Shown here: in pieces, positions 1 to 64,000 of the stretch
Numbering within the stretch: the stretch's first letter is position 1
Layout: the number at the start of each line of letters is the position of its first letter
Virus record (IMG/VR): IMGVR_UViG_2778261503_000006
Source: a virus
Taxonomy: Duplodnaviria; Heunggongvirae; Uroviricota; Caudoviricetes
Length of the DNA stretch: 64,000 nt
Direction: 5' to 3' (one strand)
Translations under genes and position numbers: made by a program
The notes under the pieces: generated by a model
The model's input: only the letters and a program-made list of their open reading frames with translations
Databases searched by the model: none
What the model was told of the DNA's origin: nothing

Positions 1-141
1 GGAGGGTCGGGTAGGCTCTGGCCAGAACAGGATATTGTTCTTTTGTAAAGGCGCGCCCGTCGCACTTTAACCAGCCTGCTGGCGGTGTGGCGGTGGGCCA
101 CGGAACAGGCACACCAACGGGTAGCGCCGAGCCTTCTCCTA
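1..141 (-). CDS. tail-fibre C-terminal cassette, partial (conserved N-terminal segment of a third tandem copy; runs off the left edge)
   Basis: nt 1-152 is a near-identical copy of 441-592 and 912-1062, which encode the conserved first ~47 aa of the two complete cassettes. Confidence 0.35.
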
Positions 142-159
142 AACCAACGTTTCTATGCC
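134..159. other. candidate invertase crossover site (cix/gix-like)
   Basis: TTCTCCTAAACCAACGTTTCTATGCC resembles my recollection of gix (TTCC...AAACC...GTTTT); sits at a cassette junction. Confidence 0.3.
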
Positions 160-581
160 GCCCTTACGATGTAATTAAACGCAATGTTACGGGGACGAAT
201 GGTCACAAAATTAACCCCATCGCCTCGCGAAGGACCTGCAAATGAAAAACGGGAGAATCCAGGGTGGTTGTCAACGATTTGGTCATAGTTATTGATTGCA
301 TGACCAGACCCAATGTCAAAATTACCTGCGTAATGAGAAAAACTTGTACCATCCTGCCGTGAAAGCAGATCGCGCCCTGTATCCACTTTTCGCCCGTCGT
401 CCCATCCACGGATAAACTCACCGCGTAAATCGGGAAGACGGAGGGTCGGGTAGACTCTGGCCAGAACAGGATATTGTTCTTTTGTAAAGGTGCGCCCGTC
501 GCACTTTAACCAGCCTGCTGGCGGTGTGGCAGTGGGCCACGGAACAGGTACACCAACGGGCAGCGCCGAGCCTTCCCCCAA
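153..581 (-). CDS. phage tail-fibre C-terminal variable cassette with tail-collar-type motif; no ATG (the M in the track is a TTG artefact)
   Basis: 142-aa ORF; motif PWPTATPPAGWLKCDGR...YPxL...LPDLRGEFIRGWDDGR typical of phage tail collar domains; shares start and end (RPRNIAFNYIVRAA) with 592..1053 but differs in the middle. Confidence 0.6.
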   Translation of the reverse strand: MGEGSALPVGVPVPWPTATPPAGWLKCDGRTFTKEQYPVLARVYPTLRLPDLRGEFIRGWDDGRKVDTGRDLLSRQDGTSFSHYAGNFDIGSGHAINNYDQIVDNHPGFSRFSFAGPSRGDGVNFVTIRPRNIAFNYIVRAA

Positions 582-598
582 ACCAACGTTTTTATGCC
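395..598. repeat. direct repeat copy 2
   Basis: ccgcgtaaatcgggaagacggagggtcgggtag...aaaccaacgtt repeated; approximate left boundary. Confidence 0.8.
573..598. other. candidate invertase crossover site (cix/gix-like)
   Basis: TTCCCCCAAACCAACGTTTTTATGCC at the junction between the two cassettes. Confidence 0.3.
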
Positions 599-1053
599 GC
601 CCTTACGATATAATTAAAGGCAATATTACGAGGACGGTTTTCATTAGCTGTTGGCACGACACGAGAGGCGTCGAATCCAAGGTCATCGGTTTTGTCTATA
701 GTAGTTGTGTTATTCGGCATTCTCGCTGATCGTGTTCCTGCATCGTAAAAAGCCCCTCTGATTGCATCAAAAGACATACCGATCCCGCCATCTGCGAATC
801 CCTCAATATTTCTTATTGCATCCCCCTGTGAAGATAATAATTGTCGCCCGGCATCCACACCACGTCCGTCATCCCAGCCACGAATAAATTCACCGCGTAA
901 ATCGGGAAGACGGAGGGTCGGGTAGGCTCTGGCCAGAACAGGATATTGTTCTTTTGTAAAGGCGCGCCCGTCGCACTTTAACCAGCCTTCTGGCGGTGTG
1001 GCGGTGGGCCACGGAACCGGTACACCAACAGGCAATGCAGAGCCTTCCCCCAA
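592..1053 (-). CDS. phage tail-fibre C-terminal variable cassette (second variant)
   Basis: 153-aa ORF with the same conserved N-terminal ~60 aa and C-terminal 14 aa as 153..581 and a divergent central segment. Confidence 0.6.
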   Translation of the reverse strand: MGEGSALPVGVPVPWPTATPPEGWLKCDGRAFTKEQYPVLARAYPTLRLPDLRGEFIRGWDDGRGVDAGRQLLSSQGDAIRNIEGFADGGIGMSFDAIRGAFYDAGTRSARMPNNTTTIDKTDDLGFDASRVVPTANENRPRNIAFNYIVRAA

Positions 1054-1068
1054 ACCAACGTTTATCTC
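865..1068. repeat. direct repeat copy 3, adjacent to invertase gene
   Basis: same sequence as copies 1 and 2; approximate left boundary. Confidence 0.8.
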
Positions 1069-1070
1069 TC
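1045..1070. other. candidate invertase crossover site (cix/gix-like)
   Basis: TTCCCCCAAACCAACGTTTATCTCTC, 55 bp upstream of the invertase start. Confidence 0.3.
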
Positions 1071-1124
1071 AAATCCTCCCCACATTATCTCAGTACTTTA
1101 ACCACTCAAAAGGGAGTATTTTTA

Positions 1125-1697
1125 ATGCTGATTGGCTACATACGTGTGTCAACAAATGACCAAAACACAGATTTGCAACGCAATGCATTAATGTGCGCAG
1201 GATGTGAACAGATTTTTGAGGACAAAATGAGCGGAACCAAGTCGGAACGACCAGGCCTGAAACGCGCTTTAAAGTGCCTTAAAAGAGGGGATACATTGGT
1301 GGTCTGGAAGCTGGATCGGTTGGGTAGAAGAATGAAACACCTCATTGCTCTCACAGAAGAGTTACGCGCAAAAGGTGTCAATTTTCGCAGTCTGACGGAT
1401 TCAATCGATACCAGCACTCCGATGGGAAGGTTCTTTTTTCATATGATGGGTGCACTGGCAGAAATGGAGCGTGAACTGATAGTTGAGCGCACGCTGGCAG
1501 GACTGGCTGCTGCGCGAGCACAAGGAAGAGTTGGAGGACGTCGCCCGAAACTGACGAAGGAGCAGCATGAGCAGATCGCAAGATTGCTCCAGAAAGGGTA
1601 TGACAGAAAGCGGCTGGCAATTATCTATGATATTGGACTGTCAACGATCTACCGCTATCACCCTGTTGGGACTGTCATAACGCAACCTGAAATGTAA
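1125..1697 (+). CDS. cin: Cin/Gin/Pin/Hin-family serine DNA invertase
   Basis: 190 aa from ATG 1125 with AAGGGAG RBS; IGYIRVSTNDQ catalytic-Ser block, VVWKLDRLGR, C-terminal HTH; the track's longer ORF from 996 is an upstream extension. Confidence 0.9.
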   Translation: MLIGYIRVSTNDQNTDLQRNALMCAGCEQIFEDKMSGTKSERPGLKRALKCLKRGDTLVVWKLDRLGRRMKHLIALTEELRAKGVNFRSLTDSIDTSTPMGRFFFHMMGALAEMERELIVERTLAGLAAARAQGRVGGRRPKLTKEQHEQIARLLQKGYDRKRLAIIYDIGLSTIYRYHPVGTVITQPEM

Positions 1698-1913
1698 TTC
1701 TTTTTCAAATAATGAAACGCCGCGTGGATGCCATTTATCGCACAAGATAGAGTGCATTTATCGCGCGGCGCATCATCATTTGTTGATATGCGAATGTATC
1801 CAATAAGCATATGTCTCCCTTGTATGCTAAGGATACGATCCTAGAAGATGTCCTGTAAGGAAATAACAAACTGACTAAGTTAGTGGCGCATTAGATGTTA
1901 TTTCTGGAGGGGT

Positions 1914-2240
1914 ATGTTTGCAGATTATGAAAATCTGGCTGTAGTAGTCATAACATCCCTACTAAGTGGAACCGGCGTATTCCTTCTCGGAGTTAGAGAC
2001 GGGCGCATTTCTGCGTCCCTGCTCAATCTTGCGAGTGAATTGTTTACTGCGGTAACAGCCGGGCTTGCGGGGTATGGGGTGGCGGTTAGCCAAGAATGGC
2101 CTGAAGGTATCATTTTCTGCGTTGTTCTGATTGCCAGTAACAACGGTAGTGAAATTTTACAGGGCTTGAAGTCCAGAGCTAGTTACGTCTTGAATCTCTT
2201 AAGCGTAATAGCGAATGGGGGAAAAGGTGGAGAGAAATAA
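1914..2240 (+). CDS. holin-like small membrane protein (LydA-like by position and size)
   Basis: 108 aa with three hydrophobic segments; first gene of the operon after the invertase, as lydA in P1 (synteny from memory). Confidence 0.5.
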   Translation: MFADYENLAVVVITSLLSGTGVFLLGVRDGRISASLLNLASELFTAVTAGLAGYGVAVSQEWPEGIIFCVVLIASNNGSEILQGLKSRASYVLNLLSVIANGGKGGEK

Positions 2241-2686
2241 TGGGTAACTTTGGAAATTATTTCATTTTTATCATGGCATTTGTTGCCATCATTGACCGTT
2301 TCATTTTTCGTCGCAAGAGTGTTGAGATTTTGAGTATTGGTGACGCTGTAGTGAAAGAATCCGCTATAGCATTTCCTGTTTCGCTACGTGTTAAGCGAAG
2401 CTGGGTCAGCAATGCTCAAATCGAATATTGGTTGCAAGACCTGAAAAATCCATCTGTGGTTATTTCAGGGAAAACGCGACCAGTTGACGCCTCAAAACGC
2501 GGTGAGAGAGAAGAGTATTTGCTCATCGATACGAAATATCTTGAGCCAACGAAGTGGGATCTGAAAGTCACATTGACTAACGGTAACTGCCGACTGAATC
2601 CGCTTTATCGCATTTTCCCTATCAATGACTGCATAGAGCGCCAGTTTACGATCGAAAAGCGTAAAGGAGACTGGGATGTCAAATAA
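2240..2686 (+). CDS. hypothetical protein (LydB-like antiholin by position and size)
   Basis: 148 aa, start overlaps the stop of the previous gene; synteny only. Confidence 0.4.
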   Translation: MGNFGNYFIFIMAFVAIIDRFIFRRKSVEILSIGDAVVKESAIAFPVSLRVKRSWVSNAQIEYWLQDLKNPSVVISGKTRPVDASKRGEREEYLLIDTKYLEPTKWDLKVTLTNGNCRLNPLYRIFPINDCIERQFTIEKRKGDWDVK

Positions 2687-3296
2687 GAATAATTATGTTC
2701 TTCTTAATTATGATGAGTTAAACGAAAAGGGGCTGGCAAAACTCGTCAAAGAAATCAGCAAAGGTGGTTACAAGATAGCGAGGGTGATCCCTGCAAGTAA
2801 TGGCAGGAAGAAAGATGGGATCATGACGCGCACGTTTACCCTTATTGGTATTGATGAACAGACAATGGAAGTTCAGGTTAACGATACCGGTGATATATCT
2901 GGGATCAAACTGAATGGTAAAACAGTACCGTTCAAGCCAGTAAAAACAATGTCGGCTTTGGGGCAATCTCTTGCGGCTTTATTTAATCGCGGAGCAACTT
3001 CTTTCCAGAAGTCATTAGCTCGAAAACTTGCTCGTGCAGCAAAAAATATTGATGACGGAAATAAGAAGCGGCAGGGAGTTAAATCTAACGCTCAGAAATT
3101 AGCTGAAGCGAAAGAATCACGTGATGCACTCCGTGAAGATATCGCTAATGCTAACGACAAACTGTCTAAACTCCAGAGCAAGTCAGACAAAGTAATGCAA
3201 GATACGGGTAACGTTAAAGCTGCCTTGTCTCAGGAAGTAGCTAAGACACGTGCTCTTAAAGAAGAAATCGCGCGCCTGGAGGATGAGCATGATTAA
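2676..3296 (+). CDS. Hdf-like protein (shares a module with the following DarA-like protein)
   Basis: 206 aa; central segment resembles a segment of the 3283..5214 product (beta-rich stretch then K/R-rich helical stretch). Confidence 0.45.
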   Translation: MSNKNNYVLLNYDELNEKGLAKLVKEISKGGYKIARVIPASNGRKKDGIMTRTFTLIGIDEQTMEVQVNDTGDISGIKLNGKTVPFKPVKTMSALGQSLAALFNRGATSFQKSLARKLARAAKNIDDGNKKRQGVKSNAQKLAEAKESRDALREDIANANDKLSKLQSKSDKVMQDTGNVKAALSQEVAKTRALKEEIARLEDEHD

Positions 3297-5214
3297 CAAT
3301 CCTTTACGAATTAATATTCAGTCTACTTTTGCTGATACGATCCCCGGCTATGTGCCAAGTCGCTGGTCTTCAGAAGAATTAAGCGAAGATGACCTGATTT
3401 TTGAGGCGGCGACCTTAGAAGATATTGAGCTTGCCTATATGGGCAATGAAATTCTGGTTGTGTCTGACGAAGCTATGTTTGAGTCCATAACTACAACCAG
3501 AATTCGGTTAGCTCAAACAATGCGAGCTTTCGTCCGTGCGCTGAATCGTGGCCTGAATGGTACGAATATTATGGCAGGGACTGATGAAGCCGGGACCGAT
3601 GAAAATGGACGTAATTGTATTGGTGGTGCGATTATCGGTCGTGTACGTCGGGTAGCTAATATCCCTGTTTTGACCGCGCAGATACCGCTTACTGACGGGC
3701 AGAGTACAAGCATAATTTTCCACTCTCCAACAGCTGACGGGGCAAAAATAAAGAGTAACGACGAGCTTGTTGCATTTCAGTTTTTACTTAATAAGCGTAA
3801 CGTAACTCACGTTGTCGCCCCGATTGGTGGGAGAGATGTTTCTTTAAGCCAGGTATGCCAGGCGCTATCTAATTTGATTGAGCGTAACAGCGAAAAATTT
3901 AAGAAAGCAAAAGAGCGCCAGGACAAAATGAAGGCAGATATTGAGAGTTATCTCAATGAAGCAGATAAACTGGCAGAAGAACGGTCAATAATGATTGATC
4001 AGGTGGACGTTGCGCAACGTGGGCTGACTGAAAAGCGTGCTGCTCTTACGGAGATGCAAAAAAAACTTGATGCCCAGAAAGCCATCAACGAGGAATTACA
4101 AGAAAAACGCGATAAATTGTTGTCTGCTAAAGGTGAAAAAACGAAGGAACGAGCGTTTAGTGACCAGCTGCGACATGTAAAACATAATCTTGCCATTGAC
4201 GGAAAAACAGTGCTGGATAATGGCGCTGAAGTTAATTATATCACGTCCGGCAGTGACAATTTCGTTACGATAGTAGCACCTGAAGGTAAATTCAGTATTG
4301 ATGCCAGTGCTGTCAAAGGAGGCAGTTTGGCAGATGCTGCAACCAAATTACTTAAAGCCTACCGAGAGCATAACGCAGATAAATATAAAGTTGATGTGTT
4401 ACCAGGCCAGCAGGAAGACCCCGAACCACCACAGACAGACCCCGAGACGAACCCAGTATCACAACCAGAGAGCCAGGATGTAGGTAAATACCACTATGCA
4501 CTTCAATCTCGCCCGGCTGGTGTTGGTGCTGTGCCGGATGGAAATAAAGCCGTGCTTGATCGTCCTGACCAGGCTGATCAGTATTACGAATATGCTCGTC
4601 ACGGTATCATTACGTATGACCGTAAACTGACAGATGAAGAAGTCAGCCAGTACGAGTTGCTCTATCTTCCTGATGAAGATGAGCTGAAAGATTTTGCAGG
4701 CCAATTGGTTGTGTCCAGCATGTCGAAACATATTGATGGCTATGTAGACCTGTTTGGCAGTGACCTGAAAACATTCAAGGCGCAAGTGAAAATTCTTTTC
4801 CGCAAAGCGTTTCCAAACGTGGCGTATCCACTTGGTGATGGGGAGAACCTTTTCATTATGGACGTGTATAACGCCCTTCAAAATCATTCAAGCGAAGTAA
4901 AAACAGAGCATGTGGTTGAGCCGGAATCACAACCACAACCAGCACCAGAACAGGAGCCGGAGCCAGAAGAAGCTGGTGAATCAGCAAGTGAAGCTGATCA
5001 GGAGGCAGATAAAGCACTGGAGTACCTGAAATCCGTGCCGGAGCAGTTTACATCCCGCGATCTGACGGTCATCAGTGCTGAACTTGATCATGTGCAGGAA
5101 GCAGCAAACGCTCTAATCAGCGCAGGTCGATACGACGAGAACGAAGCCACTGTTGGTGCAGCAGTTGACTACCTGATCAACATTCTGGCTGAAATTCAGC
5201 AGGGAGGTGCTTAA
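3283..5214 (+). CDS. darA: DarA-like antirestriction/head-associated protein
   Basis: 643 aa from ATG 3283 with GGAGGA RBS; size and operon position match P1 DarA as I recall it; acidic Pro/Glu-rich linkers. Confidence 0.5.
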   Translation: MSMINNPLRINIQSTFADTIPGYVPSRWSSEELSEDDLIFEAATLEDIELAYMGNEILVVSDEAMFESITTTRIRLAQTMRAFVRALNRGLNGTNIMAGTDEAGTDENGRNCIGGAIIGRVRRVANIPVLTAQIPLTDGQSTSIIFHSPTADGAKIKSNDELVAFQFLLNKRNVTHVVAPIGGRDVSLSQVCQALSNLIERNSEKFKKAKERQDKMKADIESYLNEADKLAEERSIMIDQVDVAQRGLTEKRAALTEMQKKLDAQKAINEELQEKRDKLLSAKGEKTKERAFSDQLRHVKHNLAIDGKTVLDNGAEVNYITSGSDNFVTIVAPEGKFSIDASAVKGGSLADAATKLLKAYREHNADKYKVDVLPGQQEDPEPPQTDPETNPVSQPESQDVGKYHYALQSRPAGVGAVPDGNKAVLDRPDQADQYYEYARHGIITYDRKLTDEEVSQYELLYLPDEDELKDFAGQLVVSSMSKHIDGYVDLFGSDLKTFKAQVKILFRKAFPNVAYPLGDGENLFIMDVYNALQNHSSEVKTEHVVEPESQPQPAPEQEPEPEEAGESASEADQEADKALEYLKSVPEQFTSRDLTVISAELDHVQEAANALISAGRYDENEATVGAAVDYLINILAEIQQGGA

Positions 5215-5582
5215 TGACCATCTCTGTTTTAGACCGCCTGAAATTAGGTAAAGAGCTATCAGATCTAATGCAGGCGCAGAAAACGGCGCCAGTATTGCAA
5301 CGCGTCACCATTGGTAAGCAGATTGTTGATGTGATGCTGAAATTGGGCTTGGGGACTGCCGCGCAACCGGCAGCGGAACCGCAACAACAGACTGATCCTG
5401 TTGTAGATGAAGTTCCTAAGATAGTGACTGACTTCCTGGGCGGTGTGTTCACAAAGTCCACACAAATGGAATTTATTGATGCGCTGCGTGGGATCTCAAA
5501 CTATGTTGGCGAGTTCCTTACGTTGGAACAGGCAAAAGAGCAGACCATAAGCTGGGTGAAAGCCAACGGTTATGCAGGGTAA
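5214..5582 (+). CDS. small protein (DdrA-like by position)
   Basis: 122 aa, ATGA start/stop overlap with the DarA-like gene. Confidence 0.4.
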   Translation: MTISVLDRLKLGKELSDLMQAQKTAPVLQRVTIGKQIVDVMLKLGLGTAAQPAAEPQQQTDPVVDEVPKIVTDFLGGVFTKSTQMEFIDALRGISNYVGEFLTLEQAKEQTISWVKANGYAG

Positions 5583-5675
5583 TCAAAGGGGCTGAAATGC
5601 CCCTTTCACTTTCCTGTAAGTCCATAAATCACACACTTTTTACACTTCCTGCTTTCTATGTAAGGGGAGTGTATT

Positions 5676-8600
5676 TTGAACAAGTCAGTTACTTCCGCGC
5701 TATCCGAAGCAGCAGACATTAACAGTGTTATTGCGCTGGTTTCTTCATTAGAGAGGCGAGAAACACGCCAGGGGCGCAGTAGTTACGTAGTCACCAGTAA
5801 AGGGGCAGAGGTAAAGACGGCTTTTAAGGTCGTTGATGCCAGCAGTCTGATCATTTCGAACAACCTTGACGGTACGATTAATCCGGCCTTCCCGGAAGAA
5901 CTCCAGCCACGTGACCGTACACGGCTATCAAGCAAACTCCAGGTTAACCGTATTGCCTCCAATTTACGCCCGGCACAATTAACGGATTCCGGCATGAGCA
6001 GCCACGGAGCGCCGATAGTTGGTCCGGACAACGTTGTTGAATCCGGCAACGGAAGGAGCATGGGTATCTGGCGTGCCTATGAGCAAGGGCAGGCGGATGA
6101 ATATCGCCAGTACCTGATCGATCATGCAAAAGAGTTTGGTCTGAATCCTGACGACATTTCACAAATGTCTATGCCCGTATTGGTGCGAGAAAGACTCACA
6201 GATGTAGACCGCGCACAATTTGCCCGCGATTCAAACATCAGCGATCTGCAAGAGATGGCTGCAAGTGAAAAAGCGTATGCGGATGCGCAATTTCTCACTG
6301 AGAGCGTCATGGCGCTATTTAATCCTTCAGATGATGGAAATCTACTGGCGCGGTCCAATGATGCGTTTATTCGTGCGTTTTTGCGCGAAATAGGTGATAC
6401 GGCGACGGCAGGTTTGCTTACTGCCGATGGGCGTCCAACGAAACAACTTATCGACCGCATCCAGAATGCAATTTTTGCCAAAGCGTACAAGGATGAAAGG
6501 CTTGTTCGGCTGGTGGCGGAAGAGCCAGATCCGGAAATGCGTAACATTCTTACCGCATTAAATACGGCAGCCAGCGATTTTGCGCAAATGCAGTCGCTTT
6601 CAGGTGATGTTCACCATGACACGGTAACCGGACTGGTAGACGGTATAGAGCAATTGAATGGTCTGGATAAACAGGCTATTGCCGCGCTACAGGAAGCAAT
6701 TAACCTTGTTCGTGAAGCAAAAGATAACGGTCAGGCAGTAGAAGAGGTGATCGCACAGCGTGGATTGTTTGGAGATAGCACTCCGGAAGCAGAAGCGCTT
6801 GCTCTGTTTATTGTTGCCAACAACCGAAGCGCTAAGCGAATGGGGGCAGCTTTCAAGAAACTGGCGCAAAAAATTAACGATGAACTTATTCACCAGCAAC
6901 AAGCGTTAGGCGATATGTTCGGCGGCGGAGATGTCGATCTGCGTAGCATTTTATCTGCCGTTTCTGATGAAATTGAGGCTGAGTATGGCGAAGGTAAAGG
7001 GCTTAATTTCGCCATGTTTGAATCGGTTTCAGGAGAGGTCGAACCATACATTTCAAAGCTAATTGCTGATGCGACCAGCGTGGAGGACTTGATCCGAATC
7101 GTGAAGGTGTCAGAAAAAATTAAGGAGTCCGCAAAAAAAATAAAGCGCAATGTATTTTTGGAACTTGGTTTTTATATTCGCAATGTCACCGTTAATGAGA
7201 TTAAGGAGTGGGCTAAACGTTATGGATACAGCGACGCTGTGTTAACAACGATGTTATTGTCTTATCAACGCAGCAATTTTTATGCTAACGCACTGCGTGA
7301 CGCGATTGAAAAAGGAGATGAAGCTCCTTCGCTCGCAGATGAAAGAAATATTGATTGTGATATTGAAACGTTTTGCAACATATCAGAAGAAGGCGTGCCC
7401 GCTGAACAATTTATACGTGTTTTACATAATGCAGCAAAACATATTCCTGATGACTTTAGTATTGATGAATTGCGCAATGGTTGTCTTGTTTGGTTAGGTA
7501 ACTATTTAAAATCTCCAGCGTCTATTGCAGAGAAAACAGCTTTAAGATTTAGAAAGGAAATGAATAAAGCTGGAAGCGCAGAAGAGATGGTGTGCATAAT
7601 CCAAAATACTTTGAAGTTATTCAAAAAGAGCTTGCATAATATCGACGATATTATGGCGGCTGGTAGGAAAATAACAGCCAGTGTCGGAGTTAGCTCTGAA
7701 CTAACGGCAGAGGAGATCGCTGATGCGTATATTGAGACACTTGTCAGGCTTAAGGAGATAGTGGAATTAGCAGAGCATTCCTCATATTACGGAATCAAGG
7801 AGCGTGTTGACTTTACTATAGAACAAATCAATAAAGTTAGGTCAAATAAGGAAAAACTCACTGACTACCTTGCTGAGGTTTTGCACCAGAATGATCATGG
7901 GATTGGATATGATCTGAAAAAAATGCTTGTTTTTAATCTGGACATACCGGAAGACTTGCAAGCAGAACTATATGAAATAGCTTCATTAACACGTGGACAA
8001 AAAGCCTATCCTAATGCGCTTGAAAATGTAGTACATAAAAAAGTCAGAGCCGCATTTGACATGATTCTTGAATCGTCAAATGTGTCACATGACCAGTCTA
8101 AGGAATGGAGTCGTGGGATTGCTATTTCTGATGAAGCAGAGCAGTTAAGTGGTCACGATAATGAAACTTTCTCCCGTAAAGCATACAGTATTCGCGAGAC
8201 GATTGAAAAAGCCTATATTATTTCAGGAGGGACTTTATCTACATTAAAAAATATTAACCACAAGAACAATGTTCGTGCTTTTGCAAGTCGAAATGGGAAT
8301 ATAACAATTGATGCTAATAGTGATCACGAGCGTGTATTATGGCATGAAATAGGTCACCATATAGAACATTCAAATCCCCATCTATTGGAGAGGGCCAAAG
8401 CCTTCATTAAATCAAAAACTAACGGTAAAGTTTCTTATCATAATATTGGTAGCCGTGGCAGTGCTGAGTATTTGGTGCGAACCGACCTAAGTCATGGATA
8501 TATGTCTAAAATTTATATGGAAAATACGGTAAGTTCTGTCAGCGGCAGATTTATATCAAAGCCACCTGCATTAAGCAATTGCAGGGCGACTGAGATTTTT

Positions 8601-8717
8601 TCTATGGCCTTGCAGATGTATGCCGATCCGGAGCAGGCGACTAACTCTGTATTAAACAATGACGGCGTGCTGGAATTTTTCTTGGGATGTATGAAGGAGT
8701 TGCAAAATGAAGTATAG
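5676..8717 (+). CDS. large virion-associated protein (DdrB-like by position) with AT-rich C-terminal HExxH metallopeptidase-like module
   Basis: 1013 aa from TTG 5676 with AAGGGGA RBS; GC drops visibly after ~nt 7100; WHEIGHHIEH at nt 8339-8368. Confidence 0.6.
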   Translation: MNKSVTSALSEAADINSVIALVSSLERRETRQGRSSYVVTSKGAEVKTAFKVVDASSLIISNNLDGTINPAFPEELQPRDRTRLSSKLQVNRIASNLRPAQLTDSGMSSHGAPIVGPDNVVESGNGRSMGIWRAYEQGQADEYRQYLIDHAKEFGLNPDDISQMSMPVLVRERLTDVDRAQFARDSNISDLQEMAASEKAYADAQFLTESVMALFNPSDDGNLLARSNDAFIRAFLREIGDTATAGLLTADGRPTKQLIDRIQNAIFAKAYKDERLVRLVAEEPDPEMRNILTALNTAASDFAQMQSLSGDVHHDTVTGLVDGIEQLNGLDKQAIAALQEAINLVREAKDNGQAVEEVIAQRGLFGDSTPEAEALALFIVANNRSAKRMGAAFKKLAQKINDELIHQQQALGDMFGGGDVDLRSILSAVSDEIEAEYGEGKGLNFAMFESVSGEVEPYISKLIADATSVEDLIRIVKVSEKIKESAKKIKRNVFLELGFYIRNVTVNEIKEWAKRYGYSDAVLTTMLLSYQRSNFYANALRDAIEKGDEAPSLADERNIDCDIETFCNISEEGVPAEQFIRVLHNAAKHIPDDFSIDELRNGCLVWLGNYLKSPASIAEKTALRFRKEMNKAGSAEEMVCIIQNTLKLFKKSLHNIDDIMAAGRKITASVGVSSELTAEEIADAYIETLVRLKEIVELAEHSSYYGIKERVDFTIEQINKVRSNKEKLTDYLAEVLHQNDHGIGYDLKKMLVFNLDIPEDLQAELYEIASLTRGQKAYPNALENVVHKKVRAAFDMILESSNVSHDQSKEWSRGIAISDEAEQLSGHDNETFSRKAYSIRETIEKAYIISGGTLSTLKNINHKNNVRAFASRNGNITIDANSDHERVLWHEIGHHIEHSNPHLLERAKAFIKSKTNGKVSYHNIGSRGSAEYLVRTDLSHGYMSKIYMENTVSSVSGRFISKPPALSNCRATEIFSMALQMYADPEQATNSVLNNDGVLEFFLGCMKELQNEV

Positions 8718-9000
8718 CATTGTGAGTCCCGCTGGGATTAGAGGGATTGTTGAATGCTCTGATGACGGCACATTGCGTATATTTGAAGGCGATATTTCGG
8801 AAGAAAATATTGCGCAAGATTTACGCTTTATCAACACAAATTCCGCAATGGGGATCGTGAATACCATTCATGCCGATGGGGTGTTTGTTCTGCGGAGCCT
8901 GGAAACTGTTGGCTGGGAGGTTGAGTGGCCAGAGGTGGAAGGAGATCCTGACGACGAAGACGATACTGGCGAATCATATCAAGACATTGATGTGAATTGA
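8707..9000 (+). CDS. small acidic protein, possible partner of the upstream C-terminal module
   Basis: 97 aa, overlaps the stop of the 1013-aa gene, Asp/Glu-rich C-terminus, followed by a terminator. Confidence 0.5.
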   Translation: MKYSIVSPAGIRGIVECSDDGTLRIFEGDISEENIAQDLRFINTNSAMGIVNTIHADGVFVLRSLETVGWEVEWPEVEGDPDDEDDTGESYQDIDVN

Positions 9001-9013
9001 TATGATTGATAAT

Positions 9014-9036
9014 CCCGCCGTCAGGCGGGTTTTTTT
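9014..9036. terminator. rho-independent terminator (hairpin plus T-run), shared by convergent genes
   Basis: cccgccgtcaggcggg followed by ttttttt. Confidence 0.75.
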
Positions 9037-9298
9037 AGCGTGGTGTAAGAATAAATTCAGGATGCTCTCCAGCAAGCAATAACAGGTACTCAAATTCACC
9101 AGCCATAAGGCGTCTCGGTTTATTTCTATCTTCTTTGAATTGCCAAGCCCGGAGTTGATACCCCATTTTGTGGGCTAACTCCGTTTGCGTTAGCCCCATT
9201 CGCTGGCGGATTTCAATTATAGTTTCCGGGGTGTTTGGTGGGAGTTGTTTCACAATATGCCCTTTGCCAATGCTGTGATTCGCAACGAAGTATATCAT
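9035..9298 (-). CDS. XRE-family helix-turn-helix regulator
   Basis: 87 aa; RQRMGLTQTELAHKMGYQLRAWQFKE HTH signature. Confidence 0.7.
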   Translation of the reverse strand: MIYFVANHSIGKGHIVKQLPPNTPETIIEIRQRMGLTQTELAHKMGYQLRAWQFKEDRNKPRRLMAGEFEYLLLLAGEHPEFILTPR

Positions 9299-9310
9299 CG
9301 TTGAATCGAT

Positions 9311-9613
9311 TCACAGAGCTGCGCCGAATAGACCGCAGCATGGCATCCCTTCATCACAGTACCTGGCCCATTCTTTTTGGCATTCTTCTGTTTGCGCGTA
9401 TTGGCTTAACGCGTCATCCAGCATATCCCAGGCCTTATAGGAATCCTCTGCAACGCTAAACAAAGTCCTGCCTTCCCGGCTTAGAATTTGCAGATTGTAA
9501 ATGTTTTCATTGCTCAGACATGCGCGGCTGATATGCATGTAAACCGACCATGCAGGAACTCGATTTTTGATAGCAAGTTGGTGTAATTTGGAATTAATTA
9601 AAGAGCTTTTCAT
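9311..9613 (-). CDS. hypothetical protein co-transcribed with the downstream HTH gene (possible toxin-like partner)
   Basis: 100 aa from ATG 9613 with GGAGA RBS; 13-bp gap to the HTH gene. Confidence 0.45.
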   Translation of the reverse strand: MKSSLINSKLHQLAIKNRVPAWSVYMHISRACLSNENIYNLQILSREGRTLFSVAEDSYKAWDMLDDALSQYAQTEECQKEWARYCDEGMPCCGLFGAAL

Positions 9614-9796
9614 GGGATTTCTCCGCAGCAAAGTGGTCAACTTTTTCAATCTTAATGCGCACAATGTGCATATTCAAGTTTTATTCTTCACTTTGTTACG
9701 AGAGGGGCCAGCCAATATTTCTAGTTGAAAAGATCCATCATCAAAAATCACATACTGATTATGCTGCCGCAAACTGAAAACATTTCGCGGTGACTC

Positions 9797-11479
9797 ATGG
9801 CAACGAAAGACAAAAACAAAGGCTTTCTGTCGGCATTGAAGAAAGCCTTCAACAGTGGCGATGTCACGCCTGCCGATCCGGTCGTTTTTACGAGCGGTCA
9901 TAGTGTCGTTGCGCGTTCTGGTCTGTCCGCTTTACGTCCGGGGATACTGGGTGGCAATAGCGATGGCATGACAAGCGCGGCAGATACAGTATCAATTTCG
10001 GCAGAACTGCCCGGCGACCGCCTGCAAAAGTACAACATCCTGGAAACGATGGCTAAAAGCCCGACTATCTCGACGGCTTTAAATATTCACATTGCACATG
10101 CGCTTGCGCCTTCAAAAAAAACCGGACAAGCATTCATCCTTTCGCCAAAGGATGGTTCCGATGCCGAGGCAGTAAGTAGATGTGAAGAGTTAACCGCTGA
10201 TTTGGGGACGATGATTAATGACGGACTTCCTTCATGGGCCATGATTATGGCGATCTTTGGGGTGTCTTATGTCCGACCTTATGCTGAACAGGGCAGGGGG
10301 ATAACAGGCATTGAGTCCAGTTATTACACTCTGCCACACTTCGTCCAGGAGTTTTATCGTGGTAGCCAGCTGGTAGGTTTCAGTGGTGATTACATTCTGG
10401 ATACGCATAGTTTGCGCAGAGTAATAACCGAACCGTGGAATCTGGTTTCCATGAAAAATCCCTATTGGACGCCACAGCATAAAGTTATTCCGGTTAGCTA
10501 CGGCACAAAAGGGTACTCACTGTTAAGTGATCAGGCTGATAAGCCGTTAATGGAGACGCAGAATTACGGAACTTCATTCCTGGAATACAGCTATGAACCT
10601 TACCTTAATTTATGTGCTTCGCTCGCCGCGCTGAAATCAACGCGAAATAATGCAGCCAAAATTGACCGCCTGATTGCTCTTACGACGAACACACTGGACC
10701 CGGTTAATGCGGCGAACTATACGCGTGGCGTCAGCCAGGCATTGAAGCGTCATAGTGACCTGGTGGCGCAAAGGTCGATTAATGCCAACGCTATTCCGAC
10801 TGTGCTTAACCATCTGATACCTGTTATGGGAGACGGGAAGAACGGCATCACCATTGATACGCAATCCATACCCGCAGATATCAGTGGTATCGAAGACGTT
10901 ATGTTTCACCTCCGGCAGCTTGCTGCAAGCCTCGGCATTGACGCAACAATGCTTGGCTGGGCTGATCAGATGAGCGGAGGGCTTGGAGAAGGCGGCTGGC
11001 AGCAAACTGCTATCCAGGCTGCATTGCGTGCGAACTGGATCAGACAGGCCGCCCAGCGAACTATTTATCGGCTTCTGGACATTCACCTCGCTTATAAATA
11101 CGGCAAGGTTTACACCGAAACAAACCGCCCTTATGACGTGCAATTCAACTCAATGAACACAGCTATCCAGGAAGAGGAAAACCGAGAACTGGATGCACGC
11201 GCCAACTTTGTTGCTGTCATCTCCCAAATTATGGACCAGATCCAGAACAACCCGAAACTGGCTGGTAGCGACGCGTTTATGCGTTATCTGTTCACTGAGC
11301 AGTTGCACATCGACGATGACACTCTCAACACCATGATCAAAGAGTTTAAGGCGAATGAATCAGAGCAAAACAACGAGCATGGTATGTACGAATCCGCGCC
11401 GTTGTCGTCCGGTGACGATCCGGAAAACTGGACGCCAGAACAGTTAATAAACTTTGCAAAATTTGTGATGAGCAATTAA
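9797..11479 (+). CDS. large structural/morphogenesis protein (portal-like by size and context; not confirmed)
   Basis: 560-aa ORF with strong coding signal; no diagnostic motif recognised. Confidence 0.55.
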   Translation: MATKDKNKGFLSALKKAFNSGDVTPADPVVFTSGHSVVARSGLSALRPGILGGNSDGMTSAADTVSISAELPGDRLQKYNILETMAKSPTISTALNIHIAHALAPSKKTGQAFILSPKDGSDAEAVSRCEELTADLGTMINDGLPSWAMIMAIFGVSYVRPYAEQGRGITGIESSYYTLPHFVQEFYRGSQLVGFSGDYILDTHSLRRVITEPWNLVSMKNPYWTPQHKVIPVSYGTKGYSLLSDQADKPLMETQNYGTSFLEYSYEPYLNLCASLAALKSTRNNAAKIDRLIALTTNTLDPVNAANYTRGVSQALKRHSDLVAQRSINANAIPTVLNHLIPVMGDGKNGITIDTQSIPADISGIEDVMFHLRQLAASLGIDATMLGWADQMSGGLGEGGWQQTAIQAALRANWIRQAAQRTIYRLLDIHLAYKYGKVYTETNRPYDVQFNSMNTAIQEEENRELDARANFVAVISQIMDQIQNNPKLAGSDAFMRYLFTEQLHIDDDTLNTMIKEFKANESEQNNEHGMYESAPLSSGDDPENWTPEQLINFAKFVMSN

Positions 11480-11492
11480 CCGGAGGGAAATA

Positions 11493-12491
11493 ATGCAATC
11501 ACTGAATACTGTTACGGATCGCTTCTCCCTGGTAGAGAAAATCCGCAAACACACACCGCAGAACAACCGAAATTACGTCATTCAGTCGGTACGAGACACA
11601 TTCAACTCGCCAGAAACAAAAGAGCGTATCGCGCTGGGTGAGATGTATGGTTATTACGGTCATGGTCGCCGGGCGATGCACTATAACAAAACGAAAAGCC
11701 TGAACTTGCCGGAAGTCTCTGTTGTGATGGTAGATGGGAAGCCTGTTGTATTGGAGAACGTGCCGTCAAACAGGACTATCGACATTTCGATTGACGACAA
11801 CGGCATTGTTACTCATACGCAGGAAATACTGGATACAGACACCGGGCGTATTGTTCAGGGCATGATTAATTCTGGTGCTGGTGGTTGGTCGTGGGCTACA
11901 TCTGGTCCAGATTCATCGGTATCCCTGGTAAAGTCTTTCCACGGCTTTGATTACGTAACTGTGCCTAACTATATCAGCCTCGACAAGAAAAGCCTGATGC
12001 TTGAATCAGCAGAAGAGCGCGATGCGGCTATTCATGCAGCACTTATCGAACAAGGTTTTACCGATAACGCTGCTACGGATCTGGTTCACCACTTTTCAGC
12101 AATGAAAAATCAGCAAGCCATGCTCGAATCTGCACATCGTGAAGCCCTGGAATCAGAATTGATGCTCCTTGAAGTGGAAAACATACAGCTTCGAGATAAG
12201 CTGCGCGCTCAAACAGCGATGATGGAAAGCCAGGGGGAAAATGCAAAGCAATACCGCCGGATTTTGCGTGAAGCTATCCAGGAAATGCCTGTTTTTATCA
12301 GCGCAGAACAGCGCCGGGCGCTCTGCCGTATGCAGTCTGAAGATGATGCCCGCATAGTGGCTGCGATGCTTGAATCTCTTGGGGCAAATGCTACTTATGG
12401 CTTACCGGTATCAGGCAAGAAAGAACCAGAGTTATCACCGAAGGAGAACAAAAACACTACCCCGTTACTCTTCGTTTCCAGAAGGGGGTAA
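11493..12491 (+). CDS. hypothetical protein with C-terminal coiled coil (head protease/scaffold-like by context; not confirmed)
   Basis: 332 aa, 14 bp downstream of the previous gene. Confidence 0.5.
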   Translation: MQSLNTVTDRFSLVEKIRKHTPQNNRNYVIQSVRDTFNSPETKERIALGEMYGYYGHGRRAMHYNKTKSLNLPEVSVVMVDGKPVVLENVPSNRTIDISIDDNGIVTHTQEILDTDTGRIVQGMINSGAGGWSWATSGPDSSVSLVKSFHGFDYVTVPNYISLDKKSLMLESAEERDAAIHAALIEQGFTDNAATDLVHHFSAMKNQQAMLESAHREALESELMLLEVENIQLRDKLRAQTAMMESQGENAKQYRRILREAIQEMPVFISAEQRRALCRMQSEDDARIVAAMLESLGANATYGLPVSGKKEPELSPKENKNTTPLLFVSRRG

Positions 12492-12502
12492 TCGCCTTGT
12501 TA

Positions 12503-12520
12503 AGTTAAATTTCTAACATA
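12503..12520 (-). promoter_or_regulatory. operator-like motif (core TGTTAGAAA, reverse orientation)
   Basis: agttaaatttctaacata; member of the dispersed motif family. Confidence 0.4.
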
Positions 12521-12608
12521 GTGTATTTATATACACTGTTGATCCTGGTGGATGGGATCGAGTAGGATCGCGGTCACTGCTCCGGTAGCGACTGCCAAAA
12601 AAGCAAAA

Positions 12609-12629
12609 GCCGCTTCTCAGCGGCTTTTT
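12609..12629 (+). terminator. rho-independent terminator
   Basis: gccgcttctcagcggc followed by ttttt. Confidence 0.7.
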
Positions 12630-12781
12630 GGGTGTATAAATCCACTGCCATAGATTTATACGGTAGATAGATTTTTTCACGGAACTATCTGGCGAGTATT
12701 TTAAATTCAGTTTCAGTAACTTTCAACACTTCTGAGTATAAAAACAACACTGAATACCACAAAAAAATCAAAGGTCATCAG

Positions 12782-13654
12782 TTGAGTTTTTTTGCTCGTC
12801 ATAGCGGTCTTCTTTCCCCTTCACATAGCGCCATTATTGCCGAGTTCGCCAACCTGGCAGGGTCTACCGATGAATACATGATCCGTCGCTCATATGCTGA
12901 TATGTCCGAGATTACAGGACGCAGTATTTCTACTGTGCGCCGGGCATTTGCTGAAGCGACGAAGTGCGGAATGCTTGTTAAGCAACATCAGGTAGCGAAT
13001 AACAATGCCCAGGTGTGTAACGTATATCGGTTTACGACACAATTTCTCCACTTCATTCATGTAGCAATGGAGATAGGGGGTAAGCAGGGCATCAAATTTG
13101 CCAACGCCACAAAACTGGTTAAGCAGTTGATTTCAAAGGTTCGTTATTTTTTTGAAACTGGGAACCCCCTGTTCAAATTGAACAAGTCCCCCCATGTTCA
13201 AAATGAACAGCCAATAGAAAATAAGAGTCACTCTATAGCCAAAAGAAGAGAAAGATCATGCGCGGTTCAGCCAAAGGCTTCACCTGCAGATAGTTCTCAA
13301 ACGGATAACGGGGTACTGGATAAAAAACCAGTAATCAGGGAAGAACATACCAACCACTGCCTGGCGGCGGCAAAAGCGAGAGCTGCAAAGCGTCGTTCAG
13401 ACGAGGGGCACGCAAAACGGCAGGCTCTGTATCGTACCGCTGAAAATCTGGCAAAAAAATTTGCATGGATACGTAGTGCCGCTACCGCAGTGAATAAGCC
13501 TAAACAATCCAGTGCCCTAGATTTCTCAATGGATTATTCTGGCTCCCAGGGGTGTGCAACCATTGGTGAAGCCTTTGACCTGATGAAACAGCGTGGCTAT
13601 CGGTCTGAATTTGACCGTGAGGATTGGTCAATCCCTGCGGGATTTAGGGGATGA
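12782..13654 (+). CDS. DNA-binding protein, possible replication initiator (RepL-like by size and context)
   Basis: 290 aa from TTG 12782; HTH-like ITGRSISTVRRAFAEA; preceded by GATC cluster and palindrome. Confidence 0.4.
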   Translation: MSFFARHSGLLSPSHSAIIAEFANLAGSTDEYMIRRSYADMSEITGRSISTVRRAFAEATKCGMLVKQHQVANNNAQVCNVYRFTTQFLHFIHVAMEIGGKQGIKFANATKLVKQLISKVRYFFETGNPLFKLNKSPHVQNEQPIENKSHSIAKRRERSCAVQPKASPADSSQTDNGVLDKKPVIREEHTNHCLAAAKARAAKRRSDEGHAKRQALYRTAENLAKKFAWIRSAATAVNKPKQSSALDFSMDYSGSQGCATIGEAFDLMKQRGYRSEFDREDWSIPAGFRG

Positions 13655-13707
13655 CCTGTGTGTCTACAAAACATCCCAATGATCGGAAAATGCTCGGCCG
13701 ATTATTT

Positions 13708-13738
13708 ATGTTAGAAAATTAATTTGCTGTTTCTAAAA
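13708..13738 (+). promoter_or_regulatory. operator-like motif pair (atgttagaaaattaattt plus inverted partial gtttctaaaa)
   Basis: upstream of the icd-like/ant operon. Confidence 0.45.
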
Positions 13739-14067
13739 CGGAATGTATGATCTGCATCATCGACTGAAGTCATCCATTGCTGAAATTTTTAGTTGATCTT
13801 CCATGTTTTCAGGCTTATATTCATGCCGTCGTAGCAAATTCTGCGACCGGGTTTGACAGCCTGAATGTTAGTGCGGACAACCGCAGATTTCCGATATTGC
13901 GGTATTTTTGTGTCCGTAAACCGCGTTACGCCCGAATTATGGTGGGGCGTGATGGGGAGGCTTCGGCCTGCTGGTTTCACTAACGCCAGTCTGTCAACCC
14001 TGTCACGTCCTGCCACCTGTTTGACAGCGGGTGGCAGGTTGTTAAACCTGTTAGTGAGGCCGTAACT

Positions 14068-14292
14068 ATGGTTAATGCCAATCCTTGCTCACGTCCAGAA
14101 TTCATCTGGCGTTTCCACTCCCTGCAAAAACGCTGCGATCACTTCGCAATTGCCGCAACCGAAAAAGAAGCCCGTTCTCTGATCCCTGATCAGCATGGTG
14201 TTCTTACTGGTCGTTTCTCTACTTCCCCACAACCAAACACTAATCCCTGGTATCGCAATATTACCAATCCCGGCATTGCGGAGGCTCACTGA
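14068..14292 (+). CDS. icd: Icd-like host cell division inhibitor family small protein
   Basis: 74 aa; EFIWRF...AATEKEAR pattern; immediately precedes an antirepressor gene with TGATG overlap. Confidence 0.55.
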   Translation: MVNANPCSRPEFIWRFHSLQKRCDHFAIAATEKEARSLIPDQHGVLTGRFSTSPQPNTNPWYRNITNPGIAEAH

Positions 14293-14999
14293 TGGGTATC
14301 TGCATTCTCGAAAAACTATCAATGACCAGCATTGAGATTGCGGAGCTGGTGGGAAGCCAACACTCTGACGTTAAACGTAGTATTGAGCGTATGGTTGCTC
14401 GAAGCATTATCCGAAAACCGCCAATGGCTGTTTTCGAAAAAATCAATAACTTAGGATTGCGTCGTGGCGTTGAGGCTTACGTCTTCGAAGGCGAGCAAGG
14501 CAAACGAGACAGCATCATTGTCGTCGCGCAGCTCTCTCCCGAATTCACCGCCCGGCTGGTGGACCGCTGGCGCGAACTGGAAGAACAAGTACGCCAGCCG
14601 TTGACCGAAATAGAGATGATCGCTGCAATGGCTGCGAATGCAGTTCAGCAGCAAAAGCTGATTCATGCTGTTGAGTCAAAGGTTAGCCAGGTCGCTGAAA
14701 CCGTCGAGCAAATAAAGAAAGGCAATATTCCGGAAGGCTACATTGGCTACCGCCAGTTGGCGGCGAAATGCGGCCTGACTGAAGCCAAATGCCGAAACCT
14801 TGTCAACGCTTACCGGATTCCCACCGATACACATGAGTTTTTGACTCCAGAGGGGGTATTGTCGCGTCGTTCCATCGTGGCCTTATCTCCCTTCATGAAT
14901 GCTTTTAACCGGATGATGTCGGAGGCTGAACACCGAGGAAAACGCTGGTATCACCCCAAAATGGGGCAATTCCAGGTGATCGGTTGGGGAGGTGAGTGA
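14292..14999 (+). CDS. ant: phage antirepressor (Rha/Ant family)
   Basis: 235 aa; MTSIEIAELVGSQHSDVKRSIERM N-terminal Rha-type motif; C-terminal half near-identical to 52799..53740. Confidence 0.7.
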   Translation: MGICILEKLSMTSIEIAELVGSQHSDVKRSIERMVARSIIRKPPMAVFEKINNLGLRRGVEAYVFEGEQGKRDSIIVVAQLSPEFTARLVDRWRELEEQVRQPLTEIEMIAAMAANAVQQQKLIHAVESKVSQVAETVEQIKKGNIPEGYIGYRQLAAKCGLTEAKCRNLVNAYRIPTDTHEFLTPEGVLSRRSIVALSPFMNAFNRMMSEAEHRGKRWYHPKMGQFQVIGWGGE

Positions 15000-15196
15000 T
15001 GGACATCATGCAGGCGGTAAAAAAAATCAGGGAAGGACAGGCTGAAGTGTGCCGCCGTAAAGCATGGAGTGTTGGTGTATGGGCCTGGCCTGATAATTAC
15101 TCTACTACCGGATGGTTTTGTATTAATGGACTCCAGATCCGGGAAGTTGATTTATCGACGGCTGATATAGTCGGTAATGATTGGATCGTGACTTGA
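14996..15196 (+). CDS. DUF2829-like small protein (Tad2-like fold candidate)
   Basis: 66 aa; KKIREGQAEVCRRKAWSVGVWAWP...NDWIVT; homologous to the C-terminus of the fused 313-aa Ant at 52799..53740. Confidence 0.5.
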   Translation: MMDIMQAVKKIREGQAEVCRRKAWSVGVWAWPDNYSTTGWFCINGLQIREVDLSTADIVGNDWIVT

Positions 15197-15204
15197 AGCG
15201 TGAT

Positions 15205-15229
15205 GCCCCGGCCTGGCCGGGGCTTTTTT
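15205..15229. terminator. bidirectional rho-independent terminator between convergent genes
   Basis: gccccggcctggccggggc followed by tttttt. Confidence 0.7.
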
Positions 15230-15714
15230 CATGCCTCATTAGTTGAGGTTGCTGCGTCTCCGACTGGTAACAGGGCGGTATTGCGTGGTTCGCCAGCAGG
15301 CCAGCGATAGCCAGACACTCTTGATGTTGGGAATGCGCGAATATTAACCGCATCCCCCTGGTTCCCACCCAGGACAAGCAGATCGCCATTGGCGCGGCGT
15401 CCGACAACGAAGCCTACGTGCCCACCGCCTACGCGGGTAAATACAACGATACATCCGTATGCCGGTGTATCTAATTTCTCGCCCCAATCCAGATAGGATT
15501 TTGCCGACTCAAATCTTGTTGAGCGAATGCCTACACGTTCCAGCATTGCACCGACAAATGCTGCGCACCACGGCGTTTCATCGTCTTTAATTCCGCCGCG
15601 CTTGATGTCGCGCCAGAACTGAACGATTTCAGGGTTGTGTTTAGCGCCTTTTATTTCAGTCAAGCCAATGTGCTTACGGGCTTCAATTAGCCAGCGAGGT
15701 TCAATGTTTGCCAT
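15229..15714 (-). CDS. CHAP/NlpC-P60-like putative peptidoglycan hydrolase (TIGR02594-like)
   Basis: 161 aa; N-terminal Cys (PWCAAFVG) and downstream His (GGGHVGFVVG) spaced as in papain-fold amidases. Confidence 0.55.
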   Translation of the reverse strand: MANIEPRWLIEARKHIGLTEIKGAKHNPEIVQFWRDIKRGGIKDDETPWCAAFVGAMLERVGIRSTRFESAKSYLDWGEKLDTPAYGCIVVFTRVGGGHVGFVVGRRANGDLLVLGGNQGDAVNIRAFPTSRVSGYRWPAGEPRNTALLPVGDAATSTNEA

Positions 15715-15865
15715 ATTTTTCTCCCGGTCATGGGTTAATAAGTAGGCAAACTATGGGGAGTATGTGATTTTGACGGTAGTATCGTCCCCCTGAAAATAAC
15801 ATTCTCCATACCCTCTCAACCGTACCGCATAGCGGAATTTTTTACGGTTTAGAGGGGGAAATCCT

Positions 15866-18800
15866 TTGGACAAACTACTTCATTCAATCAGTGAAGCCTC
15901 CAGCTTAGGCGAACTGATTGAAATTGTTAGTCGGTTGCATAAATTACGTGCTGTTGCGACCTTTGGCGTCAGGAAAGCCGATGGCGTCAGTATTCAGAAA
16001 ACACGCCGGGCAGCAAACAATGCCGCAGTAAATCTTCTTAATTCCCTTCCGCCCGGCTTCGATGGGGCGAAATTAACTGACGAACAACGTCAGATTCTTG
16101 CTGGGTATACCGGTGAAGGCGGCCTGACAGATGGTGAGGGCAGCCAATACGAATACTACACGCCACAGTTTATGGCTGAAGGTATATGGGAGCTGTTTGC
16201 TGACTACGGTATTGATGGCGGTCACGTACTGGAACCATCAGCTGGCACGGGTATTTTCCAGGAGACAAAACGGCAGGGAATGATAATGACCAGCGCCGAG
16301 CTGTCTCCGATCTCCGGTCGAATCAACCAGCTGTTGCACCCGGAAGACGATGTGAACATTGGGGCGTTTGAGGCTCTGGCGGCGAAAGACGCAATGTATG
16401 ACCACGCTGTTGGTAACGTACCGTTTGGCGAAGGCCGTTCCGGCGTTGCAGGGCTTGATCCGGCATATGCAAACGAGAAGAACGTTGGCAATTACTTTGT
16501 GCTGCGCACGATCGACAAGGTTAAACCTGGTGGGCTTATCGTATTGGTGGTGCCGAATGGCATGACTGATGGTACGAAATACAAAAAATTGCGCGATAAA
16601 GTCAGCCGTAAAGCGGAATTTTTGGGCGCGCATCGTATGCCTTCCGGTACGTTCAGTGAATCAGGTACAGATACCGTGGTGGACGTATGGGTATTGCGTA
16701 AACACCCGGAAGCCTTCCTGGAGATGATCCCCGATACGGATGATTCGACGCTCAAATCGGCAAACGTCCTTTGGGTTACCTTCCTCAAAGGGAAATGGTT
16801 TACAACCGAAGGGAAGCGATTTGTTTACGGCGACATGGAACGTACCAGCTTCCGCAATACCCTAGTGGTGAAAAAAGACGGTCGTGTATCCAATGAGTCG
16901 ATGAAAACCGCGCTATCTCGTCGCTTTGATAGTCGCATCAATTGGGATTTGCTCGGCGTAACTACTCAGGCATGGCAGGGCGCGAAAGTGGGCGATAAAC
17001 GCCTTGTAGGCGGTATCTGGCATGAGTTTGATGGTCTGAAATGGGTTCAGGACACGACAACCAAATCCTCCGCGCTTGATGTAAGTCGATATGGTGTTTC
17101 GACGTTTGGCGATCTGCAGATCGCGTTCCAGTCAACAAACGGGATTCTGGCTTTGTCATGGGACCAGATATCGGCGATCGCGTCCGACTATCCATCGGTT
17201 GTCAGTGATGAAGTGGCAGCAATGATTCGCTTTGCTGGCAAGCAGCGAGAAAAAGACAGGGAGCGCGTTATGCGCGGTGCACTGATAGGTCAGTTGATCA
17301 ACAAGGCACTTGATTTGCGTAACCTGGGGGTGAACGTTGATGACAAACTGGCAGATGCATCCCGCTTGGCGGCAGCAGAAGTTGCGAAGTATGGACCACC
17401 GCACGCGATTAAGCTGAATGGGCTTGCTGAAGCTGGCGCTAAAAACTGGATGACGTTCACTGGCAATGTGAAACAGGATGGTTCCACTTCTGACCTTCTG
17501 GCAGGGCGACTTGATGTAACGGATGGTGCTGCCGGTATTGACTTTACGCGTCCTGAACAAGTGATAGCACATCTTTTTAGTGATGTAGCCCTTAATCCTA
17601 TAACGCTGGGCGACTTTCGTGAGGCGTTTGCTGGTGAACTGCCAGAGGACGACGACGCGGTCCTTGAATACCTGGCGAAATTTGATGATATCGCTATTGA
17701 TGGGTATGGCTGTCTGCTGCCGATGGACCGCGCCACCAGCGGCGATGTTGCAACCAAAACAGCACTGCTGGTGGGCTGGCGTGATGCGTCAACAGGTGAG
17801 CAGAAAGCGAACTTTGAGCGTCAGTTGGCGAAAATCGAAGAGAAACGCATTTTCACGCCACTAAATAAAGTCACCGTTAATCTGAATGCCCGCTGGCTGG
17901 ATCGCCGCTTGATAAAAGAGTTCCTGGCAGAGCAGGGCTATGACGAGTTTAAGTACACTGAACCTGATCTGAAGGTCGTCGATGGCATTCTGGTATCTCC
18001 GGACGATTACGAAGGTAAGGACGGGGTATTTACCGGCTATCAGCTACGAACCGTAAACGGCAAAAACGGGAATGAGTTCAAGAAGGCCAACAATAAAGAC
18101 GGCTTCCTGAACCAGTTAGAAAACTACCTGAACGGTGTTAAACCGCGTGGGCAGAACGCTAACGAGTACCTGGATAAAATTGCTCAACTGGAAGTTAGCT
18201 TTAACGACTGGTTACGCACCCACCCGCAGGCGGATCAGATAGCCCGTGACTATAACGACGCATTCAATGGTTTCATTCCGTTCACACATTCTGACGCACC
18301 GCTTGGCCTGGAAGGGATTAGTGGAAAGCGCATTCCTCTGACTTATCAGAATGAAGAAGTTCGGCGCTTGTCAGAAGATGGGCGTGGCATCATGGGATTT
18401 GGTACCGGGCTGGGTAAAACCACGACCGCGCTTGCGCTTGAGGCGTATAACTTCGAAACAGGTCGCACTAAACGCACGTGTATTGTTGTTCCGAAGGCGG
18501 TTTATCAGAACTGGTATCACGAGGCACAGAGTTTCTACAGTGCTGATGCCTTCGCCAATATGATGTTTATCGGTTTGGATGAAGTTCGTGATGACAGCGG
18601 AAATATTCTGACCGCGCCGGTGCTTGATGAAAATGGCGAACCACGCCTCGACAGTAACGGGCAGCCTCTTACCAGAAATGTTGTGAAAGAGTCCTCCAGC
18701 GCCGTTATCGTTCAGCGTATGAACATGATCCCGTCGTCAAATTGGCGAACGGTCATCATGACAAAAGAACAATTCGCGTCTATCCCGCTACGAGAAAAAA

Positions 18801-21800
18801 CCATCGAGGAGAACTCACAGCAAGCTGTCTTTAATGCTGTGGAAATGGGGCGTCTTGACCTGGCGTCCGGTAAACACCGTGATGCGCAGAAGAAGAACAA
18901 GATTAAGGATCAGGCCGCGAATACCGGTACAACGAAGAAGCAGAATATCCCTTACTTTGAGGATATGAACTTCGATAGCGTGATTGCCGACGAGGGGCAT
19001 AACTACCGCAACTCCTTTAATGCCGGGCGTGAAGCGGGACAACTGGCATATTTGCCTAACCCGGCAGTATCCAAGATGGCCCGCGACATGGCTGTAAAAG
19101 CTGCGTACATGATGAAACGCAACAACGGGCGTGGTGTAGTCATGCTGACGGCAACACCGCTGGTGAACAGTCCGATTGATGCCTTCAACATGCTGTCTAC
19201 TGTCATTCCGCAGGAAGAGTGGATGCGTATGGGCATCATTACGCCTGATGATTTCGTTCGTGTGTTTGGCAAAACAGCCACAGTTCAGGTCCAGAAAATT
19301 TCCGGGGAAGTGGAAGAGAAGCAGGGGCTGGTGGGCTTCCAGAACCTTGACGGCCTGCGTGGTATTTTCCATCGTTGGACCACTCTGAAGACTGCTGCAG
19401 ATGTCGGAGCGACGGTTAAAATTCCCGACATCATCGAGAACACCTTGCAGATCCCGATGACAGGGGAGCAGGAGACTGCTTATGAAGAGCTTCGTAAGCG
19501 TGCTCAGGAGTTAAGTCGCAATGATGAGCTGACAGTCGATGAAAACGGGCATATCACTAACGACAAACCGGATGATTTCATCTTCTCCATCATCCGTGAC
19601 ATGGATAAGGTTGCTATAGACCCGGATCTGTATGCCAGTGCGATTACATTCCAGTTCCCCGTTGAGCTTGCAGACCAGGTAAAAGCTATTGCTGATGCCT
19701 TGCCAAAAGTAGCTGGCGGTAAAGTGGCAGATGATGTTGATGAGGCCGAGGAAGACGGCGCTGGCGGGCTGGTCAGTACGCGTACCAGCAAGGTAGTGAA
19801 GACCGCTTTTAGTGAACATCCGACGCATGTTGAAATACGTGCCAGCATTGAACTGGAAGCTGAAATACTGAAGGCCATTGCGGCTGCCGGCATTGATATG
19901 CAGCAGGTGTCGCACCCCATCCCGCCGAAGTATGCCGCGCTGATCGAAAATCTTCGTGAAGGTCTGAAGAACGGTAAGCAGATCGTCTTTATTGATGAAA
20001 AAGCCCAGCACCAGAAGCTGCGCCGTATTATCGCCAGTGCACTGCAAATGCCGGAGCAGGAGATTGGCATTATCAATGCGACGACAGTTAGCCAGGCTGG
20101 TGGCATCAAGCTGAAGAAGGTGAATAAGCCGACCGAACCTACTCCAAACAAAAACGGTGAATACAAAGAAGGGGCATGGGAAACCTACTACAGCAAACTT
20201 GCCCAATATGAGGATTATCTCTCCGCTAAAAATGATGCTGGCCTTGAGGGCATGGAAGGTATTGCCGCCGACTATAACGAAGGTCGCACGCGCATCATAA
20301 TCTGTAACAAGAAGGCTGAAGTAGGTATTAACCTGCACATCGGGACAACCGATATCCACCACCTGACACTACCCTGGACACCAGCCAGTATCGACCAACG
20401 AAATGGGCGCGGTGCGCGCGTAGGTTCACCGCAAGAAAAGGTCAATGTTCACTACTATTGTGGCAAAGGCACATTCGACGACTTCCGTCTGGATACGCTG
20501 AAACGTAAGAAAGACTGGATCAAGATGGTGATGACATCCGACATGTCAGAGATCGCCAATGGTGATGCGGATGATGCTGATGAACGCGCCATTATGCTGG
20601 CGGCAAACCCGGAAGAACGCCGCGCAATCATGGCTCGCCAGGCGCAAGAGCGTGAAGAACGTCTGAAACTGAAAGCACAGCGCGAGGCCAACAATGCTCT
20701 CGATATCTACCTGAAAGCGGCAAACGCCGCCGGAAAAGATATCGGCATGATGGAGACAGAACTGAAAAGCGCGATGGAACAGATAGAGTATTACCAGCGC
20801 AATCTTGACGACCTGATAAAAGCGGGTACGAACAGGAATGGGCAAAAATACGCGCTTGAGCAGTTGAGTAGCTACAGAAAACGTGCGCGGGTGCTGCGGT
20901 TTGCGATCACCAGGGCAAAAGACGCGGATACCATAATGAAACGCTCTCGTGGTGATGTGGAGCGCGCTATTAAGTCTGGTGTGCTGGATATCAGTATCGA
21001 TGTTATTCAGAACCCACAGGAATATATGCGCACTGACAAGAATATCCTGTTGCATAAAGGTAGTTATTACCGTGCAGTCATTGATGATCGCGAAACAACA
21101 GCGATTGTCCGGGTGGAAAAAATTGACGGTGAAAAAGCACAATACCTCTGCCGTATCGCCTGGCTGGATAGAGCAAGTCGTTACGCTCGAGCACCGGGGT
21201 CAATCGTTACATTGCCGTTTGACTCTGTGATTGAAGCGGTAACTTTTGAAGAGGGGGTAGCTGAATCGCGCGCAACGGCTGCGCGTGGTGTTCAGTGCCA
21301 CCAGCTATCAACAATACTTACTCGCGATCAGTTCTATGATGCTATTCGCAATGGGGTAATGAATGTTATTGCTGGTAAACCTGGTAATGCATGGGGCGGT
21401 GGGTCAGCTATTAAATACTGGGCATATCGCACAGATGATGGTCAGATCGCGCTGTCATCGGCCTATGATGGCGTGATAGGCCAAAAAATCGGGCGAGCAT
21501 CGGATATAGCACCTGAGCGATGGATATATCCTGATGGCAACGACGAGGCGCTGAAGCGTGAAGTGGCAAAAATACAAGCCAGTGATAACCCGCTGAATAT
21601 CGTGGACGGCGAGGGATTCCTCCAGGCATTGTATGGGTATGATTACACCCAGGGAATGCAGGCATGGGGCGCACAGGCAACGATGGATGATGTTGCCCAT
21701 GAGTTCGAAAACTGGATGGCTGGGCGTGGTCTGTCAGGTCGTTCGCTTAATAAAGTCACTTCTGAAGATATTCTTAGCTTGTTCCGCAAACCGTCCGGAG

Positions 21801-22702
21801 AAGGTCTGGAATCATTCTGGAGGACCGTGCTGGCATACCGTTTATTCCAGGGCAGGATGAAAGCCTTTAGCAATATCGATGATATTGAACGGATGTTTAA
21901 TCAGGTCAAGATCGCGAAAATTAAGGCGAAGATCGAAAAAACACGTTCTGCGCTGGTGGCCTGGCGCGATGCATTGTTTGAGCAATATAAATCACTCAGT
22001 GATGCAGATGGATGGGCGGCATTGGAACAGCTGGCGAATAATGGGGTAGATGGAGCGAAACTCGCCATTGTTCAGGCTGATAACCCCCTGGAATCACCGG
22101 CAGCACAGTGGATTAAGGTGGGGGCTGTCATCAATGCATTTGATGAAAAACACATTAGTAAGGACGATTTTGCTGATGCTGTTTCTGTTAATCGCCTGGT
22201 AGAAATGGCTACCCGCCGCGCCCGTGAGTTGAAAGACGGCGACTATGTGAATGAGTTGCCGGATACGCTCAAATCGGCAACGTGGCAGGACTATGTATCG
22301 CTGAAAAACGGCGGGGCCACTGAATCAGAGATCGCGGAAAGGCTTGAGCAGGCTGAAAGCAAAAGAGAAGAGCAGGCGGCAGTGGCTGAAGCCAGAGCTG
22401 ATGAAGCGGCGAATGATGACTATATCATTGTGGTTAATGATAAGCCGATTCGCGCTAAGGCGCGTGTTCGCGGGCGCTGGTGGAGCGTCAGCGAGGACGT
22501 TGGCGCGGTTTATCTCATTGCCGACCAACCAGGTTCCTCGACAATACGGAACGCCAAAGACGCGATTAAGAAGATTGGCGGACGTTTCTGGAATTTTGAA
22601 GCAAACCCGGTTGCTGATGTGAACTTTGACCGTCCTGCATGGATGGTATCTACGCGTTACTCGGTAGATGAACTGCGTAAAATAATCGCCGATGCGGCCT
22701 AA
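15866..22702 (+). CDS. darB: DarB-like giant antirestriction protein: N-terminal N6-adenine-methyltransferase-like domain plus SF2 helicase domain
   Basis: 2278 aa from TTG 15866 with AGAGGGGGAA RBS; EPSAGTGIF (nt 16232-16258) and GNVPF MTase-like motifs; Walker A GFGTGLGKTT (nt ~18394-18423), DEGH box (nt ~18986-19000), motif VI QRNGRGAR. Confidence 0.75.
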   Translation: MDKLLHSISEASSLGELIEIVSRLHKLRAVATFGVRKADGVSIQKTRRAANNAAVNLLNSLPPGFDGAKLTDEQRQILAGYTGEGGLTDGEGSQYEYYTPQFMAEGIWELFADYGIDGGHVLEPSAGTGIFQETKRQGMIMTSAELSPISGRINQLLHPEDDVNIGAFEALAAKDAMYDHAVGNVPFGEGRSGVAGLDPAYANEKNVGNYFVLRTIDKVKPGGLIVLVVPNGMTDGTKYKKLRDKVSRKAEFLGAHRMPSGTFSESGTDTVVDVWVLRKHPEAFLEMIPDTDDSTLKSANVLWVTFLKGKWFTTEGKRFVYGDMERTSFRNTLVVKKDGRVSNESMKTALSRRFDSRINWDLLGVTTQAWQGAKVGDKRLVGGIWHEFDGLKWVQDTTTKSSALDVSRYGVSTFGDLQIAFQSTNGILALSWDQISAIASDYPSVVSDEVAAMIRFAGKQREKDRERVMRGALIGQLINKALDLRNLGVNVDDKLADASRLAAAEVAKYGPPHAIKLNGLAEAGAKNWMTFTGNVKQDGSTSDLLAGRLDVTDGAAGIDFTRPEQVIAHLFSDVALNPITLGDFREAFAGELPEDDDAVLEYLAKFDDIAIDGYGCLLPMDRATSGDVATKTALLVGWRDASTGEQKANFERQLAKIEEKRIFTPLNKVTVNLNARWLDRRLIKEFLAEQGYDEFKYTEPDLKVVDGILVSPDDYEGKDGVFTGYQLRTVNGKNGNEFKKANNKDGFLNQLENYLNGVKPRGQNANEYLDKIAQLEVSFNDWLRTHPQADQIARDYNDAFNGFIPFTHSDAPLGLEGISGKRIPLTYQNEEVRRLSEDGRGIMGFGTGLGKTTTALALEAYNFETGRTKRTCIVVPKAVYQNWYHEAQSFYSADAFANMMFIGLDEVRDDSGNILTAPVLDENGEPRLDSNGQPLTRNVVKESSSAVIVQRMNMIPSSNWRTVIMTKEQFASIPLREKTIEENSQQAVFNAVEMGRLDLASGKHRDAQKKNKIKDQAANTGTTKKQNIPYFEDMNFDSVIADEGHNYRNSFNAGREAGQLAYLPNPAVSKMARDMAVKAAYMMKRNNGRGVVMLTATPLVNSPIDAFNMLSTVIPQEEWMRMGIITPDDFVRVFGKTATVQVQKISGEVEEKQGLVGFQNLDGLRGIFHRWTTLKTAADVGATVKIPDIIENTLQIPMTGEQETAYEELRKRAQELSRNDELTVDENGHITNDKPDDFIFSIIRDMDKVAIDPDLYASAITFQFPVELADQVKAIADALPKVAGGKVADDVDEAEEDGAGGLVSTRTSKVVKTAFSEHPTHVEIRASIELEAEILKAIAAAGIDMQQVSHPIPPKYAALIENLREGLKNGKQIVFIDEKAQHQKLRRIIASALQMPEQEIGIINATTVSQAGGIKLKKVNKPTEPTPNKNGEYKEGAWETYYSKLAQYEDYLSAKNDAGLEGMEGIAADYNEGRTRIIICNKKAEVGINLHIGTTDIHHLTLPWTPASIDQRNGRGARVGSPQEKVNVHYYCGKGTFDDFRLDTLKRKKDWIKMVMTSDMSEIANGDADDADERAIMLAANPEERRAIMARQAQEREERLKLKAQREANNALDIYLKAANAAGKDIGMMETELKSAMEQIEYYQRNLDDLIKAGTNRNGQKYALEQLSSYRKRARVLRFAITRAKDADTIMKRSRGDVERAIKSGVLDISIDVIQNPQEYMRTDKNILLHKGSYYRAVIDDRETTAIVRVEKIDGEKAQYLCRIAWLDRASRYARAPGSIVTLPFDSVIEAVTFEEGVAESRATAARGVQCHQLSTILTRDQFYDAIRNGVMNVIAGKPGNAWGGGSAIKYWAYRTDDGQIALSSAYDGVIGQKIGRASDIAPERWIYPDGNDEALKREVAKIQASDNPLNIVDGEGFLQALYGYDYTQGMQAWGAQATMDDVAHEFENWMAGRGLSGRSLNKVTSEDILSLFRKPSGEGLESFWRTVLAYRLFQGRMKAFSNIDDIERMFNQVKIAKIKAKIEKTRSALVAWRDALFEQYKSLSDADGWAALEQLANNGVDGAKLAIVQADNPLESPAAQWIKVGAVINAFDEKHISKDDFADAVSVNRLVEMATRRARELKDGDYVNELPDTLKSATWQDYVSLKNGGATESEIAERLEQAESKREEQAAVAEARADEAANDDYIIVVNDKPIRAKARVRGRWWSVSEDVGAVYLIADQPGSSTIRNAKDAIKKIGGRFWNFEANPVADVNFDRPAWMVSTRYSVDELRKIIADAA

Positions 22703-22738
22703 CAGATAAGGAGCGGCCCCAACTGGGGCCGAATTTGA

Positions 22739-23173
22739 ATGACGACATTAATTGACACTGTAAAACCGACGGAATCCTACCTTGAGGACATTTTGCCGCA
22801 GGCGCTCAATGGCAGGAGTGAAGAGGCGTTTCTGGATGCATATCTGAATGGCATGGTGGAAAGGCTGAAACGAGATCCACAGCTTTATCACCTTTATGGG
22901 CCGTGGTGGCCTGCGCTTAAAACGTTATTGCTGGAGCGCGGCGACATATCATTTGGACAAGTTGTAGATAGTGATGTGGCAGAGATCTACAAAATGAGTC
23001 GCCCGGCGCTTACGGTTTTGGCTGGGCATCTGTATTCGAGCGATCGCCTGGAAAATGACGCGGTATACAATCCTGTTCATGCTCTGGAAGTCGCACCTTA
23101 TGCCGATGATACAGAGCCATACGTGTACACAAGTTACGACGAGTCTATAGAGAAATATCGAATTATGGGGTAG
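22739..23173 (+). CDS. hypothetical protein
   Basis: 144-aa ORF directly downstream of darB-like gene. Confidence 0.5.
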   Translation: MTTLIDTVKPTESYLEDILPQALNGRSEEAFLDAYLNGMVERLKRDPQLYHLYGPWWPALKTLLLERGDISFGQVVDSDVAEIYKMSRPALTVLAGHLYSSDRLENDAVYNPVHALEVAPYADDTEPYVYTSYDESIEKYRIMG

Positions 23174-23175
23174 CC

Positions 23176-23436
23176 ATGCGAAAGAATCGTAGGTTTACGG
23201 TCGAAGACCTAAAGGAATATTCCATATCGAAGGGGTATATCCTTGAGTTCCACCGATACAAGAAGGTTTTTACGCTGCGAAAAGCAGAAAACCCTGCGAA
23301 CTGGAGCTGGATATACTTTCCTCACACCGATGATAAGTTGGTAGAACTTGTTGATGATTTAACCTATGAAGGTTGGTTGATCGCAATCGACAAGACAATC
23401 AAAGAATTATCCGAACAGGATAAAATAACCCTTTAA
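23176..23436 (+). CDS. hypothetical protein
   Basis: 86-aa ORF, 3-bp gap from previous. Confidence 0.45.
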   Translation: MRKNRRFTVEDLKEYSISKGYILEFHRYKKVFTLRKAENPANWSWIYFPHTDDKLVELVDDLTYEGWLIAIDKTIKELSEQDKITL

Positions 23437-23572
23437 AAATAACAGGTTGGGTAAATGCCATGCGATTTACCCTCCTTGTTGATTAAGGTCACTCTTTACT
23501 CTAAAAGCAAATCCGACCTGTTGCATATAGACCATCCTTGAGTAGTATCTCTCTTGTTTTACAAATCTAACG

Positions 23573-24067
23573 TTGTTGTTATTATTTCGCATATTTACTA
23601 TCAATGGGTGTGTTAGAAAAATAGCGCGAAAGAGAAGGCGTCGCAGTGAATATTCTGAAACATCCCCACATGCCGCAGCTCTTAGAGAACTGGAGAAAAA
23701 CCCAGATCTAATCAAAAGGAACCATGAGCATTACGAGCAGGTTCGCGTCCTGGACTGGATGTATCGCAATATGCGTTATGTGTATGAGCATACTCACGCC
23801 ACTCCAAACGGTGGCCTGCGAGGCATAAGGACGGCAATAAAAATGGTGGCAGAGGGCCAAAAGAAGGGATATCCCGATCTTTCTATAGACCTTGCTTGTG
23901 GGGGATACCACGGAATGCGCATTGAGATGAAACATGGGAGAAATCGCCTGACTCCCGAACAACTCGTCTGGATGACTCGCCTCACAGAAGCCGGTTACTA
24001 CTGCTTTGAGGCGCGCAGTGCCGCTGAAGCCATAAAAGCTATCACGGAGTATGTTTGTCTTGATTAA
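23573..24067 (+). CDS. VRR-NUC domain nuclease (true start uncertain, probably internal)
   Basis: HEHYEQVRVLDWM...GYPDLSIDLACGGYHGMRIEMKHG: PD-(D/E)xK VRR-NUC pattern; operator-like motif lies inside the track's N-terminal extension. Confidence 0.55.
   Translation: MLLLFRIFTINGCVRKIARKRRRRSEYSETSPHAAALRELEKNPDLIKRNHEHYEQVRVLDWMYRNMRYVYEHTHATPNGGLRGIRTAIKMVAEGQKKGYPDLSIDLACGGYHGMRIEMKHGRNRLTPEQLVWMTRLTEAGYYCFEARSAAEAIKAITEYVCLD
23608..23625 (+). promoter_or_regulatory. operator-like motif (gtgtgttagaaaaatagc)
   Basis: core TGTTAGAAA. Confidence 0.4.
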
Positions 24068-24081
24068 ACGGAGAAATCGTT

Positions 24082-24282
24082 TTGCGGTTACTTAACGTGG
24101 CAGAACTTATCCCTGCAGGAACTAATGCTATCGCTCGTCGTCGCTCATGGCAGCAGGCTCTATGTATTGAGATCTCGAAACGTATCAATGGAAGTTTTGA
24201 AGCTCGCAATATTGTTACTGGCGATAAGGTTCACATAACCCCGGAAAGTGCAAGCGCTGATGATTGGGAGTTTGTACATTGA
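24082..24282 (+). CDS. hypothetical small protein
   Basis: 66-aa ORF. Confidence 0.3.
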   Translation: MRLLNVAELIPAGTNAIARRRSWQQALCIEISKRINGSFEARNIVTGDKVHITPESASADDWEFVH

Positions 24283-24578
24283 GCAAAAAATATTATGTGA
24301 GTCTGGCGTTCGCTGACGATGCGGGGAGGACGCGGAGTATCACGTTGAGCACACCGGTTAAGGCTGTGACAGCGCCGTTAATCCGTGAAGCTCTCAGAGA
24401 GCTGGAATTGGGGGAAAACTCGGCACTGTTGTCGGTTAGTTGGTTCGGGAAAATGTCAGAGAAACAATACGTGGATGGAGTTACCCCAATAACAGTAATG
24501 AGGCTACTTTCATTGCTGCAATGGGCCATCGTACCTGTATTTATCGCGTATCTTATTTATCAGGCTGCAACACAGTAA
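24264..24578 (+). CDS. small protein with C-terminal transmembrane anchor (start probably TTG 24279)
   Basis: C-terminal LLSLLQWAIVPVFIAYLIY hydrophobic helix; followed by terminator. Confidence 0.4.
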   Translation: MGVCTLSKKYYVSLAFADDAGRTRSITLSTPVKAVTAPLIREALRELELGENSALLSVSWFGKMSEKQYVDGVTPITVMRLLSLLQWAIVPVFIAYLIYQAATQ

Positions 24579-24588
24579 TTGCATAAAA

Positions 24589-24611
24589 ACCCGCCAATTA
24601 GCGGGTTTTTT
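24589..24611 (+). terminator. rho-independent terminator
   Basis: acccgccaattagcgggt followed by tttttt. Confidence 0.75.
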
Positions 24612-24650
24612 GTTTATTGCATCTTTCGATACTGTCATCAAACTAATAAA

Positions 24651-24670
24651 ATATGTTAGAAAAATAATTT
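24651..24670 (+). promoter_or_regulatory. operator-like motif (atatgttagaaaaataattt)
   Basis: 20 bp upstream region of 24692 gene. Confidence 0.45.
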
Positions 24671-24691
24671 AACAAAGTAACGGGAATAGCA

Positions 24692-25900
24692 ATGAGTCAA
24701 CACACTGATACTTCTAATCTGGAAATTATCTCGACAGCAATTGAAACGCTGCGCACACAAATCGCTCTTATACAGAAACGGAATCCGGGTGATGACCTGT
24801 CAAAGCGACTGCACGAGAGTGTCATTGCCACTACAGATAACCTGGTGGCGGAAATCAACAAGCTGCTTGATGATGGGGCAGTTGATTACAATAAGCTGGT
24901 GGATCAGTTTGAGGAATACCAACAAGCAGTTAATGATGGCTTGATCCGTTTTTCACAAGTCACAGGCGTATCAGCGACAGTTGAAAGCCTGGGTGATGCA
25001 GTTAATCAATTTGCCGCGAATATGCGTAATGAGATCGGCAATCTGGAAGCGCGTCTTGAACAGGCAAATACACTGCGTAAATCTGCCGAAGCCGATTTGA
25101 ACCGTTACAAAAAAGACTATCCGCCAAGCCTGACAAAGCGGCTGGATGTTGCGGAGAAGGATAACCGCACGCTGAAAAGAGAGCGCCGGGAACTAAAAGA
25201 GCGTTTAACCAAGCTCAATCAGCAATGCATTGATTATCAAGGCGAAGGCGTCACACTGCGTAAAAAGTTGGCTACAGCGCAGAGCATTATCGAAACATTA
25301 AAGCGAGAGTGCTCACAGCTTGGTCACGATCTGAACCGTGCTTGTGGCATGGGACAAAGACCAGAGACATTTCCACTTATGTATGATGGAAGGGATGCCA
25401 TTGCCTACATCCATGAGTATCCGCACGGCCTGGTTGCGGAAACTGGGCAGCGTGGCGAAGCACTGCTGACGGCTAATTACCATCAACAAATCAGAACCAA
25501 TCGCCTGTTAACGATGGATGTGATCCCATCGGTATGGGGAACGCCGCTTTACTATCGCCTGCCGGGCTTCGAAAAGGACTGGAATACCGACATAGACGAA
25601 TGTCTCGCAGATAAAATTATGGCGTATCTGGAGACGGATTTTCCGCGCTTATATCGCCGGATTATGGACTCTAAGGATGCGCCAATCGATGAATTAAAAA
25701 TGCGTCCGGAGACGCTGGAGGCAATCAAGCAGACGGAGTTTGATACTGTATTCAGTGTGGCCTGCATTCCAAGCTGTTTCCATGAAAGCATCCCGTTCAT
25801 GCAAGGAGATCGTCGTCAGGAAATCATTGACGCTTGCCGGGTATGGGCGAACGAATGGGATAAGAAGAATGGGGGTGTAGAAGATCTTTATGGGAAATAA
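24692..25900 (+). CDS. coiled-coil protein, function unknown
   Basis: 402 aa; long heptad-rich N-terminal half. Confidence 0.55.
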   Translation: MSQHTDTSNLEIISTAIETLRTQIALIQKRNPGDDLSKRLHESVIATTDNLVAEINKLLDDGAVDYNKLVDQFEEYQQAVNDGLIRFSQVTGVSATVESLGDAVNQFAANMRNEIGNLEARLEQANTLRKSAEADLNRYKKDYPPSLTKRLDVAEKDNRTLKRERRELKERLTKLNQQCIDYQGEGVTLRKKLATAQSIIETLKRECSQLGHDLNRACGMGQRPETFPLMYDGRDAIAYIHEYPHGLVAETGQRGEALLTANYHQQIRTNRLLTMDVIPSVWGTPLYYRLPGFEKDWNTDIDECLADKIMAYLETDFPRLYRRIMDSKDAPIDELKMRPETLEAIKQTEFDTVFSVACIPSCFHESIPFMQGDRRQEIIDACRVWANEWDKKNGGVEDLYGK

Positions 25901-25919
25901 TGTGTTAGAAATCTAAAAT
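25899..25919 (+). promoter_or_regulatory. operator-like motif (aatgtgttagaaatctaaaat)
   Basis: core TGTTAGAAA. Confidence 0.4.
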
Positions 25920-26055
25920 CACAATTCGAATGTATTGATTGTGAAGATAACTTAACATAGAATTTTCCTTGCTGGTGGGCGGTACCCACGTTTCGCTTGC
26001 TGGGCTTGATAGTCACTTATTGGTTATTGTTCGCCCACCAGCATTTAACAAATTA

Positions 26056-26074
26056 AAGTGTTAGAAATGTATAG
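26056..26074 (+). promoter_or_regulatory. operator-like motif (aagtgttagaaatgtatag)
   Basis: core TGTTAGAAA. Confidence 0.4.
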
Positions 26075-26650
26075 TAATGCAAGAGCACGCTTTGGCACCG
26101 TGCAGGCCAAAGTTCAGCAGGTTTAGTGCGGAAAGTGGTTTCAGAGAGAGCACTTTGCGGAGTAAACGACAATACATGTTGAGCCACGGAAGGTCTTTTT
26201 AAGGTGTTCATTGATGATGGTCCGGCAGAGAGTAACGGTACATGCTGCATCTAATCATCAATGCACATCTTCAACATTAAGGAGGCATAGGGATTTTTGT
26301 GGCGGTTACCTTTTGCCCTGAGTCTCCTTAATGTTGCGGTAATGCACCTATGCGGATGTGGCCTTGCATTGTGTCTTGAAAGAATGGGGTAAGGCCGGGG
26401 ATATCCCCAGGGGGAGGCACCCCCGCTGCAACGAACAGCCACAGACGGCAGTCGAGTGATGGAAACGTGTAAAGACTTTAAACCTCGTTACGGCTGGCGT
26501 GGCAAACGCGACAACCGAGACAGAGCGGTGACGGGCGGAGAGAGTGCCGCATCAAGAAAGAAGCCGACTTGTGATCCCTTTCAGCGGGCATTTGAAAGTG
26601 AATCCAGCTCAGGCAGTCGGCTTCTTTCTTGTGTGAGATGTAGCGTATTT

Positions 26651-26675
26651 GCCCATCTTCGGGTGGGCTTTTTTA
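26651..26675 (+). terminator. hairpin plus T-run
   Basis: gcccatcttcgggtgggc followed by tttttt. Confidence 0.5.
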
Positions 26676-27135
26676 GGGTTTTCGTCATGGTTAGCGACTT
26701 TGCGGCGGTTTAGAAACTGACCATTAAAGTAAATGCAAACGATGATCTGATGATGGTAGCGGCCTAAGAAGCCAGACGCCACGGGGTATGAGTCGTCCCC
26801 CGTCAAAAAAATCGACCGCAGAGTGTCCCCGTCTGTGTATTAGGGAACGGGGAGGCATAACAGGCAAGGGCGCTGGTGTGATTAACCAGATGAATGAGAA
26901 GGGTCAGGTCTTTCTGGTCAGCGCCCTTACCTGTTGCGTCCTTCCCGCGTAACAGCCATTGCTTAATGGCATCCTGGGAGAACTTCTTGTAACGGGTATA
27001 TCCCGTCATGCTGAAGGCGCTAATCACGCTGGAAGCCAGGGTTGTGCATCCCCTGTTACCGAATTGCAGCCAGGGCGCGGTGCGCCGAAAAGCATACGGA
27101 GGTGGAAGCCCTCGCCGGAGACGTACCCGGCAAGT

Positions 27136-27210
27136 GATGGTGTAGCTCAGCGGTAGAGCAGTTGGCTGTTAACCAACTGGTCGGTGGTTCGAATCCACCC
27201 ACCATCGCCA
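27136..27210 (+). tRNA. tRNA-Asn (anticodon GUU)
   Basis: manual cloverleaf: acceptor gatggtg/caccatc, D-arm gctc/gagc, anticodon loop ctGTTaa, T-loop ttcgaat, 3' CCA. Confidence 0.85.
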
Positions 27211-27215
27211 ATTTA

Positions 27216-27302
27216 GGGGAGTTAGTCCGTAGGGGTAGCGGGGTAGACTGTAAATCTACTGTCATTGCGACTCGGGTGGTTCGACTCCATCACTCCCCAC
27301 CA
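27216..27302 (+). tRNA. type II tRNA-like gene, anticodon GUA (Tyr) by manual fold; D-arm non-canonical
   Basis: acceptor ggggagt/actcccc, anticodon stem gtaga/tctac with loop ctGTAaa, long variable arm, T-loop ttcgact, 3' CCA. Confidence 0.55.
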
Positions 27303-27306
27303 AATT

Positions 27307-27382
27307 GCCGGTTTAGCTCAGTTGGTAGAGCAGTCGCTTTGTAAGCGAATGGTCAGCGGTTCGATCCCGTTAACCGGCACCA
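27307..27382 (+). tRNA. tRNA-Thr (anticodon UGU)
   Basis: acceptor gccggtt/aaccggc, D-arm gctc/gagc, anticodon loop ttTGTaa, T-loop ttcgatc, 3' CCA. Confidence 0.8.
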
Positions 27383-27836
27383 ACACAACAGGTAAGAGCA
27401 TTTGTAGAGTTCGACTCTCTACCGTGGGCTTTTTCCCGCGATGCGAGCCATAAATGCTCTTACCGTTGTGATGAAGTGCAGCTCTTTGAAGCAACCAGAA
27501 GATAAGCATCTGGCTTCACAACATAAACCGCAGGAACGACCAATAAACGGTAGTCCGTATGGAGAACACCCCGTTGAGGAAGAGGTCTGGCCGGAACCGT
27601 AACCGGCACTACAACGTTGAGAACACTGGCGTAACGGGGTCATATCCCAATCTACGAATAAATGTTGCGTTGCAGCGTGACAACCAGTGTTCTCAACATT
27701 GTGGTGAATGCGCAGGCTGATGCGCGAAAGACATTGCAGCTATTGCGGAAAAGAGCTGTTCGGCGGGGCAATTAAACGCCCGTGAGAGTCTGAAATAACC
27801 GCAAGCCGGAGATCAGCACCGGTCGCCACAATAACG

Positions 27837-27923
27837 GGAGAGTAGGGAGCATGGTGCTCAAGCGGTCTTGAAAACCGTCCCATTGCGCAAGCGATGATGG
27901 TTCGATTCCATTACTCTCCGCCA
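27837..27923 (+). tRNA. type II tRNA-Ser-like (anticodon UGA); D-arm short
   Basis: acceptor ggagagt/actctcc, anticodon arm gcggt-ctTGAaa-accgt (very like E. coli tRNA-Ser), 17-nt variable arm, T-loop ttcgatt, 3' CCA. Confidence 0.55.
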
Positions 27924-28214
27924 GTGCAACATTAAGGGTATTTGGCTAATTAAGCGAATGCCGGAAGCAGAACCGGATCACCAAATGCGTACAGGCGTCA
28001 TCGCCGCCCAGTCAGCCAAATGCTCTTACCATTGCGGTGAATGCGGCTAAGCGCACGCGGAACAGTTAAAACAGTAAAGGTGGTCTTTTTACTGGCGTAA
28101 CGAGAATCCATAAGTGATCCGGCGTTAATTGTTAACTGGTTAACGTCACCGGGAGGCGCCCGGCACCGCAACCTAACAGCAATGGCGTTTTGTCTTAAAA
28201 GGTGGCTGCAAGTG

Positions 28215-28343
28215 ATGGATTTTTGGGCGTTTGCCGATAAAAACCCGGAGTGGACATTATTGTTTCTGCTGGTGGTTGCATACGGGGTAGAGCAAGCGGC
28301 AAAAGCCTTACGCGGTTCTGGCAAAAAGCGTAAGCGTAATTAA
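28215..28343 (+). CDS. candidate 42-aa small membrane protein (below the track's size cut-off)
   Basis: ATG 28215 preceded by AAGGTGG; hydrophobic core TLLFLLVVAYGV and K/R-rich tail; ends 10 nt before a tRNA. Confidence 0.25.
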   Translation: MDFWAFADKNPEWTLLFLLVVAYGVEQAAKALRGSGKKRKRN

Positions 28344-28352
28344 CAGTAATCT

Positions 28353-28428
28353 GGCCCTTTAGCTCAGTGGTTAGAGCGGGCGACTCATAATCGCACGGTC
28401 ACCGGTTCAAGTCCGGTAGGGGCCACCA
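28353..28428 (+). tRNA. tRNA with anticodon CAU (elongator Met or Ile2/lysidine type)
   Basis: acceptor ggccctt/aggggcc with G1-C72, D-arm gctc/gagc, anticodon loop ctCATaa, T-loop ttcaagt, 3' CCA. Confidence 0.8.
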
Positions 28429-28880
28429 CATTTGGTTGTAACACGGCGTATGGCACATGCGTCGTTAGCGGTCTGGTGTAGCTGTTAGGTACCTTTTACT
28501 AACACTGCATGGGCACACCAGGTAGCCGGAATGTGCAAGCCCCGTTCATAGCGTCGGACTGCGGATTCACCATCCTGGCGATTCGGTGTGACAGCCGGAA
28601 GAGCACGGCGCACAACAGGAAAAGGCGTTTAATTAGCGTGAGCGCCGTTTCCGTTGTGGTAATTGCGGCTATGCGCTCGTGACGAAGCCATTTTCATTCA
28701 CTACGTTCTGATAAGTGACGTCGCCAGGAGTGGCTAACCTGGCAGGTGGAGGCACCACCGCCACAACTCCTTTCAATTCATCATATAGCCGCTCAGGCTG
28801 TACCCCTTAATTAATACGAAGTTACGACATCACTACCGGTACTTCCGGGGGATAGTCGCGCGTGTAAAAAAGGAAACGTT

Positions 28881-29456
28881 ATGTTAATGGCGAACGATAA
28901 CGCATATACAGAAGAAGATCTCATTTTGAGTGACTTCATAGGGAAGCGTGAACGCTGGACCCAAAAGCGAGAGGAAATTTACGCCTCATTAGTTCGCAAA
29001 GGCGTCAATATCGAAACCGCACAGAGCGGCGATATGACAGTGGTAAGCGTTGGATTGCACGGTGTAAGCGTGTCAGCAATCAATCATGAGCCATACGTTG
29101 CGTTATCCGAGTCAATGGTAAGGTTAGTTAAGTTCCTGAAATACACAGAAGCGAATAATGTAATCATTGGCAAAAAGAATATCCCTTTTTCCTCGGCTTT
29201 TTACTGGATGATGAAAGGGCTTGATGCCCGGCGGACATCATGGCCCAAAGGGAGCTATATATCGATGTTCCGTGGCAGTATTGGCAGCAAAGAAAAGCTC
29301 TTCGAATTCTTGCCGGAAGAGGCATTCGATATTGTGGAAGGGTGCGATGTGATGGTGATGCCTCGCCTGGTAATGATGAATGGGGATTTACAGGCGCAGA
29401 CAGACTGGTTTGCAACTGGTGTGGATATTATCGCGACTGACTGGGAGGCTTTCTGA
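28881..29456 (+). CDS. hypothetical protein with DUF2829-like C-terminal region
   Basis: 191 aa; C-terminal AFYWMMKGLDARRTSWPKGSYI...ATDWEAF resembles the DUF2829 pattern. Confidence 0.45.
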   Translation: MLMANDNAYTEEDLILSDFIGKRERWTQKREEIYASLVRKGVNIETAQSGDMTVVSVGLHGVSVSAINHEPYVALSESMVRLVKFLKYTEANNVIIGKKNIPFSSAFYWMMKGLDARRTSWPKGSYISMFRGSIGSKEKLFEFLPEEAFDIVEGCDVMVMPRLVMMNGDLQAQTDWFATGVDIIATDWEAF

Positions 29457-29848
29457 TGTACGGGACTACCAAATTAAGCACTCAACAGGCCACCAATATG
29501 GAGTGGTCTATCGCTAACTGTAAGATCGAGTCATGCAATGCCACGCGTACTGATGTGGGCCATAAAAGCACTATAACAGGCTATCTAGTAATGACCACCA
29601 GGGGGATAAGGGTTAGATTTCGCTGGAAAGCAGAGCAAGTAACCCCATTCAGAGAGCCATCAATGCCGCTGCAGGTTGAGCAGGATTATCTATGTTTACC
29701 AGAAATAGATGGAGGAATGCTGGTGGAGTCTGATGGTAGTAAGGCTGATTTTGAAGCCAATTTGAAGCTGGCACAGGCCGTAATCAATAGTTATCGCGGA
29801 CAGTGGATCGCAAAAGTGAAACATGTTGTTCGTTTGTCTCGCTGGTAG
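29456..29848 (+). CDS. hypothetical protein
   Basis: 130-aa ORF, start overlaps previous stop. Confidence 0.45.
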   Translation: MYGTTKLSTQQATNMEWSIANCKIESCNATRTDVGHKSTITGYLVMTTRGIRVRFRWKAEQVTPFREPSMPLQVEQDYLCLPEIDGGMLVESDGSKADFEANLKLAQAVINSYRGQWIAKVKHVVRLSRW

Positions 29849-29864
29849 CATTAGATATTTAGTA

Positions 29865-29883
29865 TTAATTTTCTAATACATTC
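29865..29883 (-). promoter_or_regulatory. operator-like motif, variant core (attaattttctaatacatt), reverse orientation
   Basis: upstream of Lpa-like gene; second variant ttagatatt at 29851-29859. Confidence 0.35.
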
Positions 29884-29956
29884 ATCTTTTTACCAGTCTA
29901 TACAGTTTTAACATTCTCATTATCATCCCCTCGGTCATTTCCTGCCCGGGGGATTA

Positions 29957-30349
29957 ATGGAACAAATCAGCAGCGCAGAAATTGCGGATATCATGATCAG
30001 GGCTGACTGCTATCTGACAGTCACTGAAATTACCACTCTCGCCAAAGAAAAATACCCTCATCTCCATGTTTCACGAGTAAGTGTAACTAACATCATTCGT
30101 CATTTTGTTCGTTCAAGCAGGGCAATCTGTGAGCTTGATGATCGTGTTTACCCACGAAAATACTGGTTGCATGGCCTGAACGGATATCAGTTCAAGGTGC
30201 GTGGGCGAACCCCTGAATATGGCAGTTTACTGGTTAAAAACTGTAGCAGGAAATCAGTCGAACAGGCGCGAAAAGAGCAACGAGAGCTGGTGGACATGGC
30301 GAATAAGCTGTGGAATGCCGCCGTTAAAAAGCGTGGTGTTGCTTTATGA
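29957..30349 (+). CDS. small regulatory protein (Lpa-like late promoter activator by position)
   Basis: 130 aa immediately upstream of terminase genes; synteny only. Confidence 0.4.
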   Translation: MEQISSAEIADIMIRADCYLTVTEITTLAKEKYPHLHVSRVSVTNIIRHFVRSSRAICELDDRVYPRKYWLHGLNGYQFKVRGRTPEYGSLLVKNCSRKSVEQARKEQRELVDMANKLWNAAVKKRGVAL

Positions 30350-31176
30350 GTCTGGTTAATTGGGAGGAGCACCGCGCCCGCTTTATAGCGTTGCGTGAAG
30401 AAAAAGGGATCACTGTAAAGGAATACTGTGAGGAGCATGGCCTTAGCTTCAATACAGCCAGAAAGCATCTCAATATGAAAAAAAATGAGGTGCGGTCGCA
30501 GGTAAAGACAACAAAAAAAAGCACCAAATCACCTGAAAAAAAACGGGCGGGAAGAGCAACAAAAAAGCTGGAAGAGGGTGCAGAAAAAACAAAATTTACA
30601 GAAATTGACAATTCGCAGGGCGCAGGTTCTTTCCGAAGTATGCCGAGAAAGAAAACTTCGGATCATGAAAATAATTCAAATAATAACAATGAGATAAAAG
30701 AATCTGTCAGGAGATCATTGCGCGAAAAAATGGCGAAAATGATCCCCGAAGAAGATAAAAACGCCCCAAAAATTGAGGGATCTTCTGCAATGATCCCTGA
30801 CGGTGCTGTGCAGCGTGCCACATTGCCAACTACGAATGTGGCTCGCGATATGATGAAGAACGGCGCAGAAGAACACCTGCGGTTAGCAATTCAAATGGCG
30901 CAAGAGCGCGCACTTCAGTATCAAAGCATTGTTGATCAGGAGGCCGAACGTCTACAGGCGGAAATAGACGCCTTGGGCGATAAAGAGCCAGAAGGAATGC
31001 ACCCTGGGCAGCGCCTTCTCGGTCTAATCAGTGACGCGGCCTACTACATTTTGGGATGTTCCCCTCCCACCAGCAGCAGCAGATCATTCAGTCAGTGCAG
31101 GAAACGGGGAGTAGGACGACCGTCACGTCCGGACACGGAACGGGGAAGTCGTCCCTTACCGCGATGTTGCTGTTGA
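30346..31176 (+). CDS. terminase small-subunit-like protein (PacA-like); 3' end probably not as in the track
   Basis: N-terminal HTH-like region; last ~40 aa (PPTSSSRSFSQCRKRG...) look like out-of-frame read of the next gene; overlaps 31056..32456 by 121 nt. Confidence 0.45.
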   Translation: MSLVNWEEHRARFIALREEKGITVKEYCEEHGLSFNTARKHLNMKKNEVRSQVKTTKKSTKSPEKKRAGRATKKLEEGAEKTKFTEIDNSQGAGSFRSMPRKKTSDHENNSNNNNEIKESVRRSLREKMAKMIPEEDKNAPKIEGSSAMIPDGAVQRATLPTTNVARDMMKNGAEEHLRLAIQMAQERALQYQSIVDQEAERLQAEIDALGDKEPEGMHPGQRLLGLISDAAYYILGCSPPTSSSRSFSQCRKRGVGRPSRPDTERGSRPLPRCCC

Positions 31177-32456
31177 TTTTTATGATCCTGTTCCCCGATG
31201 CCCGTGTCATCATTGTTGCTAACAAGATAGGCCAGGTAAAAACAGGCGTATTCAAATACGTTAAACAGTATTGGGCGAATGCAGTTAAGCGTCATGGGTG
31301 GTTGCAGACCTATTTTGTCCTCTCTGACACCATGTTTTATGAGCGCTCCCGTAAGGGGATTTGGGAAGTTCTCTGCAAAGGTTATCGACTCGGCAACGAA
31401 GAAGCGCTGGCGGGGGAACACGCGGCACATTTGCTTCTAATTCTGGATGAAGCATCTGGTATATCTGATAAGGCGATCGGCGTAATGACCGGTGCTCTTA
31501 CTGAAGAAGATAACCGGATGTTGATGCTATCCCAGCCAACAAGGCCAAGTGGTTATTTCTACGATTCGCACCATTCTCGAGCAAAAACCCCAGACAACCC
31601 GAAAGGGATCTGGACAGCAATTGTTCTTAACTCGGAAGAATCACCGTTCGTCACACCACAATTCATCAAGGAGAAGCTTCTGGAATATGGTGGGCGCGAT
31701 TCTATTGAGTACATGGTCAAGGTGCTTGGTCAGTTCCCACGAGAAATTAACGGCTATTTGCTTGGTCGTGATGAATGCGATCGCTCTGCTCGCCGCAAGG
31801 TGTTGTTGGAGAAAAACTGGGGATGGGTGGCAACGGCTGACGTTGGTAATGGGCGAGATAAGTCGGTCCTCAACATCTGCAAGGTATCAGGTCACAGGGA
31901 TAAGCGGCGCGTTGTTAACTTTAAGGTAATGGAGATGCCTGGCACTATGGACCCATTGGCCTTTGCTGACTTCATATATAACGAATGTACGCCGGAAAAA
32001 TACCCGAATATAACAATCGCGGTTGATGCTGATGGTTTTGGTTCTGATACGTGTGCGCAGTTGGTGCGTCGTGGTGCGAACCCGGTACGTATTCGGTGGG
32101 GAAAACCCATGTTTGCGAACAAAGACAGGGAGCGATTTGTTAATCAGCGTGCCTACGCAAATATTATGGCGCGAGATGCCATAAAGTCAGGGCGTATGCG
32201 GATAGACAGTGACCCTAAAACGGCAGAGCAAGCGTCAAAAATCCCCTTTTTACTGAATGAAGAAGGGAAAATGGCGATGATGCGCAAAGAGCACATGCGG
32301 CAAAAGCTAAACATCAAATCGCCTGACCGATGGGATACCTACTGCTTCACTATGCTGGTGGACTATGTGCCTGCTAATGAAGATATTGGTGCCGAAATGG
32401 CAACTTTCCGAGATCAGGTTCTGGCGGATATCGAAATGCCGGATCTGGATATATAA
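31056..32456 (+). CDS. terminase large subunit (PacB-like ATPase-nuclease)
   Basis: 466 aa; Walker A GHGTGKSS, Walker B LLLILDEASG, conserved GYFYDSHH block. Confidence 0.7.
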   Translation: MFPSHQQQQIIQSVQETGSRTTVTSGHGTGKSSLTAMLLLIFMILFPDARVIIVANKIGQVKTGVFKYVKQYWANAVKRHGWLQTYFVLSDTMFYERSRKGIWEVLCKGYRLGNEEALAGEHAAHLLLILDEASGISDKAIGVMTGALTEEDNRMLMLSQPTRPSGYFYDSHHSRAKTPDNPKGIWTAIVLNSEESPFVTPQFIKEKLLEYGGRDSIEYMVKVLGQFPREINGYLLGRDECDRSARRKVLLEKNWGWVATADVGNGRDKSVLNICKVSGHRDKRRVVNFKVMEMPGTMDPLAFADFIYNECTPEKYPNITIAVDADGFGSDTCAQLVRRGANPVRIRWGKPMFANKDRERFVNQRAYANIMARDAIKSGRMRIDSDPKTAEQASKIPFLLNEEGKMAMMRKEHMRQKLNIKSPDRWDTYCFTMLVDYVPANEDIGAEMATFRDQVLADIEMPDLDI

Positions 32457-32483
32457 AGCCCCGCGATGCGGGGCCGGTTGTGA

Positions 32484-33521
32484 TTACCAGAGCTTCGCGG
32501 CGTACTGCGTTTGGGGGAATGTGTATCCGTAACGTTCTTCGATTGCTTTGCCGTATTTTTTACGAGCTTCATTCAGTTTTATGCCGGTCAGGTCGTCTCC
32601 AGAGGCCATCATTACGTCTAACAATTCCAGATCCATTTTATCCAGCCTTGCCATTGCTTCACGTGATGTACGTATCTTACGCTCAATGATATGGCGAATA
32701 GCCGGATCGGCATCCTCCAGCATCTTAGCGGATTTCTGCTTAAGGCTTTCATTGCGAATATCGATGTTCCTTAAGATGTACGACTTCGCAACGTAGCTTG
32801 GCTGGTGTTTTTCCAGGTCACGAACACGATATAAGTTAAAATCGCCGAGAAGGCTGCAAGGTACCGATTCGACGCCAGAATAAATTGTAATGCTCCGGCG
32901 CTCACCAACATTATTGACAACGGGGATCGTTGTCTTCGGTAGTCTTGCGAAAACCAATGCGCCATGTGCGCCAACTCTAAAGCGAGAAAGGGCATTGCTG
33001 CCTTCGATGTTTGTTGTCAGCACAACATCTGTATATGCCTCTTTACGCGCCCGGTAGATCTCGCCTTCAGGCTCAGCTTCAAAGAAGCGCTGTTCTTCTT
33101 CAAGAGCACCTACGATTTGAGAAAAAACCCTATTTTTCAGGCTTTTCTTTATGATTTTGTCGTATTTTTTGAGCAATTGTTCACGTGTAAATGTACGTGT
33201 TGTTGTAGCGCTTTGCACAACAACATGCGTGCTTTGATTGGTGTCCTCAATGATGAATGGGATCGGAGAATATACAGACTCAACAATGTTCGACGCTTTG
33301 CCGTCGGCATCGCGGCACATGTCAACGAAGGCTTTCCATTCAGCAAGACATTTTTCAGCTTCTTCTAATATGTTTTGGTCATGCGTTAATGCAACATGGC
33401 GGAATTCCTCGCCAGCATAACTGGTATCATGGAAAACAGAGTTTGCGACCACCAGCTCTTTCCACCGTTCAGCGGTTTGCAGGAACCGTTTGTACTCTTT
33501 CTCGATCGACTTCTTACTCAT
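32484..33521 (-). CDS. hypothetical protein divergent from the recombinase locus (candidate immunity repressor by position only)
   Basis: 345 aa; operator-like motif 14-37 bp upstream of its start; no motif recognised. Confidence 0.5.
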   Translation of the reverse strand: MSKKSIEKEYKRFLQTAERWKELVVANSVFHDTSYAGEEFRHVALTHDQNILEEAEKCLAEWKAFVDMCRDADGKASNIVESVYSPIPFIIEDTNQSTHVVVQSATTTRTFTREQLLKKYDKIIKKSLKNRVFSQIVGALEEEQRFFEAEPEGEIYRARKEAYTDVVLTTNIEGSNALSRFRVGAHGALVFARLPKTTIPVVNNVGERRSITIYSGVESVPCSLLGDFNLYRVRDLEKHQPSYVAKSYILRNIDIRNESLKQKSAKMLEDADPAIRHIIERKIRTSREAMARLDKMDLELLDVMMASGDDLTGIKLNEARKKYGKAIEERYGYTFPQTQYAAKLW

Positions 33522-33534
33522 TATTCCTACTCGA

Positions 33535-33558
33535 TTTAGTTTTCTAACATAAAATTAC
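33535..33558 (-). promoter_or_regulatory. operator-like motif overlapping the promoter region of the 32484..33521 gene
   Basis: tttagttttctaacataaaattac; core TGTTAGAAA on minus strand. Confidence 0.45.
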
Positions 33559-33731
33559 TATGACAAATTTATGTCGAATAACAGAGTGAGTAAAGGATCG
33601 AACTGTGATTTTTTGTCATCAAATTTAGAAAACCAACTGTATAAACCACGCTTCGCAAATTAAAGACCATGAAGGCAACGTGTTACTGGTCAGAATCAAT
33701 CTGTGATGGATTAAAAAAAATCGCCATTTTA

Positions 33732-33763
33732 TAACTTTAAATAATTGGCATTATTTAAAGTTA
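33732..33763. other. rox-like 32-bp recombination site (14-bp inverted arms, 4-bp spacer)
   Basis: taactttaaataat tggc attatttaaagtta is a perfect 14-4-14 palindrome; its reverse complement matches the rox site of the Dre recombinase as I recall it; ~150 bp upstream of the recombinase gene. Confidence 0.8.
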
Positions 33764-33915
33764 GGCTATAATTATGGGTAGATGATCAGTATTGACATCA
33801 CTGAAAATACGCGCCTCGAATCAAAGGCTTGAATCTTGAAAATTAACTTATAGCTACCCTGTCATTTTTATATTTTTCGCGTAGCGTTATCTGTATATAG
33901 AGGTTAAATAGTTTC

Positions 33916-34944
33916 ATGAGTGAATTAATTATCTCTGGCAGCTCCGGTGGTTTTCTGCGCAACATTGGCAAAGAGTACCAGGAGGCCGCAGAAAACTTTA
34001 TGCGGTTCATGAATGACCAGGGGGCTTATGCGCCGAATACTCTGCGCGACCTCCGGTTGGTGTTTCATTCATGGGCGCGCTGGTGTCACGCTCGCCAGCT
34101 TGCCTGGTTTCCGATCTCACCAGAAATGGCCCGCGAGTATTTTCTTCAGCTGCATGATGCCGATCTGGCTTCGACCACCATTGATAAGCACTACGCCATG
34201 CTGAATATGCTGCTTTCGCATTGTGGCCTTCCGCCACTTTCGGATGATAAAAGTGTTTCTCTGGCTATGCGGCGCATCCGGCGCGAAGCGGCAACTGAAA
34301 AAGGCGAACGAACAGGCCAGGCTATACCGCTTCGGTGGGACGATCTGAAACTGCTCGACGTCCTGTTGTCCAGGTCAGAACGGCTGGTGGACCTGCGCAA
34401 CCGGGCTTTTCTCTTTGTTGCATACAATACGCTGATGCGTATGTCGGAAATCTCGCGTATTCGTGTAGGAGATCTGGATCAAACAGGTGACACTGTCACG
34501 CTACATATTTCACACACGAAGACAATAACGACCGCCGCCGGGCTTGATAAGGTGCTTTCCCGTCGCACTACCGCTGTGCTGAATGACTGGCTGGATGTTT
34601 CCGGGCTTCGCGAACATCCTGACGCAGTGCTGTTCCCGCCGATACACCGTAGCAATAAGGCCAGGATCACGACAACGCCCCTTACTGCACCTGCAATGGA
34701 GAAAATATTCAGCGACGCCTGGGTGTTGCTGAATAAAAGAGATGCTACGCCAAACAAAGGAAGATACCGGACGTGGACCGGGCATAGTGCACGCGTCGGG
34801 GCCGCTATTGATATGGCTGAAAAGCAGGTGTCTATGGTGGAGATCATGCAGGAAGGAACCTGGAAGAAACCGGAAACACTTATGCGGTATCTTCGCCGTG
34901 GCGGCGTGTCTGTGGGGGCTAATAGCCGCCTGATGGATTCGTAA
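33916..34944 (+). CDS. dre: Cre-family tyrosine recombinase (Dre-like)
   Basis: 342 aa; SVSLAMRRIRRE, LRNRAFLFVAYNTLMRMSEISRIRVGDL and WTGHSARVGAAIDMAEKQVSMVEIMQEGTW align block-for-block with P1 Cre. Confidence 0.85.
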   Translation: MSELIISGSSGGFLRNIGKEYQEAAENFMRFMNDQGAYAPNTLRDLRLVFHSWARWCHARQLAWFPISPEMAREYFLQLHDADLASTTIDKHYAMLNMLLSHCGLPPLSDDKSVSLAMRRIRREAATEKGERTGQAIPLRWDDLKLLDVLLSRSERLVDLRNRAFLFVAYNTLMRMSEISRIRVGDLDQTGDTVTLHISHTKTITTAAGLDKVLSRRTTAVLNDWLDVSGLREHPDAVLFPPIHRSNKARITTTPLTAPAMEKIFSDAWVLLNKRDATPNKGRYRTWTGHSARVGAAIDMAEKQVSMVEIMQEGTWKKPETLMRYLRRGGVSVGANSRLMDS

Positions 34945-34963
34945 ATTAAATTTCTAACACATC
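34943..34963 (-). promoter_or_regulatory. operator-like motif (aaattaaatttctaacacatc)
   Basis: starts within the recombinase stop codon. Confidence 0.4.
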
Positions 34964-35017
34964 TTTTTAGATTAACGCCTTTGCTGTAAAGTACCCTCGC
35001 CTATTTAGGAGGGTGCT

Positions 35018-35362
35018 TTGCAGAGTCAAATCACGGAATCAAGACGCTTCAAGGTGGATGGTTACACCGTAACCTTCGCCGCTGGTGTTAAGAACAGTCA
35101 TGCTGTCGTTGTGTTCGGCATCATGACCGGGCTTGAGGCCGTCCCTGTGTTTACCCTCGAAAAAAACTGGCGAAATCTGGAGGAAGCAGAAAGCTACGTC
35201 CGGAAAGTAACCATCATTGCCGCCGAAAAACTCCTGGCCCACTATCAGGAAAATTATCGCACTATGGTCGAGAAGATTAATCTCGCTTTCACTCGCCCCA
35301 CTACCGGCTTTATTGCACCGGATACTAATGCCGGTCGATATCCTGCAAGGGGGTGTCGGTGA
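35018..35362 (+). CDS. hypothetical protein downstream of recombinase
   Basis: 114 aa from TTG 35018 with AGGAGGG RBS. Confidence 0.4.
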   Translation: MQSQITESRRFKVDGYTVTFAAGVKNSHAVVVFGIMTGLEAVPVFTLEKNWRNLEEAESYVRKVTIIAAEKLLAHYQENYRTMVEKINLAFTRPTTGFIAPDTNAGRYPARGCR

Positions 35363-35835
35363 AAACTTATTACCCATCTCTGAATTGTTACCCGTCTTCC
35401 TATCCAGAATTATCCGGGAAGCTGTTAGCTCTATTAGCTAAAGCACCTACGGAATGGTTTAAGCCAGTCGTTATCAATCCACACTTCCTGGGTTACGGAT
35501 CTGTTCGCACTCGTAACGAACTCAAAAACCTACTGGCGCATGGATTCATTCGACACCGTGCCGGGAAAGGCTATCAGTTAGCGATTGCGCCAGAAGAGGC
35601 CGTGCGGCTATTCGCATATCGTGACAGCCAGACAAAAACTCGGGTAATAGCTCAAATACTTCATAACGGCAGCACCTATGCCCGCCAGTTTGGCGGCGAC
35701 ACGTCGCAGTTCTTGCGGGCGGTGCGATCGCTGGATGAGCAAGGAGTTATTGAAAGTTCCTGTCTTCCTGTTCCTACCGTTCCACATATCAAACGTCGGG
35801 TTTACACCTTCACGCAGAGAGCTAAAAAACAATGA
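35353..35835 (+). CDS. hypothetical protein
   Basis: 160-aa ORF from GTG 35353. Confidence 0.4.
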   Translation: MSVKTYYPSLNCYPSSYPELSGKLLALLAKAPTEWFKPVVINPHFLGYGSVRTRNELKNLLAHGFIRHRAGKGYQLAIAPEEAVRLFAYRDSQTKTRVIAQILHNGSTYARQFGGDTSQFLRAVRSLDEQGVIESSCLPVPTVPHIKRRVYTFTQRAKKQ

Positions 35836-36326
35836 TTTACGTAAAAGTGAAACGCCTACATCCGGCAGCAAAACTTCCAGCTTATGCCACCTCCGGATCG
35901 GCGGCGATGGATTTTGAGGCTGTTGAAATAAAACCATGCGTCGATAGCAATGGTGCAATTTCCTCAAGCTGGTGGGTGTATACCGGACTGGCTATGGAGA
36001 TCCCGCCCGGCTGGTGTCTGAAACTCTATCCGCGATCAGGATTGGGCTGCAAAAAACATACTCGCCTGGCTAACTGCGTAGGAATTATCGACTCCGATTA
36101 TCGCGGCGAAATCATGGCAAAACTGATTACTGATCCCGGCGGGGAAGGCGTTTGTCTCAAGCCTGGAATGGCTGTCATGCAAGGAATTTTTGAGCGTGTT
36201 GAACAAGTCTCACTAGTCGAGGTTGAGGAACTCAACGAAACGGAGCGTGGTGCTGGTGGCTTTGGTAGCACATCGGAAGGCCACTTTGAAATTAAGCGTT
36301 CACCGCTTCAGTACGAAAAGTTATAA
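35832..36326 (+). CDS. dut: dUTP diphosphatase (dUTPase)
   Basis: 164 aa; GIIDSDYRGEI and C-terminal RGAGGFGSTS motifs. Confidence 0.8.
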   Translation: MIYVKVKRLHPAAKLPAYATSGSAAMDFEAVEIKPCVDSNGAISSSWWVYTGLAMEIPPGWCLKLYPRSGLGCKKHTRLANCVGIIDSDYRGEIMAKLITDPGGEGVCLKPGMAVMQGIFERVEQVSLVEVEELNETERGAGGFGSTSEGHFEIKRSPLQYEKL

Positions 36327-36340
36327 GCAGAGAAAAGACT

Positions 36341-36781
36341 ATGAATAACATGGCAACGAAAGAGCTTTTTAAGTTCCGTCCCAAATACAAAGCTCACAAA
36401 AAAAATGGAACCACGGTCATCATTACGGATGACAACGGCGTGATGATTAATCTTACCGGGAGCGTAACTATTTCTGCTGGTGGCATCACCACCCAGCAAG
36501 AAGAAATCGACCTTGAAGCAGCCGACTTTTCAGACGCGCTGATGTGGCTGAAGGAAGGCAAGAAAGTTGCTCGACGCGGGTGGAACGGCGAAAACCAATT
36601 CTGCTGGCTGGTTCCTGAAGGACAGTACCCGGCACGAATGGAAGCCATTAAGGGATATTTCCCCGGCGACCTCGTTCCGTATGGTGCTTATTTCGCCTTA
36701 AAAAATGCACAAGGTGTAGTTGTTCCGTGGGTGCCTTCAGTTGGCGACCTGCTGGCCTGTGACTGGTTTGTTGTGGAGTGA
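36341..36781 (+). CDS. DUF2829-domain protein (Tad2-like fold candidate)
   Basis: 146 aa; FSDALMWLKEGKKVARRGWNGENQF...ACDWFVVE matches the DUF2829 hallmark as I recall it. Confidence 0.6.
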   Translation: MNNMATKELFKFRPKYKAHKKNGTTVIITDDNGVMINLTGSVTISAGGITTQQEEIDLEAADFSDALMWLKEGKKVARRGWNGENQFCWLVPEGQYPARMEAIKGYFPGDLVPYGAYFALKNAQGVVVPWVPSVGDLLACDWFVVE

Positions 36782-36787
36782 TTTGAC

Positions 36788-37555
36788 ATGGAAAGCACTA
36801 AAACAATTCAATACCGCTTGCGTAATGGCCTGCTGGTGGCTGTTAACGCCGACATGTCACTGCCGTTTGACACGATTGAACGCACTATCATGACGTATCT
36901 CGGCTTTAATGAAGAGCTGAATGAAGAGCATGGCGTAGCTATATGGAGTGATGCAGACAGCGGCGTTCGTCGTTACATCACCGCCAGGGGCAAAGACTAC
37001 TCTCTGGAAGAACTGTTTGCCCTTGCGCAGTCTTTCGAATGTGTAGCATTAGACCTGTTTAATGATCCTGCTATAGCGCAACGACTTATACGCGAGCTTG
37101 GGCTATCCGTTACACCAATTATATTTAAAAATGGCAGCCTGACTGGCACATGGCGCGTAGAACGCATCTCAAACTACCTTCCATATAACCGACAGTTAAA
37201 TGGAGTAATCTCCGGCGTTAACCAGCCCGTAGCGTGTGAAAATGTAAACCTAGTTGTCGCTGTTTTGGCAACCGCATGTCGTGTTATCGGTTTGGCTAAA
37301 CAGGCATTTATTCATTTCCCAAATGGTGCAGAAGGTAGCGCAGAGATTATCGCGTGTGATTTCGAATTTACCTGGATGCTACGCGAATATCTGGACCAAA
37401 CAGTATTCCGTGCCGAAGAACTGGATATGTATATCACGTCAACGATTCCAGACGATGTGCGAGCTGAAGCAATCGCTACAGCCAGGGCGAAATGCCGTGC
37501 GGCGATTGCAGAACAGGCCAAAGAAGAAGTTAAGGAAGTGGCAGATGGCGACTAA
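36788..37555 (+). CDS. hypothetical protein
   Basis: 255-aa ORF. Confidence 0.45.
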   Translation: MESTKTIQYRLRNGLLVAVNADMSLPFDTIERTIMTYLGFNEELNEEHGVAIWSDADSGVRRYITARGKDYSLEELFALAQSFECVALDLFNDPAIAQRLIRELGLSVTPIIFKNGSLTGTWRVERISNYLPYNRQLNGVISGVNQPVACENVNLVVAVLATACRVIGLAKQAFIHFPNGAEGSAEIIACDFEFTWMLREYLDQTVFRAEELDMYITSTIPDDVRAEAIATARAKCRAAIAEQAKEEVKEVADGD

Positions 37556-38639
37556 GAGCAATATTTATAAAGATCCGCGCTGGCTGTCGCTGGTGGAGAA
37601 ATATAAAGACAATTGGGTACTGGCAGCAAAAGAATTGTTTGATATTGATTTAAGCCACCAGCAACAACAAATTGTTGAAGCTATACAGCCCAATAATGCA
37701 AAAGCTACTGTCACCACTCCGTATGGGATCGGACGACCGCAAGTGCTTGCTGTTATTAGTACCCTTTATACGATTATGTATCCTGATTCCCGGACAGTAA
37801 TTGTTTATCCAAAATCAAATGTTTGCAAAAGAGGAATTGTTGCATATGTGTGGCAATGTTGGGAGGCATTGCTGAAAAAACAACCTTTTATCATTGAGTA
37901 TTTTAAGGTCGGTGATAGCGGTCTGATGTTCAATGAATTTTGGGGAATGTGCTTTTGTAACTTCCGCCTTAACTATGAAGATAGCATTGCAGGTCACTAC
38001 GCCGACCATCTTTTATTCATTATTGTGGATTCCGCACATATCAGCGATCGGGCATACAGCATTGTGTGGGCAAGCATGACTAGTGGTGATTCACGCATAT
38101 TGCTCACTTCAATTCCGTCACCAGAGGAAATAGGCTTTTTTTATGATTCACATCATGGACGTGCTTTAGCTGAAGATAATCCGAGTGGTGTATATAAAGC
38201 CATTAAGCTGAGTGCGGAGGATTCACCATTTATTACCCAAGAATATCTTGATCATTTTGCCGAAAGGTATGGCGGGCGAAATAGTGATGACTATCGTCGT
38301 ATGATTCTTGGTGAGTTCCCTGGTATTAGGGAGGCTGTTCTTGAATCAGATATGCCGAAGACAATGCGCTTTTCGATGCCTGATGGTAGTGAATGGACAA
38401 TACCATTACGAGTGATAGCCCGGCATCATGCGCAGCACCACGCCAAAAAACATGGCGTCACGACATTAGAATGGTTGAAATCGCACACCATTCCACTCTT
38501 CACTGCAGATCACAATGCTATCGTTGAGTGGGCAAAAACAATTCCGTGGGAGAATGTCGCTGAATACGCCCACATGCTAAAACCGCCGAAAGACAGGCAA
38601 GAAATTAGCTGGCTGACAGCAGAAAAAATCATTGAGTGA
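37545..38639 (+). CDS. terminase large-subunit ATPase-domain paralogue with degenerate catalytic motifs
   Basis: 365 aa from ATG 37545; aligns with 31056..32456 (SHQQQQI, HLLFIIVDSAH vs HLLLILDEASG, GFFYDSHHGRA vs GYFYDSHHSRA) but Walker A is TTPYGIGRP and no nuclease domain follows. Confidence 0.6.
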   Translation: MATKSNIYKDPRWLSLVEKYKDNWVLAAKELFDIDLSHQQQQIVEAIQPNNAKATVTTPYGIGRPQVLAVISTLYTIMYPDSRTVIVYPKSNVCKRGIVAYVWQCWEALLKKQPFIIEYFKVGDSGLMFNEFWGMCFCNFRLNYEDSIAGHYADHLLFIIVDSAHISDRAYSIVWASMTSGDSRILLTSIPSPEEIGFFYDSHHGRALAEDNPSGVYKAIKLSAEDSPFITQEYLDHFAERYGGRNSDDYRRMILGEFPGIREAVLESDMPKTMRFSMPDGSEWTIPLRVIARHHAQHHAKKHGVTTLEWLKSHTIPLFTADHNAIVEWAKTIPWENVAEYAHMLKPPKDRQEISWLTAEKIIE

Positions 38640-38645
38640 TAGTAA

Positions 38646-38675
38646 GAAGCCCGCCTGGTTGAGCGGGCTTCTTTT
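38646..38675. terminator. bidirectional terminator between convergent genes
   Basis: gaagcccgc...gcgggcttc hairpin followed by tttt. Confidence 0.7.
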
Positions 38676-39055
38676 CAAATATTGGAACCATATAGTTCAC
38701 GTAGTTTTTTCGCTACTGAAGATACGGGGATTTCACCAGTTGCAGCCCCCACTGCAAGCTCCACCAGCACGGGATCATCATATACCTGTATACCGTTACG
38801 GCGTAGAAATAGCAGCGCACTGTTTAGCGCGGTACGCTTATTGGCATCATTGAATATATGCCCTCTCGCCGTAGCCACCAGGTAGGTGGCGGAGACTTCG
38901 AAAAGGTCGGTGATCTCTTCGTAGGCAACTCTGGCCTGAACTCTCCCGATAATGGCCTCTGCCCTACCCGGATCTGACATTCCCGGCAGGCCGCCGTAGC
39001 GGCTTATATTCGCATCATGAAGCGCAATAAGTTCTTCCGGTGATATATGCCTCAT
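38675..39055 (-). CDS. doc: Doc toxin (Fic-fold kinase, death on curing)
   Basis: 126 aa; [22 protein letters not shown]... and Fic motif HIFNDANKR; matches P1 Doc as I recall it. Confidence 0.9.
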
Positions 39056-39276
39056 TATCGGTTAACCAGTTCCTTGTTGGTGGAGTCCAGGGTGTCAAAC
39101 AGGGATGCAAATTCGGCATCCAGCGCCGCTTTTTTGTAGGCTTCAAAAGTAGCCTTGCTGACAATTACTGCTGGCTCACGGCCTCTGCGGGTGATTTCAA
39201 CCTCTTCCCCGGCTTCAACATTGTTGAGCACTTCAGAAAGGTTGCCGCGCGCGGTACGGAAGTTAATGGATTGCAT
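39055..39276 (-). CDS. phd: Phd antitoxin
   Basis: 73 aa from ATG 39276 ([49 protein letters not shown]...); track's start at 39282 is an upstream GTG. Confidence 0.9.
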
Positions 39277-39384
39277 AAACACCTCGTGTGCTCGTTATGT
39301 GTACGCAATTATAGGTTTTAATGATGCTGAATACCACTTCTTGGTGCCTTAAATCCTCGAGATGCAGTCTTGCAATTGCTGGGA

Positions 39385-39807
39385 TTAAGCAGAATAAGTG
39401 GTTGGAATTCTGAGCAGTAATCCAATCTTGGCTATGTGCTCATATGGCAGCTCTCCGGTTTTACCATCATGTATCGAGGCTATCAGATTCAATTCTTGCG
39501 CCGCTTTACGAATTTCAGTTTCTGATGGAACAAGGCGAAAACCGATGTGTAACATTTTGATATAGAAAGGTAATAGTTCGTACTTCACCCGTAACTGTGC
39601 TGCCGCATCTTTCAAATCATGGATGATTTCTTGTTTTAAGTCAGAGCGGGGATTCGATAGCTTTGCTTGGTTAGACAATAACAGATGCGATATTTCCCCC
39701 AACTGTTCCTTGAATGAAATGTAAGACTCAACCCCCTTGATGATGAGTCGACCTAGGACAAAAACGCTTACTCCAGTGACAACAGTGACAAAAGCAGACG
39801 AACTCAT
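39385..39807 (-). CDS. hypothetical protein with N-terminal membrane anchor
   Basis: 140 aa; N-terminal FVTVVTGVSVFVLGRLII hydrophobic segment. Confidence 0.45.
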   Translation of the reverse strand: MSSSAFVTVVTGVSVFVLGRLIIKGVESYISFKEQLGEISHLLLSNQAKLSNPRSDLKQEIIHDLKDAAAQLRVKYELLPFYIKMLHIGFRLVPSETEIRKAAQELNLIASIHDGKTGELPYEHIAKIGLLLRIPTTYSA

Positions 39808-39941
39808 TCGCGTACCTAAAAAGAGAATTATAACCTCATCTTATCTTCAAGTGAGTAACCGCGTCTAATGGGAGGAATCATTTAAATGGCCAGGGCGATA
39901 TAGATCCAGTCATGCCTCTCTATGGTTTCTCTGAAAACAAA

Positions 39942-40331
39942 TCATATAGCAGGACTATCATCAAATTCACCGCCCCTGGCGTCATTGATAATGTGGGTGA
40001 TCACACCAAAAACAGCATTACTACCCGTGTAACCATCGTCATCTACTGGTAACGCCTCTTTCTTCCCGGTGCTTAAATCCTCCAGGTGCTGGCGCGGATA
40101 CTTCCGGTATCTTTTTACGCGATATTCTCCCTCCATAGCGCACACAAGCAGCGAACCATCAACTGGAGTAAGCGAAGAATCAACCACCAGCAAAGCACCC
40201 TGCAATATTCCCTCACGGTGATGGCTGTCTGCCGCCCGCATGAAGTATGTCGCTGATGGATGCCTGATTAGTTGCTGATCAAGAGAAATTCGGCTTTCAA
40301 CATAGTCCGCCGCAGGAGAAGGGAAGCCCAT
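39942..40331 (-). CDS. humD: UmuD-like S24 peptidase-fold protein (HumD-like)
   Basis: 129 aa; GFPSPAADYVE start typical of UmuD-prime-like proteins; sits upstream of phd-doc as humD does in P1. Confidence 0.65.
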   Translation of the reverse strand: MGFPSPAADYVESRISLDQQLIRHPSATYFMRAADSHHREGILQGALLVVDSSLTPVDGSLLVCAMEGEYRVKRYRKYPRQHLEDLSTGKKEALPVDDDGYTGSNAVFGVITHIINDARGGEFDDSPAI

Positions 40332-40578
40332 AGCGTTTTCACCTCAATAATACTGTTCATTTATACAGTATACATTAAAGAGACACATTTGGTGCAAACG
40401 CGTTACGTACATCAACCACCGCAGATGATTTTGTGCGCTTTGCTACTATTCATCACCAACGAATCAGCGTAACCTCGTTGCCCGGATTAGAGAAATGCAA
40501 AACGATAATAAAGGCTAAATCGAGGTAGAAAACACATTGTTTAAGGCCACTAATTGTGACCTCAAAGGGGAGAGATGC

Positions 40579-41130
40579 TTATTGGCTATGGCTAAAAATC
40601 AAATGAGACACTTCATGTGGTTGTAGCTCGTCAAGATCCGGGGCCACAAAACCTTTTCCGAAAGACTTCACAAGTGATTCACCAGCCGCATCATTGTCAC
40701 CTATTACGCGAAAGTCATACGGCAGCATCGCAAGTTGACGGCGTAATCCTGCGGAGAAAGTTGAACCTAACAGCGCCCACGAATTGCCGCCCGCGTTGTG
40801 TACAGCTGCGCTCTTAAAAATAGACTCAGTTATCCATATTGGGCCATCTTTTAAAGGAAGATAGGTTCCCCAAAGTAACTGTCTGCCGTGTGATCGCGTG
40901 AAATACCGGGCCATCTTCGGATTGCTATGCTGCTTAGGTGCACCTGGTCTATATGTCTGATACCCAGCCAACATCCCATCAAACCTGTAGAGAGGGAATG
41001 TAACTACTCCTTCGCTTTCATCGATCCACTGTCTATATGGGTGTATATCATGGCGGTAGTTGCGAGTTAGCAAATGAGCTTCCAGCTTTCCAAATTTTGT
41101 CATATTCCGTTCTTCCTGCATACTGGGCAT
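40579..41130 (-). CDS. hypothetical protein
   Basis: 183-aa ORF. Confidence 0.45.
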   Translation of the reverse strand: MPSMQEERNMTKFGKLEAHLLTRNYRHDIHPYRQWIDESEGVVTFPLYRFDGMLAGYQTYRPGAPKQHSNPKMARYFTRSHGRQLLWGTYLPLKDGPIWITESIFKSAAVHNAGGNSWALLGSTFSAGLRRQLAMLPYDFRVIGDNDAAGESLVKSFGKGFVAPDLDELQPHEVSHLIFSHSQ

Positions 41131-41405
41131 GTGTTCTCTGTGAAATATGGGAAACTATTATCCAGCTCATCTACCCACTGTTTATGGTCGAAGCAGAAAA
41201 ATATCTCCCACGGCATTCCATATTCTTCCATCCATAGGCGGATCTGCATTTCTATTGGAATCGGCGGTATTGCAGACACCATATCAACAGGATAACAGTT
41301 CAGACGACGTTCCAGTTCTTCTACTCTCTTCTGGAGATGAAATATCCGATCCAGATGCACACGCCGCTCCCGTGCCATTTTAAAATAAAGCTCGCCGGTC
41401 ATCAT
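41100..41405 (-). CDS. small coiled-coil protein with C-terminal Cys motif (paralogue of 41405..41689)
   Basis: C-terminal FFCFDHKQWVDELDNSFPYFTENTCPVCRK parallels AFWCYDHRRWCDELDSSFPYFAEGNSCPECRR. Confidence 0.4.
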   Translation of the reverse strand: MMTGELYFKMARERRVHLDRIFHLQKRVEELERRLNCYPVDMVSAIPPIPIEMQIRLWMEEYGMPWEIFFCFDHKQWVDELDNSFPYFTENTCPVCRKNGI

Positions 41406-41689
41406 TAACGCCTACATTCAGGGCAAGAGTTCCCTTCTGCAAAATAGGGGAAACTGCTATCAAGCTCATCACACCATCTGCGATGGTCGTAGCACCAAAA
41501 CGCCTCCCACGGTGCACGGAAATACTTCATCCACCAGGACACTCGATCAGGTATATCTGCTGGTGGCAGTTCTTCTGGCAATAATTTGCCTGATAATTCC
41601 CTTTCCGCCCGCGACAGCATTTTTTTGAGGCTCGCGTTCTCTTTTTCAAGCTCATCTACGCGCACCTGTAATTCAGCTTTCGTTGGCAT
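41405..41689 (-). CDS. small coiled-coil protein with C-terminal Cys motif (paralogue of 41100..41405)
   Basis: start set at internal ATG 41689 (MPTKAELQ...); track's longer ORF overlaps the upstream gene. Confidence 0.4.
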   Translation of the reverse strand: MPTKAELQVRVDELEKENASLKKMLSRAERELSGKLLPEELPPADIPDRVSWWMKYFRAPWEAFWCYDHRRWCDELDSSFPYFAEGNSCPECRR

Positions 41690-43193
41690 GGTCCACCTCA
41701 TGCTTTTCAGCCACCAGCGGCAATAAAGCCCTGGCCATCTTATGAACCAATAGTGCATCAATAATGCCAAGCGTATGCCCCGGCTTAATGTTTAATGCCG
41801 CCTCAAGGCGACACCTTTCCAGGCCACTTTTCTCGGCTTGTTTATGATGATCTGGTGTAATAACGTCGCCCAAAACACGGCTAATTCTTTCTCGTAATTG
41901 CTGGGTGCCAGCACACTTGATCGCTGTATCGTGGAGACGGTTAACCAGTTCGCGATAAACATGCGGCTTAATGCGGATACGTTCACCGGTGACGCCCTTT
42001 CCTGGCGCTGGCACCGAACTATCCGGAATATCCGGATAGTTGCCTGCCAGTCTACGCAACACAGCCTTAACGGCCTCAATACGGTCATCATCGCAACTTT
42101 CCGCCGTATCTATGCGGTCGAGCATGATGATGGCGTTATCAATATCAGGATTGCCGGTCCACTCATTACCGCGATTGGATTCGGCAGACTGGTTACCAGA
42201 TGCGGGTTGATTGTCGGCCTTACCCAGCCTGTCGTCGCTGCATGAATGCCCTTCCAGCCAGGCCAATGCTTGTCGCATGAAATACGCAATATGCTTGCCG
42301 TGGTAATCGTCTTCATCGATGTGAAAAGCGATACTGCGGATATATTCAATTGCGTTTTCAATGGCCTCCGGCGTTACCGGTGCTGACATATTTTGATTTT
42401 GGAGTGCCAAGACGCGGCTGGCATCCTCTACGCCTTTAACTGCATCTGCGCAGTAGTTATAGCGATTGCATTCCACTAACTTCTGCTTGAGATTTTCAAT
42501 TGCTTGCGCGACATCAGCCTGTATTGGCGGAACGGCTGTTTGCTCTCGAACGTCATTAGTCGCTATCGGTTCTGCTGCCAACTGACTGGCATATTTGTTA
42601 ATGGTAACGATAAGCTCTTGCTCGGCCTCATCCAGACAATCACCGATACCTCGCCTGTCACCGTCAAAATCATCGAAATCGGCACGAACTCTGGCAAACT
42701 TCAGGATTGCTGACAACACCTCACTAGGAATTACCGGATAGTTGGTTGACGTTTCCGCGATTTCCCGAAAATTATTGGTTGACGAATTCTTGCTTTCCCG
42801 AAAGTTTCCGGACTGAAGCATGGCGGTGCGGCAGGCGTTCCATATTTCGGCAGCAATATCGCGCTCGCTATCGGTTAATTTGTACGTGGAAACATAGCCA
42901 GAGAGCATTTCTACGTTTTCCGGAGTTGCTTCTTCCGGCACTACCGGCGCTGGCGGGGCGATGCGTCCAAGCAACTTATTTACCTCTTTCGCCATCGCGT
43001 CATATTTATCTAAATGGCGATTAGCTTCTAAGCAGACTCGGCGCATCTGATCTGAGTTAACTCGTTTAACTGGATCTGCTTCCAGCGATGCCAGCGCAAT
43101 CCGTGCCAGTTCCATTTGTTCACCACGGGTAAGCCCGTTTTCAAGCGGATTTTTAATGAACAATTCAATACGTTCTTTGGTAATAGTGGTCAT
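41673..43193 (-). CDS. large hypothetical early protein
   Basis: 506 aa; N-terminal MTTITKERIELFIKNPLENGLTRGEQMELARIALASLEA shared with 43469..43879; C-terminal segment resembles that of 50310..50921. Confidence 0.5.
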   Translation of the reverse strand: MTTITKERIELFIKNPLENGLTRGEQMELARIALASLEADPVKRVNSDQMRRVCLEANRHLDKYDAMAKEVNKLLGRIAPPAPVVPEEATPENVEMLSGYVSTYKLTDSERDIAAEIWNACRTAMLQSGNFRESKNSSTNNFREIAETSTNYPVIPSEVLSAILKFARVRADFDDFDGDRRGIGDCLDEAEQELIVTINKYASQLAAEPIATNDVREQTAVPPIQADVAQAIENLKQKLVECNRYNYCADAVKGVEDASRVLALQNQNMSAPVTPEAIENAIEYIRSIAFHIDEDDYHGKHIAYFMRQALAWLEGHSCSDDRLGKADNQPASGNQSAESNRGNEWTGNPDIDNAIIMLDRIDTAESCDDDRIEAVKAVLRRLAGNYPDIPDSSVPAPGKGVTGERIRIKPHVYRELVNRLHDTAIKCAGTQQLRERISRVLGDVITPDHHKQAEKSGLERCRLEAALNIKPGHTLGIIDALLVHKMARALLPLVAEKHEVDHANES

Positions 43194-43203
43194 GTGTTAC
43201 TCC

Positions 43204-43467
43204 TTAACCCGCAGTGCTTTCAACTGATGAGGGGAACAAAATCTTTTCATCAAACCCTGCATTCATATCATGAACAGCAACACACCAATCCATCGACGAA
43301 CGATTATCAAGAGTCTCCATGATTTCATCCATGCGGCGCAGGTCATACAGGTAAATGCTTTTATCGCCAATGGTGTAAAAACCAATTTTTTTCGGTGATG
43401 GACAGCGATCAAGAACGTCCTGTAATTCGTTCAACCATGCCCGTTCTTTTTTTGTTAAAGTTGCCAT
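43204..43467 (-). CDS. hypothetical small protein
   Basis: 87 aa from ATG 43467 (MATLTKKERAWLNELQ...) with AGGAGA RBS. Confidence 0.4.
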   Translation of the reverse strand: MATLTKKERAWLNELQDVLDRCPSPKKIGFYTIGDKSIYLYDLRRMDEIMETLDNRSSMDWCVAVHDMNAGFDEKILFPSSVESTAG

Positions 43468-43468
43468 A

Positions 43469-43879
43469 TCACTCTCCTTTCCCATGAAGCATAGCGGCGC
43501 GGCAGGCGTTCCAGCCTGTAGCGTATGCAGCCGCTTTGCTGCTGCCTTCAACTGGCGCATCCTGCCAATACATTTCATCCGGCACTACCGGCGCTGGCAA
43601 GGCAGCGTGATAGTAGAGTGGCATAGTTTTGTACAGTGGTTCGCCAGGACTTCCGTCAACCTGATTCCATTCTTCAACCCAGGCATCAACAACCGCTTTG
43701 CTGGTTGATACATGTTCTTCTGAATCTACATTTTGTCCTGATATACAGAACATAACTGCCTCTGCTTCCAGCGATGCCAGAGCAATTCGTGCCAGTTCCA
43801 TTTGTTCGCCACGAGTAAGTCCGTTATCAAGCGGATTTTTAATGAATAATTTGATACGTTCTTTGGTTATAGCGTTCAT
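43469..43879 (-). CDS. hypothetical protein sharing the N-terminal module of 41673..43193
   Basis: 136 aa from ATG 43879 (MNAITKERIKLFIKNPLDNGLTRGEQMELARIALASLEA). Confidence 0.45.
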   Translation of the reverse strand: MNAITKERIKLFIKNPLDNGLTRGEQMELARIALASLEAEAVMFCISGQNVDSEEHVSTSKAVVDAWVEEWNQVDGSPGEPLYKTMPLYYHAALPAPVVPDEMYWQDAPVEGSSKAAAYATGWNACRAAMLHGKGE

Positions 43880-43880
43880 C

Positions 43881-44636
43881 TCACTCTCCTTTGATGCGAA
43901 TGCCAGTAGCGCGGATTGCATCGATGACTTCAGAAACTTTGTATGCCATTACCGTTTGGTAATCATCGTGAAAATCTGTTCGATGAAGCATGCTGCTACG
44001 TTCCGGGAGCGATATTTCCCGAGCATCCAGTTCCTTAACGCGCTCCTCCAGTTCGTAGACCCTGCATTGTTCTCTATCATCAATCAGATATAACCCAAGA
44101 CATTCGCTTTCTACCCAACCGCCAAAATCATGATCGTAACGCTCACATGAAAACTCACCGTCACCGTCCTTTGTTGGAATGGTGTAACTATCTAATGGGC
44201 CACCATATGTCGGCACATTTCCCAATGTTGGATGCTCAATCCACATGAAAAATGCACGTCCGGTTATTGGGCAAATATCTGGCCGCCATTGGTTACGAAC
44301 AGCCTTGGTTTCGGATAATTCTTCAGCGTGTTGTTTTACTTCCTCAAGCTCAACTCTCAGCTTCCCAACCGTAAGAGCAATATCCTCGTTCTTCTGGTCG
44401 CGGCGTTTGATGTATTGCTGGTTTCTTTCCAGTTCATCCAGTAATGCCAAAGCAACCTTTGGATTAAAGGCAGCAATAAATTCAGCGTTGTTTTTCAGAA
44501 CGTGTTGCGCAATGGCCTGACCACTTAGTCGGACCTTATAACCACGTGCGCCACGGTGTGGTTTATATGAGTCCCAGTCTCCCCACGTTGCTTTCTCTGC
44601 CGCCTCACGCAGTGCCTGGTAATTAATTTTGCTCAC
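43881..44636 (-). CDS. Ead/Ea22-like family protein
   Basis: 251 aa; N-terminal YQALREAAEKATWGDW...AAFNPKVALALLDELE pattern. Confidence 0.5.
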   Translation of the reverse strand: MSKINYQALREAAEKATWGDWDSYKPHRGARGYKVRLSGQAIAQHVLKNNAEFIAAFNPKVALALLDELERNQQYIKRRDQKNEDIALTVGKLRVELEEVKQHAEELSETKAVRNQWRPDICPITGRAFFMWIEHPTLGNVPTYGGPLDSYTIPTKDGDGEFSCERYDHDFGGWVESECLGLYLIDDREQCRVYELEERVKELDAREISLPERSSMLHRTDFHDDYQTVMAYKVSEVIDAIRATGIRIKGE

Positions 44637-45072
44637 TGACTGCCTCCTTCTTAATCAGTTTACACAGGTGCTCCACAGCCACAGAGAGTGCATCCACCGC
44701 TCGTTTATCCAGACGCGGGGCCAGAGCAAGCAGTTCATTTATTGCAATCTGAATACCATGCTCCGCCGCCAGCGCCGCGCGATTGCTCTCCAGCTCTGCA
44801 ATGCGCTGTTTTGCGGTATCAAGTTCAATCGATAATTTTTCCAACTGCTCTTTATGCTTCTTGTATTCCTGATATGCGTGCCAGGACTGACCTTTGCGCA
44901 CACTATCAGTAATATCAGTAATCTGTTCTGGTGTTAGAGTGGTCAGTGGCTGTGCTGGGAAAATCAGCACTTTCCCGGAATCCCAATCAAAACCAGCGTG
45001 AATTGACTGAACCTCAACTGAGGGTGTTGAACCAATGCTGCCAGGCGAATGAACAACGATCGTTACATCCAT
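44623..45072 (-). CDS. hypothetical coiled-coil protein (start uncertain)
   Basis: ORF in track 44623..45168; internal ATG 45072 (MDVTIVVHSP...) preferred. Confidence 0.4.
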   Translation of the reverse strand: MDVTIVVHSPGSIGSTPSVEVQSIHAGFDWDSGKVLIFPAQPLTTLTPEQITDITDSVRKGQSWHAYQEYKKHKEQLEKLSIELDTAKQRIAELESNRAALAAEHGIQIAINELLALAPRLDKRAVDALSVAVEHLCKLIKKEAVSEQN

Positions 45073-45164
45073 ATCGCGACGATGGCTGTGGTTGTTGGAC
45101 AAAATACGATTCAACAAAATACGATTCACCAACTCAGAAAATTTGGAGAATTTCATGCGGAGCC

Positions 45165-45575
45165 TCAATATGCAAAATAGACCGTTGCCACGCCGTTATA
45201 GTGATCAAACGATACGGCGTTTACTTCATAACTGGCCGGGAGCTTCGAGCCAAGAACGTATCCGGGCCACGTTTTCCATGGAATTTCTCTATTCTCACTA
45301 CCCCCATATACCGTACATCCAAGTGAACCTACAGCTTCATTAGAACGCGTGCCGCACGTTATGAATCCCAGATTTTGCTTACTGCTCTTAATGGTGATTG
45401 AGTGAACGCTGGCTGATGCATTAGCAGCACGCTGTGCCTGTTGGTTTGCGATATTCGCAGAGTTCGCAGCAGCTACAGCAGCCGTAGTCGCGGCGGTAGA
45501 GGCTACAATAGCTGCTGAAGCATGCACTTGTTGGATATTCACCAACAATGCCGCGATAAAAATCATCTTCTTCAC
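45165..45575 (-). CDS. secreted Ala-rich protein with signal peptide
   Basis: 136 aa; MKKMIFIAALLVNIQQVHA signal-like N-terminus. Confidence 0.45.
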   Translation of the reverse strand: MKKMIFIAALLVNIQQVHASAAIVASTAATTAAVAAANSANIANQQAQRAANASASVHSITIKSSKQNLGFITCGTRSNEAVGSLGCTVYGGSENREIPWKTWPGYVLGSKLPASYEVNAVSFDHYNGVATVYFAY

Positions 45576-46294
45576 TTGTCAGCTCCTTTGCGAATCTGTT
45601 CCGCCCATTCTTCAAGGGATTTCTCCGCATATTCACCAGACAGGCCATCAATCGGATGCGCTTCATTAGCCAACTCTTCTTTCGCTGACAAAATCATGCG
45701 TGTAACGTCGAAAACTTCACGCAAAGACTTATTGATAAATCCGTGATTGAACGCAGCAGCAAGACGGCTGGCGGTATAGTTAACTCCCTCGTTGCGTGCT
45801 TCCGCACGAATTTCAGCCAGAAAAGCATCGGTGGCTGGCATATTTCCTGTTGCCTTCATGGCCTCCAAAATAACCAGAACGCCATCTCGCCCAACCTCCT
45901 CAGCGATAACCTCGGTGTTGTCGCCAACAACATCGCAGAATGCCTGAACTGCCTTACGAGCCAGTTCATTCTCCGCCGCCAGCGCCGCGAGATTAGTCTC
46001 AAGCTCTGCAATTCGACACATAGCATCAATATTTGTGTCCTCCAGGCGCTTAATTTCACCAAGAAGCTCCAGTGCAACCTTTGGGTTGAACGCGGCAACA
46101 TAACGAGCGTTGTTCTCTGCATTTTTCTGTCCATCAAAGCCGGTCCATTTGATAACGTCTTCACATCGTTCATCACCGGGCGTGTGCACCGCATAAGTAC
46201 CAGTATCCGTCGAAATAAATGCGACCCATTCGTCTGGTGTTGCCTTTTCTGCCGCCTCACGCAGTACCTGATAGTCAATTGTCATTCTCGCCAT
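45572..46294 (-). CDS. Ead/Ea22-like family protein
   Basis: 240 aa; YQVLREAAEKATPDEW...AAFNPKVALELLGEIKRLE; C-terminal region paralogous to 49503..50006. Confidence 0.5.
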   Translation of the reverse strand: MARMTIDYQVLREAAEKATPDEWVAFISTDTGTYAVHTPGDERCEDVIKWTGFDGQKNAENNARYVAAFNPKVALELLGEIKRLEDTNIDAMCRIAELETNLAALAAENELARKAVQAFCDVVGDNTEVIAEEVGRDGVLVILEAMKATGNMPATDAFLAEIRAEARNEGVNYTASRLAAAFNHGFINKSLREVFDVTRMILSAKEELANEAHPIDGLSGEYAEKSLEEWAEQIRKGADK

Positions 46295-46926
46295 CCTTCA
46301 CAGTTGTAATCACGACAGCCTTCAAAATCATATGGGCTGTACTGCCAGGTTATTTTTCCGCAATGCGGACAATTCCAACGCACCTTCCCGCTTCGCGACT
46401 TCTTTCTTCTGTTCTGCTCTTTCAACCAGTCAGGCATGACCAAACCTGCGCCCTGAACCATTGTTCTGCGGTTAAAGTTATTGATATTGAACGTCCGGCG
46501 CTTTGCTGCATCAGCAATGGAAAATGGCAACCAAACTATTCCTGGTTCGTTTTTGTTGGCGAAGCTAAAGATGGTCGCTTTACTGAAGTCATCTGTTGGC
46601 AATCCACCGTGTTGAAGCCAGTAAACATCGTTGCCGTTCCAGCTACCTTTTTTGTAGGCCACATACTCAGTGCAATCTGACTCAATCAGGCTTTCTGTAG
46701 GGATGTACTGGCAATCAACGTGCCACACAGCCATTGCATCCACACTATCGGCACAAACAGGCTGATCGATATCTCGCCCACAATTCCAGGCTTTTTGGGC
46801 TTCTTCCAGCGTGTAAATATGAGCGCGATCGATATCAGAACTGTAACCATTGCCGTTATGGCAATGGAATGAGGCGTTATTACCCACAGTTTCACGCAAG
46901 CACATCATGTAAAAGCGGTTATTCAC
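46282..46926 (-). CDS. hypothetical protein with C-terminal zinc-ribbon-like Cys cluster
   Basis: 214 aa; WNCPHCGK...CRDYNCEG. Confidence 0.45.
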   Translation of the reverse strand: MNNRFYMMCLRETVGNNASFHCHNGNGYSSDIDRAHIYTLEEAQKAWNCGRDIDQPVCADSVDAMAVWHVDCQYIPTESLIESDCTEYVAYKKGSWNGNDVYWLQHGGLPTDDFSKATIFSFANKNEPGIVWLPFSIADAAKRRTFNINNFNRRTMVQGAGLVMPDWLKEQNRRKKSRSGKVRWNCPHCGKITWQYSPYDFEGCRDYNCEGWRE

Positions 46927-47212
46927 TGGTTGCCTCCGCTTCCCACGTTTTCAGACTTTCACCACAGAATGGGCAAAATGAAACTCGAATAGGCGATTTA
47001 GAAAATTCACCAGACCGCAGCATGATCAGGTCTTGTGAATGAATTAATTCATGGTTATAGATTTTGTATTTCAGCAGACCTTTCCGCGTCGTGTATTCAG
47101 CATCCTGCTCCAGAGATTGTGCCAACGCCGCGCACGGTTCTATTTTTTTGTCATTAATCAAACAAGTGGAGATTCTGCACTTTGCAGCTCCGTCACCATT
47201 ACCTTGACTCAT
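46919..47212 (-). CDS. hypothetical small Cys-rich protein
   Basis: 97 aa; CPFCGES motif. Confidence 0.4.
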   Translation of the reverse strand: MSQGNGDGAAKCRISTCLINDKKIEPCAALAQSLEQDAEYTTRKGLLKYKIYNHELIHSQDLIMLRSGEFSKSPIRVSFCPFCGESLKTWEAEATSE

Positions 47213-47225
47213 TGCATTGCTCCCA

Positions 47226-48221
47226 TCAGTTATTGAACGTGATCACTCCGCGCTCAATGGCGAAGTCGAAAAGCTGGTTAGCGGCTACGTAAAGGCGTAT
47301 GCCATGTGCTTTTTCCCATGCCCGGACATCGTTTTCTGCGCTTCTGGCGCAGTCATCGCAAAGAGGAACAGTCCAGCGGTCGTGTTCGTTTAACGAGCGG
47401 GCGCGGTACATGAATGGGTGATTAACCTTGCCGCCGCAGCCTACACACGGGCGAGACACCACAAACCGGAGATAAGCCGGGCTTTTTCCGAGTAAGGTTT
47501 TTGGACGGCGCATATATAGGAGGCCAGAATCTTCATCGACGGACAGATTGACGATCTGCTCTGCGGAAATATCCACCAGCTCGCGGGTACTATGCTCCCA
47601 AGTAATATCCGACTCTTTCAGAGTGCCGGTAGGGATTTCAGTTTTTGGCTGACAAAATGCAATGCGACCAGCTTCATCAGGCAGTTCGTCTTTAAGATTC
47701 CGGCGAATGGCCCAAAAGGTGAGTTCAACCATGCTCAGATCGCGATCTGGCGGAAGTTTTAACTCGCTGGCAGCCCAGTTCATAATCCAGTTGGCGCGAT
47801 TCAGTGACAGTTGGTCTTCCAGCTTGCCGTATCCCTTCATCATGTATTCCGCATCATGCTTCCAGCACAGGCGAACGGCAGAACCGTTATAGAAATGGGT
47901 GGTTAGCTGGTGGCTGCAATCGCGCTTATCATGCACCTGGCAATCGTGAATGTTGGTGCTAACCCAGTGAACGAGAGAATCCTCACCACCTAACGCGTTA
48001 AATACGCGCTCACTTTGAAAAAAGGGTGCCAGTGACTGGTTGGCAACCAGTGAATAATTCAGGTCAACGACACCATCAGGGGTGTTTTCAGCCTGTTCAC
48101 GCGGCAATGGGGATATAAGAAAACGGCGTCCTGCGCCGATGTAATTGCTGGTGGGCTTATCTACAGGAAAGACAGCCACACCAGTTTCATTTACGACATA
48201 TGGGGTGATTATTGCACTCAT
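47226..48221 (-). CDS. hypothetical protein with C-terminal Cys/His zinc-finger-like motifs (DUF968-like impression)
   Basis: 331 aa; CVGCGGKVNHPFMYRARS...DRWTVPLCDDCA; operator-like motif pair upstream. Confidence 0.5.
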   Translation of the reverse strand: MSAIITPYVVNETGVAVFPVDKPTSNYIGAGRRFLISPLPREQAENTPDGVVDLNYSLVANQSLAPFFQSERVFNALGGEDSLVHWVSTNIHDCQVHDKRDCSHQLTTHFYNGSAVRLCWKHDAEYMMKGYGKLEDQLSLNRANWIMNWAASELKLPPDRDLSMVELTFWAIRRNLKDELPDEAGRIAFCQPKTEIPTGTLKESDITWEHSTRELVDISAEQIVNLSVDEDSGLLYMRRPKTLLGKSPAYLRFVVSRPCVGCGGKVNHPFMYRARSLNEHDRWTVPLCDDCARSAENDVRAWEKAHGIRLYVAANQLFDFAIERGVITFNN

Positions 48222-48260
48222 AATGCATACCGACTCTGTTTTGTTCCGATCGGTAAAATA

Positions 48261-48293
48261 ATATGTTAGAAAACTAAAATCAATGTTCTAACG
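48261..48293 (+). promoter_or_regulatory. operator-like motif pair in inverted orientation (atatgttagaaaactaaaatc / aatgttctaacg)
   Basis: 40-70 bp upstream of minus-strand gene starting at 48221. Confidence 0.45.
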
Positions 48294-48449
48294 TGATTTT
48301 GAGTGCGTAAATGATTTGATCAGACTTTAAGCTGCCCTCCCTTCACCTGCATTAGCGTCAGATTTCCGCTAAAAACCGCGCCCGTGTCTAGTTTCTATAG
48401 CCAGAACCATCAATACGGCTATATAAATTCACTTCATGCAGAGCCTGGG

Positions 48450-48761
48450 TCATGCGGCAACCTTCTCACGCAGCCAGATACAAACCGGACCATCTTCAGT
48501 GTCATGAATAGAGCCAACAAACCAGCCTTCACCCTCTGGTCGCTCCGGTTCCCAGGCGGCAATATCGGGACCAGCTGCGTCCAGATCAAAATCATCTTCA
48601 TCCATACTGCGAATAGTCCACTGAAGATTATTTTCCTTCATCCAGGCGTCAAATTCCTCAGTGGAAATATATTCACGACCTGCGCAAAACTTCTCATACT
48701 CCGGATGTGTCCAGCAGCCATATTCATCACGTTCTACCGGCATTTCTTTAATTGTGTTCAC
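48450..48761 (-). CDS. hypothetical acidic protein
   Basis: 103-aa ORF. Confidence 0.4.
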   Translation of the reverse strand: MNTIKEMPVERDEYGCWTHPEYEKFCAGREYISTEEFDAWMKENNLQWTIRSMDEDDFDLDAAGPDIAAWEPERPEGEGWFVGSIHDTEDGPVCIWLREKVAA

Positions 48762-48982
48762 TCTTCATCCTCCAAATCAGCAACCGCGTCCATCACATCA
48801 GAACCGCGAATAACTTCAAAAGCGCGGCAGGCCATTTGAAATACCCGTTGCTCTTGCGGGTGCGGAGACTCCCAATATTTGAAGCCTGGGCGATGCGTGT
48901 ACCCCATCATGGAATAAAAATCGCCAGCAAGTTCAATCGCGGCATCAACAAGTTCGCGATTTGTCATCGTCTGTTCTGTCAT
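48758..48982 (-). CDS. hypothetical small protein
   Basis: 74-aa ORF, overlapping stop/start with neighbours. Confidence 0.4.
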   Translation of the reverse strand: MTEQTMTNRELVDAAIELAGDFYSMMGYTHRPGFKYWESPHPQEQRVFQMACRAFEVIRGSDVMDAVADLEDEE

Positions 48983-49254
48983 TTGGTTTTCTCCTGTCTG
49001 AACATCACTATCATCAGGTCGCCTTTTGTCGCTATTCTGGCTGTTGTGCCTGGTTCAATGCGGCTAAGTTCAAATGCGTCATAGAACGCTTCTAATGCCT
49101 TCTGGCGTAGTTCCTGTTTGCGCCGTTTTTTCCACTCTTTTAGGAAAATGGAACCCAGCCATCGCCAGGTACGGGACATGATGTAAAGCCAACCAAGAAG
49201 TGCCAGACCGGTATTTAGGGCCGTATCGAGCGTTATCGTGGTGTCGATATTCAC
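48979..49254 (-). CDS. hypothetical small membrane-anchored protein
   Basis: 91 aa; LALLGWLYIM hydrophobic segment. Confidence 0.4.
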   Translation of the reverse strand: MNIDTTITLDTALNTGLALLGWLYIMSRTWRWLGSIFLKEWKKRRKQELRQKALEAFYDAFELSRIEPGTTARIATKGDLMIVMFRQEKTK

Positions 49255-49499
49255 TGTGGTGGTTCCTGCTTTTCTGCCTTCAATACCATGCGAGAACCAT
49301 CATCCAGCTCCCAATTAATTTCACCGCCTTCTGCCATGACCAGATGCCAGACGAGTTGAGCGGCCTCGTTGGTTACATCACGACCGCGATCATTGCCAAC
49401 ACGACGTTTTGTTCCATCCCCTAAGTCACGCATTTTTGCCAACACGATGGTTTTTGATAGCGGTGAAAAACCAAGCTGTAGTCGTGCGGTATTACTCAC
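49251..49499 (-). CDS. hypothetical small protein
   Basis: 82-aa ORF. Confidence 0.4.
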   Translation of the reverse strand: MSNTARLQLGFSPLSKTIVLAKMRDLGDGTKRRVGNDRGRDVTNEAAQLVWHLVMAEGGEINWELDDGSRMVLKAEKQEPPQ

Positions 49500-49502
49500 T
49501 GT

Positions 49503-50006
49503 TTACCTTCCTTTTCTAAGCTGTTCGGCGATATCTTCGAGAACGCCATCAGAGAATGAGCGGTCAAAATCGCCTTCCCGCGCATTAGCCATAAACTCAG
49601 TAGAGGTAAGAATCATCCGGGCAATATCCGCGGCGTTCTTCGCAGTATCATCAATAAAACCAGCTTCCCAAGCAGCCAGCATCCTGTTCGCCACAAAGTA
49701 AGCGCCCTCCTTGCGTGCTTCAGTCTTCACTTCATCCAGGAAAGTGTCGGTCGCAGGAGTGGTTTTTTGTGGTGATAGGGCGAGACGAATTGTTTCGAGA
49801 GCTGGATCTATTTCCACTGTTGGCACCTTGATAAAGCCAAGCTGCACGCCATTCATAATGAACGTGCGGCGATCCTCACATATCGCATTCAGTCTCGCAT
49901 TCTCCGCCGCCAGCGCAGCACACGCTTTCTCAAGTCGGGAAATTTCCGTTACATACTCAGCGTTACGCTCTGCCAGTTGTGCTGGCGTTAAACCTTCAGA
50001 CTTCAT
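49503..50006 (-). CDS. Ea22-like C-terminal-module protein
   Basis: 167 aa; DTFLDEVKTEARKEGAYFVANRMLAAWEAGFID parallels the C-terminus of 45572..46294. Confidence 0.45.
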   Translation of the reverse strand: MKSEGLTPAQLAERNAEYVTEISRLEKACAALAAENARLNAICEDRRTFIMNGVQLGFIKVPTVEIDPALETIRLALSPQKTTPATDTFLDEVKTEARKEGAYFVANRMLAAWEAGFIDDTAKNAADIARMILTSTEFMANAREGDFDRSFSDGVLEDIAEQLRKGR

Positions 50007-50313
50007 GTACTCTCCTTTCGAAATAAACGTACTGATTAATCATGCCCAGGGGCATTTCGAGTTTTTCCGCGATCTCACGGCGGGGAACACCACACTGATG
50101 AAGCTGCCGCGCCAGTTCTATATCGCTCTGCCGGAATTTGGCTGACGGATGAAAGTCTCCTTTCAGAATCATGCTGATCCCCAACTCCCGCGCTTTAGTC
50201 CTGACGGCATCACCGGTACGACCGATCAGCTTCCCAATACTCTCGACCGTCATAGTTCCGGCGCACTGGCGGAGTATCATGATTTCTGCCCTTCCCCATC
50301 CCCGCCAGCTCAC
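49996..50313 (-). CDS. small DNA-binding protein (HTH-like)
   Basis: 105 aa; IGKLIGRTGDAVRTKAREL and RREIAEKLEM helix-turn-helix-like segments. Confidence 0.4.
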   Translation of the reverse strand: MSWRGWGRAEIMILRQCAGTMTVESIGKLIGRTGDAVRTKARELGISMILKGDFHPSAKFRQSDIELARQLHQCGVPRREIAEKLEMPLGMINQYVYFERRVHEV

Positions 50314-50921
50314 GCAGAACTCCTTCTAACCAAAAGAACGCCATCTTCAGAAACAACGTTGCAGGACTTCAGGTAATTCATTGCCTCTTTCGGTAATGGA
50401 TTCTTTGGATCGGCGTTTGCCAGGGATTTCGATAACCTCATGATAAATTTGATCATTACCTTCTGGCGGAGCTTGTGCTCATGAGATAAAGACAGGTAAT
50501 AGGAAATGGTATGGGCTAAACGCTCACGAAGCTGTTCTGTGCCGTGATATACAGCAGCGATATCACGCAGTGCATTGACCAGTTCCCGGTAAATATGCGG
50601 AGCAACCTGGCATTCAATGTTGGTTGGTGACTCATAAATTACAGTCAGCCCCAGCTTTTCAGCCAGCGCGTGCTCTGCGCGAGCACCAACCGATTCTTCC
50701 CATCGATTGAGCAAGTAGATCGCATCAGCAGAACGCACCATTGCCAGGCAAATATCCATGTATTCACTCTGACAAAGGCCACCAGGTAACATAGCTGGAT
50801 TCAGAACGATATGCCCTTCAGCCATCAACTCGCTCGCTTTCGCATTAAACGCCGCACGGTTGTAATCTGGATAACCAGTCATCGGCCCCGCGATGTAAAT
50901 TTTCAAAACACGTTTCACCAT
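50310..50921 (-). CDS. DUF4406-like (nucleoside 2-deoxyribosyltransferase-like) N-terminal domain protein
   Basis: start set at ATG 50921 (MVKRVLKIYIAGPMTG...); KIYIAGPMTG motif. Confidence 0.5.
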   Translation of the reverse strand: MVKRVLKIYIAGPMTGYPDYNRAAFNAKASELMAEGHIVLNPAMLPGGLCQSEYMDICLAMVRSADAIYLLNRWEESVGARAEHALAEKLGLTVIYESPTNIECQVAPHIYRELVNALRDIAAVYHGTEQLRERLAHTISYYLSLSHEHKLRQKVMIKFIMRLSKSLANADPKNPLPKEAMNYLKSCNVVSEDGVLLVRRSSA

Positions 50922-51073
50922 CAAAATTTCCCCAGAATCGTGACGCAAAACATAAGCACTGCGAAAAGCTCAATACCAAGCTCAAGTAGCGCCAACGCCC
51001 CGAAAAACAACACATAGAACAGGCCAATCTCATTCACAGATGGCTGGTGGATCGCACTTAAAGCTATAAGCAT
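50921..51073 (-). CDS. candidate 50-aa hydrophobic peptide (below the track's size cut-off)
   Basis: manual translation MMLIALSAIHQPSVNEIGLFYVLFFGALALLELGIELFAVLMFCVTILGKF; GGAGGA RBS; stop overlaps next ATG (TGATG). Confidence 0.25.
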   Translation of the reverse strand: MLIALSAIHQPSVNEIGLFYVLFFGALALLELGIELFAVLMFCVTILGKF

Positions 51074-51113
51074 CATGTCCTCCAAACAGTTATCAGGAAT
51101 GATATTAATGTTT

Positions 51114-51146
51114 TGTGTTAGAAAATCAATTTTGAATATCTAACCA
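51114..51146 (+). promoter_or_regulatory. operator-like motif pair (tgtgttagaaaatcaatttt plus inverted variant atatctaacc) in a divergent promoter region
   Basis: between minus-strand operon ending 51073 and plus-strand gene at 51194. Confidence 0.45.
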
Positions 51147-51193
51147 TTTTGATCAATCATAGAAAAATCGTTGAAAAGTAAGAGACTGCCATC

Positions 51194-51772
51194 ATGCAGA
51201 AACAGAGTTATTGGGAGAAACAGAGACAAAAAGCCATGCAAAAATTGGCTGACCCGGCCTGGCGAGAGGAACAAAGGGCAAAGCGCCTTCAACAAGCTCA
51301 ACGCCAGCAGCAGCGAGCGAGAGAAAAAGCCGCATCGCCTGAATATCGGCAAAAGAAAATTGAAAAAGCAAAGCAATATGAACAGCGGAGAAAAGATAAA
51401 GCTGTATCCGCTCCGTCCAAAAAAACACGCACGTCACGCGGCCTGAAAGGCAGATCACTCACAGCCGATGAACGCCGGATACAGACCGCTATCGGTGCTC
51501 TCCCCTGCATTGCCTGCCATATTCACGGGCAACATAGCCCAGTGGTATCCCTGCACCATATCTTCGGGAGAACGGCAGAGAACGCGCATAAATATGTCCT
51601 CCCTTTGTGTAAATGGCACCACCAGTACGCAGCGCCAGCCGAGGTCAGAGAACAATATCCCTGGCTGGTCCCTGTTCATGCTGACGGAAAAATAGGCGGA
51701 AAAGCAGATTTCATGCGGCACAATGCCGATGAAATGACGTTGTATCAGATGGCGATTGAGTTGATAAATTAG
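51194..51772 (+). CDS. ref: Ref-like HNH-family nuclease with basic disordered N-terminus
   Basis: 192 aa; K/R/Q-rich first ~80 aa then Cys/His cluster LPCIACHIHG...SLHHIFGR...LPLCKWHHQ. Confidence 0.55.
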   Translation: MQKQSYWEKQRQKAMQKLADPAWREEQRAKRLQQAQRQQQRAREKAASPEYRQKKIEKAKQYEQRRKDKAVSAPSKKTRTSRGLKGRSLTADERRIQTAIGALPCIACHIHGQHSPVVSLHHIFGRTAENAHKYVLPLCKWHHQYAAPAEVREQYPWLVPVHADGKIGGKADFMRHNADEMTLYQMAIELIN

Positions 51773-51787
51773 TTTTCTAACATTTTA
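51767..51787 (-). promoter_or_regulatory. operator-like motif (aaattagttttctaacatttt)
   Basis: overlaps the Ref-like gene stop. Confidence 0.4.
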
Positions 51788-52103
51788 AGTTGAATTGAAA
51801 AACTCTCCGATGTACATTCACTACCGATTGGCACACCGGTCAACTTTTTGAGACAAACTGTTTAGTTTTTCGTATTATTGCCTCCGCCATACCTATGGCG
51901 GTGCAATATAGGTGGCTGAAAAGCCCCCGTTGACTCACGGTGTTCCAGCCTTTATTGCGCCGCCACCAGACCGTGGAACAGTCGATGGCGGCTCCGAAAG
52001 CAAGGAGTCACAACACTATGAACAACTACAGTCTTTTCCCATCACTCGTCTTCCACCACTCACGCGATAATCTGCATTCTTTACTCGCGCTGGAGGTGTC
52101 AAA

Positions 52104-52271
52104 ATGACGGTTCGCTACCTCAACTTTCAAATCAAGAACATTACTGGCGGTTGCTATGACTGGTTTGTCACTCTCGGAAAAGAAGTGATCACCGGGAAGC
52201 TGGATGAAGTGAAAGCTAAAGCAATGGCCTACGCCTGCAAGCAAGCCCGGAAGAAATCCGCCAAAGCATAA
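52104..52271 (+). CDS. candidate 55-aa small protein
   Basis: ATG 52104 with GGAGGTG RBS; below track size cut-off. Confidence 0.3.
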   Translation: MTVRYLNFQIKNITGGCYDWFVTLGKEVITGKLDEVKAKAMAYACKQARKKSAKA

Positions 52272-52376
52272 AATACTGACTGTTGCGCCCTGGCATTATC
52301 GTGGGGTATATTTCTACGGCACCTTAGAAAAACGGGTGCCGGGATTGAGACCCCGGATAATGCAAAAGGCGACACA

Positions 52377-52398
52377 GACGCCGAAAGCGTCTTTTTTT
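52377..52398 (+). terminator. rho-independent terminator
   Basis: gacgccgaaagcgtc followed by ttttttt. Confidence 0.7.
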
Positions 52399-52447
52399 GT
52401 GTCATGCCATCGCACAGCCATACGTAGCGTATAGCTCCAAGATCAAT

Positions 52448-52523
52448 GGTAGTGCTGGCTGGGCTGCCGAAAGGCAGGCCGGTTCCCTTTTGCGCCGGTA
52501 GTCTCAACCCAGCCAGTGCTACC
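52448..52523 (+). ncRNA. candidate structured antisense-type RNA upstream of the icd-like gene (c4-like by analogy); unverified
   Basis: 16-bp outer stem ggtagtgctggctggg/cccagccagtgctacc enclosing two hairpins. Confidence 0.3.
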
Positions 52524-52583
52524 GCCATTGAGATTGAGACCTCACGCGGTAGCTCCTTAAATTAGCAAAAGGAGGCTGCCAAT

Positions 52584-52799
52584 ATGGCTACTATCCCTAC
52601 CCCAACTCATTCTGAATTTATCTGGCGTTTCTATTCCTGCCAAAAGCACCTGTATATCTGCGTCATGGCTGCTACCGAATCAGAGGCGCGCTCATACCTT
52701 CCCGAAGAACCCTGCATTTTTGCTGCTCGCTTCACTCTTGATGCGATGGAGATCCTCAATTACTGGAATCTGCCGATGAACTGCGTGGAGGTGCGCTGA
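52584..52799 (+). CDS. icd: Icd-like small protein (second copy)
   Basis: 71 aa; SEFIWRFYSCQKH...AATESEARSYLPEEPCIFAARF; TGATG overlap with the ant gene. Confidence 0.55.
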   Translation: MATIPTPTHSEFIWRFYSCQKHLYICVMAATESEARSYLPEEPCIFAARFTLDAMEILNYWNLPMNCVEVR

Positions 52800-53740
52800 T
52801 GAATCTGTCCATCTCTCAAAAAGCGACAATGACCAGCATTGAGATCGCGGAGCTGGTAGGAAGTCGCCCAGATAGTGTGAAGAGAACTATCGAAACACTG
52901 GCTAAAAAGAGTGTGATCCAATTTCCACAATCTGTGGAAATTGAAAATAAACAATCAGTTGGCCCTCGTCGATTTTCCAAGGCTTACATCTTTGAAGGCG
53001 AACAAGGAAAACGAGACAGCATCATTGTCGTCGCGCAGCTCTCTCCGGAATTCACCGCCCGGCTGGTGGACCGCTGGCGCGAACTGGAGAATGCCCGGGT
53101 ACAGTTAAAATCAAAAGCCGAAATCCTGGCTGAAATGGCGCAAATGCATCTTGAGCATGAACGCCGGATCAACGCCGTAAATGCCCAGGTAGCCGAGGTA
53201 TCAGCACAAGTATCGATGGTCGCTGAAACCGTCGAGCAAATAAAGAAAGGCAATATTCCGGAAGGCTACATTGGCTACCGCCAGTTGGCGGCGAAATGTG
53301 GCCTGACTGAAGCCAAATGTCGCAACCTGGTTAACGCTTACCGGATTCCCACCGATACGCATGAGTTTTTAACTCCAGATGGTTTGCTTGCGCGACGCTC
53401 CATTGTGGCCCTGGCCCCCTTCCGGAAAGCCTTTAAGCAGGTGATGTCAGAGGCAGAACCACGCAATAAACGCTGGTATCATCCAAAGATGGGGATGTTT
53501 CAGGCAATCCACCATCCTGTGCCTGAAAGTCCAAAGGCAAACCTGTCGTTGCATACCGCCAGAGAGAGGATTAAAACAGGCTATGCAATCGTATGCCGTC
53601 GAGCATCCTGGCCTGAAGGTGTATGGGTGTGGCCCGAAGGTGGATCACGAAAGCACTGGCGCACTATCCGGGATGGGAAAATCCATGCGATTGATTTAGC
53701 TCCAGAGGATGTTGTTGCTACGGACTGGATTGTTAGTTAA
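52799..53740 (+). CDS. ant: phage antirepressor (Rha/Ant family) fused to a C-terminal DUF2829-like domain
   Basis: 313 aa; N-terminal MTSIEIAELVGSRPDSVKRTIE; C-terminal YAIVCRRASWPEGVWVWPE...ATDWIVS equals the separate 66-aa ORF of the first copy. Confidence 0.7.
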   Translation: MNLSISQKATMTSIEIAELVGSRPDSVKRTIETLAKKSVIQFPQSVEIENKQSVGPRRFSKAYIFEGEQGKRDSIIVVAQLSPEFTARLVDRWRELENARVQLKSKAEILAEMAQMHLEHERRINAVNAQVAEVSAQVSMVAETVEQIKKGNIPEGYIGYRQLAAKCGLTEAKCRNLVNAYRIPTDTHEFLTPDGLLARRSIVALAPFRKAFKQVMSEAEPRNKRWYHPKMGMFQAIHHPVPESPKANLSLHTARERIKTGYAIVCRRASWPEGVWVWPEGGSRKHWRTIRDGKIHAIDLAPEDVVATDWIVS

Positions 53741-53799
53741 TTACTGTTGCCCCGGCCTGTCCGGGGCTTTAACTACTAAATAACCGGATTCTCCGCACG

Positions 53800-54087
53800 A
53801 TGAAGAAAATAGATTTCACTTACTCTGCTGCCACAATCCAGCGACGTTTCAGTCTCATAAGGGAAGTGGAACTATCAAAAAACTGCTATCAAATTCTACT
53901 GGATGAAGAGTTTTCACTGATGGTTATAGCAGAAAAATTGGCTATGCCGAATGACCGACACAAGGTCATAGCCAGCCTCGATCTGGTGACAAACAGATAC
54001 TGGGAGACAGAGGAACTACATGAAGCGGGAGTAATTCGTGGCCTGATGGAGAATTCCGTTCCCCGTCGTTATAGTGTGATGAGCTAA
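53800..54087 (+). CDS. hypothetical protein
   Basis: 95-aa ORF. Confidence 0.4.
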   Translation: MKKIDFTYSAATIQRRFSLIREVELSKNCYQILLDEEFSLMVIAEKLAMPNDRHKVIASLDLVTNRYWETEELHEAGVIRGLMENSVPRRYSVMS

Positions 54088-54413
54088 AACTCACCTGCAC
54101 ACCGTCAGGCCCAACGCAAATAAATGAAACATCCCGCTCTTGGTGTTTCAGTGAAATAGCTCATTTTTAGCTTGGAAGCAACTTGATTATGAGCTAAGCC
54201 TGACATACACTTCAGCGAGAAAATGATCAAGTTAAAGACACAAAAGCTCTGTTTTAACAGAGCTTTTGTGTCTTTAAAACATAGATATCATGCCATATAT
54301 AGTGCCAAAATTAGTTTTAGACACTATATATATTATAAAAGGTAAAAACCGCTTCTACTTTTAACATCCACAGAAAAAAGAAAGCGGTTATAGATAAGGG
54401 AAAAGGAGGGGTT

Positions 54414-54719
54414 ATGCTCTATGCGGTTCCTCAGCAAGCTTCTGATTCTTTGAAGTTAATCAAGACTGTACTTCAGCTTATAGCATCTCAACAAGAAGTG
54501 TCACAGCAGTTAAAGTTACGGGTTTATGAGGTGATCAGAGAAGCCTCAAACTTAAGTGTAGATAAAGGTGATCAATTACAGATTCCTTCTCACAGAGAGT
54601 CCATCTCGCTCGCGGTAGAGATACGCCACACTAAGGCGCTCGCCCAGGTGCTAACCAAAGTAACTAGCGAAGATATGTTAGAACCCGTAATGGCCCGGAA
54701 TGTATTAGAGTACATTTAA
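54414..54719 (+). CDS. small helical protein, first gene of AT-rich three-gene operon
   Basis: 101 aa; ATG 54414 with AAAAGGAGGGG RBS. Confidence 0.5.
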   Translation: MLYAVPQQASDSLKLIKTVLQLIASQQEVSQQLKLRVYEVIREASNLSVDKGDQLQIPSHRESISLAVEIRHTKALAQVLTKVTSEDMLEPVMARNVLEYI

Positions 54720-55792
54720 TGCTTGCATTTACACAACTTACATTAGTTCGAAATAAGCTAAGGGAGATATCAGAATCTCCCTATTTTTCTAAAGACATGC
54801 ATGAATATCTTGCTGTTCTACAAGAAGCGGTAGATAAGCTCTATGAAAACCATGTGAATGTTGCTGATAAAATAATTGCGGATTGTACTTTTTTTATCAC
54901 CGATGCAGTTAATTTTTTCACTGGCAGTACTACAAAGAAAATTCCCTACGAGATTGTTTATTGCTTAAATGATGCCTGTAAAAAATGGATAAGTGAAAAA
55001 ACACTTATAACCACAGCCCTATCTCCAGATATGCATGGGTTTTATTTTAAGTCTGTAAACAAGAATTTGTATTCTTTATTTGATGAAGTTTTAAATGTCA
55101 AATTCGAGGTCGAATTAATTCAGATTTCATTACCTGAAATGTACAGAAGACGACCATTATGCTCTATACCTTTATATCACGAATTGGGACATTTCGTTGA
55201 TATTAGCAAAGGTATTTCTGAGCTTGCCTGTCTTAACTATCGTTCCAAGGACAAAGGCACACTTCCAGGACCAGAATGGAGTAATCTACCTGATGTTATT
55301 TGGATAAATCATTGCAGAGAATATTTTGCAGATCTATTTAGTGCCCAATTTATTGGAAAAAGTGGGGTAGATTTCTTATACAAATTAGCTGGCTCTCATC
55401 CTGCAAGCTATACTCACCCATCCACAGAAGATAGAGTTAAAATTGTAAGCGACTTTTTGAACAAAGTGGAAAATCCAGTTGTTGGCATGTTCAATGCTGT
55501 GATATCAGCCTTACATAAGGGTGGGCAGATTATTTCTCCTTGTTTGACATTGCCGACACCTTTGCTTGATGTGAAATCAGCTTTTGATAATGTGCGTCCT
55601 TTTGTTATTCGCGACCACAATGAAATGCATGCTTTTATTAACAGCAGCTGGCAGTACTTATGCTCTGAATGGGAAAAACCTACGGGTATATGGTCTGGGT
55701 TGTCAAAAGAAGCCATAGAAAAAACTATAAATGATTTGGTTGAAAAATCGATTCGAAACGTAATGATTCTTGAAAAATGGAGTGCACAATGA
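54719..55792 (+). CDS. HExxH zinc-metallopeptidase-like protein
   Basis: 357 aa; HELGH at nt 55178-55192; AT-rich; translationally coupled to both neighbours. Confidence 0.6.
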   Translation: MLAFTQLTLVRNKLREISESPYFSKDMHEYLAVLQEAVDKLYENHVNVADKIIADCTFFITDAVNFFTGSTTKKIPYEIVYCLNDACKKWISEKTLITTALSPDMHGFYFKSVNKNLYSLFDEVLNVKFEVELIQISLPEMYRRRPLCSIPLYHELGHFVDISKGISELACLNYRSKDKGTLPGPEWSNLPDVIWINHCREYFADLFSAQFIGKSGVDFLYKLAGSHPASYTHPSTEDRVKIVSDFLNKVENPVVGMFNAVISALHKGGQIISPCLTLPTPLLDVKSAFDNVRPFVIRDHNEMHAFINSSWQYLCSEWEKPTGIWSGLSKEAIEKTINDLVEKSIRNVMILEKWSAQ

Positions 55793-56406
55793 ATCTCCTA
55801 AGCAAAGCTGAATTGCTGCAATATTATGAATCAGAAGAACCTGAGTCGTTGTTCATTGAACCTCTTCTAAATAAAAACCAAATTGGAAACTTCACCATAG
55901 ACCTTAGACTTGGTTACGATTTTTTAGTGTCTATTATGACAAGGAAGCCGTCAATAGAGTTAATTCCCTCAAAAAACAATGATACTCATCAACCAATCAG
56001 AACATTTTTCCAGGAAACAAGGAGAGATCTTGGGGATAGGTTCATTGTTTACCCGAATCAAGTGGTACTGGCAACAACATTAGAATATGTTTGTTTGCCA
56101 CCAGATTGCTACGCTGATGTATTGTCCAGAAGCAGCTATACAAGGCTTGGTCTTTCATTAAATACCATGATACAACCAGGGTACAGAGGCTGTATATCTT
56201 TAGAGTTATTTAATCATGGGAATAGCCCTGTAGAACTTATTGTTGGATCTCGCATATGTCAAATTCGTATATTCAAGAATGAAACTGTCGGTGAATACAT
56301 AAGTCATGAGTCTCACAGGAAATATTTCGGAAATGTGAGGCCAACCGTCTCAGCAGCAGAAAGTGATAATGAATTAAATATGCTGGAAAAGATCCGACAA
56401 AAATGA
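55777..56406 (+). CDS. dCTP deaminase / dUTPase-fold enzyme (Dcd-like); alternative start ATG 55789
   Basis: IDLRLG, SSYTRLGL, PGYRGCISLELFN, GSRICQIRIF blocks align with E. coli Dcd. Confidence 0.7.
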   Translation: MECTMNLLSKAELLQYYESEEPESLFIEPLLNKNQIGNFTIDLRLGYDFLVSIMTRKPSIELIPSKNNDTHQPIRTFFQETRRDLGDRFIVYPNQVVLATTLEYVCLPPDCYADVLSRSSYTRLGLSLNTMIQPGYRGCISLELFNHGNSPVELIVGSRICQIRIFKNETVGEYISHESHRKYFGNVRPTVSAAESDNELNMLEKIRQK

Positions 56407-56494
56407 AAACTTTAATGCTTTATATTATAAAAACATACAGCGACAACGCAGCCACCAAGATGTGTTGTCGCCATGTTCAAAGTGCTAACACAGT

Positions 56495-56887
56495 TTAAAA
56501 ATCACCTGCGCGCTGTTTTTCAAGCACAGATTTAACATTTGGCACTTTCCCTTTAAAAGAATGGAAAGTGCCACATTTTTCTGTTTTAACTTCGCGCAGA
56601 GCTTCGCCATCGGCGTTCTGCCATTGATGGGATAATGTCATATCACCGCGAGAAGGAACATCCAGCGAGTACAGCGTGTAAGTTCCCCCCATCTCCGCAT
56701 ACTCCTGGAACACATAGCTCATTACGTCAGATTCAGTTTTTCGGTGTACGTTATCAACCTTATTCCCATTCAGAAATATGGCATCTGGATAGATTTTTAT
56801 ATCAAACCGACCGCACTTAACTTGTAAATTTCCGGCGCTCGCGATCAAAGGGAAAGACGCCAGTAAAGCAATTGTCAATCTTTTCAA
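56495..56887 (-). CDS. secreted small protein with signal peptide
   Basis: 130 aa; MKRLTIALLASFPLIASA signal peptide. Confidence 0.5.
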   Translation of the reverse strand: MKRLTIALLASFPLIASAGNLQVKCGRFDIKIYPDAIFLNGNKVDNVHRKTESDVMSYVFQEYAEMGGTYTLYSLDVPSRGDMTLSHQWQNADGEALREVKTEKCGTFHSFKGKVPNVKSVLEKQRAGDF

Positions 56888-56907
56888 TTCTGCCTCCGCT
56901 GCGTAAC

Positions 56908-57531
56908 TTATTGCCCGTATTTTTTACACCATTGCTCTGCCATTTGTTTGGCTAAAGGCCCGGCTACTGCACTGTATTCTGCTGTTTTACTTTGCACACA
57001 TGAAGCAGATGGTTTTTTATTTCGCTGCTCGGTTAGTTTGCGCTCATAAGCCATCATGCTATCGAACCCGGCAATATCACTTTGGCGAAGCATTCCCTTT
57101 TTAACCAAAAATTGCTGCCCCTCGGGCACCAACGCAAGCATAAAAAGTGGTTGCAATAACTCACCTAATCCTTGCTGGCGATACACTTCGAATTGCTGCC
57201 ATCCCTGACTTAATCTGGAAAGAGTATCTTTGGTTGAATAACCTGTTTTTGTTATAGCTTTGTCCGTCAGATATGCTGTATATGCAAAAACGCAAAAGTC
57301 AGTTTTACCAATAAACTGAGTTCCAACAGGCCGTAATGGAATGCCCTCCCTCTTGCAAAAGTCCATAATGGCCGCTTGTGAATGATCCCCACCAGCATTA
57401 TTCATAACCTGCTGCCCTGCCCTGAATTGTGCAGGTAACGCAGTTGCATTGGCAGTATTAGCAGATACGCATCCCAACATAGCCGCGAGCGCGGCCCCTA
57501 AAACCCTTAACTTCACTACACCATCCTTCAT
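56908..57531 (-). CDS. secreted/periplasmic protein with signal peptide
   Basis: 207 aa; LRVLGAALAAMLGCVSANTANA N-terminus. Confidence 0.5.
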   Translation of the reverse strand: MKDGVVKLRVLGAALAAMLGCVSANTANATALPAQFRAGQQVMNNAGGDHSQAAIMDFCKREGIPLRPVGTQFIGKTDFCVFAYTAYLTDKAITKTGYSTKDTLSRLSQGWQQFEVYRQQGLGELLQPLFMLALVPEGQQFLVKKGMLRQSDIAGFDSMMAYERKLTEQRNKKPSASCVQSKTAEYSAVAGPLAKQMAEQWCKKYGQ

Positions 57532-57799
57532 GTAAACAAAATGAAGTTTTATGTTATAAAAACAATTAACTACATCAACATGATTTAGGCCAAATTTCGG
57601 TCAAAAAATAAAATCCACAAAAAGTGGTTGACACTATTTTGGAAATCACAAACTGCACATAATCCATCGCGCTAACGGCTCCCGTTGAAGGTTCTTTTGA
57701 CGATTAACTTTCAGCCGAAGCGCGGTAGGGAGTCATAACGCCAAAGCAGGCCGCCATGTGCGGCCTTTTTTTGTATCCGTCATCCGTGGAGGAAGGAAA

Positions 57800-58453
57800 A
57801 TGGAAAAGATCGCAATATTCAGCCTGACCACCAGCAAGCCTCAAATGCTCACTGCAATACTGAAAGACGGTGCTCTCATTATTAACGAAGTAAAACCCCT
57901 TCCCGCGTCAGCATTGGAGCAAAAGCAAAAAATTCCTCCAGCTATAGCAGCCCTGCGGAAAAGCAAATTTAAGGTTCTAGTAGACGAAATTACGCCAACG
58001 ATCTCCGCTGGCACCGGAGCAAGCCAGGTGACTCTCAAGACCCGTCATGCCGATGGTAGAGCAGCAATCATCGTTGGGATGGAAAGATACAGAGAGTTAA
58101 AACTCCAGAAACTATTATCCCTGCCGCAAAATAACAAAGGTGCTTTCGAAATCCCCGACTCTATCGTTGATACCGAATACAACGGTAACGGAGAAGAAGT
58201 CTACAGGGTGAACTGGCAGGATATCAGGCCGGAGCATATTTTGATGATCCTGTGTTGCTACGCGACCGTATACCACAACGTTGCCAGTGCAGATTATGTA
58301 GAGCAGATGACCGGTACAGTCGAGAAAGAGCAAAAAACAGGCATACTCGCTTCGTTCCTGTCCATTATTGGGCATGAAAAAGTTAAAGCAGGCACCTCCC
58401 AGCCAAAGTCACTGGCTGGGAAAGAAGTTGATGAAGATACCGTGATACTTTGA
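57800..58453 (+). CDS. hypothetical protein
   Basis: 217 aa from ATG 57800 with GGAGGAAGG RBS. Confidence 0.45.
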   Translation: MEKIAIFSLTTSKPQMLTAILKDGALIINEVKPLPASALEQKQKIPPAIAALRKSKFKVLVDEITPTISAGTGASQVTLKTRHADGRAAIIVGMERYRELKLQKLLSLPQNNKGAFEIPDSIVDTEYNGNGEEVYRVNWQDIRPEHILMILCCYATVYHNVASADYVEQMTGTVEKEQKTGILASFLSIIGHEKVKAGTSQPKSLAGKEVDEDTVIL

Positions 58454-58781
58454 TCACATTAGTAGCTTTGTTAACTCCCTCAATACCAGGTAGAAGAGTA
58501 ACAAAAATATTGACGCGAGTATTTGAGTGGTCAATGAAGCGTTCATAAACAGATCAATTAGCATTAATAATTCGAATATAACATCCATGTCATTCACTCC
58601 GTTTAATTTTTAATCTAATGCCAGCAAATGAAGCTGGCCCCCGCACAAAGATTAATGAAAGTCACTTGTCACCAGTGAGGGGATTTATGAACCACATCCC
58701 CCTGAACTGGTGGCCTGTCTGTTTCTCACATTTCACACCCTGCATACAGTTTCCCCCAGGTTATGACTGAGAGGCTTTGTT

Positions 58782-59111
58782 ATGGGCTATAGCAGACTCG
58801 ACGACAGGTACATTGAAGACGATATTTTTCGTGCGCTGTTTCACCAGGAAATGATTAAGCGGGTATCGGAGTATCACTCTGATAATTTCCAGTACACGAT
58901 AAAGATTGATGAAGTATATCGTTCAGACCTTGCAGCCTACCGGGCGTATGGCAATGCAGATTTGCGCTGGGTATTCCGGGTGCTGGTGGGCCATGAGTCA
59001 GAAATGGAAGAAATGCCCGCCGGGACCACGTTAACTCTTCCTGATGTGGCATGGCTGAGGAACAAGATCCGTGATTACGCGAGCGCGGAACCGGAGATAG
59101 AAAATGCCTGA
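58782..59111 (+). CDS. hypothetical protein
   Basis: 109-aa ORF. Confidence 0.4.
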   Translation: MGYSRLDDRYIEDDIFRALFHQEMIKRVSEYHSDNFQYTIKIDEVYRSDLAAYRAYGNADLRWVFRVLVGHESEMEEMPAGTTLTLPDVAWLRNKIRDYASAEPEIENA

Positions 59112-60297
59112 TTTCCTGAAAAACCAGGACGGGCGCTATATCACTGACGGCCTGTCCTCTAAGGACTTCACGCGTTTATTCGACCTTATCAGGAAAGAAC
59201 AAACCCGTAAGCGCCGACAAGCTCACCGGACGCTGACGCCAGGTAGACTGAGGAACAAATCCGCCGAAGATATTCTCAAGTTAGGGAAGAAAAAAGGCGG
59301 CACGTTCTTCACGCGAGACGACCTGAAAGGTTTCGAAAAGCTACGGAGTAAAACACGCGAAAAATATGACAGCAAGACGGCTGGCATCACATACGCCCAG
59401 CTGGTGGCATCCAGCCAGGCAATCGATATTAAGCGTGCAAATAACGCCGTGGATGACGGATCTGGTATCAAAAGAGCTACACCCGTATCTCTTCGCCACA
59501 ACGTGATTAATATCCGCGTAGAAGCATCGGATATATCCGTCCACCAGCACCATATCGTCCGGATACGCTTTGAAGAATGGGATCAGATGGTTGATGACAT
59601 CGCAGAAGACGATAAATCAGCTCTGAAAATCACTAAATCACTGTGCGCCGGGCGAGTGTCTTTCGATTGTGACTGTGGTCGTCATCAATACTGGTATCGT
59701 TACATCGCTACTGCGGGTAACTTTGCCCTGGCCCCGCCAAAAGAATACGCCTATCCAAAAGTTCGTAACCCTAAGCTACAAGGCGTCGCCTGTAAACACG
59801 TGATCCACTCAATGACGCGGTTACAGTCCGCAAGTTGGCAAATGAGTATTGCTCGTGCACTACAAAAGGCTGCAACGCAAATTGCATTTGGTGACGATCG
59901 CCGACGTACAACCAAACACTTCTCAAAAGAAGACGAGAAGGAGTTTAATCGCAATCGTAGCAGTAAAACGAACGTTGAAGCCGCCAAACGCGAATGGAGA
60001 CTCTATCAGAAGCGCCAGGCAGCTTTAAGTACAAAACTGGCAAAGGACAACGGCAAGATCGACAAACTACGTGACCAATTGACCAAGGCCAGAAAGTTGT
60101 CAGATGCACAGAAAAAACGGGCGGCAGCAAAAGAAGCGGCCTTGCAACGTGAGAAACAGAAAAACAAGGAGCTTCAGCAACGCCTTGCCGATCAGTTCGC
60201 ACTGAAGAAGCAGGCGTTCATTGATGCGCTTGTCATGGCTGGAACACCACCAGCACAAGCTGAAAAAATGTTCATGGAGTATGTAAAAAAAGCATAA
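59104..60297 (+). CDS. SWIM-type zinc-finger protein with K/R-rich coiled-coil tail
   Basis: 397 aa; FDCDCGRHQYW...(x30)...CKHVIH fits CxCxnCxH. Confidence 0.5.
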   Translation: MPDFLKNQDGRYITDGLSSKDFTRLFDLIRKEQTRKRRQAHRTLTPGRLRNKSAEDILKLGKKKGGTFFTRDDLKGFEKLRSKTREKYDSKTAGITYAQLVASSQAIDIKRANNAVDDGSGIKRATPVSLRHNVINIRVEASDISVHQHHIVRIRFEEWDQMVDDIAEDDKSALKITKSLCAGRVSFDCDCGRHQYWYRYIATAGNFALAPPKEYAYPKVRNPKLQGVACKHVIHSMTRLQSASWQMSIARALQKAATQIAFGDDRRRTTKHFSKEDEKEFNRNRSSKTNVEAAKREWRLYQKRQAALSTKLAKDNGKIDKLRDQLTKARKLSDAQKKRAAAKEAALQREKQKNKELQQRLADQFALKKQAFIDALVMAGTPPAQAEKMFMEYVKKA

Positions 60298-60330
60298 ACC
60301 ACACATAGCCTAGCTGCCTAGGCTAGGCTT

Positions 60331-61059
60331 TCATCTTTTTGAAAAATCAATTTCCGTTTTATCAAATAAATTTGAAATATCAGCAACCAATTTATTAAAA
60401 TCATGATCGCCATTATAAAGCGAAGTCTTCTTTATTGCCATTACAAAATCATATAACTTTTCTGGGGAGTCAATACCAACCCCTCTACTTTTAAAAAGCT
60501 CAATGATAACTCCAACATCATCATATAATAATTTTATTGCCGCCATAATCTCTTTTTGCTGCCTAAGCAATCTCTCAAGTTCATTTTTATTTTCATCCAT
60601 AATTCTTTTGTTGAATTGTGTATCATTAATACTTTTTATTATTTCAGTCTCTTTTATTTGCAACGCCTTTCTTTTATTTTGATCCATGTCGGCATCCAAA
60701 TACCTTATCTCTGTATATATTTTACTTGTTAGCTTTGATACGCAAAGAGTGACAATCGGAGCTGCAATTGATGCAATAATTCCAAAAATAAATGGCAAGC
60801 AAAAATGATAAAACCAAGGAGACAAAACGCCTTCATAAACTAGAGGAATCTTACCTCCAACAAATGTTACAGATAAAGTATATAGGATATCATCCTTTGA
60901 CTTCATCAATATTAGTATATCTTTCCAATTAATAATTAGAAAAGAAATGAATATATATGCAAACACTTTATTAAAAAGCTTGTCTTTTATGGCATCTCCA
61001 AAAGATACTTTGATTAGATCATTTTCAGTCAATTTTTCTGTTGATGAATCTGTATTCAT
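60331..61059 (-). CDS. AT-rich membrane protein, candidate abortive-infection/exclusion protein
   Basis: 242 aa; two hydrophobic helices (VFAYIFISFLIINW; FCLPFIFGIIASIAAPIVTLCV) then coiled-coil tail; very low GC. Confidence 0.5.
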   Translation of the reverse strand: MNTDSSTEKLTENDLIKVSFGDAIKDKLFNKVFAYIFISFLIINWKDILILMKSKDDILYTLSVTFVGGKIPLVYEGVLSPWFYHFCLPFIFGIIASIAAPIVTLCVSKLTSKIYTEIRYLDADMDQNKRKALQIKETEIIKSINDTQFNKRIMDENKNELERLLRQQKEIMAAIKLLYDDVGVIIELFKSRGVGIDSPEKLYDFVMAIKKTSLYNGDHDFNKLVADISNLFDKTEIDFSKR

Positions 61060-61198
61060 ATAAACTACCGTGATTTCTAATATCTATTTTATGAAAATTC
61101 ATTTCCGGTTCGTTATCGAACATCGGTTCGACCGCACGCAGTGCGGCCTCATAATCTTGTTCTGTACGGATAGATTTAATGTTCATTAATTACAAAGG

Positions 61199-61225
61199 AA
61201 AGCCCACTTGCTAAGTGGGCTTTTT
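61199..61225. terminator. hairpin plus T-run between minus-strand genes
   Basis: aaagcccacttgctaagtgggcttt followed by tttt. Confidence 0.6.
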
Positions 61226-61242
61226 GTATGTGTTTTACTATA

Positions 61243-61581
61243 TCAGGCTGCTTTTTTATTCAGGTTCCGCTGAGAAATAAATTTTTCAGCAGTATTGATA
61301 CGACTTAACTCTTCCTGAACGCGCATATCATTTTCGACTTCCCACAGGTCTACTGCGGTCTGAAGATTAATCCAAAAATCTACAGAAGTATCGAATGCTT
61401 TTGCCAGGCGATATGCCATATCCATCGTTAGCTTACGATTATTATTAACAAGAGCACTTACGGTGTTACGATGAACATGAAGTATTTCTGCTAACTCGTT
61501 GATCTTCAGCTCTAACGGCTCCAGGTATTCGTACAGCAGGATATCACCTACGGTCGTCGGTTTTCTGGTTGCCTGTTTCAT
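61243..61581 (-). CDS. higA: HigA-family antitoxin (HTH)
   Basis: 112 aa; ILLYEYLEPLELKINELAEILHVHRNTVSALVNN HTH. Confidence 0.8.
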   Translation of the reverse strand: MKQATRKPTTVGDILLYEYLEPLELKINELAEILHVHRNTVSALVNNNRKLTMDMAYRLAKAFDTSVDFWINLQTAVDLWEVENDMRVQEELSRINTAEKFISQRNLNKKAA

Positions 61582-61651
61582 TTTTTGCCCTTACTAGCGT
61601 GCGTATTAAGTGGACTCTGGTCAGAACCCGGTCCGTAACCGGGTATCTGTT

Positions 61652-61954
61652 TTAGTATTTGTGAGGGTCGAGATACAAGTCCTCGGCCTTTCCGTTAACC
61701 CACCTAAAAATTAACCTATATTGCTTATTCACCCTTACTGATGAATAGCCATTTAGCTTCCCTGACAGTTCCTCATACCGATTACCTGGTGGTGATCTTA
61801 AATCCTTACAGGTAGTTGCGGCATTGATAATGTCCAACTTCCGTGACAATGTCATATGAATATCAGGAGGTATCTTTCTATGTGGTGTTGAAAATTCAAA
61901 AAAATCATCAAGCCACGCATCCCTGAAATCCTTTATGTTAATTTTTTTGGTCAT
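61652..61954 (-). CDS. higB: HigB-family toxin (RelE/ParE superfamily)
   Basis: 100 aa; GNRYEELSGKLNGYSSVRVNKQYRLIFRWVNGKAEDLYLDPHKY matches HigB C-terminal pattern; toxin-first order. Confidence 0.8.
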   Translation of the reverse strand: MTKKINIKDFRDAWLDDFFEFSTPHRKIPPDIHMTLSRKLDIINAATTCKDLRSPPGNRYEELSGKLNGYSSVRVNKQYRLIFRWVNGKAEDLYLDPHKY

Positions 61955-62116
61955 TAGTCATTTGATCCTCCGTGATGATTACCGAATGCCATAACTATAG
62001 CGCACCGTTGCACTGTGCGCAAGTGCATTTTATGAATTCCCCCTCCTTCATCCAAAATCACAATCTCCAGAAAATCTTCCTTTCGATACCTGACAGATCG
62101 ACCTTTGAGGATGCTT

Positions 62117-62908
62117 ATGGGCCGTTTTGACGAATGGTTTGCTGACGATGCAAACCTGGCAAGTAAGGAGTCAGAACATGACAGCACGCAGAGAGAAACG
62201 CCAGCGCCGATTGAAGCGAATGCAGGAGGCGCGCCGGAACATGGCAATACCGGTTCGGATTCATTCAGCATTCTGGAAGAGCAACCCGCCGCCAAAGCTG
62301 ATAGCCATGATAATTTTGCTGATAGCAACGGTGGCCTTACTCCGGATGCTGGCGAATCAGATATAGCCATACTTCCATCTTCCCTGGCTGGCAGAGAACC
62401 GACTCCACAGTTAAAAGCACGCTATAACGGGCATAAAGCCTTTAACGACCAAATCCGCGCAGACTGGATGCTGATTATTGAATCCAGCCCAGACGCGTTT
62501 CAGGCTCTCTTATATCGACCAGATGTTGGCACATATGGGGTAGTCAGCGACGAAACAGGAGAAGAGTCATTCACCGAACTGGATAACAACCAACGCGAAC
62601 TGACTTACCAGGAACCTGAAATCGTTTATGTGCTGGATAACCCTGACGGGCGTGACTCTTTCCATGCGATTGACGCAGACGGTGAGCAGGATGGCTTAAC
62701 CGATGATGTTCTGATTCTGCGTATTGCAGCAAATAACGTCCCCGTCGGCTCAATTCTTGAATGGAATGAAGAGATGGTAAACGGCGTAGCGCGCCGCTGG
62801 TGGTACGTGCACCGTATTTTTAGCTACGGCACACAGCATGTTGGTTCGCTTTACTACTGCATACCTGCCAGGAATTTTGATACGACTCAAAACGGAGTGA
62901 TCGAATGA
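62117..62908 (+). CDS. hypothetical acidic protein (possible virion protein)
   Basis: 263 aa from ATG 62117 with GAGG RBS. Confidence 0.45.
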   Translation: MGRFDEWFADDANLASKESEHDSTQRETPAPIEANAGGAPEHGNTGSDSFSILEEQPAAKADSHDNFADSNGGLTPDAGESDIAILPSSLAGREPTPQLKARYNGHKAFNDQIRADWMLIIESSPDAFQALLYRPDVGTYGVVSDETGEESFTELDNNQRELTYQEPEIVYVLDNPDGRDSFHAIDADGEQDGLTDDVLILRIAANNVPVGSILEWNEEMVNGVARRWWYVHRIFSYGTQHVGSLYYCIPARNFDTTQNGVIE

Positions 62909-63672
62909 CTTCAAATAAAACCCTCCTGGCGCGAACAGGTGAATGGCAAACCTCACGCACAGGAAAATTCCAGACCACGGGCTTTGAAAACGTGGATAAC
63001 GCGTTTGCGACGCTAATCAGCAACATTTTTTCTGATATCTTACTGGTGGCCCCCGCGCCGGAAGAAAAACGCTTTGCGTCATTCCTGAATCGTCCACCAG
63101 CAGAGCGTGTCTATGTGGCCCGTTTCGACAATGCGATCGAGTTTCTTAAAGCAGTTCGTCGCGCAAATGCCGGGCAAGGGAGAAAACCTGAAAACCAGAA
63201 CATTAACCGGGATGCTCTCCCCCTGGTCAATATCTCACGCAATATGGATATCAATTATATCAACGATGATCAGCAGATTGACCGCAAAAAAGTAGCCAGT
63301 TTTTGCGAACCGGATACCGGAATGCCTTTAGCAGAACTGGAATACACCCAGGCCATTCTGACGTATGACGTTACGTTAATGGCAACTGATAAAGCGACCA
63401 TGAGTCTGATGTGTAATTCGCTGGGCGCACGGCTTCGCCTGATGACAGGTACACAATTTGAAGCAACCACTCACCTTGTTCGTGTCCCGGTCCCGCTGAT
63501 TTGCTCGATACAGGATGCCAAAGAAGTCGGCTTTACGGATGTTTCAGCACCAATTGGAGAAGAGCGTATTTATGCCACACAAGCGCCGATAAGTGTGATT
63601 GCAGACGTGATCACAGCATGGGAGTTGGACGCAAAACGTATTATTACCGAAACCTCGATATCTATGGGGTGA
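62905..63672 (+). CDS. hypothetical protein (possible virion protein)
   Basis: 255-aa ORF with overlapping start. Confidence 0.45.
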   Translation: MTSNKTLLARTGEWQTSRTGKFQTTGFENVDNAFATLISNIFSDILLVAPAPEEKRFASFLNRPPAERVYVARFDNAIEFLKAVRRANAGQGRKPENQNINRDALPLVNISRNMDINYINDDQQIDRKKVASFCEPDTGMPLAELEYTQAILTYDVTLMATDKATMSLMCNSLGARLRLMTGTQFEATTHLVRVPVPLICSIQDAKEVGFTDVSAPIGEERIYATQAPISVIADVITAWELDAKRIITETSISMG

Positions 63673-63675
63673 TAA

Positions 63676-64000
63676 GTGGCCCAGGAGTTACAACAATATT
63701 TTCTACAGTCAGTGCTCATTAACGATAACAAAGTGCCACGAGACTGGATTTTTACCGCAGTATATGTAGAAAAAACCAGCCTCAAAGCCCCTTTGCTAAA
63801 ACTGGAAATTCATGACGCTACCGGCACCGTAATTGATGACTGGAAAGCCAAATACGGTGCATCGCTGGTGGCTGAAATGGGCGATCCAAACGGTAATGCA
63901 GGCACTTTTAAAACAGATTTCTTTGTTACGTCTGCAATGCTGGCTGGTGATGTTGTTACCGTTATTGCTGTCAGTGAAGACGTGCGCAGGTTTAAGATCC
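63676..64000 (+). CDS. hypothetical protein, partial (runs off the right edge)
   Basis: open frame from GTG 63676 to window end; not in the track because no stop is reached. Confidence 0.35.
   Translation, partial: MAQELQQYFLQSVLINDNKVPRDWIFTAVYVEKTSLKAPLLKLEIHDATGTVIDDWKAKYGASLVAEMGDPNGNAGTFKTDFFVTSAMLAGDVVTVIAVSEDVRRFKI

What the first reader, a model, noticed from the sequence alone, without database searches (positions are those of the whole stretch)
33732..34944. Dre/rox-type recombination module: perfect 32-bp 14-4-14 site upstream of a Cre-family recombinase
Seen: taactttaaataat-tggc-attatttaaagtta (33732-33763) is a perfect inverted repeat with a 4-bp spacer; 152 bp downstream starts a 342-aa ORF whose catalytic-domain blocks align with P1 Cre. 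Established (from memory): the reverse complement of this site equals the rox target of Dre, the Cre homologue of the P1-related phage D6, which would place the element in the D6 lineage rather than P1 itself. An operator-like motif (33535-33558) and a repressor-candidate gene sit divergently next to the site.
Basis: partly seen in the sequence, partly recalled or inferred. Interest (0 to 1): 0.6.

Follow-up and report, generated by a model that had tools for sequence, protein, structure and literature searches.

The report
Dre recombinase and its rox site

Summary
The observation and the interpretation both hold. Window 33732-33763 is a perfect 14-4-14 inverted repeat. It is unique in the window and base-for-base identical to the annotated rox site of phage D6 (AY753669.1). 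Its reverse complement is the published roxP sequence. The ORF 152 bp downstream (33916-34944, 342 aa) is 100% identical in protein to D6 Dre (30 synonymous and 0 non-synonymous codon changes) and 41% identical to P1 Cre. All catalytic residues are present. The divergent gene (32484-33521) is 100% identical to the D6 C1 repressor.

The window is colinear with the D6 genome and 99.9% identical over 25 kb to an E. coli plasmid. Canonical rox occurs once each in 110 PLSDB plasmids. loxP and the P1 operator consensus are absent.

Three smaller points go beyond the finding:
- A near-consensus sigma-70 promoter has its -35 inside the rox spacer and a conserved -10 just after rox.
- A dispersed D6-type operator motif (TTTCTAAYAYW) occurs 12 times against 0.25 expected, mostly upstream of counterparts of P1 C1-controlled genes.
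- Natural rox variants exist elsewhere (spacers TAGT, TAGC and GGGG; a one-base arm variant).

Verdict: already known, correctly identified, low interest.

The parts
32484..33521 (-). c1, the D6-type prophage repressor (345 aa), transcribed divergently from dre
   Evidence: ORF. 100% aa identical to D6 C1 AAV84948, with 4 synonymous codon changes. It is only a remote homologue of P1 C1: 21% identity, E = 2e-8; NCBIfam phage_rep_C1 25 bits against a cut-off of 500; no Pfam family.
33536..33551 (+).
   Evidence: One copy of a motif found 12 times against 0.25 expected. 0.95 mean conservation over 33 distinct intergenic sequences. The P1 operator consensus is absent from the window.
33621..33636 (-). 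Second, inverted and weaker operator-like copy TTGGTTTTCTAAATTT
   Evidence: (inverted repeat I4). Conservation 0.78.
33732..33763 (.). rox, the 32-bp Dre target: arms 33732-33745 and 33750-33763, spacer TGGC at 33746-33749
   Evidence: Identical to the annotated D6 rox and to published roxP as its reverse complement. Unique in the window. Arms 0.98-1.00 conserved, against 0.65 for the left flank. Present once each in 110 PLSDB plasmids.
33745..33772 (+). Sigma-70-like promoter TTGGCA-16 nt-TATAAT pointing at dre. The -35 (33745-33750) spans the rox spacer; the -10 (33767-33772) starts 4 bp after rox
   Evidence: 11 of 12 consensus positions. The -10 hexamer is 0.99 conserved across lineages whose flanks differ, including a locus with 70%-identical Dre. 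Function is inferred, not shown.
33850..33915 (+). Conserved leader directly upstream of dre (…CTACCCTGTCATTTTT…TTTTTCGCGTAGCG…TATAGAGG…ATG), including the ribosome-binding site
   Evidence: 0.93 conservation. TTTCGCGTAGCG is also found upstream of P1 cra and of a 47%-identical Serratia homologue. No RNA-structure signal (z = 0.54) and no Rfam match.
33916..34944 (+). dre, the Cre-family tyrosine recombinase (342 aa)
   Evidence: 100% aa identical to D6 Dre, with 30 synonymous and 0 non-synonymous codon changes. E = 5e-69 to Cre structures. Catalytic residues R175, K202, H290, R293, W316 and Y325 present.
34946..34961 (+). Third operator-like copy TTAAATTTCTAACACA, immediately after the dre stop codon and upstream of the orf117 homologue (35018-35362)
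   Evidence: In P1 the annotated C1 operator Oref lies similarly downstream of cre and c8.

Best explanation
The region is the natural Dre/rox site-specific recombination module of a D6-like plasmid-prophage of E. coli (the P1-g2 group).

Mechanism. Dre is a Cre-type tyrosine recombinase. One monomer binds each 14-bp arm of rox. Two rox sites bearing four monomers synapse. Tyr325 cleaves in or next to the 4-bp asymmetric spacer, and strands are exchanged through a Holliday-junction intermediate. No accessory protein is needed, and the spacer's asymmetry sets the direction.

Role. Each plasmid has a single rox. The natural substrates are therefore the two rox copies of a plasmid dimer (resolved to monomers so that the low-copy prophage partitions faithfully) or of a terminally redundant infecting genome (cyclised). 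These are the two roles established for Cre/lox in P1.

Shown here: the site, the protein and the locus organisation are identical to the experimentally characterised D6 system.

Inferred: the chemistry (from Cre structures and the published Dre work); the biological role (by analogy with P1); and that dre is transcribed from a promoter overlapping rox, so that Dre bound at rox could limit its own synthesis.
For: - rox is identical to the annotated D6 site and to published roxP.
- Dre is 100% identical in amino acids to D6 Dre, with 30 synonymous and 0 non-synonymous codon changes, which means strong purifying selection.
- The catalytic residues listed for Dre in PMC4777119 are all present.
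- The protein is homologous to Cre over its full length.
- The gene order pacA-pacB-c1-rox-dre-orf-orf-dut is the same as in AY753669 and MF356679.
- Canonical rox occurs exactly once per record in 110 plasmids, mostly non-mobilizable and, among those listed, about 90 kb. This is what a multimer-resolution site should look like.
- The arms are invariant while the flanks diverge.
- PMC7969092 states that P1 Cre resolves head-to-tail multimers and that Cre is among the persistent gene families of the P1 community, which comprises subgroups g1 and g2.
- Promoter: an 11 of 12 consensus match with a conserved -10.
Against: - Nothing was tested on this DNA. Recombination activity is inferred from identity with the published system.
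- The c1-dre intergenic region differs from D6 at 20 of 394 positions, none of them in rox, so expression could differ.
- As far as I could find, the dimer-resolution and cyclisation roles have been demonstrated for P1 Cre/lox, not for D6 Dre/rox.
- The rox-overlapping promoter is only a consensus match. Over the whole 1.7-kb region the scan found no more promoter-like sites than in shuffles (2 against 2.5).
- The spacer variants TAGT and GGGG would weaken the -35.
- The promoter is absent in homologues that are 47-56% identical.
Confidence: 0.95

Rival explanations
1. It is P1 Cre/loxP itself, or another named Cre-type system (Vika/vox, VCre/VloxP, Panto/pox, Nigri/nox) with a different target.
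For: The protein is clearly Cre-family, and rox shares its outer TAACTT bases with loxP (sequence comparison).
Against: loxP is absent. Cre identity is only 41%. Relatives in Pantoea, Rahnella and Serratia are 41-47% identical and carry different sites. D6 Dre and rox match at 100%.
Confidence: 0.01
2. The recombinase is an integrase that inserts the element into a chromosomal attachment site, and the palindrome is its attP core.
For: Pfam and PHROGs label the family 'integrase'. 3 of the 129 matching places in E. coli genomes are on chromosomes (not examined).
Against: 126 of the 129 places are on plasmids. Canonical rox occurs in 110 PLSDB plasmid records, mostly non-mobilizable and, among those listed, about 90 kb. 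The site is a simple symmetric 14-4-14 repeat with no arm-type repeats nearby. The window carries the D6 plasmid-prophage backbone. From knowledge of the original paper, which I could not read here, Dre needs no accessory factors.
Confidence: 0.03
3. The palindrome also acts as a transcriptional control element. It carries the -35 of the dre promoter, so Dre binding makes it an autoregulatory operator in addition to a crossover site. This extends the main explanation rather than excluding it.
For: TTGGCA-16-TATAAT matches 11 of 12 consensus positions, with the -35 across the spacer. The -10 is 0.99 conserved across lineages whose flanking bases differ, and the rox-to-ATG distance is fixed at 151-153 bp. 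P1 also has an annotated promoter (P4cre) firing through lox towards cre, but it does not overlap lox.
Against: The evidence is a consensus match only. The TAGT and GGGG spacer variants degrade the -35. There are no transcript data. The promoter is not present in the 47-56% homologues.
Confidence: 0.35
4. The module is an inactive relic carried along with the prophage.
For: None found.
Against: The ORF is intact. Divergence from D6 is 30 synonymous against 0 non-synonymous codon changes. All catalytic residues are present. The site is a perfect repeat, conserved in 110 plasmids.
Confidence: 0.01

Closest known systems
Dre/rox of Escherichia phage D6 (Sauer & McDermott 2004; GenBank AY753669.1, MF356679.1)
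   Same: The 32-bp site is identical and the 342-aa recombinase is identical in protein. The same divergent c1 gene is present (100% aa), and the same downstream genes and pacAB neighbours.
   Different: Nucleotide level only: 30 synonymous changes in dre, 4 in c1 and 20 substitutions in the 394-bp intergenic region, none in rox. The host element is a mosaic relative of D6, with about 14.5 kb of the window having no D6 counterpart. It is closest to the E. coli MLI121 plasmid NZ_CP117014.1, at 99.9% over 25 kb.
Cre/loxP of phage P1
   Same: The fold and catalytic residues are the same, with 41% identity over 322 aa. The position in the genome is the same, between c1 and the ref-side genes and next to pacAB. 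The presumed role is the same (multimer resolution, cyclisation). The leader motif TTTCGCGTAGCG is shared.
   Different: loxP is 13-8-13 (34 bp) and rox is 14-4-14 (32 bp); the two systems are heterospecific (PMC4777119). Between c1 and cre, P1 has coi, imcA, imcB and cra, plus four annotated cre promoters, Dam sites and a LexA site. The D6 type has a bare 394-bp intergenic region and a single strong promoter-like site, which overlaps rox.
Other Cre-type systems with rox-like sites (Panto/pox and relatives in Pantoea, Rahnella and Serratia plasmids)
   Same: The recombinases are 41-47% identical. A Serratia plasmid homologue has the upstream site TAACTTTATATAAT-GGGA-GTTATATAAAGTTA, 5 mismatches from rox. 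PMC10250229 reports that Dre cross-recombines pox and some other sites.
   Different: The site sequences, the hosts and the genomic context differ. Some of these homologues lie on large plasmids and on contigs of megabase size, rather than on P1/D6-type prophages.
XerC/XerD with cer or dif (host-encoded multimer resolution)
   Same: The enzyme superfamily is the same, and so is the biological logic of resolving dimers at a single site per replicon.
   Different: NCBIfam XerC and XerD models score 21-28 bits against cut-offs of about 330. Xer needs two recombinases plus accessory factors or FtsK (established knowledge); Dre works alone.

Membership tests
Dre/rox (phage D6 Cre-type recombination system) | A 32-bp target with 14-bp inverted repeats and a 4-bp asymmetric spacer, sequence TAACTTTAAATAATGCCAATTATTTAAAGTTA | tested here: met
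   Window 33732-33763 is the exact reverse complement of the roxP printed in PMC4777119, and is identical to the misc_recomb feature of AY753669.1.
Dre/rox (phage D6 Cre-type recombination system) | The recombinase is Dre (342 aa, AAV84949) | tested here: met
   0 amino-acid differences over 342 residues.
Dre/rox (phage D6 Cre-type recombination system) | Active-site residues R175, H290, R293, W316 and Y325, as listed in PMC4777119 | tested here: met
   All are present at those positions, plus K202.
Dre/rox (phage D6 Cre-type recombination system) | Locus organisation pacA-pacB-c1 / rox / dre-orf2-orf3-dut on a D6-type plasmid-prophage | tested here: met
   The gene order matches AY753669 and MF356679. 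The window is colinear with D6.
Dre/rox (phage D6 Cre-type recombination system) | Catalyses excision and integration at rox but not at lox, without accessory proteins | not testable with these tools
   Inferred from the identical protein and site. It needs a recombination assay.
Cre/loxP (phage P1) | The 34-bp loxP site (13-8-13) | tested here: not met
   loxP is absent from both strands of the window.
Cre/loxP (phage P1) | The recombinase is Cre | tested here: not met
   41% identity to P1 Cre: a homologue, not Cre.
Tyrosine recombinase superfamily (Pfam PF00589 Phage_integrase) | Catalytic-domain match above the curated cut-off | tested here: met
   62.6 bits against a cut-off of 27.1 over residues 157-327. 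The N-terminal SAM-like domain scores 21.6 bits, just below its 22.3 cut-off.
P1-type C1 immunity (C1 repressor and 17-bp operator ATTGCTCTAATAAATTT) | C1 equivalog protein and the P1 operator consensus | tested here: not met
   NCBIfam phage_rep_C1 scores 25 bits against a cut-off of 500. Identity to P1 C1 is 21%. The P1 operator has 0 matches at up to 3 mismatches. A different motif, TTTCTAAYAYW, takes its place.
XerC/XerD | Equivalog-level match | tested here: not met
   21-28 bits against cut-offs of 330-335.

The most novel reading that the evidence does not exclude
In D6-type plasmid-prophages the crossover site doubles as the control region of its own recombinase. The dre promoter has its -35 in the rox spacer and its -10 four bases after rox, so Dre occupancy would throttle dre transcription.

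In addition, the naturally occurring spacer alleles would define lineages that cannot recombine with each other through Dre. These alleles are TGGC in 110 PLSDB plasmids, TAGT in 33 (mostly Salmonella) plasmids, and TAGC and GGGG in single viral contigs. This would be a natural counterpart of the engineered heterospecific rox sites.

Neither point could be checked against the two key D6 papers, which are not in the held library.
Probability: 0.3. Interest if true: 0.3.

Novelty: already known. Interest (0 to 1): 0.1.

Why it matters
The main result matters little. Dre/rox has been characterised since 2004 and is a standard orthogonal partner of Cre/loxP in mouse, zebrafish and bacterial genetics. 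D6-like plasmid-prophages carrying it are common in sequenced E. coli and Salmonella.

The side observations could be of modest practical use to people who engineer Dre/rox orthogonality or annotate P1-g2 phage-plasmids, where PGAP currently calls c1 'hypothetical protein'. These are the natural rox spacer and arm alleles, the promoter embedded in rox, and the D6-type operator motif that marks the C1 regulon.

Tried and rejected
- **Key papers not held.** I tried to read Sauer & McDermott 2004 (doi and PMC534624), Lobocka 2004 (PMC523184) and Gilcrease & Casjens 2018 (PMC5800970). None is held. I therefore cannot say whether the promoter in rox or the D6 operator motif has been described already. 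A library search for phage D6 plus operator found nothing relevant.
- **Genome-contig scan with Dre.** It returned only 41-47% relatives, because the collection holds one genome per species and the reference E. coli and Salmonella genomes lack the plasmid. It was useless for a rox census, so I used IMG/VR and PLSDB instead.
- **A structured RNA or known RNA family in the dre leader.** No Rfam match and no folding signal (z = 0.54).
- **A P1-type pac site.** There is no cluster of TGATCA/G hexamers in pacA; the densest cluster anywhere is 3 in 200 bp, and it lies elsewhere. The distance from pac to rox is therefore not established.
- **A Dam-methylation site controlling dre, as in P1.** The only GATC between rox and dre (33784) is not conserved in D6 itself. 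Dropped.
- **An artificially recoded window.** I first suspected this because every difference from D6 in dre and c1 is synonymous. I rejected it because natural plasmids match at 99.5-99.9% and form a continuum of identities.
- **PADLOC scan of the accessory island and of Dre and C1.** No hits.

Full report
**Observation.** Reading the window directly shows TAACTTTAAATAAT-TGGC-ATTATTTAAAGTTA at 33732-33763. The repeat finder reports 14-nt arms that are 100% complementary, 4 nt apart. The 32-mer is unique in the window even with three mismatches allowed, and none of 100 dinucleotide-preserving shuffles contains it. A script of my own found only one longer perfect inverted repeat in the 64 kb (54232-54277). 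It found no perfect repeat with arms over 12 nt in 30 first-order Markov simulations. The ORF 33916-34944 (+) encodes 342 aa and starts 152 bp after the site. A 345-aa ORF runs divergently at 32484-33521.

**Identity of the site and the enzyme.** A megablast search of 33300-35100 against the phage collection returns only Escherichia phage D6 records, at 96.9% identity for the one covering the whole query. The annotated features under the match are 'dre: tyrosine recombinase', 'c1: phage repressor protein' and 'region of crossover (rox) site for Dre recombinase'.
- The window 32-mer is identical to AY753669.1 positions 4909-4940, in the same orientation relative to dre.
- Its reverse complement is the wild-type roxP oligonucleotide printed in PMC4777119.
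- The translated ORF has no amino-acid difference from D6 Dre. The 30 nucleotide differences are all synonymous.
- The divergent ORF is likewise 100% identical in protein to D6 C1, with 4 synonymous changes.
- Against P1, the recombinase is 41% identical to Cre, and it matches Cre crystal-structure chains at E = 5e-69.
- The residues that PMC4777119 lists as the Dre active site (R175, H290, R293, W316, Y325), plus K202, are present.
- loxP is not in the window.

**The element.** A local blastn search of the window against the complete D6 genome (MF356679, fetched) aligns 49.4 of the 64 kb colinearly and in reverse orientation, from about D6 position 31.6 kb through the rox origin to about 65.5 kb. 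The main blocks are 92-99.5% identical and are interrupted by replaced segments. The module is in 144 PLSDB plasmids, 113 of them holding at least 80% of the 1.8 kb, and in 124 of 5,426 complete E. coli genomes, where 126 of 129 places are on plasmids. Over 25 kb the best match is the plasmid NZ_CP117014.1 of E. coli MLI121, at 99.9%. The window is therefore a natural D6-like plasmid-prophage, the P1-g2 group of PMC7969092 and PMC10879196. At first I suspected artificial recoding because the divergence from D6 is only synonymous. The continuum of natural relatives removes that concern.

**How it most likely works.** Because the protein and the site equal the characterised pair, the mechanism is the published one for Cre-type recombinases. 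Two Dre monomers bind per rox and four form a synapse of two sites. Tyr325 makes the 3'-phosphotyrosyl link, and a Holliday junction is formed and resolved. The asymmetric spacer sets the direction. These steps are inferred from the Cre structures and the Dre literature; they were not tested here.

Canonical rox occurs exactly once per record in 110 plasmids. A single site per replicon is what a multimer-resolution or cyclisation system requires. PMC7969092 gives that role for P1 Cre and lists Cre among the persistent genes of the P1 community, which includes both subgroups. For D6-type elements, this role is an analogy.

**Regulatory anatomy.**
- *Promoter.* The consensus scan finds one strong sigma-70-like site on the dre strand, TTGGCA (33745-33750), 16 nt, TATAAT (33767-33772), matching 11 of 12 positions. 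The -35 is made of the last base of the left arm, the TGGC spacer and the first base of the right arm.
- *Conservation footprint.* In 33 distinct c1-dre intergenic sequences from IMG/VR, PLSDB and D6, the fraction identical to the window is 0.98 and 1.00 for the rox arms, 0.99 for the -10 hexamer and 0.93 for the last 66 nt before the ATG. It is only 0.65 for the 95 nt left of rox.
- *Comparison with P1.* P1 has four annotated cre promoters, none overlapping lox, plus cra, coi, imcA and imcB, all of which the D6 type lacks. Autoregulation by Dre at rox is a reasonable inference, but it is unproven.
TTTCTAAYAYW occurs 12 times in the window against 0.25 expected. Mapped onto D6, 11 of the 12 copies lie between genes. 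They sit upstream of repL, icd/ant, lpa, ref/orf88, pmgS, pdcB, c1 and the gene after dre. From my knowledge of the P1 genome paper, several of these (repL, icd/ant, lpa, ref, c1) are counterparts of P1 genes under C1 control.
- *Immunity type.* The P1 operator consensus is absent, and D6-type C1 is only 21% identical to P1 C1. This points to a D6-specific immunity with the same architecture as in P1.

**Natural variation of rox** (outside the window).
- In IMG/VR, 21 Dre loci have canonical rox. Ten have a single A-to-G change in the arm distal to dre; for eight of these Dre is 99-100% identical, and for two it is about 89-90%.
- One locus has spacer GGGG, and one, with Dre at 70% identity, has spacer TAGC.
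- In PLSDB, 33 plasmids, mostly Salmonella, carry spacer TAGT. The three such loci examined encode a Dre about 90% identical.
- Homologues 47-56% identical have TAACTTTATATAAT-NNNN-GTTATATAAAGTTA sites.
- The window itself carries the canonical allele.

**Comparison and verdict.** Every defining feature of Dre/rox that sequence can test is met. The features of Cre/loxP, of P1-type C1 immunity and of XerC/D are not. The system is already known in this very genomic context (GenBank AY753669 and MF356679), and relatives are abundant in public data. Interest is 0.1. The residual novelty lies in the promoter within rox, the spacer alleles and the operator motif. I could not check these against the two D6 papers, which are not held.

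Noticed in passing
window 12510, 13707, 23609, 24652, 25901, 26057, 29870, 33541, 34951, 48262, 51114, 51774: The dispersed asymmetric motif TTTCTAAYAYW (longer form TTAnnTTTCTAACAYA) occurs 12 times against 0.25 expected. Eleven of the 12 copies are intergenic, upstream of the D6 counterparts of repL, icd/ant, lpa, ref, pmgS, pdcB and c1. Several are paired with an inverted TTAGAA half about 14 nt upstream. It is a candidate operator of the D6-type C1 repressor and is not annotated in the D6 records.
   Followed up: partly
loci L080, L081 (PLSDB NZ_CP060133, NZ_CP059289); L090/L140; L097/L126; L110, L114, L116 and others: Natural rox alleles exist. Spacer TAGT occurs in 33 PLSDB plasmids, and the three examined carry Dre at about 90% identity. 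Spacer TAGC goes with Dre at 70%, and spacer GGGG with Dre at 99%. A one-base arm variant, TAACTTTAGATAAT, occurs in 10 IMG/VR contigs, eight of them with Dre at 99-100% and two at about 89-90%. Whether these are heterospecific with canonical rox is unknown.
   Followed up: partly
window 33850-33915; L083 (P1) 163-206: A leader block upstream of dre is conserved in all Dre lineages. Its core, TTTCGCGTAGCG, also lies upstream of P1 cra and of a 47%-identical Serratia homologue. It shows no RNA-structure or Rfam signal, and its function is unexplained.
   Followed up: partly
window 54232-54277: A 46-bp perfect palindrome (22-2-22), TTAAAGACACAAAAGCTCTGTT-TT-AACAGAGCTTTTGTGTCTTTAA, is the longest perfect inverted repeat in the window. 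It lies at the edge of a segment absent from D6.
   Followed up: no
window 54026-57473: An accessory island replaces the D6 simB/orf80 region. It holds ORFs of 101 aa and 357 aa (the latter matches PHROG 24479, of unknown function), then a dCTP deaminase (TIGR02274, 113 bits; Pfam DCD), plus two reverse ORFs. PADLOC gives no hit. It may be a nucleotide-depletion defence or counter-defence cargo.
   Followed up: partly
window 13815-14020 and 52319-52529: There are two C4 antisense RNA loci (Rfam RF01695, 68.8 and 76 bits). One has the a1/b1 target element and the other an isrK-like RNA. Each sits next to an icd/antirepressor pair, so the element has two immI-type modules, as D6 does.
   Followed up: no
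window 27136-28428: There are five tRNA genes (Asn, Tyr, Thr, Ser-UGA, Met), against three annotated in D6. This block is only about 82% identical to D6.
   Followed up: no
window 996-1697: A Cin-type serine invertase (Resolvase plus HTH_7 domains) is only about 69% identical in DNA to D6 cin. The invertible tail-fibre segment would lie beyond the window start.
   Followed up: no
window 42522-46922: A run of small reverse-strand ORFs absent from D6 includes two Ead/Ea22-like proteins (43881-44636 and 45572-46294). This is a typical mosaic early-region swap.
   Followed up: no
E. coli genome search: Three of the 129 matching places for the c1-rox-dre module lie on E. coli chromosomes rather than plasmids. 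I did not examine whether these are integrated D6-like elements, or how they integrated.
   Followed up: no

Follow-up and report, generated by a model that had tools for sequence, protein, structure and literature searches.

The closest described relative of the gene studied here is the dut gene of Escherichia phage D6. In the D6 record (MF356679) it is gene D6_115, 'deoxyuridine 5'-triphosphate nucleotidohydrolase', the partial D6 record AY753669 labels it 'dut: probable dUTPase', and RefSeq carries the protein as WP_000640907, 'dut: dUTP diphosphatase'—including in NZ_CP117014. For D6-type phage-plasmids, this dUTPase is thus known and annotated and, as judged by its sequence, is apparently an ordinary backbone enzyme of replication hygiene. 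A literature search for experimental work on D6 dut found none. E. coli has a dut gene of its own, and the host also supplies dcd; in the established pathway, the product of Dcd is the substrate of Dut. In the known nucleotide-depletion dCTP deaminases, an N-terminal kinase or P-loop domain is joined to a zinc cytidine-deaminase fold.

The window, by which we mean the whole stretch of 64,000 nucleotides that was analysed, shares 97.8% identity with Escherichia phage D6 (MF356679) around the dut region. The E. coli plasmid p95_MLI121 (NZ_CP117014) was compared in two regions, 34900-37600 and 54300-56500, and is 100% identical in both; over the wider stretch 52700-58500, the identity is approximately 97.5%. 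With structural genes for tail, baseplate, and capsid, with phd-doc, and with genes for a Cre-like recombinase and a c1-type repressor, the window is marked as a D6-like phage-plasmid of the P1 family. Its dut gene is the same gene as D6_115 in the same place, preceded by dre and two small ORFs, and nothing material differs: The two alleles share 98.8% DNA identity, and the single residue difference between the proteins lies in motif V (RGAGG in the window, RGDGG in D6). An earlier note on this DNA had taken the element for a phage-plasmid and the ORF at 35832-36326 for a dUTPase. Both assignments stand—the former by the identity to D6 and NZ_CP117014 and by the presence of phage and plasmid genes, the latter by matches in Pfam, NCBIfam, PHROGs, and the PDB. 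It is very probable that the ORF encodes the Dut resident in those P1-family phage-plasmids that form the D6 branch, and that it is a backbone gene and not the partner of the Dcd-like gene that the window encodes elsewhere.

The dut gene and the sequence features of its product are the following:

35832-36326, plus strand: dut, an ATG-to-stop ORF (stop codon included) for a 164-residue dUTPase of the trimeric type
35886-35915, plus strand: dUTPase motif I, ATSGSAAMDF, with Asp27; G22 and D27 invariant in the alignment A2
36030-36047, plus strand: dUTPase motif II, PRSGLG, with Arg68, Ser69, and Gly70, all three invariant in A2
36081-36107, plus strand: dUTPase motif III, GIIDSDYRG, with the predicted catalytic Asp87/Asp89 and Tyr90; I86, D87, D89, Y90, and G92 invariant in A2
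36165-36182, plus strand: dUTPase motif IV, GMAVMQ, atypical; Gln117 invariant, the usual Arg replaced by Ala114
36246-36275, plus strand: dUTPase motif V, RGAGGFGSTS; contains a Chi site, GCTGGTGG, at 36252-36259
36276-36323, plus strand: C-terminal tail of Dut, 16 residues (EGHFEIKRSPLQYEKL), directly after motif V and present in D6-like alleles only

The 164-residue protein exceeds the curated cutoffs of all three models for the homotrimeric dUTPase family, namely, Pfam PF00692 dUTPase (54.2 bits, cutoff 22), TIGR00576 (119.2 bits, cutoff 102.55), and the NCBIfam equivalog NF001862 'dUTP diphosphatase' (121.5 bits, cutoff 103). In addition, it matches PHROG 135 dUTPase (E 5e-62) and, among solved structures, 58 dUTPase chains at E<=1e-3, led by 8y1q (E 2.3e-25, residues 2-148); E. 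coli Dut is matched at E 2e-21. The gene has a GC content of 49.5%, like that of the backbone. Compared with the homotrimeric bacterial dUTPases (E. coli Dut, 1dud/1rn8; 8y1q), the protein aligns over its full length, is of similar size, and shares motifs I, II, III, and V as well as the Gln of motif IV. It differs from E. coli Dut, with which it shares approximately 41% identity, by the exchange of the motif IV Arg for Ala, a loop between motifs I and II that is longer by a few residues, and the C-terminal tail of 16 residues. The tail is of equal length in all nine D6-like alleles compared; in alignment A2, neither E. coli Dut nor the Klebsiella and Raoultella relatives possess it.

Alignment A2 comprises the Dut of the window and 18 homologues. 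The Asp of motif I, the Arg-Ser-Gly of motif II, the Asp and Tyr of motif III, and the RGxxGFGS(T/S) of motif V, a P-loop-like segment, are all present in the protein and are kept throughout A2 and in nine D6-like alleles. The motifs had been called canonical in the earlier note, which is right for I, II, III, and V but not for IV, where the Gln is kept and the Arg has become Ala. Among the 120 best database hits, this Arg is present in 95; 13 carry Ala, all of them from the D6/Klebsiella/Raoultella clade of phage-plasmids. A structural and mutational study of the African swine fever virus and swine dUTPases identified the Gln of motif IV as a phosphate contact, and the exchange Q120A lowers the efficiency by a factor of more than 100; the ligand contacts listed there do not include the motif IV Arg (PMC7948977). 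All substrate-contacting residues listed in that study—including the motif IV Gln—are conserved in the Dut of the window. Because the study names the Gln and not the Arg, the loss of the Arg is a caveat and not evidence of inactivity. Lacking a residue that 95 of the 120 closest hits possess, the enzyme could have a lower catalytic efficiency.

As a resident Dut, the protein would act as a trimer with inter-subunit active sites and specifically hydrolyse dUTP to dUMP and PPi, as expected from the established role of trimeric dUTPases. A low dUTP/dTTP ratio would keep uracil out of the DNA of the element during plasmid and lytic replication, and the dUMP formed would feed thymidylate synthesis—supplementing the Dut of the host. 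Since the host already has a dut gene, the benefit of this second copy can only be presumed.

The dut gene lies in a tight string of genes on one strand, in which c1 is followed by dre, orf114, orf160, dut, the DUF2829/Tad2-like gene, an isaA-like gene, and orf364. The features around dut are the following:

33745-33772: promoter-like site TTGGCA-16-TATAAT upstream of dre, by consensus match only; the only strong site of this kind
33916-34944, plus strand: dre, Cre-like tyrosine recombinase (Pfam Phage_integrase; D6_118, 'similar to P1 cre'), at the head of the putative transcription unit with dut
35018-35835, plus strand: two conserved ORFs of unknown function (114 aa and approximately 158-160 aa; PHROGs 1968 and 6669)
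36341-36781, plus strand: gene of the DUF2829/Tad2 family, directly 3' of dut (PF11195, 81.6 bits, cutoff 25)
38653-38668: terminator-like hairpin after orf364, by consensus-type match

The stop codon of the second ORF overlaps the start codon of dut (ATGA). The genes from dre to orf364 may form a single transcription unit, as suggested by their packing and by the consensus matches of promoter and terminator. Control of dut by C1 was addressed by a search of the window for P1-type C1 operators (ATTGCTCTAATAAATTT, up to three mismatches), which gave no match. In a Raoultella relative (L016), the order c1, recombinase, orf, orf, dut is kept, and its Dut shares 67% protein identity with that of the window.

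The gene directly downstream of dut is predicted to belong to the Tad2/DUF2829 anti-Thoeris family. In searches against the PDB, the whole 89-residue domain of its product matches ModTad2 (9eib, E 8e-21) and Tad2 (8v3e, E 1.1e-20). Such a neighbour raises the question of whether the Dut of the D6 clade is mainly a moonlighting or counter-defence protein—for instance, acting in dUTP-binding signalling or as a guard against the dUTP released by dCTP-deaminase defences—that would share an anti-defence operon with an anti-Thoeris sponge of the Tad2 family, with catalysis being secondary. The strength of the Tad2 homology, the loss of the motif IV Arg throughout the clade, and the conserved clade-specific tail would all fit such a role. 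The conservation of every substrate contact listed for the swine and viral enzymes, motif IV Gln included, and the absence of the motif IV Arg from those contacts speak against it, as does the Raoultella relative, in which dut has no Tad2 neighbour beside it.

The natural variants of dut bear on the same question. In some D6-like plasmids, dut is fused in frame to the Tad2-like gene with loss of part of motif V (variant P0124, a cluster of 15 sequences, of which six contigs were read), and a frameshifted variant without motif V (P0125) forms a cluster of 25 sequences. Recurrent fusions of this kind would suit a nonenzymatic Dut. The fusion, however, goes back to a 224-bp deletion between two 10-bp repeats that contain Chi, and may be an accident of this repeat deletion; moreover, intact alleles are much commoner, their clusters counting 506, 36, and 117 sequences and those of the two variants 15 and 25. 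The persistence of variants without motif V in some D6-like plasmids implies that full Dut activity is not indispensable. The gene is under purifying selection: Pairwise dN/dS ranges from 0.09 to 0.24 among nine D6-like alleles (dS up to 0.47).

Nonenzymatic roles of phage dUTPases are documented, for example, SaPI derepression and T5 Dut (PMC12524310). The staphylococcal phage dUTPases of phi11 and 80alpha, which derepress SaPI through Stl (PMC12524310), are likewise trimeric and encoded by phages, and their genes lie on temperate elements; this resemblance to the Dut of the window is a lead only. In alignment A2, the Dut of the window has no large insertion like the staphylococcal 'motif VI' relative to E. 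coli Dut, for which reason a staphylococcal-type signalling Dut was rejected, and no Stl-like repressor was identified as a partner for it. Taken with the evidence on contacts, alleles, and neighbours above, a mainly moonlighting Dut is unlikely.

The Dcd-like gene of the window lies 18 kb from dut, in a different transcription unit, and is part of an accessory cassette:

54085-56516, plus strand: accessory cassette, not linked to dut, with three genes, low GC, and direct repeats at its ends
54085-54105 and 56496-56516: 21-bp imperfect direct repeats that bound the cassette, 17 of 21 positions identical
54414-54719, plus strand: first ORF of the cassette, 101 aa
54719-55792, plus strand: M48-like HExxH protein of the cassette, zinc-peptidase-like, 357 aa
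55777 or 55789 to 56406, plus strand: predicted deaminase of the Dcd fold (PF22769, TIGR02274)

The cassette has a GC content of 37%, compared with 46-49% in its flanks. To its left lie icd/ant and a pmgF-like gene, and to its right two ORFs of the sim region and mat. The flanks are found in 129 plasmids; the full span is found in 12 only. The sister plasmid NZ_CP116989 features a clean empty site, and a single copy of the 21-bp repeat remains at the empty site. Other elements carry alternative cargo at this locus: orf80 and a simB-like gene in D6, and another gene pair in NZ_OY754396. By its GC content, the empty site, the alternative cargo, and its conserved partner genes, the cassette is a separately acquired insertion that behaves as a self-contained mobile module such as defence islands contain.

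The Dcd-like protein scores 107 bits with Pfam DCD PF22769 and 113.3 bits with TIGR02274 dCTP_deam (cutoff 92.8), and its translation more likely begins at the ATG of position 55789, the start given in RefSeq. In the HMMER alignment, E. coli Dcd (1xs1) is matched by the segments SRSSYTRLG and SLELFN, and the Ser, Arg, and Glu positions—which we take to be the catalytic positions of Dcd—are kept. With a score above the cutoff and these residues in place, the ORF ending at 56406 belongs to the Dcd family by both measures, be it as a monofunctional deaminase or as a bifunctional DCD-DUT, and the claim of the earlier note that a gene of the Dcd fold resides on the same element is confirmed.

From the co-occurrence of the two genes, the earlier note had suggested that dut and the Dcd-like gene form a two-step unit that remodels the nucleotide pool from dCTP to dUMP. 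Such a coupled route would lead from dCTP through dUTP to dUMP and favour dTTP, and would make the Dcd-like gene metabolic and not defensive. It draws on the two activities predicted from sequence on one element, on the Ser/Arg/Glu positions kept in the Dcd-like protein, and on the established chemistry, in which one enzyme makes what the other consumes; the host, however, already supplies both dcd and dut, and the two genes are separated as described above. The distribution of the genes already refutes it in large part. The dut gene occurs in 129 PLSDB plasmids (127 at a coverage of at least 80%) from Escherichia, Salmonella, and Shigella and in phage D6, and the block dre-orf-orf-dut is present at full length in 123 plasmids. 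Within this block, P1-type plasmids match the recombinase alone, at approximately 79% identity; the block therefore marks the D6 branch. The cassette region 54300-56500, by comparison, matches 12 plasmids only. It has no match among 50,697 phage records in a blastn search in distant mode and is, thus, lacking in D6. Approximately 117 plasmids and phage D6 consequently keep dut without the cassette—a figure to be read with the proviso that the plasmids were counted in separate BLAST searches, with set membership checked record by record for the 12 cassette carriers only. The co-inheritance expected of a pool-remodelling unit is, hence, not seen (129 plasmids and D6 against 12). What is seen is the very situation that the note had named as speaking against its proposal, namely, a dut that is practically universal in the lineage and independent of the Dcd-like operon.

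The carriers themselves point in the same direction. Each of the 12 records was checked, and dut is present and intact in all of them; one carrier, MK356557, is a noisy assembly with indels. Neither dut nor dcd is mentioned in a paper on Salmonella D6-like plasmids, one of which is the cassette carrier pSL26_91 (PMC6799933). Among the carriers, the identity of dut to the allele of the window is about 90-100%, and nine of the 12 have a cassette with 99.4-100% identity. A nearly identical cassette on backbones with dut alleles diverged by as much as about 6-10% implies that the cassette has moved between diverged backbones, which counts against the coupled route, as do its low GC and clean empty site. 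The dut gene is a near-universal backbone gene of D6-type phage-plasmids that is inherited independently of the cassette; the two therefore do not constitute a dedicated dCTP-to-dUMP pathway.

The remaining evidence on the coupled route comes from relatives of the cassette. The three-gene order—an ORF of approximately 100-108 aa, the HExxH gene, and the Dcd-like gene—also occurs in Proteus, Aeromonas, Rhizobium, Dickeya, Bradyrhizobium, Geobacter, and Methylophilus. Of 60 loci, each from another species, 58 could be evaluated, and in 56 of these the Dcd-like gene lies directly downstream of the HExxH gene on the same strand, so that it is tied to the HExxH protein and the small ORF and never to dut: No Dut-like gene lies within 6 kb of any of the 60 HExxH-Dcd loci, nor a dut within 8-9 kb of any of seven further loci with the whole module. 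Neighbours of the module elsewhere include QatABCD with an integrase, a type I restriction-modification system with an integrase, and an IS200-type transposase. A ThiF/E1 gene is found nearby in 20 of 67 module loci together with JAB, E2, and multi-ubiquitin genes and M78/CapP-like peptidases; the ThiF/E1, JAB, E2, and multi-ubiquitin neighbours are Bub-type ubiquitin-like operons. Integrases, QatABCD, restriction-modification, and Bub-type operons as neighbours count against the coupled route and, with the distribution and the insertion signature, leave it highly improbable.

The 357-residue protein of the cassette matches no Pfam family above threshold. Among 44 homologues, H154-E155-x-x-H158, E201-x-x-x-D205, and H233-P234...R239 are invariant, and 26 of the 44 give sub-threshold hits to Peptidase_M48. 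A profile of the family matches nothing among the PDB sequences at E<=1, and a Foldseek search of the PDB with the structural model (pLDDT 93) gave nothing significant. A PADLOC-DB 2.0 scan of the three cassette proteins and Dut, which included the 'dCTP deaminase' and AvcD models, returned no family at E<=0.01, and a literature search found no description of the three-gene module. The distribution, GC content, empty site, conserved partners, and genomic contexts make a self-contained module of conflict or defence more probable than a metabolic partner of dut. As to its mechanism, we infer dCTP depletion that would be gated by the peptidase-like and the small protein. A fuller reading is possible and is put forward tentatively, as it is rather less likely than not to hold: an undescribed three-gene conflict module of Proteobacteria, Bacteroidota, and Leptospirales—often located by Bub-type operons and CapP-like regulators—whose Dcd-fold effector would deplete dCTP upon phage attack, with Dut, in an operon with a Tad2 homologue, being an unrelated replication or counter-defence gene that would at most mop up dUTP.

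A defensive cassette might still profit from dut without being inherited with it. The Dut of the backbone and that of the host would then clear the dUTP released by a fired Dcd-fold effector and spare the resident element uracil damage, while the depletion of dCTP blocks the invading phage. The chemistry is compatible, the contexts of the cassette suggest a role in defence, and dut is intact in every carrier. The last point loses its weight because dut is near-universal in the lineage, so that its presence together with the cassette carries no information, and the module does without a neighbouring dut in the 60 and 7 other loci. Such an opportunistic synergy is improbable.

The presence of dut is no argument for a metabolic role of the Dcd-like gene, which removes a confound from the assessment of the cassette. 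The dUTPase finding itself adds little; the useful outcome is the negative one. Two leads emerge, namely, the Dut of the D6 clade with its lost motif IV Arg and a Dut that adjoins, and is sometimes fused to, an anti-defence protein of the Tad2 family.

With the nucleotide-depletion dCTP deaminases (Tal et al., bioRxiv 10.1101/2021.04.26.441389; AvcD, bioRxiv 10.1101/2021.03.31.437871), the cassette shares the predicted dCTP-depleting chemistry, and like them, it is mobile and found in defence-island-like contexts. The enzyme of the cassette is, however, unlike those of the known dCTP deaminase systems: It features the Dcd/dUTPase fold (PF22769, TIGR02274), and its constant partners are a small ORF and the M48-like HExxH protein.

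The dUTPase gene dut of this D6-like, P1-family phage-plasmid departs from the canonical sequence in motif IV and is followed by a Tad2-family gene, with which it shares a pair of Chi repeats. The features concerned are, in window coordinates:

36165-36182: dUTPase motif IV, arginine replaced by Ala
36252-36259, + strand: Chi site GCTGGTGG within dut motif V
36341-36781, + strand: Tad2-family (DUF2829) anti-Thoeris sponge homologue, directly 3' of dut
36476-36483, + strand: Chi site GCTGGTGG within the Tad2-like gene

The motif IV substitution is found only in the phage-plasmid clade and is kept there in elements from Escherichia, Salmonella, Klebsiella, and Raoultella. The product of the downstream gene matches ModTad2 (PDB 9eib; E 8e-21), Tad2 (8v3e; E 1e-20), and AcrIIA7 (E 1e-10). 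Among D6-like plasmids, the N-terminal part of this protein differs in length, from 146 aa to ~225 aa. Of the window's 45 Chi sites, 30 are on the + strand and the other 15 on the - strand. The two listed here lie on the same strand, and each is embedded in a 10-bp repeat, TGCTGGTGGC. A 224-bp deletion between these repeats removes the FGSTS of motif V and yields an in-frame dut::Tad2 fusion of 241 aa, seen on at least six independent contigs, for example in one of the compared loci (L017:4001-4726).

For three genes, the RefSeq start differs from that of the longest ORF: orf160 (35359 versus 35353), the 364-aa ORF (37545 versus 37254), and the Dcd-like gene (55789 versus 55777). The RefSeq starts are the likelier ones; they give a 4-nt ATGA-type overlap with the preceding gene in each case.

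The Dcd-like gene lies in an accessory insert:

54085-56516: cassette, 2.4 kb, low GC (37%)

Both ends carry 21-bp imperfect direct repeats (TAAAACTCACCTGCACACCGT and TAAAAATCACCTGCGCGCTGT), and the empty site of the sister plasmid NZ_CP116989 holds a single copy. The insertion point has a pmgF-like gene on one side and the sim-region ORFs on the other; this locus is occupied by different cargo in other D6-like plasmids.

The HExxH-Dcd module of this cassette recurs elsewhere, with a ThiF/E1 gene within a few kb in 20 of 67 loci (L025, L026, L028, L034, L041-L047, L051, L053, L061, L062, L068, L073, L075, L081, and L084). The Bub preprint makes no mention of a deaminase. Alongside ThiF/E1, these 20 loci carry genes for JAB, prokaryotic E2, multi-ubiquitin/BubE, and M78 (CapP-like) proteins; such neighborhoods of the module are Bub-type ubiquitin-like operons.

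What the first reader, a model, noticed from the sequence alone, without database searches (positions are those of the whole stretch)
37545..38639. Catalytically degenerate paralogue of the large terminase ATPase domain
Seen: the 365-aa product aligns with the PacB-like terminase 31056-32456 across the ATPase domain, but Walker A is replaced by TTPYGIGRP, the Walker B glutamate is lost (VDSAH vs LDEASG) and the nuclease domain is absent. Inference: a pseudo-terminase that could regulate packaging or bind the same partners.
Basis: partly seen in the sequence, partly recalled or inferred. Interest (0 to 1): 0.5.

Follow-up and report, generated by a model that had tools for sequence, protein, structure and literature searches.

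The report
Dead terminase-ATPase copy fused to unknown domain
A D6/P1-type phage-plasmid of E. coli carries, besides its real DNA-packaging enzyme, an optional second copy of that enzyme's motor domain that has lost its ATP-using residues and its nuclease, is joined instead to a small uncharacterised phage domain, and probably acts by binding rather than by catalysis.

Summary
ORF 37545-38639 (364 aa) matches the window's PacB over 228 residues (38% identity, E 4e-50). Its first 260 residues fold as a large-terminase ATPase domain. None of six paralogues has a Walker A GK[ST] or an hhhhDE Walker B; all three genuine PacBs have both.

Corrections:
- The Walker B register is off by one: Asp is replaced by Val161 and Glu by Asp162.
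- The nuclease domain is not just missing. It is replaced by a separate ~95-aa domain, found mostly as stand-alone acidic ~100-aa proteins in phage early regions, with no Pfam or PDB match.
- A reversed fusion elsewhere links the two domains.

The gene is optional. It is absent from D6, P1 and P7, and P1 has IS1+isaB in its place. It always sits just after isaA, in 163 of 724 P1-family plasmids.

In D6-type relatives only the pseudo-ATPase part is swapped (about 62% nucleotide identity against 97-100% in the flanks). The gene ends an operon that includes a Tad2-like gene. In P1-type relatives it lies in a C1-operator-controlled unit starting at ssb.

Best reading: an accessory, non-catalytic terminase mimic used in a host-phage or phage-phage conflict. 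A packaging regulator is possible but less supported. Function is untested.

The parts
37545..38639 (+). Complete CDS of the pseudo-terminase (364 aa plus stop); identical to WP_000201932, annotated 'hypothetical protein' in RefSeq plasmids
   Evidence: ORF list. 100% DNA identity to NZ_CP074704 and other plasmids. Best PHROG is phrog_5902, E 9e-165.
37532..37538 (+). Shine-Dalgarno-like AAGGAAG, 6 nt before the ATG. The start codon overlaps the end of isaA (ATGGCGACTAA), which suggests translational coupling.
   Evidence: Sequence read.
37545..38324 (+). Pseudo-ATPase domain (residues 1-260), homologous to the PacB ATPase domain
   Evidence: BLASTP E 4e-50. AF2 pLDDT about 90 over residues 10-260. 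Foldseek PDB top hits are TerL ATPase domains: P74-26 4znl E 2.5e-8, Sf6, T4 gp17, D6E, HK97.
37713..37739 (+). Degenerate Walker A / P-loop, TTPYGIGRP (residues 57-65), against TSGHGTGKS in PacB
   Evidence: Alignments. The loop lies between strand 53-57 and helix 64-78 of the model. Across paralogues the Lys position is R/Q/Q/H/E.
38007..38033 (+). Degenerate Walker B, HLLFIIVDS (residues 155-163): Asp to Val161, catalytic Glu to Asp162
   Evidence: Strand 155-161 in the model. Across paralogues the Asp position is V/T/A/M/I and the Glu position is D/E/E/D/N.
38352..38636 (+). C-terminal ~95-aa domain (residues ~270-364) of an unnamed phage domain family; it replaces the nuclease domain
36788..37555 (+). 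isaA homologue (255 aa), always immediately upstream of and overlapping the paralogue
   Evidence: 48% identity to P1 IsaA, E 3e-89, and to the MH422554 neighbour. phrog_2326. Same arrangement in L001, L002, L007, L008 and L009.
38644..38678 (.). GC-rich hairpin plus T-run between the paralogue and the convergent doc gene; likely end of the operon
   Evidence: Sequence; terminator scan. An equivalent strong hairpin follows the P1-type paralogue (L001 7095-7118).
33745..33772 (+). Only strong sigma-70-like promoter upstream of the gene array dre - orf114 - orf160 - dut - Tad2-like - isaA - paralogue; it overlaps the rox site
   Evidence: Promoter scan: TTGGCA-16-TATAAT, 11 of 12 matches; no other + strand promoter match before 38639. 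Sequence.
36341..36781 (+). Tad2-like (DUF2829) gene in the same array, two genes upstream
   Evidence: Pfam PF11195, E 5.9e-23, above the curated cut-off.

Best explanation
SHOWN:
- The gene is an old duplicate of the PacB (large terminase) ATPase domain. It keeps the fold but lacks the Walker A Lys/Ser, the Walker B Asp and the whole nuclease domain.
- At the ATPase-nuclease linker it is fused to an unrelated ~95-aa domain that elsewhere occurs as a free, acidic, early-region phage protein.
- It is an optional gene, always placed directly after isaA. Its pseudo-ATPase part exists as several strongly diverged alleles that are exchanged as a cassette.

INFERRED:
- It cannot hydrolyse ATP or cut DNA, so it acts by binding.
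- It is made early or constitutively with other accessory genes (dUTPase, Tad2-like; in P1-type genomes from the C1-repressed ssb unit), not with the late packaging genes.
- Most likely it is a terminase look-alike used in a conflict. It would occupy something that normally recognises a terminase ATPase domain, with the fused C-domain supplying a second contact or activity. Candidate targets are a host terminase-sensing immune receptor (Avs1-3 or Upx type) or the packaging partners (small terminase, portal) of a competing P1-family phage.
- Loss of the ATP site would also keep the protein itself from being sensed by receptors that read the Walker residues and the bound ATP.
For: Homology and fold.

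Motif loss in all six paralogues but in none of three PacBs.

Still under constraint, so not a decaying pseudogene:
- dN/dS is about 0.17-0.29 between alleles that differ at about 50% of residues.
- Full-length copies occur in 163 PLSDB plasmids. The gene matches plasmids of 92 of 5,426 complete E. coli genomes, 36 of them over at least 80% of its length.

C-domain is an independent family.

Reversed fusion, small domain followed by a PacB-like ATPase with GSGTGTTT.

Optional gene:
- Absent from D6, where isaA is followed by pdcA/doc.
- Absent from P1 and P7. In P1 it is replaced by IS1+isaB at exactly that spot.
- The isaA-IS1-isaB locus is a published variable region of P1-like plasmids (PMC6906374, PMC9603915).

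Cassette swap confined to codons 1 to ~246, while isaA and the C-domain stay 93-100% identical and PacB stays 98.6% identical. A segment with pN about equal to pS lies at residues ~76-135.

Operon context:
- A single promoter lies at dre and a terminator follows the gene. A Tad2-like gene is a neighbour.
- In the P1-type locus there is a C1 operator at ssb, no terminator before the paralogue and a strong one after it.
- The P1-type locus abuts the dar anti-restriction operon.

Published background: Avs2 and Avs3 read terminase Walker residues and bound ATP, and the ATPase domain alone suffices for Avs2 and Upx (PMC13601566).
Against: - No experiment or interaction prediction was possible, so the target is unknown.
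- If receptors need the ATP-bound active site, a protein without it may bind them poorly. That fits 'avoids detection' better than 'competitive decoy'.
- The mosaic pattern is common in phages and does not by itself prove diversifying selection. Overall dN/dS is below 1.
- The genomic neighbours are suggestive, not diagnostic.
- PADLOC gave no hit.
- Stand-alone C-domain genes sit in replication/recombination-type early regions, which could point to a DNA-metabolism role instead.
- The N-terminal 36 residues and the FYDSHH...NPxG patch are shared with PacB, which is equally compatible with binding the phage's own PacA or portal.
Confidence: 0.45

Rival explanations
1. Modulator of the phage's own packaging. 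The dead ATPase domain binds PacA, PacB or the portal and tunes the timing or processivity of pac cleavage and headful packaging.
For: It shares with PacB the N-terminal ~36 residues and an invariant patch, G197-F-Y-D-x-H-H...N212-P-x-G...E225-x-x-P228. These could be partner-binding surfaces. The domain boundary is exactly the ATPase-nuclease linker.
Against: - Absent from D6, P1 and P7, which package normally.
- Its alleles swap independently of the resident PacB.
- It is not in or near the pac operon, and no P1-type late-promoter motif lies nearby. In the P1 type it lies in the C1-controlled ssb unit.
Confidence: 0.2
2. Accessory factor of phage replication or recombination. The C-domain is the working part and binds a replisome or recombination protein or DNA. 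The pseudo-ATPase domain is an add-on scaffold.
For: - Stand-alone C-domain genes lie next to SSB, DnaB-type helicase, YqaJ/RecT, RNase T and primase genes.
- The C-domain is fused to DUF1351-type coiled-coil proteins.
- In P1-type genomes the gene is two genes after ssb.
Against: - No conserved immediate neighbour was found. These regions are generic early-gene arrays full of unknown small genes.
- This does not explain why a terminase domain is attached in two different orders, or why only that domain is swapped.
Confidence: 0.15
3. Functionless relic of a terminase duplication that is decaying.
For: The catalytic residues are lost and vary between alleles. The gene is dispensable. A truncated 266-aa variant exists (P0007).
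Against: - Intact full-length ORFs occur in 163 plasmids across three alleles that are about 50% diverged.
- dN/dS is 0.17-0.29.
- Good RBS with overlapping start and a confident fold.
- The P-loop shape TTPxGIG is conserved among paralogues.
- The fusion recurs in reversed order.
Confidence: 0.05

Closest known systems
PacB, the large terminase subunit of P1/P7/D6 (phrog_5902; Terminase_6N-type ATPase)
   Same: Clear homology over the whole ATPase domain including the N-terminal extension: 33-38% identity, E 1e-44 to 4e-50. Same fold. Same phage family.
   Different: No Walker A Lys/Ser, no Walker B Asp, no RNase-H-like nuclease domain. A foreign C-terminal domain. Located away from pacA. Optional gene.
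T4 vs.8, an uncharacterised stand-alone terminase-ATPase-like protein (Evans et al. 2026, PMC13601566)
   Same: A phage-encoded extra copy of the terminase ATPase domain without a nuclease domain and of unknown function.
   Different: vs.8 is reported to keep Walker A and B and to activate EcAvs2 on co-expression. The protein here has lost both motifs and carries an extra domain. I did not compare the two sequences.
Packaging-redirecting proteins of phage satellites (PICI/SaPI small-terminase mimics and terminase-binding proteins such as Ppi and Rpp). This comparison rests on my own knowledge, not on a test here.
   Same: Non-catalytic proteins that act by binding terminase components in a phage-phage conflict; a possible functional analogy.
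   Different: They are related to, or target, the small subunit, and they are encoded by satellites. No sequence relation was tested or is expected.
Phage anti-defence binders and sponges found in early accessory regions (Tad2 family, PF11195)
   Same: A Tad2-like gene shares the operon. Both are optional, early and length- or allele-polymorphic.
   Different: No homology. Tad2 sequesters a small-molecule signal (own knowledge). Nothing of that kind is indicated here.

Membership tests
Large terminase subunit (TerL/PacB), functional enzyme | ASCE P-loop ATPase fold of the terminase type | tested here: met
   AF2 model, pLDDT about 90 for residues 10-260. Foldseek PDB top 28 hits are all TerL structures, best E 2.5e-8.
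Large terminase subunit (TerL/PacB), functional enzyme | Walker A G-x-x-x-x-G-K-[ST] | tested here: not met
   The motif reads TTPYGIGRP. There is no GK[ST] anywhere in six paralogues; it is present in three PacBs.
Large terminase subunit (TerL/PacB), functional enzyme | Walker B hhhhD followed by the catalytic E | tested here: not met
   The motif reads LFIIVD: Asp to Val161 and Glu to Asp162. The family shows V/T/A/M/I at the Asp position and D/E/N at the Glu position.
Large terminase subunit (TerL/PacB), functional enzyme | C-terminal RNase-H-like nuclease domain | tested here: not met
   Homology to PacB stops at residue ~259. hhalign of the C-domain profile against PacB gives probability 0.4%. 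The C-domain belongs to another family.
Large terminase subunit (TerL/PacB), functional enzyme | Encoded next to the small-terminase gene, in the packaging/late module | tested here: not met
   It lies 6 kb from pacAB, after isaA. In P1-type genomes it lies between ssb-isaA and hxr.
PacB sequence family (phrog_5902) | Significant profile match | tested here: met
   phrog_5902 E 8.6e-165 over residues 4-363. The profile evidently includes paralogue members.
Unnamed ~95-aa phage domain (C-terminal part of phrog_17928) | Motifs MPDGSxWxVP, IAxxRA, TxPLF, DWAxxxMxW and xGW over ~95 residues | tested here: met
   phmmer E down to 5e-15 against stand-alone members. Alignments A4 and A5 have invariant or near-invariant P, A, T, F, W columns. 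phrog_17928 E 2e-13.
Known anti-phage defence systems (PADLOC-DB 2.0) | Match to any defence-system protein model | tested here: not met
   No hit for the paralogue, IsaA or their neighbours.
Anti-defence decoy of terminase sensors (hypothetical class) | Binds Avs1-3 or Upx and blocks their activation | not testable with these tools
   No multimer prediction or experiment was available. There is only contextual evidence.

The most novel reading that the evidence does not exclude
The protein is a phage-plasmid counter-defence factor: an early-made, ATP-blind mimic of the terminase ATPase domain. It engages terminase-sensing immune receptors (Avs1-3 or Upx type) without triggering them, or soaks them up before the real PacB appears. 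Its pseudo-ATPase cassette is swapped between elements to keep pace with receptor variants. This would be the first viral decoy built from the very protein the receptor is meant to detect.
Probability: 0.15. Interest if true: 0.85.

Novelty: new variant of a known kind. Interest (0 to 1): 0.55.

Why it matters
Large terminases are the most conserved proteins of tailed phages and a main target of bacterial pattern-recognition immunity. A naturally occurring, selectively maintained, catalytically dead terminase domain gives a ready-made tool and a testable question: what, besides DNA and ATP, does a terminase ATPase domain bind? This one occurs in about a fifth of P1-family phage-plasmids, is exchanged as a cassette and is fused to an unknown early-phage domain.

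If it blocks terminase sensors or poisons rival packaging motors, it would be a new mechanism of phage counter-defence or phage-phage competition. It would also explain one of the recurrent variable regions of P1-like plasmids, which carry resistance genes in clinical E. coli.

The analysis also defines an unnamed ~95-aa domain family with hundreds of members in phage early regions. Finally, it shows that laboratory P1 lacks the gene, with IS1+isaB in its place, which is why the gene was never studied.

Tried and rejected
- Intact motifs at an offset: a regex scan for GK[ST] and hhhhDE in all paralogues found none.
- C-terminus as a shrunken nuclease domain: MAFFT placed a few shared residues, but BLAST and hhalign (probability 0.4%) show no relation. 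Rejected.
- The upstream gene as a degenerate PacA, which would make a 'pseudo-terminase pair': BLASTP of IsaA against PacA found nothing (E 14). Rejected.
- P1 pdcB or isaB as the equivalent gene: tblastn finds only pacB in P1, and tblastn of the P1-type paralogue against the P1 isaA-hxr region found nothing (E > 2).
- Pfam, NCBIfam and PADLOC on the protein: no significant hit. A weak DUF5076 hit at 14 bits, below the cut-off, was ignored.
- PDB sequence search with profile A1 and with the C-domain profile: no hits.
- P1 C1-operator consensus in the window: none, as expected for heteroimmune D6.
- P1 late-promoter motif: two distant matches, at chance level.
- Search for intact copies of the reversed fusion (P0022) in plasmids and phages: only small-domain or PacB matches.
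- Literature searches for a PacB paralogue, a terminase decoy or an inactive terminase paralogue: nothing describes this gene.
- The full-length AF2 model left the C-domain unresolved (pLDDT < 50) because the alignment was shallow. This was solved by modelling the domain alone with 119 sequences.
Full report
WHAT THE WINDOW IS

The window is part of a D6-type member of the P1 family of E. coli phage-plasmids.
- The target gene is 100% identical to genes on ~90-kb non-mobilisable E. coli plasmids such as NZ_CP074704.
- Flanking DNA is 97% identical to phage D6.
- The local gene order on the + strand is pacA, pacB, c1 (reverse strand), the rox site and the Cre-like recombinase gene (referred to here as dre; identification rests on the rox site annotated in the D6 record, and on my recognition of the recombinase sequence), two small ORFs, dut, a DUF2829/Tad2-like gene, isaA, then the target. 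Convergent doc-phd and humD follow.

CHECK OF THE OBSERVATION

The ORF 37545-38639 encodes 364 aa.
- It has an AAGGAAG ribosome-binding site 6 nt upstream.
- Its ATG overlaps the stop of isaA.
- The longer TTG-initiated ORF from 37254 is an artefact of ORF listing. All homologues start at the ATG position.

Similarity to PacB is highly significant.
- BLASTP against the window's PacB ORF gives 38% identity and 63% similarity over 228 residues, E 4e-50.
- tblastn against intact PacBs of D6, P1, P7, RCS47, SJ46 and JK004 gives 33-37% identity from residue 7-10 to 259-266, E 1e-44 to 3e-50.
- An AlphaFold2 model has pLDDT about 90 for residues 10-260.
- Its best PDB matches are all large-terminase ATPase domains: P74-26 (E 2.5e-8), Sf6 gp2, T4 gp17, D6E and HK97. 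The PhiV-1 terminase from its complex with Avs3 is also among the hits.

The catalytic motifs are gone.
- Where PacBs read TSGHGTGKS (Walker A), the protein reads TTPYGIGRP.
- Where PacBs read LLILDEASG (Walker B plus catalytic Glu), it reads LFIIVDSAH.
- In the model these stretches sit at the expected places: the loop between strand 53-57 and helix 64-78, and the end of strand 155-161.
- The register in both BLAST and MAFFT puts Val161 opposite the Walker B Asp and Asp162 opposite the catalytic Glu.
- A regex scan finds no GK[ST] and no hhhhDE anywhere in six paralogues, and finds both in all three genuine PacBs.

THE C-TERMINAL THIRD IS A DIFFERENT DOMAIN

Homology to PacB ends at G256-E-F-P259, the ATPase-nuclease linker. 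Residues ~263-364 are not a nuclease remnant: a 119-sequence profile of this region against full-length PacB gives hhalign probability 0.4%.

An exhaustive phmmer search with residues 255-364 against 1.84 billion representatives found 225 clusters at E <= 1e-3.
- Nearly all are free-standing proteins of ~100 aa.
- A profile search of the larger database found more than 400 clusters, all unnamed.
- The family has conserved motifs: MPDGSxWxVP, IAxNRAxxYA, DTLPLF, DWAxNNMNWxDV and DYQEGWVNG.
- It has no Pfam model and no PDB relative by sequence.
- Free-standing members are very acidic, with median pI 4.29 and charge about -13.
- They sit in arrays of small unannotated genes in phage early regions, often near SSB, DnaB-type helicase, primase, YqaJ/RecT or RNase T genes.
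- Occasional fusions are to DUF1351-type coiled-coil proteins (phrog_17928), to Phage_gp49_66, and, below the Pfam cut-off, to a Lar restriction-alleviation domain.

One protein (P0022, L010:8001-8741) has the opposite order.
- The small domain comes first, then a PacB-like ATPase domain whose P-loop is also degenerate (GSGTGTTT).
- That gene is cut off by a Tn3-family transposase gene.
- Its ATPase part is about 29-36% identical to both the paralogues and the PacBs.
- Two fusion orders argue that the two domains work together.

DISTRIBUTION AND EVOLUTION

The family is narrow. Only a handful of 90%-identity clusters exist, all from Enterobacteriaceae P1-family elements.

There are three main alleles relative to the query:
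- allele A, at least 95% identical;
- allele B, 64-66% identical (P0004-P0006);
- a P1-type allele, 51% identical (P0008; MH422554, vB_EcoM-813R1).

Prevalence:
- In PLSDB, 724 plasmids have a PacB-like match and 163 also carry a full-length paralogue.
- Among 5,426 complete E. coli genomes, 92 have a match, always on a plasmid.

The gene is optional.
- D6 has isaA followed directly by pdcA/doc.
- P1 and P7 have only pacB.
- In P1 the segment between isaA and hxr holds IS1+isaB exactly where P1-type relatives hold the paralogue. The flanks align at 98% up to the end of isaA and from hxr onward.
- This isaA-IS1-isaB locus is a published variable region of P1-like plasmids (PMC6906374 'RD-2'; PMC9603915 'region 2'). 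Neither paper mentions a terminase-like gene.

In every context seen, the paralogue directly follows an isaA homologue with overlapping stop and start. IsaA shows no similarity to PacA.

The gene is constrained, not decaying. Nei-Gojobori dN/dS for the pseudo-ATPase domain is 0.17-0.29 between alleles and 0.44 between the two closest ones.

The pattern among D6-type elements is mosaic.
- Between the window and L007, isaA is 97-100% identical.
- Identity falls to 50-70% from the paralogue's start codon to about codon 246.
- It returns to 93-99% through the C-domain, doc and phd.
- For the C-domain dS is about 0.1; for the N-domain it is about 1.4.
- PacB, c1 and dre are 98.6% identical between the same two elements.
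- So the pseudo-ATPase domain, and only it, has been replaced as a cassette, independently of the resident terminase.
- Between alleles P0004 and P0006, a stretch at residues ~76-135 has pN about equal to pS (0.36-0.41 against 0.41-0.45), whereas the ends are nearly identical. This is suggestive of relaxed or diversifying selection on one part of the domain, but the windows are small.
- At the former catalytic positions the residues differ between alleles (Lys position R/Q/Q/H/E). The surrounding loop TTPxGIG is conserved among paralogues.

EXPRESSION CONTEXT (INFERRED)

In the window:
- The only strong sigma-70-like promoter upstream is TTGGCA-16-TATAAT at 33745-33772, overlapping rox in front of dre.
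- The seven genes from dre to the paralogue are closely spaced or overlapping.
- A GC-rich hairpin with a T-run follows the paralogue.

In the P1-type locus:
- A C1 operator identical to P1's Ossb precedes ssb.
- No + strand terminator lies between ssb and the paralogue.
- A 10-bp-stem terminator follows the paralogue.

No P1-type late-promoter motif lies near the gene. The gene is therefore probably expressed early after derepression, or constitutively with dre, rather than with the late pac operon.

Neighbours:
- A Tad2-like gene is two genes upstream (PF11195, E 6e-23). It is itself length-polymorphic among relatives.
- In P1-type genomes the gene abuts the hxr-ddrB-ddrA-darA-hdf anti-restriction operon.

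HOW IT MOST LIKELY WORKS

Shown: it is a pseudo-enzyme with a terminase ATPase fold, no ATPase or nuclease motifs, a foreign second domain, purifying selection, optional presence and cassette-type allelic exchange.

Inferred: it acts by binding. The features fit an accessory conflict gene better than a component of the packaging machine:
- dispensability;
- residence in a recognised variable region;
- allele turnover uncoupled from PacB;
- early or accessory operon membership;
- anti-defence neighbours.

Published work shows three relevant points (PMC13601566):
- Avs2 and Avs3 recognise terminase active-site residues and the bound ATP.
- The ATPase domain alone triggers Avs2 and Upx.
- T4 encodes a terminase-ATPase-like protein, vs.8, with intact Walker motifs that activates EcAvs2.

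Against that background, a terminase-domain copy that has lost exactly those features would at least escape such sensing. It could go further and occupy sensors or rival packaging partners. I rate the broad 'non-catalytic terminase mimic in a conflict' reading at about 0.45 and the specific anti-Avs decoy at about 0.15.

Rivals:
- Regulator of the element's own packaging, about 0.2. It is supported by the N-terminal segment and the FYDSHH...NPxG patch shared with PacB.
- Replication or recombination accessory acting through the C-domain, about 0.15.
- Relic, about 0.05.

COMPARISON WITH KNOWN THINGS AND NOVELTY

It is a sequence relative of PacB (phrog_5902), but it fails four of five defining features of a functional large terminase, so it should not be annotated 'terminase large subunit', as one phage record (MH422554) and one metagenome-derived entry (P0002) do. 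The nearest described analogue is T4 vs.8, which keeps its motifs and has no extra domain. I found no paper describing this gene, its degenerate motifs, the fusion, or the C-domain family. I class it as a new variant of a known kind: a terminase-derived pseudo-ATPase fusion.

SIDE FINDING ABOUT THE COMPARATOR

Relative to NZ_CP074704, the window lacks 762 bp joining pacA to pacB at 31049/31050, with two bases of microhomology.
- The deletion removes about 220 C-terminal codons of PacA and the first 34 of PacB.
- None of 112 related plasmids shares the junction.
- This particular element is therefore probably unable to package DNA, and the 'PacB 31056-32456' ORF is a truncated remnant.

Noticed in passing
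window 30346-32456 (junction 31049/31050): There is a 762-bp deletion relative to close relatives such as NZ_CP074704. It fuses pacA out of frame to pacB and removes about 220 C-terminal codons of PacA and PacB codons 1-34. The junction has 2-nt microhomology and is not seen in any of 112 related PLSDB plasmids. This element is probably packaging-defective.
   Followed up: yes
window 33732-33772: A rox recombination site (TAACTTTAAATAAT-TGGC-ATTATTTAAAGTTA, 33732-33763) overlaps the -35 hexamer of the only strong sigma-70-like promoter in front of the D6-type Cre-like recombinase gene (33916-34944). Recombinase binding could therefore regulate the whole downstream array, including the target gene.
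   Followed up: partly
window 36341-36781; L007 4500-5201; L009 4515-5201: The DUF2829 gene matches Pfam Tad2-like (Thoeris anti-defence 2), E 6e-23. It is 146 aa here and in D6 but 228-233 aa in close relatives, so it is itself a polymorphic spot.
   Followed up: partly
window 38352-38636 and loci L011, L013, L015-L019: The C-terminal domain defines an unnamed, widespread family of acidic ~100-aa phage early proteins: more than 400 clusters, no Pfam match, no PDB relative, median pI 4.3. The family deserves its own family definition and functional test.
   Followed up: partly
L010:8001-8741: This is a reversed-order fusion: the small domain followed by a PacB-like ATPase with degenerate P-loop GSGTGTTT. 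It is truncated by a Tn3-family transposase gene (8738-10384, reverse strand). No intact copy was found in the plasmid or phage collections.
   Followed up: partly
L003 (P1 NC_005856) 5534-7244 versus L001 6004-7120: Laboratory P1 carries IS1+isaB exactly where P1-type relatives carry the paralogue. So the reference phage lacks a gene present in many natural P1-like plasmids (about 119 PLSDB records).
   Followed up: yes
window 27136-28428: Cluster of five tRNA genes (Asn-GTT, Tyr-GTA, Thr-TGT, Ser-TGA, Met-CAT).
   Followed up: no
window 54001-56000 and 60001-62000: Two blocks of low G+C (about 0.375, against about 0.48 elsewhere); possibly acquired cargo.
   Followed up: no
window 36788-37555: IsaA is acidic (pI 4.7, charge -13), has no Pfam, NCBIfam or PADLOC match, and is the constant upstream partner of the paralogue. 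It also occurs alone in D6, P1, RCS47 and SJ46.
   Followed up: partly
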